Shown here: one piece after another, positions 1 to 64,000 of the stretch
How the letters are laid out: every line of letters begins with the position of its first letter
How positions within the stretch are numbered: the first letter of the stretch is position 1
NCBI GenBank assembly: GCA_964016885.1
Contig: OZ024742.1
Location: 358,546,001 to 358,610,000, forward strand
DNA length: 64,000 nucleotides
DNA from: Eledone cirrhosa
Taxonomy: Eukaryota
Direction of reading: 5' to 3'
Program-made: the position numbers and the translations under genes
The notes under the pieces: generated by a model
Seen by the model: the letters and a program-made list of their open reading frames with translations, nothing else
What the model was told of the DNA's origin: nothing
Databases searched by the model: none

Positions 1-3000
1 ACCACCAACAACAACAACAACAACACCACCAACAACAACACCAACAACACCAACAACAACAACAACACCAACAACACCAACAGCAACAGCAACAACAACA
101 ACAACAACAACACCAACAACACCAACGACGACAACCACAACAACACCAACAACAACAACAACAGAACCAACAACACCAACAACACCAACAACAACACCAA
201 CAACAACAATACCAACAACAACACCACCACCAACAACAACACCACCACCACCAACAACAACAACAACACCAACAACAACACCAACAACACCATCAACAAC
301 AACAACACCAACACCAACACCAACACTACCATAACAACAACAACAATACCAACAACACCAACGACACCAACAACAACACCAACAACAACAACAACACAAA
401 CCACACCAACGACAACACCACCAACAACAACAACAACAACACCACCACCAACAACAACACCAACACCACCAACAACACCAACAACACCAACGACAACAAT
501 GGCAACAACAACAACCCCAACAATACCACCACAAACAACAACAAAATCACAAACAACAACAACACCAACAACAACAACAACAACATCACCAACAACAACA
601 CCAACAACACCAACGACAACAACAACAACACTAACAACAACAACACCAACAACAACAAGACCAACAACACCAACAACACCAACAACAACACCAACAACAA
701 TAACACCAACAACACCAACAACAACACCAACAATACCAACAACAACACCATCAACACCAACAACACCAACAACAACACCAACAACAATAACACCAACAAC
801 ACCAACAACAACACCAACAATACCAACAACAACACCATCAACAAAAACAACACAAACAACAACAACAACAACAACAACACCAACAACACCAACAACACTA
901 CACCAACAACACCAACAACACCAACAACAACAACAACACCAACAACAACAACACCACCACCAACAACAACAACACCAACAACAACAACAACACAAACAAC
1001 ACCAACGACAACACCACCAACAACAACAACAACAACCACACCACCACCAACAACACCACCACCACCAACAACACAAACAACACCAACATCAACAACAACA
1101 CTACACCAACAACACCAACAACACCAACAACAACACCAACAACAACAACACCAATAACAACACCAACAACTTACAACACCACCAACAACAACAACAACAA
1201 CACCAACACCACCATCAACACCAACAATACCAGCAACACCAACAACACCAACAACAACGCCAACAACAACAACACCAACAACAACAACAACCCAAACAAC
1301 ACCAACAACAACACCAACAACACCAACAACACCAACAACACCACCACCAACAAAACAACGACAACAACACCAACACCAACACCACCAACAACAACAACAA
1401 CAGCACCACCACCACCAACAACAACAACAACAACACCAACAACACCAACACCAACAGCAACAACAACAACACCACCAACAACACCAACAACACCAACAAC
1501 AACACCAACACCAACAGCAACAACAACACCAACAACACCAACAACAGCACAAACAACACCAACAACAACACCAACAACAACAACAACAACAAGACCAACA
1601 AGACCAACAACACCAACAACAACACCAACAACAATAACACCAACAACACCAACAACACCAACAATACCTACAACAACACCAACACCAACAACACAAACAA
1701 CACCAACAACACCAACAACACTACACCAACAACAACACCACCAACAACAAGAACACCACCACCACCAACACCAACAACACCAACAACACCTTCAACAACA
1801 ACACCACCAACAACAACAGCACCAACACCACCACCATCAACAACAACAACACCAACAACAACAACACCAACACCAACACCAACACCACCAACAACAACAA
1901 CAGTACCAACAACACCAACAACACCAACAACAACACCAACAACAAGAACACCAACAACAACACAAACAACACCAACAACAAAACCAACAACAACAACAAC
2001 GACAACACCACCACCACCAACAACACCAACAACACCAACGACAACAACAACAACACTAACAACAACAACACCATCAACAACAACAACACAAACAACACCA
2101 ACAACAACATCAACACCACCAACAACAACACCAACACCACCAACAACAACAACACCACCACCAACAACAACAATGCCAACAACAACAACACCAACAACAC
2201 CACCAACAACTACAACACCAACAACACCACCACCACCAACAACACCAACACCACCAACAACAACACCAACAACACCAACGACAACACAAACAACACCAAC
2301 AACACCAGCAACACCACCAACAACACCAACAACAACACCAACTACAACAACAACAACAAAAAGACCAACAACACCACCAACAACAACACCAACAATAATA
2401 ACACCAACAACACCAATAACAACACCAGCAATACCAACATCAACACCACCAACAACAACGACACAAACGACACCAACATCAACAACAACACTACACCAAC
2501 AACACCAACAACTCCAACAACAACACCAACAACAACAACACCAATAACAACGCCACCAACAACAACAACACCACCACCAACAACAACAACAACAACACCA
2601 ACACCACCAACAACACCAACAATACCAACAACACCAACAACACCAACAACAACGCCAACTACAACAACACCAACAACAACAACAACCCAAACAACACCAA
2701 CAACAACAACAACACCACCACCACCAACAACACCAACACCACCAACAACAACACCAACAACACCAATAACACCAACAACACCACCACCAACAAAACAACG
2801 ACAACAACACCAACACCAACACCACCAACAACAACAACAACAGCACCACCACGACCAACAACAACAACAACACTACCAACAACACCAACACCAACAGCAA
2901 CAACAACAACACCAACAACACCAACAACACCAACAACAACACCAACAACAAAACCAACAGCAACAACAACACCAACAACACCAACAACAGCACAAACAAC

Positions 3001-5295
3001 ACCAACAACAAGACCAACAACACCAACAACACCAACAACAACACCAACTACAATAACACCAACAACACCAACAACACCAACAATACCTACAACAACACCA
3101 ATAACAACAACAACACAAACAACACCAACATCAACACAAACAACACCAACAACACCAACAACACTACACCAACAACAACACAACCAACAACAACAACACC
3201 ACCACCACCAACACCAACAACACCAACAACACCTTCAACAACAACACCACCAACAACAACAACACCAACACCACCACCACCAACAACAACAACAACACCA
3301 ACAACAACAACACCAACACCAACACCACCAACAACAACAACAATACCAACAACACCAACAACACCAACAACAACACCAACAACAAGAACACCAACAACAA
3401 CACAAACAACACCAACAACAAAACCAACAACAACAACAACGACAACACCACCACCACCAACAACACCAACAACACCAACGACAACAACAACAACACTAAC
3501 AACAACAACACCAACAACATAAACAACACCAACAACAACATCAACACCACCAACAACAACACCAACACCACCAACAGCATCACCACCAACAACAACAACA
3601 CCACCACCAACAACAACAATACCAACAACAACAACACCAACAACACCACCAACAACTACAACACCAACAACAACAACACCAACACCAACACCACCACCAG
3701 CAACAACAACACCAACAACACCAACAACACCAACAACACCAACAACAACAACAACAACTACACCAACAACACCAACAACAACACCAACAACAACAACACC
3801 AACAACAACAACACAAACAACACCAACAACAACACCAAGAACACCAACAACACTACACCAACAACACCAACCACACCAACAACAGCACCAACAACAACAC
3901 CACCAACAACAACAACACCACCACCAACAACATCAACAACACCAAGAACAACACCAACAACACCACCAACAACAACACCACCAACAACAACAACACCAAC
4001 AACCCCAACAAAACCAACAACACCAGCAACAATACCAACAACAACAAAAACACCAACAACACCAACAACACCACCACCAACAACGACAACACCAATAACA
4101 ACACCACCAACAACAACCAACAACATCACCACCAACCAACAACAACACCAACAACACCAACAACACCAACAACAACAACAACAACACGAACAACAACAAC
4201 ACCAACACCAACACCAACAACAAAACCACCACCAACAACAACAACAACACCAACAACACCAACAACACCAACAACACCAACAACAGCACAAACAACACCA
4301 ACAACATCACCAACAACACCAACAACACTACACCAACCATACTAACCACACCAACAACAACACCAACAACAATACCACCAACAACAACAACAACACCACC
4401 ACCAACAACAACAACACCAACAACAACAACAGCAACAATAACACCAACAACACCAACACCAACACCAACACCACTACCAACAACAACAACAACACCAACA
4501 ACACCAACAACACCAACAACAACAACACCAACACCAACACCACACCACTACCAACAATACCAACAACACCACCAACAGCAACAACAACACCACCAAATAC
4601 ACCAACAATACCAACAACACCACCAACAGCAACAACAACACCACCAACAACACCAACAACAACAACAACAACACCAACAACAACAACACCAACAACAACA
4701 ACAACAACACCACCAACAACAACAAAACCAGCAACACCAACAAAAACAACATCAACACCAACAACAACAACACCAACAACAACAACAGCAACAACACCAC
4801 CAACAACAACATCAACAACACCAACACCAACAACAACAACACCAACAACACCACCACCACCACCACCACCACCAACAACACCAACAACACCAACGACAAC
4901 AATGACAACAACAACAACACCAACACCACCAACAACAACAACACCAACACCACCAACAACAACACCAACAACACCAACACCAACAACACCAACAACACCA
5001 CCACCACCACCAACACCAACAACAACAACAACACCACCACCAACAACACCAACAACACCAACGACAACAATGACAACAACAACAACACCAACAACACCAC
5101 CACCAACACCAACACCAACAACAACACCAACACCAACACCAACACCAACAACAACAACACCAACAACAACAACACCAACACCAACACCACCAACAACAAC
5201 AACAACGCCGACAACAACAACGCCGACAACAACGCCGACAACAACAACAACAACAACACCAACACCACCACCAACAACAACAAGACCAACAACAT
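1..5295. repeat. Degenerate (ACA/CCA)n trinucleotide-period low-complexity array with an internal ~1.44-kb duplication
   Basis: Almost only C and A. Rare markers recur about 1440 bp apart (CAAAACAACGAC 1351/2791; AAACCAACAA 1981/3421; CCTTCAAC ~1789/3232). Runs off the window start. Confidence 0.95.
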
Positions 5296-5344
5296 TGTTG
5301 ATTAAAAGTCTATAAATTTATTTGAGACATTCCAACTTCCAAAT

Positions 5345-5748
5345 TTGGTGGTGCTGGTGCTGGTGATAGTCGTGGTAGTGTTGGTGGTGGTGTTGGTGGT
5401 GTTGGTGGTAGTGAAGGTGGTGGTTGTGTTGGTGGTGATGGTGATAGTGGTGGTGTTGGTGGTGGTATAGATGGTAGTGTTGGTGGTGGTGTTAGGTGGT
5501 GGTGTTGGTGGTGGTGGTGCTGGTGACGGTGTTGGTGGTGGTGGTGGTGGTGGTGGTGATCTTGTTGGTGACAATGGTGATGATAGTGAGGGTGGTGGTG
5601 GTGGTGTTGGTGGTAGTGAAGGTGGTGGTGATGTTGGTGGTAGTGGTGGTGACAATGGTGATGATGGTGAGGGTTGTGGTGAAGGTGGTGGTGGTGGTGT
5701 TGATGGTAGTGCTGGTGGTGGTGATGGTGATAGTGGTGGCGATGATGT
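5345..5748. repeat. (GGT/TGT/GAT)n low-complexity tract, opposite polarity to 1-5295
   Basis: GT-rich triplet tract starting about 50 bp after the CA-rich array ends. Confidence 0.9.
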
Positions 5749-6009
5749 TACAACACATAATTTACATGATTTAATTAATACTAATTTAAATGTCTCACAG
5801 ACATAATTGTAATAAATCAATTGAGCAATTACATCACACACACATTCATTGTTTGGGTTCACCTGTATGTGTGTGTGTTTATGTCTTTGCTTGTGTTCAT
5901 AATAATAACTAGAACTTCAAATCTATATATGATGTTTAGTTCATTTACGTTTAACATATTTTTCTTAGTCTAAGAACAAGTAACCCTAAATTTTGTTATC
6001 CATTGCAGA

Positions 6010-7285
6010 TTAAGGAGGTTGATGCACTTAGAATTGGCATCACCTGTCTGGAACCCCTCTTGCTCGGACCATTGACCTCCTGGAAACTGTTCAGAGACAT
6101 GCAACAAAGCGAATAGCCTCCATCAGCAATCTACCATACTCTGAAAGCCTTGCTCCCTTGGGCATGGATATATTGAAGCTCTGACGTCTGGCAACTGACT
6201 TGGTAAACACCCACAAAATTATTAACCATCTTGCCAACAACAACCCTGAGCACCTTTTTTAATTCCATGTGTCTAACACACATGGGCATGCCCATAAAAT
6301 CATAAAACAGCACAGCTCCCATGACTTTCGAAAACATTTTTTCACACTCAGAGTTGCTGAAGCATGGAACAAACTACCTGCATCAGTTGTTAGCTGTTGG
6401 GACACTGCATCCTTTAAAACCTCCATGGAACAAACTACCTTCATCTGTTGTTAGCTGTTGGGACACTGCATCCTTTAAAACTCCATGGAACAAACTACCT
6501 GCATCTGTTGTTAGCTGTTGGGACACTGCATCCTTTAAAACCCACATGGAACAAACTACCTGCATCAGTTGTTAGCTGTTGGGACACTGCATCCTTTAAA
6601 ACCTCCATGGAACAAACTACCTTCATCTGTTGTTAGCTGTTGGGACACTGCATCCTTTAAAACTCCATGGAACAAACTACCTGCATCTGTTGTTAGCTGT
6701 TGGGAAACTGCATCCTTTAAAACCTCCATGGAACAAACTACCTGCATCTGTTGTTAGCTGTTGGGACACTGCATCCTTTAAAACCTCCATGGAACAAACT
6801 ACCTTCATCTGTTGTTAGCTGTTGAGACACTGCATCCTTTAAAACTCCATGGAACAAACTACCTGCATCTGTTGTTAGCTGTTGGGAAACTGCATCCTTT
6901 AAAACCTCCATGGAACAAACTACCTGCATCTGTTGTTAGCTGTTGGGACACTGCATCCTTTAAAACTCCATGGAACAAACTACCTGCATCTGTTGTTAGC
7001 TGTGGAGACAATGCATCCTTTAAAACCTCCATGGAACAAACTACCTGCATCTGTTGTTAGCTGTTGGGACACTGCATCCTTCAAACCCTCCATGCTTCCT
7101 GGAATTCGCCAACACTACACCTGATATCACGCCTCCATACACACGCACACATGTATATCATGACTCATACACTATTCACTTCCCTGACATTTGTACATTA
7201 TTCTATGTACTATACATGCACCTTACATGTACACAATAATTTCATTATTATTATTTTCATTATCATTATTTCTACCATTATTATT
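6010..7285 (+). mobile_element. CR1/L2-group LINE 3' fragment with internal tandem expansion
   Basis: Broken translation HLELASPVWNP..LLETVQRHATKRI..HDFRKHFFTLRVAEAWNKLPASVV matches the CR1-type ORF2 C-terminus. Followed by a 3' UTR and (ATT)n tail. Homologous to 41776-42238. Confidence 0.85.
6363..7090 (+). repeat. 60/61-bp minisatellite, 12 units
   Basis: Unit CATGGAACAAACTACCTGCATCTGTTGTTAGCTGTTGGGACACTGCATCCTTTAAAACCTC starts at 6363, 6424, 6484, 6545, 6606, 6666, 6727, 6788, 6848, 6909, 6969 and 7030. Confidence 0.97.
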
Positions 7286-7414
7286 GTTCAGCTTGTATTT
7301 CTATAATTTAAATATTTCACAAGCATCCTTTGTTTCACAAAACCTGCTCTACATATTCTTTCCATAGCCACTGCCTCTGTCCTTCATATTCTTCCCATCT
7401 CTCACTATTTTAAG

Positions 7415-7566
7415 GAAATGGAGACCCATGTACTGGCTGCCCTGCAGTCCTGGCCGACAGAAGAGAGAAGGCATTTCCTCGGAGGATGGTGAGGAAGATT
7501 CGTTGGAAGAGCCATTCCAGCATGCAAGTCTCACACTTGCGGCGAGCCAACTCTGTGCCAATGGTG
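7415..7566 (+). CDS. Candidate host-gene exon, product unknown
   Basis: GC-richer unique island with a pyrimidine-rich acceptor (CTTCCCATCTCTCACTATTTTAAG) and donor GTAAGT at 7567. Open frame NGDPCTGCPAVLADRREKAFPRRMVRKIRWKSHSSMQVSHLRRANSVPMV. No family recognised. Confidence 0.45.
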
Positions 7567-7762
7567 GTAAGTAGGGAGGTAGACTAGGGGCCAGGTTATT
7601 TCCTAAGCTAACAATAATAGCTACAGCATTGGAAACCTTTGCATGTAACATCCTGCATTCTCCAGAAAAAAAAACAACGAAACAACACATAATGTTGATC
7701 TAGATGTTTTATATCTTAAACAAGACAAGATGATTATAGATGGAACATCTATAATCATATGT

Positions 7763-10138
7763 CTGCATAGTGGTCGTGGAGGTGCCACGTCAAATAGCAC
7801 CCAGCCCACACTGTAAAGTGGACGTGGCGGTGCCACGTCAAATAGCACCCAGCCCACACTGTAACGTGGGCGTGGAGGTGCCACGGAAAAATAGCACCCA
7901 GCCCACACTGTAAAGTGGACGTGTAGGCACCACAGAAAAAAGCACCCAGCCCACACCGTAAAGTGGACGTGTAGGCGCCACAGAAAAAAAGCACCCAGCC
8001 CACACTGTAAAGTGGACGTGTAGGCACCACAGAACAAAGCACCCAGCCCACACTGTAAAGTGGACGTGTAGGCGCCACAGAACAAAGCACCCAGCCCACA
8101 CTGTAAAGTGGACGTGTAGGCGCCACAGAAAAAAAGCACCCGACCCACACTGTAAAGTGGACGTGTAGGCGCCACAGAAAAAAAGCACCCAGCCCACACC
8201 GTAAAGTGGACGTGTAGGCGCCACAGAAAAAAAGCACCCGACCCACACTGTAAAGTGGACGTGTAGGCGCCACAGAAAAAAAGCACCCGACCCACACTGT
8301 AAAGTGGACGTGTAGGCGCCACAGAAAAAAAGCACCCGACCCACACTGTAAAGTGGACGTGTAGGCGCCACAGAAAAAAAGCACCCAGCCCACACTGTAA
8401 AGTGGACGTGTAGGCACCACAGAAAAAAAGCACCCAGCCCACACTGTAAAGTGGACGTGTAGGCACCACAGAAAAAAAGCACCCAGCCCACACCGTAAAG
8501 TGGACGTGTAGGCACCACAGAAAAAAAGCACCCAGCCCACACTGTAAAGTGGACGTGTAGGCACCACAGAAAAAAAGCACCCAGCCCACACTGTAAAGTG
8601 GACGTGTAGGCACCACAGAAAAAAAGCACCCAGCCCACACCGTAAAGTGGACGTGTAGGCACCACAGAAAAAAAGCACCCCGCCCACACTGTAAAGTGGA
8701 CGTGTAGGCACCACAGAAAAAAAGCACCCAGCCCACACTGTAAAGTGGACGTGTAGGCACCACAGAAAAAAAGCACCCAGCCCACACCGTAAAGTGGACG
8801 TGTAGGCACCACAGAAAAAAAGCACCCAGCCCACACTGTAAAGTGGACGTGTAGGCACCACAGAAAAAAAGCACCCAGCCCACACTGTAAAGTGGACGTG
8901 GAGGCACCACAGAAAAAAAGCACCCAGCCCACACTGTAAAGTGGACGTGTAGGCGCCACAGAAAAAAAGCACCCAGCCCACACTGTAAAGTGGACGTGTA
9001 GGCGCCACAGAAAAAAAGCACCCAGCCCACACTGTAAAGTGGACGTGTAGGCGCCACAGAAAAAAAGCACCCAGCCCACACTGTAAAGTGGACGTGTAGG
9101 CGCCACAGAAAAAAAGCACCCAGCCCACACTGTAAAGTGGACGTGTAGGCGCCACAGAAAAAAAGCACCCAGCCCACACTGTAAAGTGGACGTGTAGGCA
9201 CCACAGAAAAAAAGCACCCAGCCCACACTGTAAAGTGGACGTGTAGACGCCACAGAAAAAAAGCACCCAGCCCACACTGTAAAGTGGACGTGTAGGCGCC
9301 ACAGAAAAAAAGCACCCAGCCCACACTGTAAAGTGGACGTGGAGGCACCACAGAAAAAAAGCACCCAGCCCACACTGTAAAGTGGACGTGTAGGCGCCAC
9401 AGAAAAAAAGCACCCAGCCCACACTGTAAAGTGGACGTGTAGGCGCCACAGAAAAAAAGCACCCAGCCCACACTGTAAAGTGGACGTGTAGGCGCCACAG
9501 AAAAAAAGCACCCAGCCCACACTGTAAAGTGGACGTGTAGGCACCACAGAAAAAAAGCACCCAGCCCACACTGTAAAGTGGACGTGTAGGCGCCACAGAA
9601 AAAAAGCACCCAGCCCACACTGTAAAGTGGACGTGTAGGCGCCACAGAAAAAAAGCACCCAGCCCACACTGTAAAGTGGACGTGGAGGCACCACAGAAAA
9701 AAAGCACCCAGCCCACACTGTAAAGTGGACGTGTAGGCGCCACAGAAAAAAAGCACCCAGCCCACACTGTAAAGTGGACGTGTAGGCGCCACAGAAAAAA
9801 GCACCCAGCCCACACTGTAAAGTGGACGTGTAGGCGCCACAGAAAAAAAAGCACCCGACCCACACTGTAAAGTGGACGTGTAGGCGCCACAGAAAAAAGC
9901 ACCCAGCCCACACCGTAAAGTGGACGTGTAGGCGCCACAGAAAAAAAAGCACCCAGCACTCACTGTAAATGAGGTTGGTGTTAGGAAGGACATCCAGCTG
10001 TAGAAATCGAGCCAGAATCAGTTCCCGTATGAGCAAGACAAGGTCAGCCGACCGGACACAGCCCACAACAGGACAACTCGTCTAACCCATGCTAGCGTGG
10101 AAGAACGGACGTAAAACGGTGATGATGATGATGATGAT
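7763..10138 (+). mobile_element. RTE-related SINE/non-autonomous element carrying an expanded 49-bp VNTR
   Basis: After the array come TTGGTGTTAGGAAGGACATCCAGCTGTAGAAA, an RTE-like 3' end (CCCATGCTAGCGTGGAAGAACGGACGTAAAAC) and a (GAT)n tail. About 95% identical by eye to the inverted copy at 18943-19220. Confidence 0.85.
7781..9968 (+). repeat. 49-bp minisatellite, ~45 units
   Basis: Unit CACAGAAAAAAAGCACCCAGCCCACACTGTAAAGTGGACGTGTAGGCGC, head-to-tail with no spacers. Confidence 0.97.
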
Positions 10139-10190
10139 TCCACAGTGGCTCAAGCAATCTACCACACCTTATTAACAACAAAGTGATACC

Positions 10191-10404
10191 TTAACCCTTT
10201 AGCATTTAAACCAGCGGTATCCAACCAGAATTCTCTCACCTCTCTCTGTTCAAACCGGCCATAACCGGCTGCTCATACTTATGTTAAAGTATTGTTCTCA
10301 AAATGAATAATATCAAAATCTCATAAATTCGATATTATGTGAGAGAAAGTGTTTACCTTGAAAACATAATAGTATATATAGAGTAATGTAAATACTAAAT
10401 GGTA
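10191..10404. mobile_element. piggyBac-like MITE (decayed)
   Basis: Starts TTAACCCTTTAGCATTTA and ends TAAATACTAAATGGTAA (imperfect inverted terminus). A TTAA-CCC end is typical of the piggyBac superfamily. Confidence 0.5.
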
Positions 10405-10790
10405 AGCGTTGCAGTTATGAGAAGAAAGGTAATAGAGAAAGTAAAGTTATATTGCAGGAGTCATACATTGGTAGTCCAGTGGAACAGGATCCATTGTAGT
10501 TTTAGGAAGTACAATAGACAAATGTAGTAGTTAGTATGTTGATACACCAGTGACTGTGTGTTTTAGATTATCTCTATATTTCAGTAAATATTTGAGGAAA
10601 AATAGCAATAGTATGTTACTTTTCTTATCATTTATTTCACCAGCGGTATATAAATTATAAAATTAAAAAAGTTGCATAAAGGAAAAACTATGATATATTA
10701 TTTGTGTGTGTGACAGCTCATACTTATGCAGGTTTAGCTGGCCTCCTCCATGGTATATCTCAGAGGTGTCTTGGGGGATTTTAATATTAG

Positions 10791-10953
10791 GGACCCCAGT
10801 CCCTATCATCTCATTTCTACAGCTGAGTAAACTGGAGCAACGTGAAATAAAGTGTCTTGCTCAAGGAAACAACACATCACCTGGTCCGAGAATAGAACTC
10901 ACAACTTTTCGATTGCAAGCCCAATGCTCTAACCACTAAGCCATGCACCTTCA
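10791..10953 (-). mobile_element. tRNA-derived CORE-type SINE 5' part
   Basis: Minus strand has A box TGGCTTAGTGG and B-box-like GAGTTCTATTC, then CCTTGAGCAAGACACTTTATTTCACGTTGCTCCAGTTTACTCAGCTGTAGAAATG resembling the CORE domain. Confidence 0.8.
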
Positions 10954-11342
10954 CATATTATTTACAAAGAAGTGAATAAAAAGTTGTTAAGAATGAAATG
11001 AAGTGGTCCATTATTAACAATGTGTTAACCAGGCTAGTGAGGTAATTGAGAAGGATTATAGTAAAACATGTCATCCTTTTCATGATGGCCTGTAAAAGGA
11101 GCACTTTAAGCAAAGTTATTTTTTATCTTATTTACAAATTTTTTAATATTTTTTTAATGTTACTAAAAATGGTAGGGTTTTATCTTAAACTGGTTTGTTT
11201 GTTACTCAACAGCATCTTTTTAATATATTTTTTACATCTTTTGAGTCAGGAAGAGTTGAATTTTTGCACACAAAATTATTCCAGACAATTAACCATGATA
11301 GGCGTAACTGAATTTATTAAATGTTGTTATGGTATAACTATT

Positions 11343-11635
11343 CATCATCATCATCATCGTTTAACGTCTATATTCCACGCTAACATGGGTTAGACGGAAG
11401 TTGTCCCACTTGAGGCAAGATTGGTTGGGTGACTGTGTCTCGCTCATATAGGACTATCTGGCAGGTTTTCTATGGCTGGATGCCCTTCCTAACACTAACC
11501 ACATTTACAGTGTGGACTGGGAACTTTTTACTGTGTTACCTACATGGCTACATTACAGCGTGGACTGTGTGTTTTTGTTGTCGTGACACCGACACGATCT
11601 CATTAGTTTGGACTGGATGCTGTGATACCAACATA
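11343..11635 (-). mobile_element. RTE-tailed SINE copy with 2-3 degenerate ~48-bp units
   Basis: (CAT)n tail, GGCTGGATGCCCTTCCTAACAC motif, TTACAG(T/C)GTGGACTG at 11505 and 11553, and a third partial copy near 11607. Confidence 0.75.
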
Positions 11636-12147
11636 ACTTTATAGAGAAAGGGTGGTGTTGGCGGGAGTGGGAGGATGGAGTGGGGTAGTAGGTTGTGGTG
11701 TGTTTGGTTTGGAGGGGCCTACTGACTCTAGGTTAACTTTGCACGTATGGTTGAATATTGTCCTAGAATACTTCGGCCTATATTTGTGGATATTCTTTAT
11801 GAATTTTTCTTGAACACAATTTGGTGTAGAGTTGTAAAAAACTTATTTCCCAGAGATCTGATTCTAGAGCACTATTTCGCGATACTCAAACATTGAATAA
11901 TAAAACTAAATGATGTTGATATTTATAGATTGGAAACAGTAAATGTCAGGGTTCTTGTAGTTCCAAGCTTTATGAAGTTTTTTTTATGGCTTCATCAAGA
12001 AGGAAAGTCAGTATCTAGGATAGATTTTTTTTTTGTGGCTTACAAGCCTTGTTGAAGGATGAGAAGTTATGTCCAAATCAGAAACCAAACCAAACTGAGT
12101 GAATTCTTCAAAATTCATCGACAAAATTCAAAGACAAGGTGGAGGTA

Positions 12148-12347
12148 TTCAACTGGACTATGAGTTAAGTCTAATGACCAAGCGACGGCTGCTGGACTAT
12201 GAATTGACCAGGTGGTAGTGGTGGTAGCGGTGGTGGTGCTGTTCAGCTAGACCATGAATTTAGTCTATCAATCAGGTGGCGGTGGTGGTGGTCGTGGGCT
12301 TGTTGTTGTTGGTGGTGGTGGTCAACTAGACTATGAATTAAGTCTAT
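12148..12347. repeat. Four copies of a ~24-bp hairpin motif separated by GGT-rich spacers
   Basis: CAACTAGACTATGAATTAAGTCTA-like motif at ~12150, ~12193 (partial), ~12244 and ~12323. Confidence 0.7.
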
Positions 12348-13525
12348 TACTCCAAACGTCAGAACACAAAGAGCCAGAACAAATACCACAAGACACCTAT
12401 ACTAATGATTTCCCCAATCGATTGCTTTGAATATGTTTCTATATGAATTTTTGAATTCTATTAAATGTTTATCGTCAATATTTCCTCAACAAACTGGTTT
12501 TCTATAAAAGCTAATATTTCTTGCTGGTGGAATTGAACTCAGCACTAAAAATCACAAAATACAATGGTGACTTATATAACCTTATAAACACAATGCACAG
12601 CTAGTGAACTGCGCTGCTAAAATGTATCACTTTTCTGTTCAATTCACAATAGCAGTGACAGAATATGAATGACTGACCTCAGTACTGGTTACTAAGCACC
12701 TATTGATTCAGCCATTACTTTCTCCTCTACCTACATAATCACTTGAAATTCACTCTTTCTGACATTTGATGTTACTGCATTGAAGACGGCCAAAGGCTGA
12801 TAAGATCTTCTCGTGTCTTCATGTGATCTCAAAGCACACCAGATAAAAATACAAAATATACGAATTATCTTAAATGTATTTTATGTATGTATTACAACCG
12901 GCCATCATAGCTTCTTGTAAATGAATGTCATTTAGAACACAGCTCACTTCATTTACCTGCCAATATTAATAAATCAAAACAAGCAAGTTAATGCAAGCTT
13001 TGTTTTAGGTATCCTGAAATAGTTGAATAAAATCAAGCAGAAAAATATATTCACCTCATAAATACAGCATCTCACATGTATGTGCTATGTTTTAGGTTTC
13101 CTAAAATACTTCGATAATATAAAGCTGAAACATATATCACCTCAAAAATAAACCATATCAAATATATCTGTTATGTAATTCAAAGAAAGACATAAAGTTA
13201 AAATTCTCAATATATAGAGATTAAATTATTGAACATTTGTCAAAGTATGATACACTAATATAAAGACAAGCACTCAGTAAAAAGTCAAATATAACACATT
13301 ATTTTATTTTAGAAGAAAACCATTCAGCAGTGGATCAGATCTGAATATGGTTTATTTGGCATTGACAAAGTTTAAATTCCACAACCATTTAATCACTTGA
13401 TAGGAAACTTGTTTAATGGAAATGAAGTGACATATATAATCAAGGATTGAAAACGAAATTTAATTCAATGATGAATACTATAACAATTGTCTGAAATAAT
13501 TGGTTTCTATCTTTCTATCTTATGA

Positions 13526-14634
13526 ATGCTCTTCAAAAGTGAGCCCCTTGCGAAAAAATACTCAGTGACTCCGGTCACCTCTGCCACACTCACCCTTTTC
13601 ACTACATACATGGGAAAAAGAACACAAAGAATAAACATTACCAATATTCCACCCAATATTAACATCTGGTGGATTCTGGCAGGGTTCTTGGATGAGGATG
13701 AAGACACAAAACTGTCGATTCAAAAATCCACAAGAAACACCTTGAACGGCACAAGCTTGGAAATTTTGGTCCAAATGAAACCGGACAGAATTTCAAAGAT
13801 ACCAGAAAGGATGCCTGTAGACAATACAAACTATATACAGATTTCGGCAGAAGGGGAGGCCACATTGTTTTAAATACGCAAGCACATCGCATTTAAAGGC
13901 CTCCTGTCCCCTCTTACGACCCCCCCCCCCCACAAAAAAGTACTTTTACCAACACCAACTCCAAAACCACGACAACAACAACATTACACAAAACATGCAA
14001 ACACACAAAAACATACAACTGTTCAACCACAAACAACAGAAAAAACACAAACAATTCCCCTGAAAAACACAGTCCCACCTCATGCCACTCCATCTAACAC
14101 TACCACAATCACACACACAAACACACCATCACCACACAACATACCCCTCCCATACGCCTCTGATGACGATTCATAACCAGACGAGGCTACTTCTCCATCC
14201 CCAAATGAAGATGAAGGAGAGCCTCGGAAATCAAAAAAACAAAAAAAGAGACACCGCAAAGCCACAAAAACAACAATCACCAACACGAACACACAACCAC
14301 CAACACAAACAACAACACAGACACCACCACAATCACCCCCCCCCCCCCACACACACACACCAGCAAAACAAACAACAACACCACCCCATAAATGCCCACC
14401 ATAAGAAGAAAAAAAAACAAACCAAATCAACACAACAACAAAAAAACAACAATACACATACATTAACACTGATAGAAACCTATCAGAAATTGAAAGAACA
14501 GTTTTCACAGGACATTGGCAACCCCTGCCAAAAACCAATAAACCGTGTTGAAATGTTTCCCCACCCCACTCAACACCACCACCAGAACTGAAATGGAGAT
14601 TGAACAACCCGATCTCCAGGAAACGAAAAGGTAA
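13526..14634 (+). pseudogene. L1/Tx1 ORF1 remnant (zinc knuckle plus low-complexity tail)
   Basis: After a frameshift at ~13855 it reads GRPHCFKYASTSHLKASCP, a CX2CX4HX4C knuckle with one Cys changed to Tyr. A T/Q/P-rich tail ends about 40 bp before the ORF2 ATG. Confidence 0.65.
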
Positions 14635-14675
14635 GTGCACCTTTTCGTCCTTTTCGCCAACTCTTCTCCACCAAC

Positions 14676-17600
14676 ATGGCTGACTTACGAGTTGGAAGCG
14701 TGAATGTGAGTGGCCTAGGGATGCCCTGGAAACAGGGCCAACTTTTAAACGACCTTAGGTCACAGGGTATAGATGTAATAGCCATCACAGAGTCCAGGAT
14801 CCACAACAGGCAACAGCTAACCCCCATCTTCAATGACTTTGAGATCTATGCATCTCTCTGTCAGCCGGGAGGTGGGTGGGGGGTGACTGTCATGTTTCGG
14901 AAAAACCTGGATCTCGAAGTACAGCAAGTACACTTGGACCCGGAGGGTAGACTGGTAGTCCTAGACGTGAACAGTATTAGAGGTGGAGCCTTCAGACTGG
15001 TGGCCGTTTATGCCCCAACCGGGCAATCACAATCGCGTCAAGACTTCTTTAAACGTCTAGAGTATTTTCTGGGAACATCTCACTCCTTGCTTTTAGTGGG
15101 CGACTGGAATGGTATCCTAAATGCACGATGGGACTATGTGGGAGCATGTCCCAGTAGAGCGGGTGCAACAGCTTAAAAAATCTAATCGGCAAATTCCAAC
15201 TGGCCGATAGATATCGACTAGATTTCCCGACTGCACCACAGTGGTCATGGGCAAATCACAGCGGGACATCTAGATCGTATCTAGATAGGTTTTTCATTAG
15301 AGAGAAGGACAAGAAGATGTTAAGCTGTCCACAAATGCATCTGGTTGCCTATTCAGATCACAAACTAGTCGTTTGCATAGTCATCCGTGATAGAATACAT
15401 AGACAAGGACCCGGATACTGGAATCTGAACGTGTCGTTGCCGGCACGAAAAGCCTACAGTGAACTGATAAGTAGATTAGTTAAGCAAGAGTTGGCGGGAA
15501 CCATCGTCAACAATAGATGGTGGTACTCTCTCAAGAGAGCAATTAGAGTAGAATCGATAAGGTTAAGCAGAGAATTAGCTTTAGAGAAAAACAAATCAGA
15601 AACAGAACTAGCAGCCAAGGTAGAAAAGGCGCTTAGGAGTGGCAACGGAGCTAGAGTGTTAGCAATTTGAACGACACTGGACCAGTTCTTCGACGCGAAA
15701 CACAAAGGCTGTGTGGTCAGAAGTAAATCACGTGCTCTAGGAAACGAGGGAGCAAAAGCTGTTAGCTGGACCCCAGTGGCGGAAGCGAAAAGTGGCAACA
15801 AGTCCACGATTCGGTCTTTGAAAGACCAAAACGGACGCGTGCTACTTGACCCCAGGCAGATGTGCGCAACCTTTCAGCGGCACTTTGCGCAGCTGTTTGA
15901 GCAGAACGAGGGTGCACCGAACGCGGCAATGGACTTTGGTTCATATCGCGACGGCCTGCGGCATCTCTCGAGCATGGATGCCAAGTTCTGTAAAAGACCT
16001 ATCACAGCCACTGAGATACAGGACGCTATGGGCCGCTACGGGAAACGCAAATCACCCGGTCTAGATGGTCTACCGTATGAGTTTTACATAGGCATTCCGG
16101 ACTTGTTCTCTGGCGTCCTCGAAGCCGTATACTGCAATTGGCAGCAGAACGAGACAATTCCCAGTTCTGCAGGAAGGGCGTAGTAACACTGATCAGGAAA
16201 GACGAGAACAAGGGGGACGAAATAAACAATTTCAGTCCCATAACTCTGCTCAACACAGAGTTAAAGATTTGGCCAAGGTGCTAACAACGAAGCTTGCGCT
16301 TGTCGTCGAAAACCTGGTAGGGAAAGCGCAAACGTGTGTAATCCCGACGAGGTCCATACACGACAACTTTCACCTCATGCGATACATCATAGAGAGGGGG
16401 CGTAAACCCGGCTTCGGTGGGGCTCTGCTCAATTTAGATCAGTCTTAGGCATTCGATAGGGTCGACCATCGATACTTGGAAGCAGTTCTCAAGGCGGCCG
16501 GTTTAAGCCCCATTTTCAGAGGCTGGATCAAGGCGATGCACACTAGTATCTGCTCGAAGGTCAAGGTGAACGGCTACCTATCGGAGCCGTTCGCAATTAC
16601 GCGTTCTATTCGACAGGGATGCCCTCTCTCCTCCATTATGTACGTATTGACTCTAGAGCCAGTACTGCGGAAGTTGGAGTTTTTGCAAGGCATCCCTTTA
16701 GAACCGGGACTACGAAAAGCGGCGTCGGCTTATGCCGACGACGTGACGGTAATGGTGTCGAAACCTCGGAACTCAAGGTAATCGGCAACCTTCTACAGGA
16801 ATACGAAAGGTTCACAGGAGCAGAACTGAACCCGGACAAGTCTGTCGGTTTGCAACTCGGAATGTGAAGAGGTAAACCATGCCATCCGACAGCGTCGTCA
16901 GACGCTGGACGGAAGGACCAGTGAAATTGCTCGGGGTCTGGTTCGGTCCAGACCTCCAGGTGGAGAAAAAACTGGAACGAGGCCATGGCCAAGTTATTTG
17001 CGCTCACACAGAAGTGGGCAGAGTGAAAACTGTCTTTGAAAGGTCGAGCTGAGGTGGCGAACACTTTCATAGCGTCCGTCATCTTCTACCGCTTGACTGT
17101 CGTGCCTTGTCCCCGTGAATACCTCACCAAGATTGAACGCATGCTCTTCCAGTTCCTGTGGAAGAAGCAGGCTCCACTGGTGAGGAGATCCGTCTGCTGG
17201 CAACACCCTTCCAACGGAAAGCTGGGCATGCCGTGGCTAATGATGCGCAAATATGCACTGAGGCTACGGCATCTTCAGGTATTCCTCACCGACCAACCGG
17301 TGTGGGCACCGGTTGTGAGACAGGCCTTCCCACAACTTGTCTCGCTGACGGAGCTGCAGTCCTGGGTCAAGTGAAGACAAAAGAAGGTGCGTACCTGGCA
17401 CATTGAATGCGCCCAGGCACTCACAGTCCTCTGTCAAGCGGGCACAACAATCAGTGGAGACTCCACTTCGACATTCTATAGAGGGTTAGTACTTTACAAG
17501 TGTGACGACATGATCGGGAGACTCTAGGCGTCGAAGACGACGATCTCACCAGTCTGTTCGGTAGGACTTTCTGCCGAGGACCTGTGAACAACCTCCAGGG

Positions 17601-18111
17601 GTGCCTGGCCGGGCAGTGCTACCGAGGAGCTCTACCCGTTCGAGACAAGATCTACAGGCACGGATGCCCCGGCAGGGATCCTTCCAAGAGGATGTGTCCA
17701 AGATGCGAGCAGGACATTGAAACCGTCTTGCATGCAATTGTACACTGCCCGGGTGTAAGCGACCTGTGGAAATATGCAGAACAACTGCTGTCACGTATGG
17801 AACAAATTCAGTTGACTGCCTAGTCCATAGTAAGGATCAAATCGCCAATCTCTTTCAAAAACGAAAGAGAGTCGGTTTTCCTCTGTACAGTGGCTATGGT
17901 GAAAGAGGTTATATGGTGGATGAGATTGAGAGGACTGAGGACAGATGCCTTTCTCTCCGGACAACAATTGATTCTCTTCTTTAAGTATCACTTTAGAAGG
18001 AGAATCAGGGTGGAGAGAGAGGCACTGCACCCCAGTAAATTTACTGAAAGGTGGGTGAATGAAGCGAAAATGGCCCGAGTGATTGGGGTTTCTCTGTTTA
18101 TAAGCCTGTAG
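14676..18111 (+). pseudogene. L1/Tx1 ORF2: APE endonuclease, reverse transcriptase and CCHC finger; many stops and frameshifts
   Basis: GSVNVSGL, AITES, VYAP, VGDWN, SDH (APE); KSPGLDGLPYEFY, RQGCPLS, AYADD (RT); CPRCEQDIETVLHAIVHC. Confidence 0.92.
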
Positions 18112-18449
18112 GTTAAAGAAGAGAGCAAAAGGAATAAAGGAGCACTTGCAGAACACGCTCCTGAAGTTGAGGGTTGTTCTATCGACGGGATATTAAACAA
18201 CCCATTTGTGGCGCCTCCCCCTATTGGGGATTTCGATTGTTATAATTGTTTGTTTCAATATTTTTGCACGACTGTATGTGAAATCCCCGGCATGTGTCTT
18301 TGTATTGTCCCCTTTTCTTGTGCGCCCTTGTGGCAAATAAAGAAATATATCTTATGAATGTCTCATGTTCATACAACCTACACACTGCAGTATGTTTATA
18401 TGAGATTAATATGTGATTTATTTGAGAGTGTTTGTTGTAGAGTTGAACT

Positions 18450-18708
18450 TTAACCCTTTTGTTATCATTACATTTCAAACTTGAAACCTTCCCTGGTTTT
18501 ATGATACAAAACTATTTGTTTTAAAGTGTTTATATTTATCTAAACTCCTGCCTTCATAATATTCTGAAAAGATAAATATAACATTATGTCTTAAACAGTA
18601 GAAATTTAGTTATGTTACTAAATCCCTCCAAATTCTTGAATATTTCCAAAATTATTTGGAAAACTTAAGTAGCAACGTTCATTAGAAATGTGGTAACAAA
18701 ATAGCTAA
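18450..18708. mobile_element. piggyBac-like MITE (decayed)
   Basis: TTAACCCTTTTGTTATCA ... TGGTAACAAAATAGCTAA imperfect terminal inverted repeats. Confidence 0.5.
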
Positions 18709-18942
18709 TGTTTTGTTAGTCTGTGATTTGCATGCTGCTGCAGGAGAAGGATTTCCGGCAACGTGTTTATTTATGGTAATAACTGGGTAAAGGGCCCTGT
18801 ATGATGTTCTCTGATAAAATGTCCCACTTCAGTTGAGTTTATGGAAATTTATTTTAAAATTTATTTTTCAACATCTAAGTAAACCTTTTATTATTGGCTC
18901 ATGAGAAGAAGTAAAAGTACCTTCCATGGCGTTTAAGTCTGA

Positions 18943-19326
18943 TATCATCATCATTATCATCACCGTTTTACGTCCGTTCTTCCACGCTAGTATGGGTTAG
19001 ACGAGTTGTCCTGTTGTGGGCAGTGTCCGGTCGTCTGACCTTGTCTTGCTCATACAGGAACTGATTTTAGCTTGATTTCTACAGCTGGATGCCCTTCCTA
19101 ACACCAACCTCATTTACAGTAAGTGCTGGGTGCTTTTTTTCCGGTGCGCCTACATATCCACTTTACAGTGTGGGTTGGGTGCTTTTTTGCCGTGGCACCT
19201 CCACGACCACTTTGCAGTGGGATGATATGGACCCCAGTCCTATCATCTCATTTCTACAGCTGAGTAAACTGGAGCAACCTTTCGATTGCAAGCCCAATGC
19301 TCTAACCACTAAGCCATGCACCTTCA
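18943..19326 (-). mobile_element. Composite SINE: tRNA head (B box deleted), partial CORE, two 49-bp-type units, RTE-like 3' tail
   Basis: 19229-19326 matches 10791-10953 with an internal deletion. 18943-19220 is the reverse complement of 7763-10138 with the array at about two units. Confidence 0.85.
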
Positions 19327-19496
19327 ATAGTATGATAGTATGAGGGAAATAAAGTCATGCTGAAACCAAAGATGTAATAGCAGCACAATGTTTAGGTGTC
19401 TGAAACTTGGTGCTAAAGCCATGACTCAAGAATTTATGGCAGAATTTAAAATCAAAGCACAAAGAGCAAGGAAAATATTACAAGGTGTCCCAGCTA

Positions 19497-19712
19497 ATCA
19501 TTATCATCATCATCGTTTTAACATCCATTTTTCCACACTCACATTTGTTGGATGGGTCCTTTCAGCAAAGCATCACTCTACTTCTTATATCATCTGTGAG
19601 TCTCAGTGATTTGAAATCAACTCTCACCACCTCTACCTAGGTCTTCCTTGGTCTACCTCTACTGTGGCTACACTTACCACTGAAATATCCTGGCATTTCT
19701 TTACCCAAGGAT
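19497..19712 (-). mobile_element. RTE 3' fragment
   Basis: (CAT)n tail plus GGTCTTCCTTGGTCTACCTCTAC (reverse strand: GRPRKT), as in 30260-30582. Confidence 0.7.
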
Positions 19713-20004
19713 CAAAATGTGCTCATGATTCTGCTCAACCTATTTTCCCAGATTAGTAATTTAGTCATCAATTCTGGAAGGCAAATTTGACTGAGGCAGG
19801 ATTTGAATGCAAAATGCAAAGAGCAAGGAAAATATTAAGAGACATATACCATGAATACATGGGCCATACATGAAGAAGATTTGCTTTGGTTAAAAAGAAA
19901 TGTACCTGGAATGCTTCTTTCTGTCAAACATAAGAACATGAGAGTGTGTAGAACCCTATTATTTTGGATATCCCAATTTCCACAGACACCATGGATATGT
20001 ATGA

Positions 20005-20118
20005 GAAGAGAGAGAAAAAAAAAGAGAGAGAGAGAGTTACAGAGAGTTATAGAGAGATACAAAGAGAGCGAGAGATACAGAAAGAGAGAGAGAGAGAGAT
20101 ACAGAAAGAGAGAGAGAA
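20005..20118. repeat. (GA)n-rich microsatellite
   Basis: Direct reading. Confidence 0.9.
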
Positions 20119-21538
20119 CTGTTTTGCCCTAAAATGCCATATTCCCCTTCTCACTAATGCAGACAACCATCAGTTTCTGTGGCATTTCCTTGTCTATCTT
20201 TTTTAGCACTATTGTAACCGTCTTTGGTTAAATTCCTGCTGCACAGGCATCAACAAATAGCAATAAACAATATATTTCTTTCTAAATGGGGAAAATATAT
20301 AACAATTAAATTCCCCTGAACTTTCTTGTTATAACAACAACACAACAAATATAACACATTTCACTTACATAAGAGAAAACAAGTGAAATATAAACTGCTG
20401 CTTTAAGACACATCTTTGCACAGTAAATCCACAATAATAATTATGATAATCATAAAATGAGCATAATCGCCAGTTAAGTATCATGTATTCTTCAACTTAA
20501 AATAACAAAATTTTGAATGTTCAAAATTAACAGAATGTAAATGCAACTTAGTGAAAGTTGCTTAGGTTTAGGTTTCAGAGACAGTAATAACATAAAATAT
20601 TCAATAAAAATGTCCACTTAACCACTAATCTGTACATATGTGAAGGGAAAAGTTTTAATGAGCTGAGATAGTGTTGTTATTCTTTCTTTCACACCTTCAT
20701 TTTACTTTCCCTTTAAAAACACCAGCTACATAAATGTAATTGAAGACTTGTTTCTCATTATATTGATTTTATATATTTTTTGACAAATATCAGTTGTTTT
20801 TTAGTGATAAAGACTTTTCTATTACTGAAAGGTGATTATTTTCCTCAATCATACTTCAAAAGACGAATTAGTGAACACATCACCAATACTGAATATTTAA
20901 AATAAAACAAAAAGGCAGAGAGTTAAGCTTGGCAACAATTTGACATAGAGAAGCCATTGGGGAAATGACAAATTCAAATATCTAACTTCGATTAACAGTT
21001 GAGGAAAGAATGTTTATTCGAAATTCTTATAGAATATACATGGTTACAAAAGACAATATCTAACTGAAACCAATGTGGAAGTATATAAATAGAAACTATG
21101 TACTGAGCTTATATTGATAGGCTATTGAACTTATATTGAAACGATGGTAAACATTAAGTCAACATTAAGTTAAACATTAAGCCAATAAGAAATTGAAATT
21201 GAGTGTACATTGATTTGTTGTTCATTTTATATTGATTAGACTTTGAGATCATGTTCATACTATATTGATCTTTATGTCAGTATTTTGTTGATATAATATT
21301 AACTTTTCATTGATGGTAGTTTCTTAAACTTATATTGATGTATTGATAGGCTTTTATTGAGAGCACATTGCTCTTGTGGGGATATGAACTAATATTGTTT
21401 ACATTGTTATATTTGGGGAGGTCATGTTGTCCTAATATTGCCAAAATATAGTAAAACACACTCACTGTTTGGTTTTCACTTCAATATCTTGTTATATTTT
21501 TAAAAATAATTTAGTTGACAATCAATGTTTATCATTGA

Positions 21539-22752
21539 CTAGCAGAAAAACTGCCCTTCAGGCAGTTTTCTGTTCGCATGTGTTGTGTGCATATTGGTAT
21601 TATACACAAATATATATCATCATCATTTAACGTGTATCTTCCACGCTAGCATGGGTTTAGTAATATGCATATAGATATATGTAAATTCAAAAGTAAATTG
21701 ACAATATCTTCTTCACCCACTTATTTCTGAGAAGGTCGTGGGGGCAGAGTCCTTCTCAAACACTCCTTCCAGCGAGTCTGTCAGTAGCAAACATCTCTAA
21801 CTGATCCAGCTGGATCCCAAAGCGTGACCAGCCAAGCTCATGGATGTTATCCAACTATCTTGCTCAGGGTCTACCTCTGGGTCTCTTGCCGGTTGGTTTT
21901 GCCTGTAAAATGTGTCCAGTGATTCTTTACTGAGACATTCTAACCACATTCTCATAATATCGGAATTGTGATCTCTCAATTCGGAGAAGTAGCGGCTCTA
22001 CAAGGAGTGACTCTCTGATCTCTGTATCCAATTTATGCCACTTTTATTTCCAATTGTATTCTTTTTGTCATTACTCAAGATTCATGATCCTCGGTAAGAG
22101 TTGGCAGGAATACCAGGGAGACAGCGAGTTTGGCTTTTACACTTACCATATTAAATGAGTTTAAAAAAAAAGAGTTAATAAACAAATAAAGAGTTAATAA
22201 ATAAATAAAACATCATACTTTTTTACCCTCCCATTTCCAATTTCACCGAACGCTGCTATCATGGCTGTATGTGTGTGTTTGTGTAAATGTATGTGTGAAT
22301 GTATGTTTGCTTGTGTGAAAGTATGTGTGAATGTATGTGTATTTGTGTGAATTATGTCCATGAGAGTGTATTTTTATAAGTTTGTGCGATTATAGTTATA
22401 TACTCATAATAGCTATATACTCATACATATAGATGTATGTATATGCACACTCATACACATCAGGTGTAGAAAATCATAATCTCTCTATGTCTCTCACTAC
22501 ACACTCTCTCTTTCTATATTGTATATGGTAGTTGAAGTGGTGGTGGTCGTGACGATATACCGGATGTGCAACTTTGAAAAGAAGTCAATTTTGAATTATT
22601 TATTTTTGCGAAATTATTTGCTTACGAAATTTAGTACATAAATTATGTAATATTCATTCATTATTTATTCAAAGTAATCCAACTTAATCTAACTGGATTA
22701 AAAGAAATAAACCGTACGCAGTCCCGCAGACCTTCCTTTATTATAGTTTAGA
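21539..22752 (-). mobile_element. Probable non-autonomous Helitron with nested retroposon pieces
   Basis: Minus strand begins A|TCTAAACTATAATAAAGG and ends with hairpin CAGAAAACTGCC-TGAAG-GGCAGTTTTTCTG then CTAG|T, matching Helitron termini and the A/T target. Confidence 0.6.
21735..22140 (-). mobile_element. RTE-like LINE 3' fragment (second family)
   Basis: Reverse strand encodes a broken RPRGRP..WLDNIHEL motif. Homologous to 34586-34960. Confidence 0.65.
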
Positions 22753-22994
22753 TTGACCCACAGTTAAAAATAAAAACATAATGTTTTTAAGTTCTTTCGT
22801 CACATATTTCTGTGACATCTTCAGTGATTATTGCTGTTTCCTCTCATTATGTTTCTATGACGTTTTTCTGTTCTCTGTTTAAACATGCGTTTGTATGTGT
22901 GTGAGTCTGCTTATACATCACTACCATTGTTTTCATTGTTGATATTTTATTAAACTTATATTGAGAACACATGGGACCTCTGGTGATAAGAGCT

Positions 22995-23190
22995 AATATT
23001 GGTTTCTGATATATGCACAAGGCCAACAACTTGGAGGGAGTGGAAAATCGATTAAATCGACCCAGTGCATTACTGGTACTTTATTTTATCCACCATGTAA
23101 GGATGAAAGACAAAGCTAACTTCAACCAGATTTGAACTCAGATCATAAAAGGCTGTAACTCTCCCATAAAGCATGATGTCCGACACTCCA
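22995..23190 (-). mobile_element. tRNA-derived SINE (central domain CTTTCATCCTT..GATAAAATAAAGTACCAG), decayed
   Basis: Homologous to 23329-23436, 39735-39880 and 43341-43460. Confidence 0.7.
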
Positions 23191-23328
23191 TCAACACTGC
23201 CCTAATGTTGATATAGAGTTGCCATTGATCAGTTGTGTTGAGTATACATTGTTATGTTAAACATGTGTTGACTTATTGTTTATTTAAGGTAATATTGTGA
23301 TATTAATTACTCTCATGTCTCAAATAAT

Positions 23329-23436
23329 TGTTTCTATTTTTGGCACAAGGCATTACCCCAGTGCATTACTGGTACTTTATTTTATCGTCACCGTAAGGAT
23401 GAAAGGCAAAGTTAACCTCGGCGGGATTTGAACTCA
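23329..23436 (-). mobile_element. 5'-truncated tRNA-derived SINE with TSD
   Basis: B box GAGTTCAAATCC on the minus strand; flanked by direct repeats CTCATGTCTCAAA(A)TAAT at ~23312 and ~23434. Confidence 0.8.
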
Positions 23437-23663
23437 TGTCTCAAAATAATGGCCTCCCACTCCCTGCTTATTAAATTTTGCTAATCAGTCTCCTGTGAAA
23501 TTGTATTGATTTGTGACATTTTTGGGGATGTATGGTATTGCCGGCTATAGGCAAGCCCCTAGCAGGAATAAAAAGTCATGTCTGTGATGTTTATGCTTAA
23601 GTATCAAGCAATGGCATTACTCGAAATCGAGTTGCAGCCATCTTTATCATGCATGCATGCAAG

Positions 23664-23697
<34 letters not shown>

Positions 23698-23718
23698 TGT
23701 ATGTATATATGTATGTAT

Positions 23719-26700
23719 CTCTTTCTCTTAATTTCGAGTATATTTTTTTGACCGGCCACCTTCCTGGTGGCAAGGTTGTAAAAGAAAAGAAATTGTCATC
23801 CCTTGAATCGCAAGAATGTTTTGCAAATTTTGAAGGTGCCAGCTATCGCAGCCATTTGTAAACTATGAATTAGGGAGCTGCGCTTTTTGTCCGCAAATTC
23901 AAGTTCAGTCATACTTTGGTCCAAGCGGGTTGGTATATAACCCGTAGCTCTAATAATGATGGGTATGAAGCTAAAGGTGTATCTTGGATTTGTAAACTCC
24001 TCATCAATGGTCCGTAGATGTCCTCCTTCTCCTGTATATTTCTGACAACGTTTACATCAAGTGGGCAGCTGATCTCCACAACAGAACACGTTTTCAATGT
24101 GTGGTCCCAAACAACAATATCAGGCCGGTTGTGATTTAATTTGGTGGCAGTTTTTATTTTCAGGTTCCACCAGTATTCCTTAGAGCCATCTGTCTCAATA
24201 TATTCCTCCTCGTTTGTTGTTAATTTTGTTTTCCGAAGTGCGTTGCAGATGGTTCTAGCTATCCCATCGTGTCTCATGTGGAGGTAGTAGCGAGATGACA
24301 TTCTTTTGCAGCTGGCAACAATGTGGCTTACATCCTCGATCTTTGTTTTACATAGCCTACATTTATTGTCAGCTGCTGGCCCTCCTCTTTTGTGCAGCAG
24401 ATATTTGGTAGGGAGTTCTTGTTCCTGTATTGCATAGAGATATCCCTCAAGGTGTGATGTCATAAACTTGTCAGAACTCCATGCCAGGCTTTTTGAGTTG
24501 TTTATCCCCTCTATGGTCTGTGTTTTACGCCTCAAGTATCCATGCACAACTTTTTCTGTAAATTGGTCAATTTTTTTATCTTGTTTGTACATTGAATAGG
24601 ATCTGATTTCTCTGGGTGAGAGATTTATATCAGGCTTTATTCCATATCTCTCCTCCAGATCAGTTGCTATTCTAATGATATTTTTTTTTTCATGCTCATA
24701 AACCTGGGCAAGATGGTTGCCAACCTTTTTCCTCTGTTGAAGGTGTTGCTTCAGTGTTACTATCCGGGTCTCATATGTTGTTAATATTGATTTTAGACCC
24801 CGGTCACCTTCCTTGCGTGAGAAGTATAGCCTATCCACATCACCATTGATGTTAAATTTCCCAGTAACACTGAGAAGTTTTCGAGTTCTAACATCCATCT
24901 CACTTAGTTCTTGCAATGACCAGTTCAGCAGGCCAAATGTTGGCGTTAGAATTGGCACAGCATAAGTATTGTGGGCAATGTATTTGTTGTATGCTGACAG
25001 TTCTGATGACCATATTTTCTTTACTCTTCTGAGGTATTCAGTTCTGGTTCTCTCCTTATTTATGGGTCCATCATATCTGACATTCTCATCCTGTCCAAGA
25101 TATCTGTAGTTGTCACCTGACTGCAGAGGTTGTATTGTCAGGCCGTTCATCTCTAGATTTCTAGAGGAGGGCACACCTCTTCCACGTTTTACTGCCAAAT
25201 ATGCACACTTGGACTCACCAAATTTCATTTTGATGTCGGTTGAGAATTGTGTAATGAGGTTCAATTGTTTCTTGATGTCATTGATATTTGGCCCATACAA
25301 CTTCAGGTCATCAACAAAGAAAAGATGGGAGATACTTCTGGGCCCACTTCTTTGTCCACCTTGTTTCCTGAGTAGGTAAGATAGTGGATTCAGTGAGAGA
25401 ACGAAGAGCAGCACTGACAAGCTATCACTCTGAAAGATGGCCTTCTGGTAATGTATCTTATCAGTCTTAACTTGCTCCTTCTCACCTCTAAGGATCAAAT
25501 TGGTGTACCAGTTCTTGGTCAGGCATTCAACAGCAGCTACCAATGGTTGTGGGACTTTAGCTAACTGTAAAGCCTTAATAATCCACCCATGAGGTATACT
25601 ATCAAATGCTTTTTGATAGTCCAGCCACACGACAGTCATGTTTCTGCGATTCTTTGTTGTTTTTTCCTGAATCATTTTGTTAGTTAGTAGGTGATCTATG
25701 CAACCCCACACCTCCCTCTTTCCACCAGCTTGCTCAGGTGTTATGATGTTGTTGGTAGCACAGTGATCCTGTAAGAACAGGTTAAGGCACCCAGTATATA
25801 ATTTATACATGATGTTTTGGCAGGCTATTGGGCGGTAATTTTTAGCAAGGGTGGTTTGGCTATTTGGGGGAATGAGGAGAGTAGTGGCAGTTGGTAACCA
25901 TCTGGGCAGTTCTTGTGTGCCTTTAATGGTTTCTGTAAACAGCCGTATGAGATCTTGCCGATAGAAAGTGAAATTCTTCAACCAGTATCCTGTAATGAGG
26001 TCTGGGCCTGGCGATTTCCTATTCGACATTTTCTGTAGAGCTGTTTCCAGTATTGACCCATCTATGTCATATTGTTTTATCTGGACATGTTGGCAGTCGT
26101 CCTGTTCCAGTTCTTTTAGCCAATTAGCTTGTCTGTTGAATCCGTCATCCGTTTCCCATACAGATCTCCAGTAGCTCTCAACCTGTTCTGTTGAAGGGGT
26201 GTCGTTTACAGGGATTGAGCTTTTGCCACCGAAGCTGCGATAAACTGATTTAGGATCTCTGGCAAACAATCTATTTAGCACTTGTCGTTTATGTGCTGTT
26301 GACTTATATTTTAGTCTTTCTGTTGTAGCTGTGAGTTGTTGTTTCAACTGGTGTAATTTGGAGTTCAAAGTTTTAAATTTTGTATCTCCAAATCGTCTCT
26401 CTAACCTTTTCTTTAGGTCTTCCTGGTGTCGTGTGAAGTTGCTCTCTATGTTGCATTTCATAACGACTGCGATGTGTGAGATACTTCGTCTCAGGGACAA
26501 AATTTTGGTTTTTAAATTTCGCATCCACGCTGGTTCAGGCTTTCTGTTTGTATCTTGATTGCGTGGTTTTAGATGTGTGTTATATGATAGCAATGTGACA
26601 GCTGAAACATTATAACAAAACATTAAGCGTTTCAAATGTCGTTTCTACACCTTTAGATCGTATAGCCTTCAGATAATTGCCAGCTATTTCGTTCACCGCT

Positions 26701-27919
26701 TCCAATTCCAATTTAGTGGGTTCTTTACTGATTCTGGTGTTGTATGGTCTGTCACTCACATTAAAGCTGTGAATCTCTTGAAACATATCGTTCCATATCA
26801 CTTGTAAGGTGTCCACAAGTTTTTGGTGCTCTGTTTGTTCAGTAGAGTCATGAATTTCAGCCTCGTTGTTGATGTGGTGACAATTACTACAAGAGTTAGC
26901 TGACCTTTCTCGCTGTTCTTCAGTGGAAGTGGGATGGATTTCAGCAAAATTGTTGGTGAGCTGTTCACTGTTAGATTTAGCTGGCCATTCTCTTTGTCTG
27001 TCAGTGGAGGTGGGGTGGTTGTCTACAAGGGTAGTATCACTCAATTCCGTTAGATGTATCAATTTACATCTAATGATACGTTTTGCCTGTTCATTTAAAT
27101 GCTTTGGAGAAAAGTCTAATTCTGGGTGTTTGGAGTTCCATAAAGTTTTTAGCCTTTGCATAAAACCGAACTTTTGGGGTTCAGATTGTTTGTATGCTTC
27201 ATATAATACTTTGTTAAGCTCGTAGCTCCACTGTATACAACGGTTGTAGTTGCGATTTGGTCGAAGGAGACTTGTACTTTTTGCCATGATGAGTTCGTCT
27301 ATTCACTAATATTTCGTATTTATTTTTGAAAATAGTCGATGATCTTCTTTAAAAGTTTCGACAAAGTTCTGCCAGAATCAAATTTAAAGTTATTCACAGC
27401 TTGGGTAATATTTTTTTTCAGTTAGTTTTTAATTCTACAACTGTGTTTTAAACGTTGTTCTTGAATCGTTTGAATCGAGAACAAAAAGACCGTTACTTAG
27501 TATATTTCTTTATGAATGTAATATAATATAACAACGCTGTATTTATATGTTAAAGTTTATGTATCATTCATATAAATAGGTGTTCTACAACTTATTCACA
27601 ACATATTCACAGTTCAAACACTTATGTTTCTGTTTCTGAATCGAAAACGTTACTTGTATATTTCTTTATAAATGTAATATAACAACGTTGCATTTATATG
27701 TTAAAGTATATGTATCGTTCATATATCATAAGTGTATGTATCGTTCATATAAATAGGTGTTTTACAACACACTTACAGTTCAAACACTTATGTAGAATTA
27801 TTGTATGTAATCTTACCGCGTAATGTAGCTCAACTTTTTCCAATATATGGTATGTTGCCTTCATGTAAGCCGTAATTACACACGTCCGATTATCGGACAC
27901 TGACCACAACGGTCGCCAT
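23719..27919 (-). mobile_element. Full-length R4/Dong-clade RLE non-LTR retrotransposon inserted in (TATG)n, 13-bp TSD
   Basis: Single long ORF with RT and PD-(D/E)xK nuclease. TATATGTATGTAT at 23706-23718 and 27920-27932. About 630-bp 5' UTR and 80-bp 3' UTR. Confidence 0.88.
23796..27287 (-). pseudogene. R4-clade ORF (N-terminal helical domain, RT, CCHC finger, restriction-like endonuclease), ~3 frameshifts
   Basis: QWSYELNKVLYEAY..GFMQRLKTLW; KSPGPDLI, NYRPIAC, WLDYQKAFDSIPH, FFVDDLKLY; CRLCKTKIEDVSHIVASC, RHD, RPDIVVWD..VVEISCP. Frameshifts at ~26625, ~23985 and ~23875. Confidence 0.9.
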
Positions 27920-28040
27920 TATATGTATGTATGTATGTATGTGTGTATGTGTGTATCTATGCATGTATGTATGTATGTATGTATGTATGTATGTATGTAT
28001 GTATGTATGTATGTATGTATGTATGTATGTATGTATGTGT
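27920..28040. repeat. (TATG)n microsatellite, middle part of a tract also seen at 23665-23718 and 29659-29780
   Basis: Direct reading. Confidence 0.95.
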
Positions 28041-29553
28041 CGGAGCCTATCTCAGTAAAAAATGGAGTGAAACAGGGGGATATTCCAGCACCGACCCTGT
28101 TTGCCATATACTTTGCAATGGTTTTCTGTATTGCATTCAGGAATTGCGAGCATGGTGTTTACATCGGGTATCGAACCTCAGGCAGCATATTTAACATCAG
28201 GCGCTTTGCTGCAAAGACAAAAGTATTTACATCATTCATAAGAGACCTCTTGTATGCAGATGATTGCGATCTTTTAGCGCACACAGAGAGTGGTATGCAG
28301 CACATTTTGAATGCATTTTTTGACGCTTGCACTGCCCTAGGATTGACTGTCAGTCTCAAGAAAACCGTCGTCATGTACCAACCTGCCTCTGGTAAGCAGT
28401 ACATTGAACCAAATATCTGTGTATGGTAAACGACTTGGAGTGGTTGATCAGTTTGTCTACCTGGGAAGCACTGTCAATCGATACAGCAACCTTGATAGTG
28501 AAATCTCACTTAGGATTAGAAAAGCAAGTGATGCTTTCGGAAAGCAAGAAAGGCGACTCTGGGGTCGGCGAGATATATGCAAGAAGACAAAGGTAAAGTT
28601 GTACAAGGCATGTGTGCTCTCTTTTCTTCTTTATGTCTGCGAAACCTGGGTCACATATCGACACCACCTTAAGCAATTGGAGCGTTTCAATCAGATGTGT
28701 CTCAGACGGATCCATGGCGTTCACTGGAGGTACCACATCAGTGATATCAACATTTTGGAAAGGTCTATGTGTGACAGTATAGAAGCTCTTGTGCTTAAGC
28801 AACGACTCCGTTGGAGTGGTCACCTTGCCTGGATGAAGGATTCTAGAATACCAAAACAACTCTTTTATGGAGAGTTAGTTAAAGGAAAACGACCGCCACA
28901 TAAATCCAAAAAAGAGGTATAAGGATTCCTTGAAAGCCTCTTTGAAAGACGCTAACATCTCTGCTGATACATGAGAAAATATTGCTGCTGATCGTAATAA
29001 ATGGAGAAAGACTGTATATGAGGGAAAAGTTGCCTTTGAGGCATCTCGAATCGCATATGAGAAAGTAAAGCGGGATGTGAGGAAGGGCATTGCTGTTGCA
29101 TTTCCAGACGGAGAGGGTCCTCTTATGGTGCTGACATGCAGCGTCTGTGCGAGACTCTGCCTAAGCAAAGCTGGACTCGAAAGTCATCTTTGCAGTCATA
29201 AAGTAAGACCAGTGGTTGACTACCAGGCTGCTGTTGGAGATGCTACTCATCATGCTTGCCAAGCATGTGGTAGAGAATGTAAATCAACAGGAGGGCTCAA
29301 GCGACATGCAAAAGTACATGAACTCCAACCACAGCCGGCTATTCCCAGTGAATGTTTTGGTTGCCGACTCTGTGCAAGACATTTTAGATCATTGGCTGGG
29401 CTAAAAAGCCACATTCGATCGCAGCGCTGTTAGTTGCTATCGTGTGTGTGTGTGTATAGATATGTTTATGTGTGTGCGTGTGTGTCTATGTGTATATATA
29501 TATGTATATTATTATTGTTGTTATTATTACTATTATTTTTATTAATATATATG

Positions 29554-29617
<64 letters not shown>

Positions 29618-29658
29618 CTCGTGTAATGGCCATACTCGATAACGAGGGGGCAGCCATC
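28041..29658 (+). mobile_element. 5'-truncated RTE-clade LINE with three C-terminal C2H2-type fingers, up to 14-bp TSD
   Basis: GVKQGD, LLYADDCDLL, YLGS, RLRWSGHL..RIPKQLFYGEL. Stop at 29433. ATGTATGTATGTGT at 28027-28040 and 29659-29672. Confidence 0.9.
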
Positions 29659-30227
29659 ATGTATGTATGTGTGTATGTATGTATCTATGATTGTATGCAT
29701 GTATGTGTGTATGTATGTATGTATGCATGTATGTGTGTGTGTGCGTGTGTGTGTGCGTATGTGTGCACGTGTGTGTGTGTATATATTCACCTCCAAAACA
29801 TCTATGAGACCCACTAGGAAAATACTGTTTGACATTAATTACTTTATATATAGACTGTTCTCTCGTGATATAACATTACTACTAATAAGAATAATACACA
29901 CTTACACACATACATGCACATGTGTATATGTGTATGTGTGTGTTTTATTGTTATGAACAATATTTTTTCAAAATGGCTGGCTGAATACACACGTGCTTTT
30001 TCTCAAAGAATATTTTTTCCGTTCCTTCCACTTCTCATGCTCTATGTTTCTGTTTCGCTTATTTCTCATTCTATCTTCTGATGAAGGACTAGTATCCGAA
30101 AAGTTAAGACTCTATTCCTACTATGTCAAACATTAAACTAATATATTTCTTCACTGTATAGTTTGCTTTGTTGTTTCCATTTACCTTTTGTATATATACA
30201 CATGTACACCAAATACTCCACCCACAT

Positions 30228-30259
<32 letters not shown>

Positions 30260-30261
<2 letters not shown>

Positions 30262-30580
30262 CATCATCATCATTTTACGTCCACTTTTCTCTGCTTGCAA
30301 GGGTGGGACGAGCCCTATTCAGCACAGCATCTCTCCACTTGTCACAGTCCTTCGTCATCTCCATCGTGAGCTTCAGCGATCTGAAATCTCCTCTCACCAG
30401 CTCCGCCCATGTTTTTCGTGGTCTTCCTCTACTGCGTCTTCCTGCAACTGGGATTTCTTGGCACTTCTTTACCCAGGGGTCATCCTCCATGTGCATCACA
30501 TGTCCATACCATCGCAGGCTTCTCTCCTTCACACCACAATTTATCCCTCTTATACCCAGTTTCTTTCTCAACTCATGCTT

Positions 30581-30582
<2 letters not shown>
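30260..30582 (-). mobile_element. RTE 3' fragment flanked by (TA)n
   Basis: LRWYGHVMHMEDDPWVKKC..RGRPRKTW and (GAT)n tail; same family as 30700-33900. Confidence 0.9.
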
Positions 30583-30616
<34 letters not shown>

Positions 30617-30699
30617 AAGTGTATATATATATAATTAAATGGGTATATATATATATATATATTTTTTTTAATGACCATGCTGTCAAAATGGAGGGGTAT

Positions 30700-33600
30700 A
30701 GAGGGCCCTTGAGTCTAGTAAGACATACTCTCTAGTGCTGGTGGCACAAATAAAAGCACCCAGTCCATGCTGTAAAGTGGCGCTGGTGTTAGGAAGGGCA
30801 TCCAACCAGTGTATCAATGCCAAAATGCTTATCAGCACAGCAACAAATAGGAACAACAACAAAATATGAAGACGTCGCATCTCAGAGTTACAACACTTAA
30901 TGTTGGCACTCTCAGAGGTATATCTGCTGAAATAGCGGAGATGCTGGAGAGAAAGCATGTGGATGTGTGCTGCGTGCAAGAGGTGCCTCTGCGAGACTAG
31001 TCGTAGGCAAACGTCTTAGCTATAAGCTATTCTGGGAAGGTAAGGATGATGGGTTAGGGGGAGTAGGCATTTTCCTGGCTGAGAAATGGATCAATAAGAC
31101 AATAGAGGTAGTTCGAGTTAGTAATCGAATAATTAAGCTTAGATTAGTTGTAGGCAGGAGACTACTGACAATCATCTCTGCCTATGCTCCCCAAGGAGGC
31201 CTAGGCAAAGATAAGAAATACTGCTTTTACGAGCAACCTTTACAAACAACTGCAATGACAGAGGACGGAGACATCGTTATGCTAGCAGGAGACTTCAATT
31301 GTCATGTTGGACAGCTCCAGGATGGTTACACTGGGGTACATGGTGGGCACGGTTACGGCTCAAGAAATGAAGAATGAGTGAGACTTCTTGAATTTTGTGA
31401 TGCAGGTACATTGACTATTTGCAACACAAACTTGCAGAAACCTGCCAATTACCTAATAACCTACAAATCTGGTGAGCACATAAGCCAGATTGACTTCCTG
31501 CTAGTTAGGCAGCGGGACAGGCAGGTAGTGTCTAATAACAAGGCATACCCTGGGGAAGAATGTACCACACAGCATAGGTTAGTCGTTAGTGATATCTCAG
31601 TAAGCAAGAGATGGAATGAGACATACAGGAAGGTGTGGAGAAGAAAGGTCTGGAAGCTAAAAGACCTTTCACTAAAATACAAATTTAGGAAAGCCCTTCA
31701 AGATGTATATGACGAAAAAGAAGACGATTTAGAGACGTATGCCATAGATAATAAATGGAATTTCTTACGTGACAACCTGCTGCAGGCTACTTATGAAACT
31801 TGTGGCTGGAGCAGAGCTCCAACCAGACAGAGAGTGACCTGGTGGTGGAACAGCACAGTAGATAAGGTCATTAGAGACAAAATACTAGCATGGAAGGCTT
31901 GGAAAAAGGGTGGGAGTAGGGAAGAATATACAGCCGCTAAGAGAGAAGCTAGACGTCAGGTGTACTTAGCACGCAGGGAGGCAGAGAGTAGGAGGTTTTC
32001 CAATGTTCTGCGACGGGAAGACCAGGGGCGTGCGGTGTTCCACATTGCAAGGCAGTGTGTCAATGCAAATCAGGATGTTGTTGGAGATAAATGTGTCCGG
32101 GATGATGCCAGTGTACTTAGTGTCATGAATGATCAGAAAAAGGAGGCCTGGAAATGTCATTATGAGAGACAGATGAATGTGGAGAACGAATGGCAGAGAG
32201 AGAAATTACCCCCAGTAGATCCGACAGAGGGACCAGCTATTGTGATTGACGAATAAAGGGTCCAAGAGACGATTAAGGAAATGAAAAATGGTAAGGCTGC
32301 TGGACCATCGGGAATAGTTGCTGAGATGCTGAAGGCATCAGGGGACGTAGGCACTAAACTGGTTGCACGCATCATCAATCAGGCTATCTATGGTGCTGTC
32401 ATACCCAAAGACTGGTGCAGCAGTATTCTCATAAAATAGCTACAAAGGTAAAGTGGATGCTCTGGAGAGAAGCAATTATAGGGGTATGAAACTGATGGAT
32501 GAGGTTATGAAAGTGGCAGAAAGGATATTAGCACAACTAATTAGAGAAAGGGTCAAACTAGATGAGATGCAGTTTGGTTTTGTGCCTGGGAAGAGTACAA
32601 CAGATGCCCTCTTCTTGGTGAGACAATTGCAAGAGAGGTTCTTAGAGAAAAATAAGCCACTATACTTAGCCTTTGTTGACCTAGAGAAGGCCTTTGATAG
32701 CGTACCCCGATCTGTCATCTGGTGGTCCCTAAGCAAGCTAGGTGTTGAGGAATGGCTTGTGAGGACAGTGCAAACTTTGTACAGAGGTTCTCTTCTCAGT
32801 AAAGTCATGGTAGGAATGGAGTTTAGTGTGGAATTCCAGATACAAGTAGGAGTACATCAAGGTTCGGTCGTCAGCCCGCTCTTGTTCATTATAGTCCTCC
32901 AAGCCATAACAGAGGAGTTTAAGACTGGCTGTCCATGGGAACTTCTCTATGCTGATGATCTGGTTCTTATAGCAGAATCAGTAGAGGAGCTAGAGAATAA
33001 ATTCTGGCTATGGAAACAGCAGTTGGAAGCAAGAGGACTGAGAGTGAACCTAGCTAAGACAAAAGTGTTGATGAGTAGAAAAGAGGACAAAACTTTGATT
33101 CAATCAGGGAAATGGCCATGTTCGATATGCAGAAAAGGAACTGGCATAAATTCTATAAAATGCACACAATGCAGATCCTGGGTACACAAGAGATGTAGCA
33201 GGATAGTAGGCAAACTAATAGGTAGGGAGAAATATGTATGTAGTAGATGAACAGGGAAATTAGACAGTAGAAGTCGCATTGATAGACACATTTTTCAAAT
33301 GCAGGAGGGCGCTATAGAAGTGGTGGGTAGCTTCCGGTACCTAGGAGATCAGATTAGCATGGGAGGAGGATGTTCTGAGGCCATAGTATCTAGAATAAGG
33401 ACGGGTTGGAAGAAGTTTAGGGAGCTGCTTCTTCTACTGACAAAGAAGGGTTTCTCCCTGCGTACGAAAGGCCGGTTCTATGATGCCTGTGTGAAGAGCA
33501 CGATGCTGCATGGTAGTGAGACATGGGCAGCAAATGCAGAGGATATGCGACGACTGTAGAGAAATGAGGCAAGCATGCTCCATTGGATGTGCAGTGTAAA

Positions 33601-33900
33601 TGTGCATGAACGACCCAGCATAAATGTGTTGAGAGAGAAACTGTGTCTGAGAGGGATAGATTGTAGTGTACGGGAGAGGAGACTGAGGTGGTATGGACAT
33701 GTGATGTGCATGGAGGATGACCGATGGGTGAAGAAGTGCGAGGAAATGCCAGTTGAAGGAAGACGTGGTAGAGGTAGACCACGAAAAACATGGGCGGAGG
33801 TGGTGAGAACAGAACTCAGATCATTGAAGCTCACGGTGGAGATCACGAAGGACCGTGACGAGTGGAGAGATGCAAGCAGGGAGATGATGATGATGATGAT
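30700..33900 (+). mobile_element. Near full-length RTE-clade LINE (APE, RT with PHD-like insert), decayed
   Basis: ATG 30866 MKTSHLRVTTLNVGTL..CCVQEV, SAYAPQ, AGDFN, SQIDF; QFGFVPGKST, FVDLEKAFD, GVHQGS, LLYADDLVL; RLRWYGHV..GRPRKTW; (GAT)n tail. Multiple stops. Confidence 0.93.
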
Positions 33901-33913
33901 ATATACTTAAATG

Positions 33914-33955
<42 letters not shown>

Positions 33956-34585
33956 CATTTAACTCAAAATGGACATTAAATGGTGATGATATAGAAATAT
34001 AAATATATATATATTTAACATTAAAACACACACACATATATATATTTATATATAGAAAGAGAGATATACATATATACATATATGTGTATAGCTATATGTA
34101 TACATACATATATATGTATAGATATATATATGTTAGTGCATTGTCCTCGGTAACACCAGTAGCAAGCTACATACTTTGCCTCTCTGCTTTAGCAATACAA
34201 GTTCTTGACTTTTAAATAATTTGGTTATCCGAGATTCTCAGAATCAATAGTGTTTCCATTCATTGGAACTAATTCAATGGCCATTTATGTAGAAATTATG
34301 ACACACAGTTCCAAGTACTCGTTTTATGGGAGTCTGTTGCCAAAAATCTTCTGACCTCAAACTCTGACAGTTGCCCTATATATTTACATATTTAAACATT
34401 TTTACATGAGGTTATAAGTAAATTATTGGTTACTTTCCACTGATTCTAAGATTCTATATAAAATGAAAGCAAGCGGTTTCTGATAGCCGTGCCTTTGCAA
34501 GTAGCATTAGTAATATAAATAATGTGTAATTGGACTCAACTAGGAATGAAAACGGTGTTGTCGACTTAAATCTCATGGAGCTTAG

Positions 34586-34960
34586 CTTCTTCTTCTTCTT
34601 CTTCTTCTTCTTCTTCTTCTTCTTCTTCTTCTTCTTCATTCCTGAAAAGATCACGGGGTCAGAGTCCAGCTGGTCCTGCAGAAGCAAACATCTCTGGCTG
34701 GATCTCTAAGCGAAGCCAGCTGAGCTCATGGATGTTATCGAACCATCTTGGGCGTGGTCTACCCCTGGGTCACCTGCTGGTTGGTTTTGCCCATAACAAC
34801 TATCCAGTGATTCTTTCTTAGAACATTTTAACCACATGACCATAGTATTGGAGCTGTGATCTCTCAATTTGGACAAGTAACAGCTCTACCTGGAGTGACT
34901 CTCTCATCTCTGAGATATGCACTTTATCGAGTAACATTGCTCCAAAGACGCTTCAGAAGA
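34586..34960 (-). mobile_element. RTE-like LINE 3' fragment with (GAA)n tail
   Basis: (CTT)n at 34586-34636 followed by sequence homologous to 21735-22030. Confidence 0.7.
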
Positions 34961-35473
34961 ACCAAATTAATTTTCTCTAGATTAAAAATTATTTCTAATG
35001 TAGGCAGGAATTTTTAGGGAGTGGGGAAAGTCAATTATATTGACTCCACTATTTAACTGCTATTTTATCTTATCGATCAAAGAAAGATTAAAGGTAGGAT
35101 TTGAACTGATAAGGTAAAGAGATGTAAGCAAGCACTGCAAAATCTTTTGTCTGTTGCTATAACGATTCCTTAGCTTATTTGCTTAAAGTGCAGGATGGAA
35201 TTTGTCAGATTGAACCAGAGAAACGATGTTTTTATTCGTCTTTCCAATTTTAAATAATATCTACCGGTTGCAGCTTCTGACAGAAGTAGCAATGCAAAAT
35301 AAAGTGTCTTGCTCAAGGTCTCATTATGCAGCCCAGGAATTGAACTCTCTAACCATTAAGCTACATGCCTTCACAATGATAAAATATTACATATTAATAT
35401 TATTACTAACAATTCTAGAAACATAAACTATACTCTGTCTAGCATATAATGTAGCCCTTGTATGCATTTATAG

Positions 35474-35562
35474 AACCTCAATGGGAGGAAACAGTGATAA
35501 TCACTGAAGATGTCACAGAAATGTGTGATGAGGGAACTTTAAAAAATGATTTCTATATTTGA
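35474..35562 (+). CDS. Candidate short terminal exon
   Basis: TTTATAG acceptor, then PQWEETVIITEDVTEMCDEGTLKNDFYI* in unique sequence; weak. Confidence 0.2.
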
Positions 35563-36809
35563 ACTGTTGGTCAATCAATGATAAACATTGATTGCTACCT
35601 AAATTATTTATAAAAATGTAAAGATATACTGAAACTGAAGCAAAAACCAAACCAAACATTGAATGTGTTTTACTATTTTTGGCAATATTAGGACAACATA
35701 TATAACAAGACTTTAAGTTGGTTTGTACTGAAACCCCAAAGTTCAATTCCATTATTATAAAAGAATCTCCTGCTTTGTGGAATTGGTGAAACACTTTTAA
35801 AGGATATTTGCTTTCAAGAGCAACAGTACTACCATTGAACTAGGAAATCTGATGGCTGTTGCTTGACGAACTCTTCGATAGCTATTGTAGAATATTCTCA
35901 CATTAACATATATATAAGCACACACACATTCAACATGAACTGTTATAAAATAATTTCTTTCCAACCCTCCACTCTATATATTCCCCAAAAATCTCTCTGT
36001 ATTCAATATTCAAAATTGTATCAATGTATGTTCCAATTATACAAAACATTTTTTTTTCTTTGCACAGGATTCCAGCATGCACAGAAATGAATGTATGCGC
36101 AATATTTACCGTTAAGTTATTGCTCTCTTATAGAGTATTTCTGCAGAACCAAAGAATGGCTTCATAGATTTTTAAGCAGGGAATTGAATTCCCATAGCCT
36201 GACTAAAGTCCATTTCATGCCTCATACTAAGCCATGAGAAAATATAACAATGCACCAAGTGTAGAATATCTTGCAAATCATCTTAACATTTTTCTTTCCG
36301 TTCAGCTAGATAGAATTTTCAGGACAGGAAAAGGGTTTTAAGACACATTTCCTGTTATTATATAGTATTATATTTACTTTTATTTATTTTTATATATTGA
36401 AATAATATTTATTTTTAACCTTTTTCTATATATATGTATTTTTCTAATCTCATATTTGCATTCCATTCATTTGTCAATGTTGGGGATTTAAGAAATGGTA
36501 ATAATAAGACTAGCAGATTAAAGGAGAATTAAAAAGAAGAAAATACATTCCTGTTCAAAAGTATATCAATATATTGGTTGGCAGTAGGAATAAAAGAAAA
36601 AAACAAAAACAATTAATGTGAAAAAAAACAAATGTTTCATGAAGAGATAAGGTGGCATTTGCTTTCTACTGGCCATTTCCTGGTTTTAAGAAGGAAGAAT
36701 ATCTCAAAAATATAAATCAAGAATATAAGAATGGGAAAAGTAGAAGGTAGTGTGTTAGAAATGGTAATGAGCAAGGTAGAGATTTCCCCAACAATATATA
36801 GAAGAACAT

Positions 36810-36873
36810 TCATCATCACCATCATCATCATCATCAACATATTCATCATCATCATCACCATCATATTCATCGA

Positions 36874-36911
<38 letters not shown>

Positions 36912-36936
36912 GCATCATCAACATCATATTCATCTT

Positions 36937-36977
<41 letters not shown>

Positions 36978-37135
36978 ACAACATCATCACCATCATATTC
37001 ATCTTCATCATATTCATCATCAACATCATCAACATCATCATCATCATCAACACCATTATCATCATCATAATCATCATCATCAACATCATCATCATCATGA
37101 TCAACATCATCATCACCATCAGCATCATCATCATT
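36810..37135. repeat. Degenerate (CAT)n tract, probably an expanded SINE tail
   Basis: Runs directly into TTTAACATGTGTATTCCATGATAGCA, similar to the sequence next to the tail in the other RTE-tailed SINE copies (11360, 21627, 42321). Confidence 0.85.
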
Positions 37136-37183
37136 TAACATGTGTATTCCATGATAGCAAATGTTGGAGGTTGTCAGAGACTG

Positions 37184-38751
37184 GTTAGTACTCAAGAGCA
37201 GTCTATGTCCCTCATGTTAGTACTCAAGAGCAGTCTAAGTCCCTCATGTTAGTACTCAAGAGCAGTCTATGTCCGTCATGTTAGTACTCAAGAGCAGTCT
37301 ATGTCCCTCATGTTAGTACTCAAGAGCAGTCTATGTCCCTCATGTTAGTACTCAAGAGCAGTCTAAGTCCCTCATGTTAGTACTCAAGAGCAGTCTATGT
37401 CCGTCATGTTAGTACTCAAGAGCAGTCTATGTCCCTCACGTTAGTACTCAAGAGCAGTCTATGTCCCCCACGTTAGTACTCAAGAGCAGTCTATGTCCCT
37501 CATGTTAGTACTCAAGAGCAGTCTATGTCCGTCATGTTAGTACTCAAGAGCAGTCTATGTCCCTCACGTTAGTACTCAAGAGCAGTCTAAGTCCCTCATG
37601 TTAGTACTCAAGAGCAGTCTATGTCCCTCATGTTAGTACTCAAGAGCAGTCTATGTCCCTCACGTTAGTACTCAAGAGCAGTCTAAGTCCCTCACGTTAG
37701 TACTCAAGAGCAGTCTATGTCCCTCATGTTAGTACTCAAGAGCAGTCTATGTCCCTCATGTTAGTACTCAAGAGCAGTCTATGTCCCTCACGTTAGTACT
37801 CAAGAGCAGTCTATGTCCCTCATGTTAGTACTCAAGAGCAGTCTATGTCCCTCGCGTTAGTACTCAAGAGCAGTCTATGTCCCTCATGTTAGTACTCAAG
37901 AGCAGTCTATGTCCCTCATGTTAGTACTCAAGAGCAGTCTATGTCCCTCATGTTAGTACTCAAGAGCAGTCTATGTCCCTCATGTTAGTACTCAAGAGGA
38001 GCCTAAGTCCCTCACGTTAGTACTCAAGAAGAGCCTATGTCCCTCATGTTAGTACTCAAGAGCAGTCTATGTCCCTCATGTTAGTACTCAAGAGCAGTCT
38101 AAGTCCCTCACGTTAGTACTCAAGAAGAGCCTATGTCCCTCATGTTAGTACTCAAGAGCAGTCTATGTCCCTCATGTTAGTACTCAAGAGGAGCCTATGT
38201 CCCTCATGTTAGTACTCAAGAGCAGTCTATGTCCCTCATGTTAGTACTCAAGAGCAGTCTAAGTCCCTCATGTTAGTACTCAAGAGCAGTCTATGTCCCT
38301 CATGTTAGTACTCAAGAGCAGTCTATGTCCCTCACGTTAGTACTCAAGAGCAGTCTATGTCCCTCATGTTAGTACTCAAGAGCAGTCTATGTCCCTCATG
38401 TTAGTACTCAAGAGCAGTCTAAGTCCCTCATGTTAGTACTCAAGAGGAGCCTATGTCCCTCATGTTAGTACTCAAGAGCAGTCTATGTCCCTCATGTTAG
38501 TACTCAAGAAGAGCCTATGTCCATCATGTTAGTACTCAAGAGCAGTCTATGTCCCTCACGTTAGTACTCAAGAAGAGCCTATGTCCATCATGTTAGTACT
38601 CAAGAGCAGTCTATGTCCCTCACGTTAGTACTCAAGAAGAGCCTATGTCCATCATGTTAGTACTCAAGAGCAGTCTATGTCCCTCACGTTAGTACTCAAG
38701 AAGAGCCTATGTCCATCATGTTAGTACTCAAGAGGAGCCTATGTGCCTCAT
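37184..38751. repeat. 32-bp minisatellite, ~49 units
   Basis: Unit GTTAGTACTCAAGAGCAGTCTATGTCCCTCAT, head-to-tail; two variants alternate toward the right end. Confidence 0.97.
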
Positions 38752-39039
38752 ATTATCCCAGAGAATAATGCACAATACTGTGCAATTTTATCATGGCACC
38801 AGCATTACTGAGTTTGTCATGTCTTTGAAATAGCTAAGGAGTTTTCCCCTGGGTCCAGTTATATTGGGGGGAAAAAGGAACAACTGCTTGCAGCCCCCTG
38901 CAGTTGTGGGGGGGGGGGGGGGGGGGCACCAACAGCAGCCATAGCAATTTATTTATGCCCTCAGCTGGGATTTTTAGTTTTAGGATGGCTAGAATTCTTT
39001 TAATTTAATATAAAATAATTATAATGAAATGATTGTGTA

Positions 39040-39420
39040 CAAAAAATAATTATAATTAAATGATTGTGCACTACAACTCATCAAAGGTGCATGTATAGTA
39101 CATAGAATAATATACAAATCTCAGGAAAGTGAATAGTGTATGAGTCATGATATACATGTGTGTATGTGTACGGAGGGGGGATATCAGGTGTAGTTGGCGA
39201 ATCTCAGGAAGCATGGAGGTTTTAAAGGATACAGTGTCTCAACAGCTGATGCAGATAGTTTGTTCCATGCTTCAGCAACTCTGAACATAAAAAAATGTTT
39301 CCGAAAGAAGTCATGAGAGCTGTTTTTTTACTTTGTAGGCATGCCCACGTGTGTTAGACACATGGAAATCAAAAGGTCGTTCAAGGTTGTTGTTGGCAAA
39401 ATGGTTAATAATTTTGTATA
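39040..39420 (-). mobile_element. CR1/L2-group LINE 3' fragment (unexpanded)
   Basis: Reverse-complement homolog of 41830-42238. Confidence 0.85.
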
Positions 39421-39734
39421 ACTTTTCAATTCCAATTACTTGCAAGGAGGAAAGGCAAAGCTAACTTTGATATTAAAATTGAGAGGTTTGCTGTATATTC
39501 TAATTTTTTAGGTATGAAGGAGTCCCCAAACCTAAAGTACCCCAGGCCTCCCGAGGTCTAAATCCAACCCTGGTTTTCCAGGCCCTTTGTTTGACAGGTT
39601 TTCCATGGCTGGATGCCCTTCCTGTCACCAACCACTTAACAGACTGAACTGAATTACTGAACACCATGTAAAGCACCAACACTGTTATAGTGGATTGGCA
39701 GTATCGGTAGAGGGTCTGACGCCATGCTTTGCAG

Positions 39735-39880
39735 CAAAGAGTTATGGCCCTTTATGATCTGAGTTCAAATCCCGCCGAGGTCAACCTTGCCTTACATCCT
39801 TACGGGGTCGATAAAATAAAGCACCAGTAATACACTGGAATAATTGCTGGCCTTGTGCCAAAAGTAGAAACAATTATTAT
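39735..39880 (+). mobile_element. tRNA-derived SINE
   Basis: B box GAGTTCAAATCC, central CCTTACATCCTTACGGGGTCGATAAAATAAAGCACCAG, tail GAAACAATTATT. Confidence 0.8.
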
Positions 39881-39984
39881 AGATATAAAACAAAATGAAA
39901 GAATAGATGAGCTGAAATAGAAAGTGAAAGTTTGATAAGATGGTGTTTAGTGTGAAGGATATTGTGACAAATGCTAGAAAAGGG

Positions 39985-40253
39985 ATTTAGAAAAAGCAGA
40001 AAGTATGATATATGACAAAATATGGCATCCGAGATGGGGTGCAGAAGAGAAGAATGCATTGGTATGGACAATAACTGATGGGTGAAGAAATGCCAGGAAA
40101 GCACAATAAAGGATGACCAAGAAAGACCTGGGCAGAGATTGCGAGAGCGGACGTCAAATTGATAAGACTCACAGAGGAGCTGACAAAGGAACGTGCCATG
40201 CTGAGTAGGACCCATCCAACCCATGCTAGCATGGAAAAACAATGATGATGATG
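39985..40253 (+). mobile_element. RTE 3' fragment, decayed
   Basis: TGGTATGGACA..CCAAGAAAGACCTGGGC..CCAACCCATGCTAGCATGGAAAAAC and (GAT)n tail. Confidence 0.75.
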
Positions 40254-40689
40254 GAAATCGGGGATAACTTATGAGAAATGCAATAACCAAGTCATAAACG
40301 AGTGAAAACAAATAGAAAAAAATCAATAACATATAAATACATGTGTATGTATATGTAAAAATATATATGTAGAGAGGTATGAATGTTAATATGTGTAAAC
40401 GTGTATATATTGTAGTGTGTAAACAGGAACTGTTTTTGAATTCGTTTATATAATACAATCACATCTTGTAACATATATCATGATTATCATCAACTGATTT
40501 TACAATATATAATTGTTTCTACTTGAATTTGAAATTGCTTTTTAAATGCTTATATGAGAGATTCTTTCACACTATCTCCTACTCTATTCAACTGTGAAGC
40601 GAACTTAGTATTTATAGAACTGAGTTAAAACCTCATCTTACTACTGCTATCAAGCATTAGTGTTGTTGTTGTTGTTGTTGTTGTCATCA

Positions 40690-40913
40690 GTGGCAGAGAC
40701 TATCAGTTGTTTCAGACAGTAAGTTCTCCAGTTGATTCAATTGAAGGAACTGCCTACTGGTGAAATTAATGTAAACTATTTATGTAGTTCTCAGGGAGAT
40801 TCAGCATAACAAACTGTATGACAAGGCTCGACCCTTGAATTATTATAGATACACCTCAATTTTGTCAGCTTAGTGGACTGGAGTAATGTGATATAAAGTG
40901 TCTTGCTCAAGGA
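40690..40913 (-). mobile_element. CORE-type SINE fragment
   Basis: GACTGGAGTAATGTGATATAAAGTGTCTTGCTCAAGGA matches 10830-10868. Confidence 0.6.
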
Positions 40914-41775
40914 GTCAATTATCCAACATAGTTATATTTAACATCTAAGATATTGCTGGATAACAGTGTCATCATCCTCATAATCCTTTTTTAATGTCTG
41001 CTTTCTTTACTAGCAAGGGTTTGATAGATCTATATAGACCAAGTCAATACTGAAGCAGGGCTGCTGACCTCCCAAACGGGCTTAGGAGTCTGAATCTTAC
41101 TTACGTTCTATTGAGTGTAGAAGAGTAGTTTCCTTATATTTTGACACAACCCTTTGTTTGGAAAGTTTTCTATGAGTGAATAACCTCCCCTTCTAAACAC
41201 CATTAATTTTACAGCATATATTACATGCTTTTATTGTGTAGGTGCAGATGCCCAACTACTTTATATCATTTACTGGGAATGTTTATTGTGTGGATCACCA
41301 ACACTAGGGTGTTGTCCTTGACACAAGTGATATATAATGATTTCTCTTTTAAACACAAGGTGAGAAATTTGTGGGAAGAGGAACATCAAATATGTCAAAC
41401 CTAGTACTTAACTAGTATTTTTGACCTCAGAATGATGAAAAGCAAAGTAGACTCTGGCAAGATTTGAACACAGGATTCAATAATCAAGAACTAAATGCCA
41501 CAAAGCAGTTTGTCCACTGCTCTGTTGGGTCTGCATCACTACCCCCGCCCCCCCCCCCACCACCCCGAAATATAAAAAAAAAATGGTTTCTTTTTGAGAA
41601 GCAGTCAAGAATTTCAAGAATAAAAAGAAAGTGATAAAGAGAGACAGAGAAAAACAAGTTCCCAGTAATACACTGGTACTTTATCCATCTCAAAATAAAG
41701 TCTTCTTTGTTCACTCAACAAAAAGAGGAAAAGTAAAATTGACCAGAGTGATTGGTACAAATGTAGCCTCCACAT

Positions 41776-42238
41776 TTGTATATGGATACATTGAAGCTCC
41801 GACGTCCTGCAACTGACTTGGTAAACACCTACACAATTATTAACCATCTTGCCAACAACAACTCTGAGTACCACCTTTTCAATTTCCATGTGTCTAACAC
41901 ATGTGGGCATGCACACAAATTCAGAAAACAGCACAGCTCCCATGACTTTCGGAAACATTTCTTCATGCTCAGAATTGCTGAAGCATGGAACAAACTACCT
42001 GCATCAGTTGTTAGCTGCTGGGACACTGCATCCTTTAAAACCTCCATGCTTCCTGAGATTCGCCAACACTACACCTAATATTCCCCCTCCATAAACATAC
42101 ACACATATGTATATCATGACTCATACACTATTCACTTCTCTGACATTTGTATATTATTCTATGTACCATACATGTACTTTTGATGAGTTGTAGTGCACCT
42201 GAGCACTGTACACAATAATTTCATTATTATTATTATTA
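41776..42238 (+). mobile_element. CR1/L2-group LINE 3' fragment (unexpanded)
   Basis: MDTLKLRR..HDFRKHFFMLRIAEAWNKLPASVVSCWDTASFKTSMLPEIRQHYT*, then 3' UTR and (ATT)n tail. Confidence 0.88.
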
Positions 42239-42311
42239 AAATACAGATGTAATTTTAAAATGACATCTCCATGGCTTTGCTACTTTGCAGCCTTCTAATG
42301 AATTAAAATAA

Positions 42312-42735
42312 TCATCACCATTTAACATCTATTTTCCATATGTTTATGGGTTAGATGGGTTGTCACATTGTGAGACCAGTCAGTTCAGGGTACAACCTCA
42401 TGCTCATATGGATCAGTAGTTTGGCTTGATGCCCTTTCTAATGCCAACCTTTTACCGTGTGAACTGGGTGATTTGTATCATGGTAGCAAAATGACCATCA
42501 AGCAAGGTGGACTGAGTGATTTTTTCATGTCACCAGCATGACTACCTTATAGGGTAGACTGGGTACTTTTTATTCTTGTCACTAGCGATGCCACCTTACA
42601 GGGTAGACTGGGTACTTTTATTCATGTCTCCAACATGACCACCTTACAAGGTGTAGTGGGTGTGCTTTATTCATTTCCCTAGCACAACCACCTTGCAGGG
42701 TAGAGTGGGTGCTTTTCCTCATGTCACCAGCATCT
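42312..42735 (-). mobile_element. RTE-tailed SINE with ~6 diverged ~48-bp units
   Basis: Tail at 42312, GGCTTGATGCCCTTTCTAATGCCAACC, and units at ~42451, 42500, 42547, 42596, 42644 and 42693. Confidence 0.75.
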
Positions 42736-42854
42736 AACAGGAATGATTCAAACAATTTCTGTTATAAAAGAGAAAACACATTGTACCTGATATAAGACCA
42801 AATTGGATGGAATGTCCATGTCTGGAATGCTTGCAAATATAAATTCGCTCAATG

Positions 42855-42960
42855 TGAGTTGAGAGGACCCCCATATGAGTTGAGAGGACCCCTTATGAGT
42901 TGAGAGGAGCCCTTATGAGTTGAGAGGAGCCCTTATGAGTTGAGAGGACGCCTTATGAGT
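42855..42960. repeat. 20-bp minisatellite, ~5 units
   Basis: TATGAGTTGAGAGGA(C/G)CCCT repeated. Confidence 0.9.
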
Positions 42961-43127
42961 AGCTCCTGACTACAATTGAATCTCATCTGCTTTAACACCA
43001 TTACTTAGCTCTCCTGCATACCTTTAACCTCTTCATAACTCTATTTCAAATGAAATACATTGTTTCTTAATTAATTAATGAAAAATTGTGAGGGATTTAA
43101 TAAAATGATTCATTATTTCATTGTTAG

Positions 43128-43228
43128 CCGCAGGTGTGAGCCTCGCAAGTTGTAATGGCTCTTCCAGCGCGTCTCCCTTGCCGTCCTCCAGGGAAACACC
43201 TTCTCTATTCTGTCCACCAGGGCTGTAG
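43128..43228 (+). CDS. Candidate short terminal exon
   Basis: GC-rich island after TTCATTATTTCATTGTTAG reading AGVSLASCNGSSSASPLPSSRETPSLFCPPGL*. Confidence 0.3.
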
Positions 43229-43340
43229 GGAGGCCACTAATATGATTGACTGACTTGTCATTTTATCAGTCAACCGTTGCTGTCGTTAACAGTTTAAAAC
43301 TTATTTCATAACATAGTATATAGTTCTTATGTGAAATAAT

Positions 43341-43460
43341 TGTTTCTACTTTTGACACAAGGCCAACAATTATCTCAGTGTATTACTGGTACTTTATTTT
43401 ATCGACCCTGAAAGGATGAAATGCAAAGTTAACCTCGGCGGGATTTGAACTCAGACCATA
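43341..43460 (-). mobile_element. 5'-truncated tRNA-derived SINE with 12-bp TSD
   Basis: ATGTGAAATAAT at 43329-43340 and 43461-43472; B box on the minus strand. Confidence 0.8.
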
Positions 43461-43704
43461 ATGTGAAATAATGCTGTAAAATGACTGGTTTTGTTTGTTA
43501 GAATCAGAGCTAGTATTTGGTCAGGCTGGTATCAAAAGTGTTAATAGAGACCACTCTGTTGCAGCATTTGGGCTAGACCTTAAGTCTGAAGATAACCCTT
43601 ATCAGCACATCTAGAAAGAAGCAGTGGAGAAGTTATCTTCCCACAGGAGACATGTTTAGTGCTAGTATTCATGACACAATAGTGATCAATAAACTTATCA
43701 TTGT

Positions 43705-46700
43705 TAGTGTTGGTGTAATGTTATTGGCCATGGGTTGATGGTAGTTGTACTGGTGGTAGTGGTGGTGGTAGTTGTAGTGGTTGTAGTGGTGGTGGTAGTT
43801 GTAATGGTTGTAGTGGTGGTGGTAGTGGTGGTGGTAGTTGTAGTGGTTGTAGTGGTGGGGGTAGTTGCAATGGTTGTAGTGGTGGTGGTAGTGGTGGTGG
43901 TAGTTGTAGTGGTAGTTGTAATGGTTGTAATGGTGGTGGTAGTGATGGTGGTAGTTGTAGTGGTTGTAGTGGTGGTAATGGTTGTAGTGGTGGTGGTAGT
44001 GGTGGTGGTAGTTGTAGTGGGTGTAATGGTGTTAGTAGTTGAGAGTGGTGGTGGTACTTGTAATGTTTGTAGTGGTGGTGGTAGTTGTAATGTTTGTAGT
44101 GGTGGTGGGAGTAGTTGTAATGGTTGTAGTGGTGGCGGTAGTTGTAGTGGTGGAGGTAGTTGTAATGGTTATAGTGGTGGTGGTAGTTGTAATGGTTGTA
44201 GTGGTGGTGGTAGTTGTAATGGTTGTAGTGGTGGTGGTAGTTGTAATGGTTGTAGTGGTGGTGGTAGTTGTAGTGGTGGTGGTATTAGTTGTAGCGGTTG
44301 TAGTGGTGGTGGTAGTTGTAATGGTGGTGGTAGTTATAATGGTTGTAGTGGTAGTTGTAATGTTTGTAGTGGTGGTGGTAGTAGTTGTAATGGTTGTAGT
44401 GGTGGTGGTAGTTGTAGTGGTGGAGGTATTTGTAATGGTTGTAGTGGGGGTGGTAGTTGTAGTGGTTGTAGTGATGGTGGTAGTTGTAATGGTGGTGGTA
44501 GTAGTTGTAATGGTTGTAGTGGTGGCGGTAGTTGTAATGGTGGTGGTAGTTGTAATGGTTGTAGTGGTGATGGTGTTCGTAATGGTTGTAGTGGCAGTGG
44601 TAGTTGTAGTGGGTGTAGTGGTTGTGGTAGTTGTAGAGGTTGTAGTGGTGGTGGTAGTTGTAGTGGTTGTGATGGTTGTGGTAGTTGTTATAGTTGTAGT
44701 GGTGGTGGTAGTTGTTGTCGTGGTGGTGGTAGTTGTTATAGTTGTAGTGGTGGTGGTAGTTGTAATGGTTGTAGTGGTGGTGGTAGTTGTAATGACTGTA
44801 GTGGTGGTCGTGTAATGGTTGTAGTAATGGTGGTAGTTGTAATGGTTTTATTGTTGGTGGTAGTTGTAATGGTTGTATTGGTGGTGGTAGTTGTAATGGT
44901 TGTAGTGGTGGTGGTAGTGGTAGTGGTTGTAGTGGTGGTGGTAGTTGAGATGGTTGTAGTGGTGGTGGTAGTGGTGGTGTTAGTTGTAATGGTTATAGTG
45001 GTGGTAGTAGATGTAGTGGTGGTGGTAGTTGTAATGGTTATAGTGGTGGTGGTAGTTGTAGTGGTGGTGGTAGATGTGATGGTTGTAGTGTTGGTGATAG
45101 TTGTAGTGGCGGTAGTTGTTGTGAATGTTATAGCGGTGGTGGTAGTTGTAATGGGTGAGGTGGTGGCGGTGGTAGTTGTAGTGGTGGTTGTAGTTGTCGT
45201 GTTTGTAGTGGTGGGGTAGTTGTGATGGTGGTGGTATATGTGATGGTTATAGTGGTGGTGGTCGTTGTAATGGTTGTAGTGGTGGTGGTAGTTGTAATGG
45301 TTGTAGTGGTGGTGGTAGTTGTAGTGGTGGAGGTAGTAGTTGTAATGGTTGTAGTTGTGGTGATAGTTGTAATGGGTCTAGTGGTGGTGGTAGTTATAAT
45401 AGTTGTAGTGGTGGTGATAGTTGTAATGGTTGTAGTGGTGGTAGTACATGTAATGGCTGTAGTGGTGGTAGTTTTAATGGTTGTAGTGGTGGTGGTAGTT
45501 GTAATGACTGTAGTGGTAGTAGTGAAATGGTTATAGTAATGGTGGTAGTTGTAATTGTTTTAGTGGTGGTGGTAGTTGTAATGTTTGTAGTTTTGGTGGT
45601 AGTTGTAATGGTTGTAGTAGTGGTCGTAGTTGTAATGGCTGTAGTGGCGGTAGTCCTAATGGTTTTAGTGGTGGTGGTAGTTGTAATGGTTGTAGTGGTG
45701 GTGGTAGTGGTAGTGGATGTAGTGGTGGTGTTATTTGTAATGGTTATAGTGGTGGTGGTAGTGTAGTGGTAGTGGTAGTTGCAATGGTTATAGTGGTGGT
45801 GGTAGATGTGATGGTTGTAGTGTTGGTGATAGTTGTAATGGTGGAAGTTGTTGTGAATGTTATAGCGGTGGTGGTAGTTGTAATGGGTTGAGGTGGTGGT
45901 GGTGGTAGTTGTAGTGGTGATTGTAGTTGTAGTGTTTGTAGTGGTGGTGGTAGTTGTAGTGGTGGTGGTAGTAGTTGTAATGGTTGTAGCGGTGGTGGTT
46001 GTAGTGGTGGTGGTAGTAGTTGTAATGGTTGTAGTGGTGGTGGTTGCTGTAATGGTTGTAGTGGTGGTGGTTGTAGTGGTGATGGTAGTTGTAGTGGTGG
46101 TAGGTGTAATGGTCCTAGTGGTGGTGGTAGTTATAATAGTTGTAGTGGTTGTAGCAGTTGTAATGGTGGTGGTAGTTGTAATGGTTGTAGTGGTGGTGGT
46201 AGTGTTAATGGTTGTAGTGGTGGTGGTAGTTGTAGTGATTGTAGTGGTGGTGATAGTTGTGATGGTTGTAGTAGTGGTGGTAGTTGTAGTGTTGGTGATA
46301 GTTGTAGTGGTTGTAGTTGTAATGGGTGTAGTGAGGGTGGTAGTTGTAATGGGTGTAGTGGTGGTGGTAGTTGTAATGGTTTTAGTGGTGGTGGTAGTTA
46401 TAATAATTGTAGTGGTGGTAGTAGTTTTAGTGGTGGTGATAGTTGTAGTGGTGGTAGTTCTAGTGGTGGTGGTAGTTATAATAGTTGTAGTGGTGGTGGT
46501 TGTTGTAATGGTTGTAGAGGTGGTAGTACTTGTAATGGCTGTAGTGGAGGTAGTTGTAATGGGTGTAGTGGTGGTGGTAGTTGTAATGATTGTAGTGGCA
46601 GTGGTAGTTGTAATGGTTGTAGTGCTGGTGGTAGTTGTGGTGGTGGTTGTAGTGGTGGTGGTTGTTGTAATGGGTGTAGTGGTGGTGGTAGTTGTAATGG

Positions 46701-49700
46701 TTGTGGTCGTGGTGGTAGTTGTAGTGTTTGGAGTGGTGGTGGTAGTTGTGATGATTGTAGTAGTTGTGGTAGTTGTAGTGGTGGTGATAGTTTTAGTGGT
46801 GGTAGTTGTTGTGAATGTTATAGTTGTAGTTGAATGTTATAGTTATGGTAGTTGTAATGTGTTGAGGTGGTGGCAGTGGTGGTAGTTGTAGTGGTGGTTG
46901 TAGTTGTAATGTTTATAGTGGTGGTGGTAGTTGTGATGGTGGCGATAGATGTGATGGTTATAGTGGTGGTGGTAGTTGTAATGACTGTAGTGGTGGTAGT
47001 TGTAATAGGTGAGGTGCTAGTGGTAATTGTGAGGGTTGTAGTGGTGGTGGTCGTTGTAGTAGCAGTTGTAATGGTTGTAGTGGTGGTGGTATTTATAATA
47101 GTTGTAGTGGTGGTGGAATTTGTAATTGTTGTAGTGGTGGTGCTAGTAGTTTTAATGGTTTTAGTGGTTGTGGTATTTATAATGGTTGTAGTGGTGGTAG
47201 TTGTAATGGTGGTGGTTGTTGTAATGGCGGTAGTAGTTGTAATGGTTGTAGCGGTGGTGGGGGTAGTTTTAATGGTTTTAGTGGTGGTGGTAGTTATAAT
47301 GGTTGTAATGGTGGTGGTAGTTGTAGTGGTAGTGGTAGTAGTTGTAATGGTTGTATTTGTGGTGATAGTTGTAATGGTTGTAATGGAGGTGATAGTTGTA
47401 ATGGTTGTTGTGGTGGTAGTAGTTGTAATGGTTGTAGTGGTGCTGGTAGTTGTAATGGTTGTAGTGGTGGTAGTTGTAGTGGTTGTAGTGGTGGTGGTAG
47501 TGGTAGTGGTATTTGTAATTAATGGTTGTAGTGGTGGTAATTGTAATGGTCCTAGTGGTGGTGGTAGTTATAATAGTTGTAATGGTGGTAGCAGTTGTAG
47601 TGGTGGAGATAGTTGTAACGGTTGTAGTGGTGGTAGTACTTATAATGGCTGTAGTGGTAGTAGTTGTAATGGTTGTAGTGCTGGTGGTAGTTGTGGTGGT
47701 AGTTGTAGTGGTGGTGGTAGTTGTAGTGGTGGTGGTAGTTGTAGTGATTGTAGTGGTGGTGATAGTTGTGATGGTTGTAGTACTGGTGGTAGTTGTAGTG
47801 TTGGTGATAGTTGTAGTGGTTGTAGTTGTAATGGGTGTAGTTAGGGTGGTAGTTGTAATGGGTGTAGTGGTGGTGGTAGTTGTAATGGTTTTAGTGGTGG
47901 TGGTAGTTATAATAATTGTAGTGGTGGTAGTAGTTGTAGTGGTGGTGTTAGTTGTAGTGGTGGTAGTTGTAATGGGTGTAGTGGTGGTGATAGTTGTAAT
48001 GGTGGTAGTTCTAGTGGTGGTGGTAGTTATAATAGTTGTAGTGGTGGTGGTAGTTGTAATGGATTTAGTGGTGGTAGTACTTGTAATGGCTGTAGTGGTA
48101 GTAGTTGTAATGGTTGTAATGCTGGTGCTAGTTGTGGTGGTAGATATAGTGGTTGTAGTGGTGGTGGTGGTTGTAATGGATCTAGTGGTGGTGGGAGTTG
48201 TAATGGGTGTAGTGGTGGTGGTAGTTGTAATGGGTGTAGTGGTGGTTGTAGTTATAATAGTTGTAGTGGTGTTAGTAGTTGTAGTGGTGGTGGTAGTTGT
48301 AAAGGGTGTAGTGGTGGTGGTAGTTGTAATGGTTGCAGCGGTGGGGGTAGTTGTAGTGGTTGGAGTGGTGGTGGTAGTTGTGATGGTTGTAGTAGTGGTG
48401 GTAGTTGTAGTGGTGGTGATAATTGTCGTGGTGGTAGTTGTAATAGTTGTAGTGGTGGGGGTAGTTGTAATGGTTGTAGTGGTGGTAGTTGTATTGCGTG
48501 TAGTGGTGGTGGTAGTTGTAATGGGTGTACTGATGGTGGTAGTTGTAATGGTTGTAGTGGTGGTAGTTGTAGTGGGTGTAGTAGTGGTGGTAGTTGTAAT
48601 GGGTGTAGTGATGGTGGTAGTTGTAATGGGTGTGGTGGTGGTGGTTGTAGTGGTTGTAGTAGTGGTGGTAGTTGTAATGGTTGTAGTGGTAGTAGTTGTA
48701 ACGGTGTAGTTGCAATGGGTGTAGTGGTGGTAGTTGTAATGGGTGTAGTGGTGGTCGTAGTTGTAATGGGTGTAGTGGTGGTGGTAGTTGTAATGGGTGT
48801 AGTGGTGGTGGTAGTTGTCTTCGGTGTAGTGCTGGTAGTTGTAATGGGTGTAGTAGTGGTGGTAGTTGAAATGCGTGTAGTGGTGGTGGTAGTTCTAATG
48901 GTTGTAGTTGTGGTAGTTGTAATGGGTGTAGTGGTGTTGGTATTTGTAATGGTTGTAGTGGTGGTGGTAGTAGTTTTAATGTTTTTAGTGGTGGTGGTAG
49001 TTATAATGGTTGAAGTGGTGGTAGTTGTAATGATTGTGGTAGTTGTAGTGGTAGTGGTAGTAGTTTTAAAGGTTGTAGTGGTGGTGGTAGTTGTAATGGT
49101 TTTAGTGCTGGTGGTAGTAGTTGTAATGGTTGTAGTGGTGGTGGTAGTTGTAATGGTTTTAGTGCTGGTGGTAGTAGTTGTAATGGTTGTATTCGTGGTG
49201 ATAGTTGTAATGGTTGTAATGGTGGTGATAGTTGTAATGGTTGTTGTGGTGGTAGTAGTTGTAATGGTTGTAGTGGTGCTGGTAGTTCTAATGGTTATAG
49301 TGGTGGTAGTTGTAGTGGTTGTAGTGGTGGTGTTAGTTGTAGTGGTAGTTGTATTTGTAATGGTTGTAGTGGTGGTAGTTGTAATGGGTCTAGTGGTGGT
49401 GGTAGTTATAATAGTTGTAGTGGTGGTAGCAGTTTTAGTGGTGGTGATAGTTGTAATGGTTGTAGTGGTGGTAGCACTTGTAATGGCTGTAGTGGTAGTA
49501 GTTGTAATGGTTGTAATGCTGGGCGTAGTTGTGGTGGTAGTTGTAGTGGTGGTGGTAGTTGTAATGGTTGTAGAGATGGTAGTTGTAATGGTTGTAATGG
49601 TGCTGGTAATTCTTATGGTTGTAGTGGCAGTGGTAGTTGTAATGGTTGTAGTGGTGGAGGTAGTGTTAATGGTTGTAGTGGTGGTGGTAGTTGTAGTGAT

Positions 49701-52700
49701 TGTAGTGGTGGTGATAGTTGTGATGGTTGTAGTAGTGGTGGTAGTTGTAGTGTTGGTGATAGTTGTAGTGGTTGTAGTTGTAATGGGTATAGTGAGGGTG
49801 GTAGTTGTAATGGGTGTAATGGTGGTGGTAGTTGTAATGGGTGTAGTGGTGGTGGTAGTTGTAATGGTTTTAGTGGTGGTGGTAGATATAATAATTGTAG
49901 AGGTGGTAGTAGTTGTAGTGGTGGTAGTTCTAGTGGTGGTGGTAGTTATAATAGTTGTAGTGGTGGTGGTAGTTGTAATGGTTGTAGAGGTGGTAGTACT
50001 TGTAATGGCTGTAGTGGTGGTAGTTGTAATAGTTGTAGTGGTGGTGGTAGTTGTAATGATTTTCGTGGCGGTGGTAGTTGTAATGGTTGTAGTGGTGCTG
50101 GTAGTTTTGGTGGTGGTTGTAGTAGTGGTGGTAGTTGTAATGGGTATAGTGGTGGTAATAGTTGTAATGGTTGTGGTCGTGGTGGTAGTTGTAGTGTTTG
50201 GAGTGGTGGTAGTAGTTGTGATGATTGTAGTAGTGGTGGTATTTGTAGTGGTGGTGATATTTGTAGTGGTGGTAGTTGTAATGGTTCTAGTGGTGGTAGT
50301 ACTTGTAATGGCTGTAGTGGTAGTAGTTGTAATGGTTGTAGTTGTGGTGGTAGTTGTAGTGGTTGTAGTGGTGGTGGTGGTTGTAATGGATCTAGTGGTG
50401 GTGGTAGTTGTAATGGTTTTAGTGGTAGTGGTAGTTGTAATGGGTGTAGTGGTGGTTGTAGTTGTAATGGTCTTAGTGGTAGTGGTAGTTATAATAGTTG
50501 TAGTGGTGGTAGTAGTTGTAGTGGTGCTGATAGTTGTAATTGTTGTAGTGGTGCTAGTACTTGTAATGGCTGTAGTGGTAGTAGTTGTAATGGTTGTAAT
50601 GCTGGTGGTATTTGTGGTGGTAGTTGTAGTGTTTGTAGTGGTGTTGGTCGTTGTAATGGATCTAGTCGTGGTTGTAGTTGTAATGTGTGTAGTGGTGGTG
50701 GTAGTTGTAATGGTTTTAGTGGTGGTGGTAGTTATAATAGTTGTAGTGGTGCTAGTAGTTATAATAGTTGTAGTGGTGGTAGTAGTTGTAGTGGTGGTGA
50801 TAATTGTAATGTTGGTAGTTCTAGTGGTGGTGGTAGTTATAATAGTTGTAGTGGTGGTAGTAGTTGTAAGGTGGTGATAGTTGTAATGGTTGAAGTGGTG
50901 GTAGTACTGGTAATGGCTGTAGTGGTAGTAGTTGTAATGGTTGTAGTGCTGGTGGTAGTTGTGGTGGTAGTTGTAGTGGTGGTGGTAGTTGCATAGGCTG
51001 TAGTGGTGCTTGTAATTGTAATGGTTGTAGTGGCAGTGGTAGTTGTAATGGTTTTAGGGGTGGTGGTAATTGTAGTGATTGTAATGGTGGTGGTAGTTGT
51101 GATGTTTGTAGTAGTGGTGGTAGTTGTAATGGGTGCAGTGTTGGTGGTAGTTGTAATGGGTGTAGTGGTGCTTGTAGCTGTAATGGTTTTAGTGGTGGTG
51201 GTAGTTATAATAGTTGTAGTGGTGGTAGAAGTTGTAGTGGTGGTGATAATTGTAGTGGTGGTAGTTATAATAGTTGTAGTGGTGGTGGTAGTTGTAATGG
51301 TTGTAGTGATGGTAGGACTTGTAATGGCTGTAGCGGTGGTAGTTGTAATGGATGTAGTGGTGGTGGTTGTTGTAAAGATTGTAGTGGCGGTGGTAGTAGT
51401 AGTAATGGTTGTAGTGGTGGTGGTAGTTGTGCTGGTGATGGGAGTGGTGGTGGTAGTTGTAATGGTGGTGGTTGTTGTAGTGGTTGTAGTGGTGGTGGCA
51501 GTTTTAAAGGTTATAGTGGTGGTGGAAGTTGTAGTGTTTTGGTAATTGTAATGGTAGTAGTGCTGGTAGTTGTAGTAGTTGTACTGGTGGTGGTAGTTCT
51601 AGTGGTGGTGGTAGTACTTGTAATGGCTGTAGTGGTAGTGGTTGTAAATGTTGTAGTGCTGGTGGTAGTTGTGGTGGTAGTTGTAGTGGTGGTGGTATTT
51701 ATAATGTGTGTAGTGGTGGTTGTAGTTGTAATGGTTGTAGTGGTGGTGGTAGTTTTAGTGATTATAGTGGTGGTGATAGGTGTGATGGTTGTAGTAGTGG
51801 TGGTAGTTGTAGTGGTGGTGATATTTGTAGTGGTGGTAGTTGTAATGGGTGTATTGGTGGTGGTAGTTGTAATGGTTTTAGTGGTGGTGGTAGTTATAAT
51901 AGTTGTAGTGGTGGTAGTAGTTGTAGTGGTGGTGATAGTTGTAGTGGTGGTAGTTCTAGTGGTGGTGGTAGTTATAATAGTTGTAGTGGTGGTGGTAGTT
52001 GTAATGGTTGTAGAGGTGGTAGTACTTGTAATGGCTGTACTGGTGGTAGGTGTAACGGGTGTAGCGGTGGTGGTAGTTGTATGATTGTAGTGGCGGTGGT
52101 AGTTTTCGTGGTGGTTGTAGTGGTGGTGGTAGTTGTAATGGGTGTAGTGGTGGTGGTAGTTTTAATGGTTGTAGTGTTGGTGATAGTTGTAGAGGATGGA
52201 GTGGTGGTGGTAGTTGTGATGATTGTAGTAGTGGTGGTAGTTGAAGTGGTGGTGATAGTTATAGTGGCAGTTGTAATGGTTGTAGTGGTGGTAGATGTAA
52301 TGGGTCTAGTGGTGATGGTAGTGGTAATGGTTGTAGTGGTGGTGGTAGTTATAATAGTTGTAGTGGTGTTAGTAGTTGTAAGGTGGTGATAGTTGTAATG
52401 GTTGTAGTGGTGGTAGTACTTGTAATGGCTGTAGTGGTAGTAGTTGTAATGGTTGTAGTGCTGGTGGTAGTTGTGGTGGTAGTTGTAGTGGTGGTGGTAG
52501 TTGCAATGGCTGTAGTGGTGCTTGTAATTGTAATGGTTGTATTGGTAGTGGTAGTTGTAATGGTTTTAGGGGTGGTGGTAATTGTAGTGATTGTAGTGGT
52601 GGTAGTAGTTGTGATGTTTGTAGTAGTGGTGGTAGTTGTAATGGGTGCAGTGGTGGTGCTAGTTGTAATGGATGTAGTGGTGCTTGTAGCTGTATTGGTT

Positions 52701-55700
52701 TTAGTGGTGGTGGTAGTTATAATAGTTGTAGTGGTGGTGGTAGTTGTAATGGTTGTAGTGGTGATAGTACTTGTAATGGCTGTAGTGGTGGTAGTTGTAA
52801 TGGGTGTAGTGGTGGTGGTTGTTGTAAAGATTTTAGTGGCGGTGGTAGTAGTAATGGTTGTAGTGGTGGAGGTAGTTGTGCTGGTGCTGGTAGTGGTGGT
52901 GGTAGTTGTAAAGGGTGTAGTGGTGGTGGTAGTTGTAATGGTTGTAGACGTGGGGGTAGCTCTAATGGTTTTAGTGGTGGTAGTTTTAATGCGTGTAGTT
53001 GTGGTGGTAGTTGTAATGGTTGTAGTGGTGGTAGTTGTAATGCGTGTAGTGGTGGTCGTAGTTGTAATGGGTGTAGTGATGGTGGTAGTTGTAATAGTTG
53101 TAGTGGTGGTAGTTCTAATGGGTGTAGTGGTGGTGGTAGTTGTAATGCGTGTGGTGGTGGTGGTTGTAGTGGTGGTGGTAGTAGTTGTAATGATTGTAGC
53201 GGTCGTAGTAGTTGTAATGGTGGTGGTAGTAGTTTTAATGGTTTTAGTGGTGGTGGTAGTTTATAATGGTTGTTGTGGTGGTAGTTGTAATGGTGGTGGT
53301 AGTTGTAGTCGTGGTGGTAGTTGTAATGGTTGTAGTGGTGGTAGTAGTTGTAATGGTTGTAGTCGTGCTGGTAGTTCTCATGGTTGTAGTGGTGGTAGCT
53401 GTAGTGGTTTTAGTGGTGGTGGTAGTTGTAGTGGTGGTGGTAGTTGTAATGGTTGTAGTGGTGGTAGTTGTAATGGGTCTAGTGGTGGTGGTAGTTATAA
53501 TAGTTGTAGTGGTGGTAGCAGTTGTAGTGGTGGTGATAGTTGTAATGGTTGTAGTGGTGGTAGTACTTATAATGGCTGTAGTGGTAGTAGTTGTAATGGT
53601 TGTAGTGCTGTTGGTAGTTGTGGTGGTAGTTGTAGTGGTGGTGGTAGTTGTAAAGTTTGTAGTGGTGGTAGTTGTAATGGTTGTAATGGTGCTGGTAATT
53701 GTAATGGTTGTAGTGGCAGTGGTAGTTGTAATGGTTGTAGTGGTGGTGGTAGTTGTAATGTGTGTAGTGGTGGTTGTAGTTGTAATGGTTGTAGTGGCGG
53801 TGGTAGTTTTAGTGATTGTAGTGGTGGTGGTAGGTGTGATGGTTGTAGTAGTGGTGGTAGTTGTAGTGGTGGTGATATTTGTAGTGGTGGTAGTTGTAAT
53901 GGTTGTAGTGAGGGTGGTATTTGTAATGGGTGTAGTGGTGGTGGTAGTTGTAATGGGTGTAGTGGTGGTGGTAGTTGTAATGGTTTTAGTGGTGGTGGTA
54001 GTTATAATAGTTGTAGTGGTGGTAGTAGTTGTAGTGGTGCTGATAGTTGTAGTGGTGGTAGTTCTAGTGGTGGTGGTAGTTATAATAGTTGTAGTGGTGG
54101 TGGTAGTTGTAATGGTTGTAGAGGTGGTAGTACTTGTAATCGCTGTAGTGGTGGTAGGTGTAACGGGTGTAGTGGTGGTGGTAGTTGTAATGATTGTTGT
54201 GGCGGTGGTACTTGTAATGGTTGTAGTGGTGGTGGTAGTTTTCGTGGTGTTTGTAGTGGTGGTGGTAGTTGTAATGGGTGTAGTGGTGGTGGTAGTTGTA
54301 ATGGTTGTAGTGGTGGTGGTAGTTGTAGTGGTGGTGATAGTTGTATTAGTGGTAGTTGTAATGGTTGTAATGGTGGTAGATGTAATGGGTCTAGTGGTGA
54401 TGGTAGTTGTAATGGTTCTAGTGGTGGTGGTAGTTATAATAGTTGTAGTGGTGGTAGTAGTTGTAAGGTGGTGATAGTCGTAATGGTTGTAGTGGTGGTA
54501 GTACTTGTAATGACTGTAGTGGTAGTAGTTGTAATGGTTGTAGTTCTGGTGGTAGTTGTGGTGGTAGTTGTAGTGGTTCTGATAGTTGCAATGGCTGTAG
54601 TGGTGCTTGTAATTGTAATGGTTGTATTGTCAGTGGTAGTTGTAATGGTTTTAGGGGTGGTGGTAATTGTAGTGATTGTAGTGGTGGTGGTAGTTGTGAT
54701 GTTTGTAGTAGTGGTAGTAGTTGTAATGGGTGCAGTGGTGGTGGTAGTTGTAATGGGTGTAGTGGTGCTTGTAGCTGTAATGGTTTTAGTGGTGGTAGTA
54801 GTTGTAGTGTTGGTGATAATTGTAGTGTTGTTAGTTATAATAGTTGTAGTGGTGGTGGTAGTTGTAATGGTTGTAGTGGTGGTAGTACGTGTAATGGCTG
54901 TAGTGGTGGTAGTTGTAATGGGTGTAGTGGTGGTGGTTGTTGTAAAGATTGTAGTGACGGTGGTAGTAGTAATTGTTGTAGTGGTGGTGGTAGTTGTGCT
55001 GGTGCTGGTAGTGGTTGTGGTAGTTGTAAAGGGTGTAGTGGTGGTGGTAGTTGTAAAGGGTGTAGTGGTGGTGGTAGTTGTATTGGTTGTAGTGGTGGTG
55101 ATAGTTGTAATGGTTGTTGTGGTGGTAGTAGTTGTAATGGTTGTAGTGGTGCTGGTAGCTGTAATGGTTGTAGTGGTGGTAGTACTTGTAATGGCTGTAG
55201 TGGTGGGGGTAGTTGTAGTGGTTGGAGTGGTGGTGGTAGTTGTGATGGTTGTAGTAGTGGTGGTAGTTGTAGTGATGGTGGTAATTGTAATGGTTGTAGT
55301 GGTGGTAGTTGTAATGGTTGTAGTGGTGGTGTTAGTTGTAATGGTTGTAGTCGTGGTAGTTGTAATGCGTGTAGTGATGGTGGTAGTTGTAATGGTTGTA
55401 GTGGTGGTAGTTGTAGTGGGTGTAGTAGTGGTGGTAGTTGTCATGGGTGTAGTGGTGGTGGTAGTTGTAATGGGTGTGGTGGTGTTGGTTGTAGTGGTTG
55501 TAGTAGTGGTGGTAGTTGTAGTGGTTGTAGTAGTGGTGGTAGTTGTAATGGTTGTAGTGGTGGTAGTTGTAATGGGTGTAGTGGTGGTGGTAGTTGTAAT
55601 GGGTGTAGTGGTGGTGGTAGTTGTAATGGGTGTAGTAGTGGTGGTAGTTGTAATGCGTGTAGTGGTGGTGGTAGTTGTAATGGGTGTAGTGGTGGTGGTA

Positions 55701-58700
55701 GTTTTAAATGTTGTAGTGTTGGTGGTAGTGATAGTGGTTGGAGTGGTGGTGGTAGTTGTAATGGTTGTAGTAGGGGTGATAGTAGTTTTAATGGTTTTAG
55801 TGGTGGTGGTATATATAATGGTTGTAGTAGTGGTAGTTGTAATGGTGGTGGTAGTTGTAGTGGTTATAATGGTGGTGGTAGTTTTAAAGGTTGTAGTGGT
55901 GGTGGTAGTTGTAGTGTTTTGGTAGTTGTAATGGTTGTAGTGGTAGTAGTAGTTGTAATAGTTTTAGTGGTGGTGGTAGTAGTTGTAATGGTTGTAGTTG
56001 TGGTGTGTGGTGGTAGTTATAAAAGTTGTAGTGGTGGTGGTAGTTGTAATGGTTTTAAAGGTGGTAGTACTTGTAATGGCTGTAGTGGTGGTAGTTGTAA
56101 TGGGTGTAGTGGTGGTGGTAGTTTTGCTGGTGGTTGTAGTGGTGGTGGTAGTTGTAATGGTTGTAGTGGTGGTTGTAGTTGTAATGGTTGTAGTGGTGGT
56201 AGTACTTGTAATGGCTGTAGTGGTAGTAGTTGTAATGGTTGTAATGCTGGTGGTAGTTGTGGTGGTAGTTGTAGTGGTTGTAGTGGTGGTGGTAGTTGTA
56301 ATGGTTGTAGTGGTGGTAGTTGTAATGCATGTAGTGGTGGTGGTAGTTGTAATGGTTGTAGTGGTAGTAGTTGTAATGCGTGTAGTGGTGGTGGTAGTTG
56401 TAATGGTTGTAGTGGTGGTAGTAGTTATAATAGTTGTAGTGGTGGTGGTAGTTATCATGCTTGTAGTGGTGGTAGATGTAATGATGGTGGTAGTTGTAGT
56501 GGTGGTGGTAGTATTGTAATGGTTGTAGCGGTGGTAGTAGTTGTAATGGTGGTGGTAGTTGTAATGGTTGTAGTGGTGGTGGTAGTAGGTTTAATGGGTT
56601 TTAGTGGTGTTGGTAGTTATAATGGTTGTACTGGTGGTAGTTGTAATGGTGGTGGTAGTTGTAGTGGTGGTGGTAGTAGTTGTAATGGTTGTAGCAGTGG
56701 TAGTAATTGTAATAGGGATGGTAGTTGTAATGGTTGTAGTGGTGGTGGTAATTTTAAAGGTTGTAGTGTTGGTGGTAGTTATAGTGGTTGGAGTGGTGGA
56801 GGTATATATAATGGTTGTAGTAGTGGTAGTTGTAATGGTGGTGGCAGTTGTAGTGGTTGTAGAGGTGGTGGTAGTTTTAAAGGTTGTAGTGGTGGTCGTA
56901 GTTGTAGTGTTTTGGTAGTTGTAATGGTTGTAGTGGTGGTAGTAGCTGTAATGGTTGTAGTGGTGGTGGTATTTGTAGTGGTGGTGGTAGTAGTTGTAAT
57001 GGTTGTAGTTGTGGTGATAGTTGTAATGGTTGTAGTGGTGGTGATAGTTGTAATGGTTGTTGTGGTGGTAGTAGTTGTAATGGTTGTAGTGGTGGTAGTA
57101 CTTGTAATGGCTGTAGTGGTGGTTGTTGTAATGGGTGTAGAGGTGGTGGTAGTTGTAAAGATTGTAGTGGCGGTGGTAGTTGTAATCGTTGTAGTGGTGG
57201 GGGTAGCTGTAGTGGTTGGAGTGGTGGTGGTAGTTGTGATGGTTGTAGTAGTGGTGGTAGCTGTAGTGGTGGTGGTAATTGTAATGGTTGTAGTGGTGGT
57301 AGTTGTAATGGTTGTAGTGGTGGTGTTAGTTGTAATGGTTGTAGTCGTGGTAGTTGTAGTGGGTGTAGTAGTGGTGGTAGTTGTCATGGGTGTAGTGGTG
57401 GTGGTAGTTGTAAGGTGTGTGGTGGAGGTGGTTGTAGTAGTTGTAGTAGTGGTGGTAGTTGTAGTGGTTGTAGTAGTGGTGGTAGTTGTAATGGGTGTAG
57501 TAGTGGTGGTAGTTGTAATGCGTATAGTGCTGGTGGTAGTTGTAATATTTGTAGTGGTAGTAGTTGTAATGGGTGTAGTGGTGGTGGTAGTTGTAATGGG
57601 TGTAGTGGTGGTGGTAGTTGTAATGGTTGTAGCGGTGGTAGTAGTTGTAATAGGGGTGGTAGTTGTAATGGGTGTAGTGGTGGTGGTAGTTTTAAAGGTT
57701 GTAGTGTTGGTGGTAGTTATAGTGGTTGGAGTGGTGGTGGTAGTTGTAATGGTTGTTGTGGTGGTGGTATATATAATGGTTGTAGTAGTGGTAGTTGTAA
57801 TGGTGGTGGTAGTTGTAGTGGTTGCAGTGGTGGTGGTAGTTTTAAAGGTTGTAGTGGTGGTGGTAGTTGTAGTGTTTTAGTAGTTGTAATGGATGTAGTG
57901 GTGGTAGTAGTTGTAATGGTTGTAGTGGTGGTGGTAGTTGTAGTGGTGGTTGTAGTTGTAATGGTTGTAAAGGTGGTAGTACTTGTAATGGCTGTAGTGG
58001 TGGTAGTTGTTATTGGTGTAGCGGTGGTGGTAGTTTTGCTGGTGGTTGTAGTGGTGGTGGTAGTTGTAATGGTTGTAGTGGTGGTGGTGGTAGTTGTAAT
58101 GGTTGTAGTGGTGGTAGTTGTAATGGGTCTAGTTGTGGTGGTAGTTGTAATGGTTTTAGTGGTGGTGGTAGTTATAATAGTTGTAGTGGTGGTAGTAGTT
58201 GTAATGGTTGTAGTGGTGGTAGTACTTGTAATGGCTGTAGTGGTAGTAGTTGTAATGGTTGTAATGCTGGTGGTAATTGTGGTGGTAGTTGTAATGGTTG
58301 TAGTGGTGGTAGTTGTAATGCTTGTAGTGGTGGTGGTAGTTGTAATGGTTGTGGTGGTGGTAGTGGTAATGCGTGTAGTGGTGGTGGTAGTTGTAATGGT
58401 TGTAGTGGTGGTAGTAGTTATAATAGTTGTAGTGGTGGTGGAAGTTGTAATGGTTGTAGTGGTGCTGGTAGTAGTTTTAATGGTTTTAGTGGTGGTGGTA
58501 GTTATCATGGTTGTAGTGGTGGTAGTTGTAATGATGGTGGAAGTTGTAGTGGTGGTGGTAGTAGTTGTAATGGTTGTAGCGGTGGTAGTAGTTGTAATGG
58601 TGGTGGTAGTTGTAATGGTTGTAGCGGTGGTGGTATTAGTTATAATAGTTGTAGTGGTGGTGGAAGTTGTAATGGTTGTAGTGGTGGTGGTAGTAGTTTT

Positions 58701-61700
58701 AATGGTTTTAGTGGTGGTGGTAGTTATCATGGTTGTAGTGGTGGTAGTTGTAATGGTGGTGGTAGTTGTAGTGGTGGTGGTAGTAGTTGTAATGGTGGTA
58801 GTAGTTGTAATGGTTGTAGTGGTGGTGGTAGTAGTTTTAATGGTTTTAGTGGTGGTGGTGGTAGTTATAATAGTTGTAGTGGTGGTGGTAGTTGTAATGG
58901 TTGTAAAGGTGGTAGTACTTGTAATGGCTGTAGTGGTGGTAGTTGTAATGGGTGTAGTGGTGGTGGTAGTTTTGCTGGTGGTTGTAGTGGTTGTGGTAGT
59001 TGTAATGGTTGTAGTGGTGGTAGTGGTAGTTCTAATGGTTGTAGTGGTGGTGGTAGTTGTAGTGTTTGGAGTGGTGGAGGTAGTTGTGATGATTGTAGTA
59101 GTGGTGGTTGTTGTAGTGGTGCTGATAGTTGTAATGGTGGTAGTTGTAATGGTTGTAGTGGTGGTAGTTGTAATGGGTCTAGTGGTGGTGGTAGTTGTAA
59201 TGGTTTTAGTGGTGGTGGTAGTTATAATAGTTGTAGTGGTGGTACTAGTTGTAGTGGTGGTGATAGTTGTAATGGTTGTAGTGGTGGTAGTACTTGTAAT
59301 GCCTGTAGTGGTAGTAGTTGTAATGTTTGTAATGCTGGTGGTAGTTGTGGTGGTAGTTATAATACTTGTAGAGGTGGTGGTAGTTGTAATGGTTGCAGTG
59401 GTGGTAGTTGTAATGCGTGTAGTGGTGGTGGTAGTTGTAATGGTTGTATTGGTGGTAGTAGTTATAATAGTTGTAGTGGTGGTGGAAGTTGTAATGGTTG
59501 TAGTGGTGGTGGTAGTAGTTTTAATGGTTTTAGTGGTGGTGGTAGTTGTAATGGTTGTAGTGGTGGTAGTTGTAATGGTTGTAGCGGTGGTAGTAGTTGT
59601 AATAGGGGTGGTAGTTATAATGGTTGTAGTGGTGTTGGTAGTTTTAAAGGTTGTAGTGTTGGTGCTAGTTATAGTGGTTGGAGTGGTGGTGGTAGTTGTA
59701 ATGGTTGTAGTAGTGGTGATAGTAGTTTTAATGGTTTTAGTGGTGGCGGTATATATAATGGTTGTAGTAGTGGTAGTTGTAATGGTGGTGGTAGTTGTAA
59801 TGGTTGTAGTGGTGGTAGTAGCTGTAATGGTTGTAGTGGTGGTGGTATTTGTAGTGGTGGTGGTAGTAGTTGTAATGGTTGTAGTTGTGGTGATAGTTGT
59901 AATGGTTGTAGTGGTGGTGATAGTTGTAATGGTTGTTGTGGTGGTAGTAGTTGTAATGGTTCTAGTGGTGCTGGTAGTTGTAATGGTTGTAGTGGTGGTA
60001 GTACTTGTAATGGCTGTAGTGGTGGTTGTTGTAATGGGTGTAGAGGTGGTGGTAGTTGTAAAGATTGTAGTGGTGGGGGTAGTTGTAGTGTTTGGAGTGG
60101 TGGTGGTAGTTGTGATGGTTGTAGTAGTGGTGGTAGTTGTAGTGGTGGTGGTAATTGTAATGGTTGTAGTGGTAGTGTTAGTTGTAATGGTTGTAGTCGT
60201 GGTAGCTGTAATGCGTGTAGTGATGGTGGTAGTTGTAATGGTTGTAGTGGTGGTAGTTGTAGTGGGTGTAGTAGTAGTGGTAGTTGTCATGGGTGTAGTG
60301 GTAGTGGTAGTTGTAATGGGTGTGGTGGTGGTGGTTGTAGTGGTTGTAGTAGTGGTGGTAGTTGTAGTGGTTGTAGTAGTGGTGGCAGTTGTAATGGTTG
60401 TAGTGGGTGTAGTTGTAATGGGTGTAGTTGCAATGGGTGTAGTTGTGGTAGTTGTAATGGGTGTAGTGGTGGTGGTAGTTGCAATGGGTGTAGTGGTGCT
60501 GGTAGTTGTAATGGGTGTAGCGGTGGTGGTAGTTGTAATGGGTGTAGTGGTGGTGGTAGTTGTAATAGTTGTAGCGGTGATAGTAGTTGTAATAGGGGTG
60601 GTAGTTGTAATGGGTGTAGTGGTGGTGGTAGTTTTAAAGGTTGTTGTGTTGGTCGTAGTTATAGTAGTTGGAGTGGTGGTGGTAGTTGTAATGGTTGTAG
60701 TGGGGGTGATAGTAGTTTTAATGGTTTTAGTTGTGGTGGTATATATAATGGTTGTAGTAGTGGTAGTTGTAATGGTGGTGGTAGTTGTAGTGGTTGTAGT
60801 GGTGGTGGTAGTTTTCAAGGTTGTAGTGGTGGTGGTAGTTGTAGTGTTTTGGTAGTTGTAATGGTTGTAGTGGTGGTATTAGTTGTAATGGTTGTAGTGG
60901 TGGTGGTATTAGTTGTAATGGTTGTAGTTGTGGTGGTGGTGGTAGTTATAATAGTTGTAGTGATGGTGGTAGTTTTAATGGTTGTAAAGGTGGTAGTACT
61001 TGTAATGGCTGTAGTGGTGGTAGTTGTAATGGGTGTGGTGGTGGTGGTAGTTTTGCTGGTGGTTGTAGTGGTGGTGGTAGTTGTAATGGTTGTAGTGGTG
61101 GTGATGGTAGTTGTAATGGTTGTAGTGGTGGTCATAGTTGTAATGGTGGTAGTTGTAATGGTTGTAGTGGTGGTAGTTGTAATGGGTCTAGTGGTGGTGG
61201 TAGTTGTAATGGTTTTAGTGGTGGTGGTAGTTATAATAGTTGTAGTGGTGGTAGTAGTTGTAGTGGTGGTGATAGTTGTAATGGTTGTAGTGGTGGTAGT
61301 ACTTGTAATGGCTGTAGTGGTAGTAGTTGTAATGGTTGTAATGCTGGTGGTAGTTGTGGTGGTAGTTGTAGTAGTTGTAGTGGTGGTGGTAGTTGTAATG
61401 GTTGTAGTGGTGGTGGTAGTTTTAAAGTTTGTAGTGTTGGTGGTAGTTATAGTGGTTGGAGTAGTGGTGGTAGTTGTAATGGTTGTAGTGGTGGTGATAG
61501 TAGTTTTAATGGTTTTATTGGTGGTGGTATATATAATGGTTGTAGTAGTGGTAGTTGTAATGGTGGTGGTAGTTGTAATGGTTGTAGTGGTGGTGGTAGT
61601 TTTAAAGGTAGTAGTGGTGGTGGTAGTTGTAGTGTTTTGGTAGTTGTAATGGTTGTAGTGGTGGTAGTAGTTGTAATGGTTGTAGTGGTGGTGTTAGTTG

Positions 61701-62690
61701 TAGTGGTGGTGGGAGTAGTTGTAATGGTTGTAGTTGTGGTGGTGGTGGTAGTTATAACAGTTGTAGTGGTGGTGGTAGTTGTAATGGTTGTAAAGGTGGT
61801 AGTACTTGTAATGGCTGTAGTGGTGGTAGTTGTAATGGGTTCTAGTGGCGGTGGTAGTTTTGCTGGTGGTTATAGTGGTGGTGGTAGTCGTAAAGTTGTA
61901 GTGGTGGTGGTAGTTGTAATGGTTGTATTGGTGTTGGTAGTTGTTGTGTTTGGAGTGGTGGTGGTAGTTGTGATGATTGTAGTAGTGGTGGTAGTTGTAG
62001 TGGTGGTGGTAGTTGTAATGGTTTTAGTGGTGGTGGTGGTTATAATAGTTGTAGTGGTGGTAGTAGTTGTAGTTGTGCTGATAGTTGTAATGGTTGTAGT
62101 GGTGGTAGTACTTTTAATGGCTGTAGTGGTAGTAGTTGTAATGGTTGTAATGCTGGTGGTAGTTGTGGTGGTAGTTGTAGTGGTGGTGGTAGTTGTAATG
62201 GTTGTAGTGGTGGTAGTTGTAATGCTTGTAGTGGTGGTGGTAGTTGTAATGGTTGTAGTGGTGGTAGTTGTAATGCGTGTAGTGGTCGTGGTAGTTGTAA
62301 TGGTTGTAGTTGTGGTAGTAGTTATAATAGTTGTAGTGGTGGTGGAAGTTGTAGTGGTTGTTGTGGTGGTGGTAGTAGTTTTAATGGTTTTAGTGGTGGT
62401 GGTATTTATCATGGTTGTAGTCGTGGTAGTAGTAATGATGGTGGTAGTTGTAGTGGTGGTGGTAGTAGTTGTAATGGTTGTAGCGGTGGTAGTAGTTGTA
62501 ATAGGGGTGGTAGTTGTAATGGTTGTAGTGGTGGTGGTAGTTTTAAAGGTTGTAGTGTTGGTGGTATTTATAGTGGTTGGAGTGGTGGTGGTAGTCGTAA
62601 TGGTTGTAGTGGTGGTAGTTGTAATAGGTGTATTTGTGCTGGTAGTTGTGGTGGTGTCCATAGTGGTGGTCATTTTAGCAGTTGTTACTG
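43705..62690. repeat. ~19-kb degenerate NNT-triplet satellite (core GGTTGTAGTGGTGGT(GGT)AGTTGTAAT, 24/27 bp) with kb-scale higher-order repeats
   Basis: Built from GGT/AGT/TGT/AAT triplets. Rare markers recur, e.g. GTATATATAATGG at ~55809, 56803, 57767, 59749, 60740 and 61527. Confidence 0.95.
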
Positions 62691-64000
62691 TGGTGGTTGT
62701 ATTGGTAGTGGTTGTAGTGGTGGTTGTATTGGTAGTGGTTGTAGTGGTGGTTGTATTGGTAGTGTTTGTAGTTGTGGCTGTATTGGTAGTGGTTGTAGTG
62801 GTGGTTGTATTTGTATTGGTTGTAGTGGTGGTTGTATTGGTAGTTGTTGTAGTGGTGGTTGTATTGGTAGTGGTTGTAGTGGTGGTTGTATTGGTAGTGT
62901 TTGTAGTTGTGGCTGTATTGGTAGTGGTTGTAGTGGTGGTTGTATTTGTATTGGTTGTAGTGGTGGTTGTATTGGTAGTTGTTGTAGTGGTGGTTGTATT
63001 GGTAGTGTTTGTAGTTGTAGCTGTATTGGTAGTGGTTGTAGTGGTGGTTGTATTGGTAGTGTTTGTAGTTGTGGCTGTATTGGTAGTGGTTGTAGTGGTG
63101 GTTGTAGTGGTGGTTGTATTGGTATTGGTTGTAGTGGTGGTTGTATTGGTATTGGTTGTAGTGGTGGTTGTATTGGTAGTGTTTGTAGTTGTAGCTGTAT
63201 TGGTAGTGGTTGTATTGGTAGTGGTTGTAGTGGTGGTTGTATTGGTAGTGTTTGTAGTTGTAGCTGTATTGGTAGTGGTTGTATTGGTATTGGTTGTAGT
63301 GGTGGTTGTATTGGTAGTGGTTGTAGTTGTGGCTGTATTGGTAGTGGTTGTAGTGGTGGTTGTAGTGGTGGTTGTATTGGTATTGGTTGTAGTGGTGGTT
63401 GTATTGGTAGTGGTTGTAGTTGTGGCTGTATTGGTAGTGGTTGTAGTGGTGGTTGTAGTGGTGGTTGTATTGGTATTGGTTGTAGTGGTGGTTGTATTGG
63501 TAGTGGTTGTAGTGGTGGTTGTATTGGTAGTGGTTGTAGTTGTGGCTGTATTGGTAGTGGTTGTAGTGGTGGTTGTATTGGTATTGGTTGTAGTGGTGGT
63601 TGTATTGGTAGTGGTTGTAGTTGTGGTTGTATTGGTAGTGGTTGTAGTGGTGGTTGTATTGGTAGTGGTTGTAGTGGTGGTTGTATTGGTAGTTGTTGTA
63701 GTGGTGGTTGTATTGGTAGTGGTTGTAGTGGTGGTTGTATTGGTAGTGGTTGTAGTGGTGGTTGTATTGGTAGTGGTTGTAGTGCTGGTTGTATTGGTAG
63801 TGTTTGTAGTGGTGGTTGTATTGGTAGTGGTTGTAGTGCTGGTTGTATTGGTAGTGGTTGTAGTGGTGGTTGTATTGGTAGTGGTTGTAGTGGTGGTTGT
63901 ATTGGTAGTGGTTGTAGTGGTGGTTGTATTGGTAGTGGTTGTAGTTGTGGTTGTATTGGTAGTGGTTGTAGTGGTGGTTGTATTGGTAGTGGTTGTAGTG
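62690..64000. repeat. More homogeneous 27-bp satellite GGTTGTATTGGTAGTGGTTGTAGTGGT
   Basis: Abrupt change of unit (ATT replaces AAT) after a short irregular junction at ~62630-62690. Runs off the window end. Confidence 0.93.

Follow-up and report, generated by a model that had tools for sequence, protein, structure and literature searches.

The 45-Unit Array and Its Retroposon

Within the window, by which we mean the whole 64,000-nucleotide stretch of Eledone cirrhosa DNA analyzed here, TRF reports a tandem repeat with a period of 49 bp, 45.0 copies and 96% matches at 7769-9969, and a 29-nt core of the unit is found 46 times in the window vs. 0 times in 100 shuffles, in agreement with the approximately 45 units counted in the initial annotation. 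When split into units, the array comprises 45 units of 18 types, namely three leader-type, 41 internal and one terminal unit (Table 1). It is followed by a conserved motif, which occurs six times in the window against a chance mean of 0.01, and then by a body of ~145 bases and a (GAT)n tail. The body of this copy differs from the family majority at 4 of 146 bases. The array is a tandem sub-part of an interspersed retroposon and lies in register with the rest of the element, as do the SINE-derived sSat arrays of squamates discussed below. As the copy is truncated inside a partial unit it can be assigned neither to a SINE nor to a LINE, and no target-site duplication was found at the element, the sole match being one of 7 nt to its own tail. 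By eye, the downstream motif (9975-10010) aligns loosely to the unit and may be an older, diverged unit copy.

Table 1. Features of the 45-unit element and of the other module- or motif-bearing loci in the window.
Position	Strand	Feature	Remarks
7763..7773	+	5'-truncated remnant of partial upstream module	Element start, head lost; the same partial module precedes unit 1 in relatives
7774..7918	+	Three leader-type units	Of the type found first in two-unit family copies; changes private to the array
7919..9923	+	41 internal units	In each, 5' half from family unit 2 and 3' half from family unit 1
9924..9974	+	Terminal unit	Same type as in last position of ordinary copies
9975..10119	+	Conserved motif (9975-9995) and retroposon body	LINE-type 3' end
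10120..10138	+	(GAT)n tail	
11342..11680	-	3' end of second LINE family (RTE-B)	Two clear units and one degenerate unit, inherited (11499-11640)
18944..19325	-	tRNA-headed SINE, same young family	Two units and a partial one (19108-19220); internal head deletion
30671..33900	+	Decayed near full-length LINE (RTE-C)	One unit (30735-30782) and motif in 5' UTR; ATG 30866; GAT tail
39611..39631	-	Sixth motif copy	Without a full unit upstream
42310..42735	-	Copy of old family D	Six units (42451-42735) inherited from a multi-unit master

Identical neighboring units are clustered in the window array (11 vs. 5.8, p ~0.014), and at least four of its shared variants are absent from family units 1 and 2. 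One shared variant occurs five times in this array and elsewhere only seven times, each time singly. Blocks of at least three unit types that recur exactly were not found in the window array. It is very improbable that the 45 units are an artefact of assembly, given the 18 unit types in clustered order, the unique diverged first units and the many comparable arrays at other loci, each with other private variants.

Other Module-Bearing Loci in the Window

The five window loci which carry the module represent four families, and their two-, three- and six-unit states are inherited. The amplified module was initially placed in SINE copies; however, a SINE head is visible only at 19 kb. The unit at 30735 lies in the 5' UTR of a LINE, the 11505 locus is a LINE 3' end, the 42451 locus is a member of an old family, and the head of the 45-unit element has been lost. 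The proposed match of the module to the 5' region of an RTE is borne out by its presence in the 5' UTR of an RTE-like LINE at 30735-30782. The units were also said to lie in every case directly 5' of the motif, which is so at the five loci; a sixth motif copy, absent from the initial annotation, is not preceded by a full unit.

Matches to a reverse transcriptase (RVT_1) and a PHD finger were found in the RTE-C copy, which has no module at its 3' end, and one unit is present in all 18 relatives listed in full, a set selected by best match. Full-length homologues of RTE-C have a single ORF of ~1,030-1,100 aa with an AP endonuclease (PF03372) and PF00078. The partner LINEs have the layout of RTE elements and are called RTE-like here, a name which rests on architecture. 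Copies of RTE-B have the same two clear units and one degenerate unit as the window locus at 11505, and the end of a sense ORF lies at most 700 bases upstream in 22 of 53 copies. Fragments of three more decayed LINEs, in which an endonuclease or a reverse transcriptase was matched, are found in the window at 14600-16200, 23909-27300, and 27869-29430.

Family D is old, its relatives showing 72-78% identity. Nine relatives retain an intact first unit; they carry 5-9 units, with fixed types in first and last position, in a search whose query favored multi-unit copies. No link to an ORF emerged for family D. Among 91 units of this family, the nearest neighbor occupies the same array position in 0.82 of cases (shuffle 0.29) and comes from the same locus in 0.09 (shuffle 0.06). 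With units clustering by position, the family D arrays were inherited from multi-unit masters, and the consensus of the six-unit array, initially taken as diverged and its own, is that of its family. Other old families, seen at L239, L244, and L255, have a ~140 bp tandem of unit, motif and spacer. Overall, the module is present in several RTE-like LINE families related to one another and in a derived SINE with a tRNA head, and their copies inherit one, two, three or ~5-9 modules with position-specific sequence.

The Young Family and Its Usual Unit Number

The 29 closest other copies of the body mostly carry two units and a partial one, and some are single-unit. What precedes the units is a tRNA-related head in some relatives and the end of a LINE ORF, in sense orientation, in others. 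The head matched the Rfam tRNA model in all three relatives tested, at 32.9, 28.5, and 28.1 bits where the gathering score is 29, and ARAGORN found no tRNA in the heads of the relatives. The tRNA-headed SINE may also bear a likeness to the CORE domain. A pseudo-LTR layout, with the module at both LINE ends, was considered and not seen; two of 11 extended loci reached the RTE-A 5' region, both without the motif there.

Exact patterns of similar length, whose reversed-pattern controls gave 0 matches, were counted across the 3.0 Gb host genome, whose repeats may resemble those of octopus-type cephalopods. This yielded 21,387 one-unit junctions, 3,768 terminal units of the two-unit form and 343 chimeric junctions in which the 5' half of unit 2 meets the 3' half of unit 1. 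All nine complete young copies encountered in 60 grid-sampled 10-kb stretches were single-unit. Unit number in the young family is nearly fixed at one or two with ~1% outliers, and a multi-unit VNTR is not a standing part of most copies. The idea that one-unit copies are contractions of a two-unit master was dropped, with one-unit junctions being 5.7 times commoner, and either form may derive from the other. The young one- and two-unit forms may be contractions of multi-unit ancestors. An intermediate family with five to six units and a terminal unit resembling that of the young family was observed at L061 (minus strand, ~8960-9200 from that end), L222, and L244.

Among the public sequencing runs listed, none contained the window locus (best share 0.11) and no RNA run with it appeared, which has no bearing on expression. 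When the 19 kb SINE was compared with reads of four sequencing runs, the family appeared with 49-nt skips in two of the four, both from one other organism, and nothing was seen in the other two. No description of the module or its arrays was found in the literature; Repbase, Dfam and most supplements lay outside this search and the families may be named there. The module is likewise not mentioned in passages of three papers on mollusc repeats (PMC13282606, PMC9115989, PMC4758252).

Long Arrays at Other Loci

Thirty other loci from the first 100 listed chimeric matches, together with 40 regions from two variant patterns, provided a sample of 72 elements. It should be noted that selection by exact pattern biases this sample toward long, little-mutated arrays and that unit counts are good to ~3 units. 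There were 0-1 units in 14 elements, two in 20, three in 15, four in five, 5-9 in eight and 11 to ~89 in ten, so that 38 of the 72 junction-selected elements have at least three units (3 to ~89) and 10 of the 72 at least 11. As many of these elements have 0-2 units, a chimeric junction alone is no proof of expansion. Long arrays of up to ~89 units are present at many unrelated loci, each with its own variants, and they have two kinds of head upstream and two kinds of tail downstream, in tRNA-headed SINEs as well as LINE 3' ends. Contigs 1-3 (~1.22 Gb) contain 13 loci with at least three units vs. roughly 1,200-1,550 expected two-unit matches, and by extrapolation the expanded share of young two-unit copies is about 1%. 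Approximately four of 14 placed loci with at least seven units lie in the outer tenth of a contig, which in this small and selected sample shows no subtelomeric preference. At L134, two adjacent arrays of 20 and 14 units have the same variant order and the same 3' flank, reflecting local duplication of an expanded copy.

The units of long arrays cluster by locus. Once the first and last units of each array were dropped, 15 arrays provided 362 units, of which 0.88 have their nearest neighbor in their own locus (0.12 on average in shuffles and 0.15 at most), and four of 186 unit types (35 units) are common to more than one locus. This is the pattern of repeated independent origin at unrelated loci, with locus-private units and no homogenization between loci. 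Clustering of units had been proposed in advance as the check on independent amplification, and clustering by position named as the outcome that would speak against it; the long arrays and the six-unit family fall on opposite sides of this check. Repeated independent multimerization, as envisaged by the initial annotation, therefore applies to long arrays in other young-family copies but is not supported for the five window loci as amplifications within one SINE family, given their four families and the inherited two-, three- and six-unit states.

Private variants are found in nearly all units of an array, often as CpG decay on either strand (57 of 59 units in L061, 83 of 84 in L076 and 30 of 30 in L062). 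Shared variants fall on CpG in 19 of 64 cases, at six CpG positions of 42. A block of eight units is duplicated in L061 (0 of 300 shuffles) and blocks of three units are significantly duplicated in L134, L157, and L130, while the exact block duplication test found none in L062, L076, or L129. The bodies of array-bearing copies have 3-8 differences per ~140 bases and are thus of ordinary age (family mean 3.6%). No variant order common to unlinked long arrays was found, and there is no sign among them of long arrays being copied by retrotransposition.

How the Arrays May Have Grown

Private variants, CpG decay and block duplications imply mutation between rounds of copying, and hence we infer stepwise growth at the DNA level after insertion. 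Taken with the clustering by locus, the private variants and block duplications suggest that the long arrays grew independently, in steps and most likely post-insertion. We therefore favor, with a probability of roughly 0.85, an explanation in which the 45-unit array is a minisatellite inside a retroposon copy of a family with one or two modules, and in which it grew after insertion through DNA-level misalignment; this is based on the pattern of variants and not on alleles of different length. An insertion with at least two near-identical modules would provide a ready direct repeat. Approximately 1% of young two-unit copies would misalign and gain a chimeric unit, and further slippage, unequal exchange or conversion could then lengthen the array step by step, with new point mutations spreading among the units. 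More tentatively, the first gain or loss of modules in the masters may have been a DNA-level change in the source copy or slippage of the reverse transcriptase. The first step from two to three units could also have occurred during reverse transcription.

Three mechanisms had been put forward for the multimerization, of which post-insertion expansion at the DNA level fits the long arrays, but one-step template jumping and rolling-circle copying do not, since the extra shared variants, CpG decay and block duplications need mutation between rounds. In the former case, a long array would arise all at once on insertion, as the RTE reverse transcriptase repeatedly jumps or slips on a two-unit RNA template. 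The internal units are exactly the chimera expected from a backward slip, some short arrays (L132, L133) are almost pure mosaics of units 1 and 2, and module number in the masters has changed several times. A two-unit template, however, offers two states per position, and the arrays show shared variants beyond these two states, CpG decay running in both directions and duplicated blocks of several units, which makes a one-event origin improbable.

It is also possible to imagine an SVA-like history, in which source copies already had long VNTRs and the long arrays were copied by retrotransposition. For short arrays this is true; the 5-9 units of old family D have position-specific types, and a 112-bp dimer in RTE-B recurs with the same position-specific variants. 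Young-family long arrays, on the other hand, share neither variants nor order across loci, the only twin arrays seen are adjacent and due to local duplication (L134), and most copies have one or two units. Such a history is quite improbable for the long arrays, and the likeness to SVA noted at the outset is a loose one, sound in that masters with variable tandem modules existed (family D) and unsound for the young family with its one to two units and ~1% outliers. Growth after insertion by DNA-level misalignment remains our preferred reading.

RNA Structure and Possible Function of the Module

Rolling-circle copying of a small self-cleaving circular RNA, as in retrozymes, would produce a concatemer with head-to-tail units of near-constant length, which is what the arrays look like, and one small hairpin with modest covariation is present. 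Nonetheless, no Rfam ribozyme was found at E up to 1 over 6000-43700, and core motifs of the hammerhead, twister and hairpin ribozymes were absent from the array except for one chance-level 7-mer per strand. Judged from sequence, the monomer appears to contain no known ribozyme. Folding of the sense strand is not superior to that of shuffled sequences (z -0.7 to -1.8) and the arrays retain the family's first and last units in order, leaving the rolling-circle route with next to no probability. Folding of the single-stranded DNA is also unremarkable (z -0.1 to -2.0), thus providing no case for hairpin-driven slippage.

Two small stems had been proposed in the unit. Covariation of the first (GGYGC/GCACC) does not exceed that of shuffles (107 of 500), and this stem is not supported. 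The second (CACT-GTAA-AGTG) is better drawn in another register, as a 5-bp stem around a CUGUAA(A) loop. This stem is 82% paired in 21 hand-picked units from different families. Its covariation of 0.168 vs. 0.093 is reached in 3 of 500 shuffles and lies above all slid controls, although related sequences can exceed shuffles without structure and two rows lack the 3' arm. RNAalifold found no consensus structure for the 21 units. We regard a functional CUGUAA-loop hairpin as a lead.

The recurrence of the module in the UTRs of several LINE families points to a small candidate cis-element. A stronger proposal, which we consider rather unlikely, is that the module, with its CUGUAA-loop hairpin, is under selection as a functional RNA or as a promoter element, which several lineages moved from the 5' UTR to 3' ends and multiplied, as extra copies would raise transposition or keep 5'-truncated copies and SINEs active. 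If the module were selected in this manner, the host minisatellites would be a by-product of retrotransposon dosage tuning and a 3'-end counterpart of the mouse L1 monomers.

Comparison With Known Systems

Going by excerpts of the papers cited here, the closest precedents are the monomer arrays of mouse L1 and the SINE-derived satellites of reptiles. Mouse L1Md elements have variable monomer numbers and position-preferring subtypes, and an outlier of 50 monomers has been ascribed to unequal crossing-over (Zhou and Smith, 2019; PMC6454616). The present elements are similar in having tandem modules in a LINE UTR, number variation from copy to copy, position-preferring subtypes and a rare long array (PMC6454616). 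In contrast, L1 monomers are ~200 bp promoters in the 5' UTR, whereas the module described here is a 49-bp candidate element which is multimerized in 3' ends and the SINE body and is single in the 5' UTR.

In squamate sSat, part of a SINE forms arrays of anything from a few to hundreds of repeats (Vassetzky et al., 2023; PMC10702118). Features in common are first and last monomers that adjoin the remainder of the SINE, and repeated independent origin (PMC10702118). However, sSat units are 70-290 nt, are homogenized between loci and tend to be subtelomeric (PMC10702118), while the units here are 49 bp, locus-private, seeded by a repeat already present in the master and not clearly terminal. Minisatellites derived from Alu and B1 are seeded by short direct repeats inside the SINE via slippage or unequal exchange (PMC6947457); these have other hosts and other unit sizes, and in the present case LINE 3' ends are involved too.

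SINEs of the layout tRNA-CORE-RTE5'-RTE3' and bipartite RTEs have been described, and in some RTEs a conserved domain of the 5' UTR is present in two copies (Kojima, 2018; PMC5786205). The SINE studied here shares with these the tRNA head, a middle matching the RTE 5' UTR and an RTE-type 3' end with a microsatellite tail (PMC5786205). It differs from published Ceph-SINEs, as its RTE part is unlike those of OegopSINE and SepiaSINE by eye and the Ceph domain is not evident in it (PMC5786205). The motif of the 49-bp module was not found in the supplement of that paper, and the portions of the text available to us do not describe tandem expansion (PMC5786205). SVA is likewise a composite retroposon, and its VNTR is built of 35-50 bp units (PMC5753468), but there the VNTR is a standing part of the element, which only old family D resembles here, and no shared sequence is implied. 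Ordinary duplication at the DNA level after insertion, by which the array most likely grew, is a known route from mobile elements to minisatellites.

A Replicated View of Minisatellite Birth

The arrays need no new mechanism, and their interest lies in providing a replicated natural experiment on the birth of minisatellites. As a rule, such births have to be reconstructed from one locus at a time. In the present case, thousands of near-identical two-unit seeds with a known start state are present in one genome and lead to a continuum from three to ~89 units, making rates, step sizes and positional effects measurable with true replication. A second seed, the 112-bp period of RTE-B, offers an internal comparison.

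This 112-bp stretch, consisting of unit, motif and linker, is duplicated in the common form of RTE-B (10,365 internal vs. 26,809 terminal junctions). Loci with two copies share position-specific variants, and most loci with 3-5 copies share private ones. The two-step course of expansion thus recurs with the 112-bp period in RTE-B, and it does so again with an unrelated 61-bp repeat. The latter forms an array of 12 copies at 6363-7094, within an unrelated interspersed repeat and ~700 bp from the 45-unit array; it is single at ~39.2 and 42.0 kb and present in ~4 copies in L005. TRF on a 600 kb sample gave 32 rows, some of them overlapping, with a period of 25-200 and at least five copies. Considering that the genome is rich in minisatellites and that the 61-bp array has expanded likewise, expansion is not special to the 49-bp module.

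The 112-bp tandem in the RTE-B 3' end was seen at L238, L239, L259, L283, L292, and L304-L306. Its internal junction is matched 3,847 times on the forward and 6,518 times on the reverse strand, a skew that is absent from the terminal junction and may reflect the presence of one very large array, or a few, elsewhere in the genome. Two further minisatellites in the window, 32 bp x 49 (37184-38755) and 20 bp x 5 (42855-42960), have units unmatched in the fetched loci. The two ends of the window consist of very long degenerate arrays of CAA/CAC type (1-5294) and GGT/AGT type (43736-64000), which show extreme strand skew in opposite directions and contain Thr-rich open frames of more than 1,000 codons.
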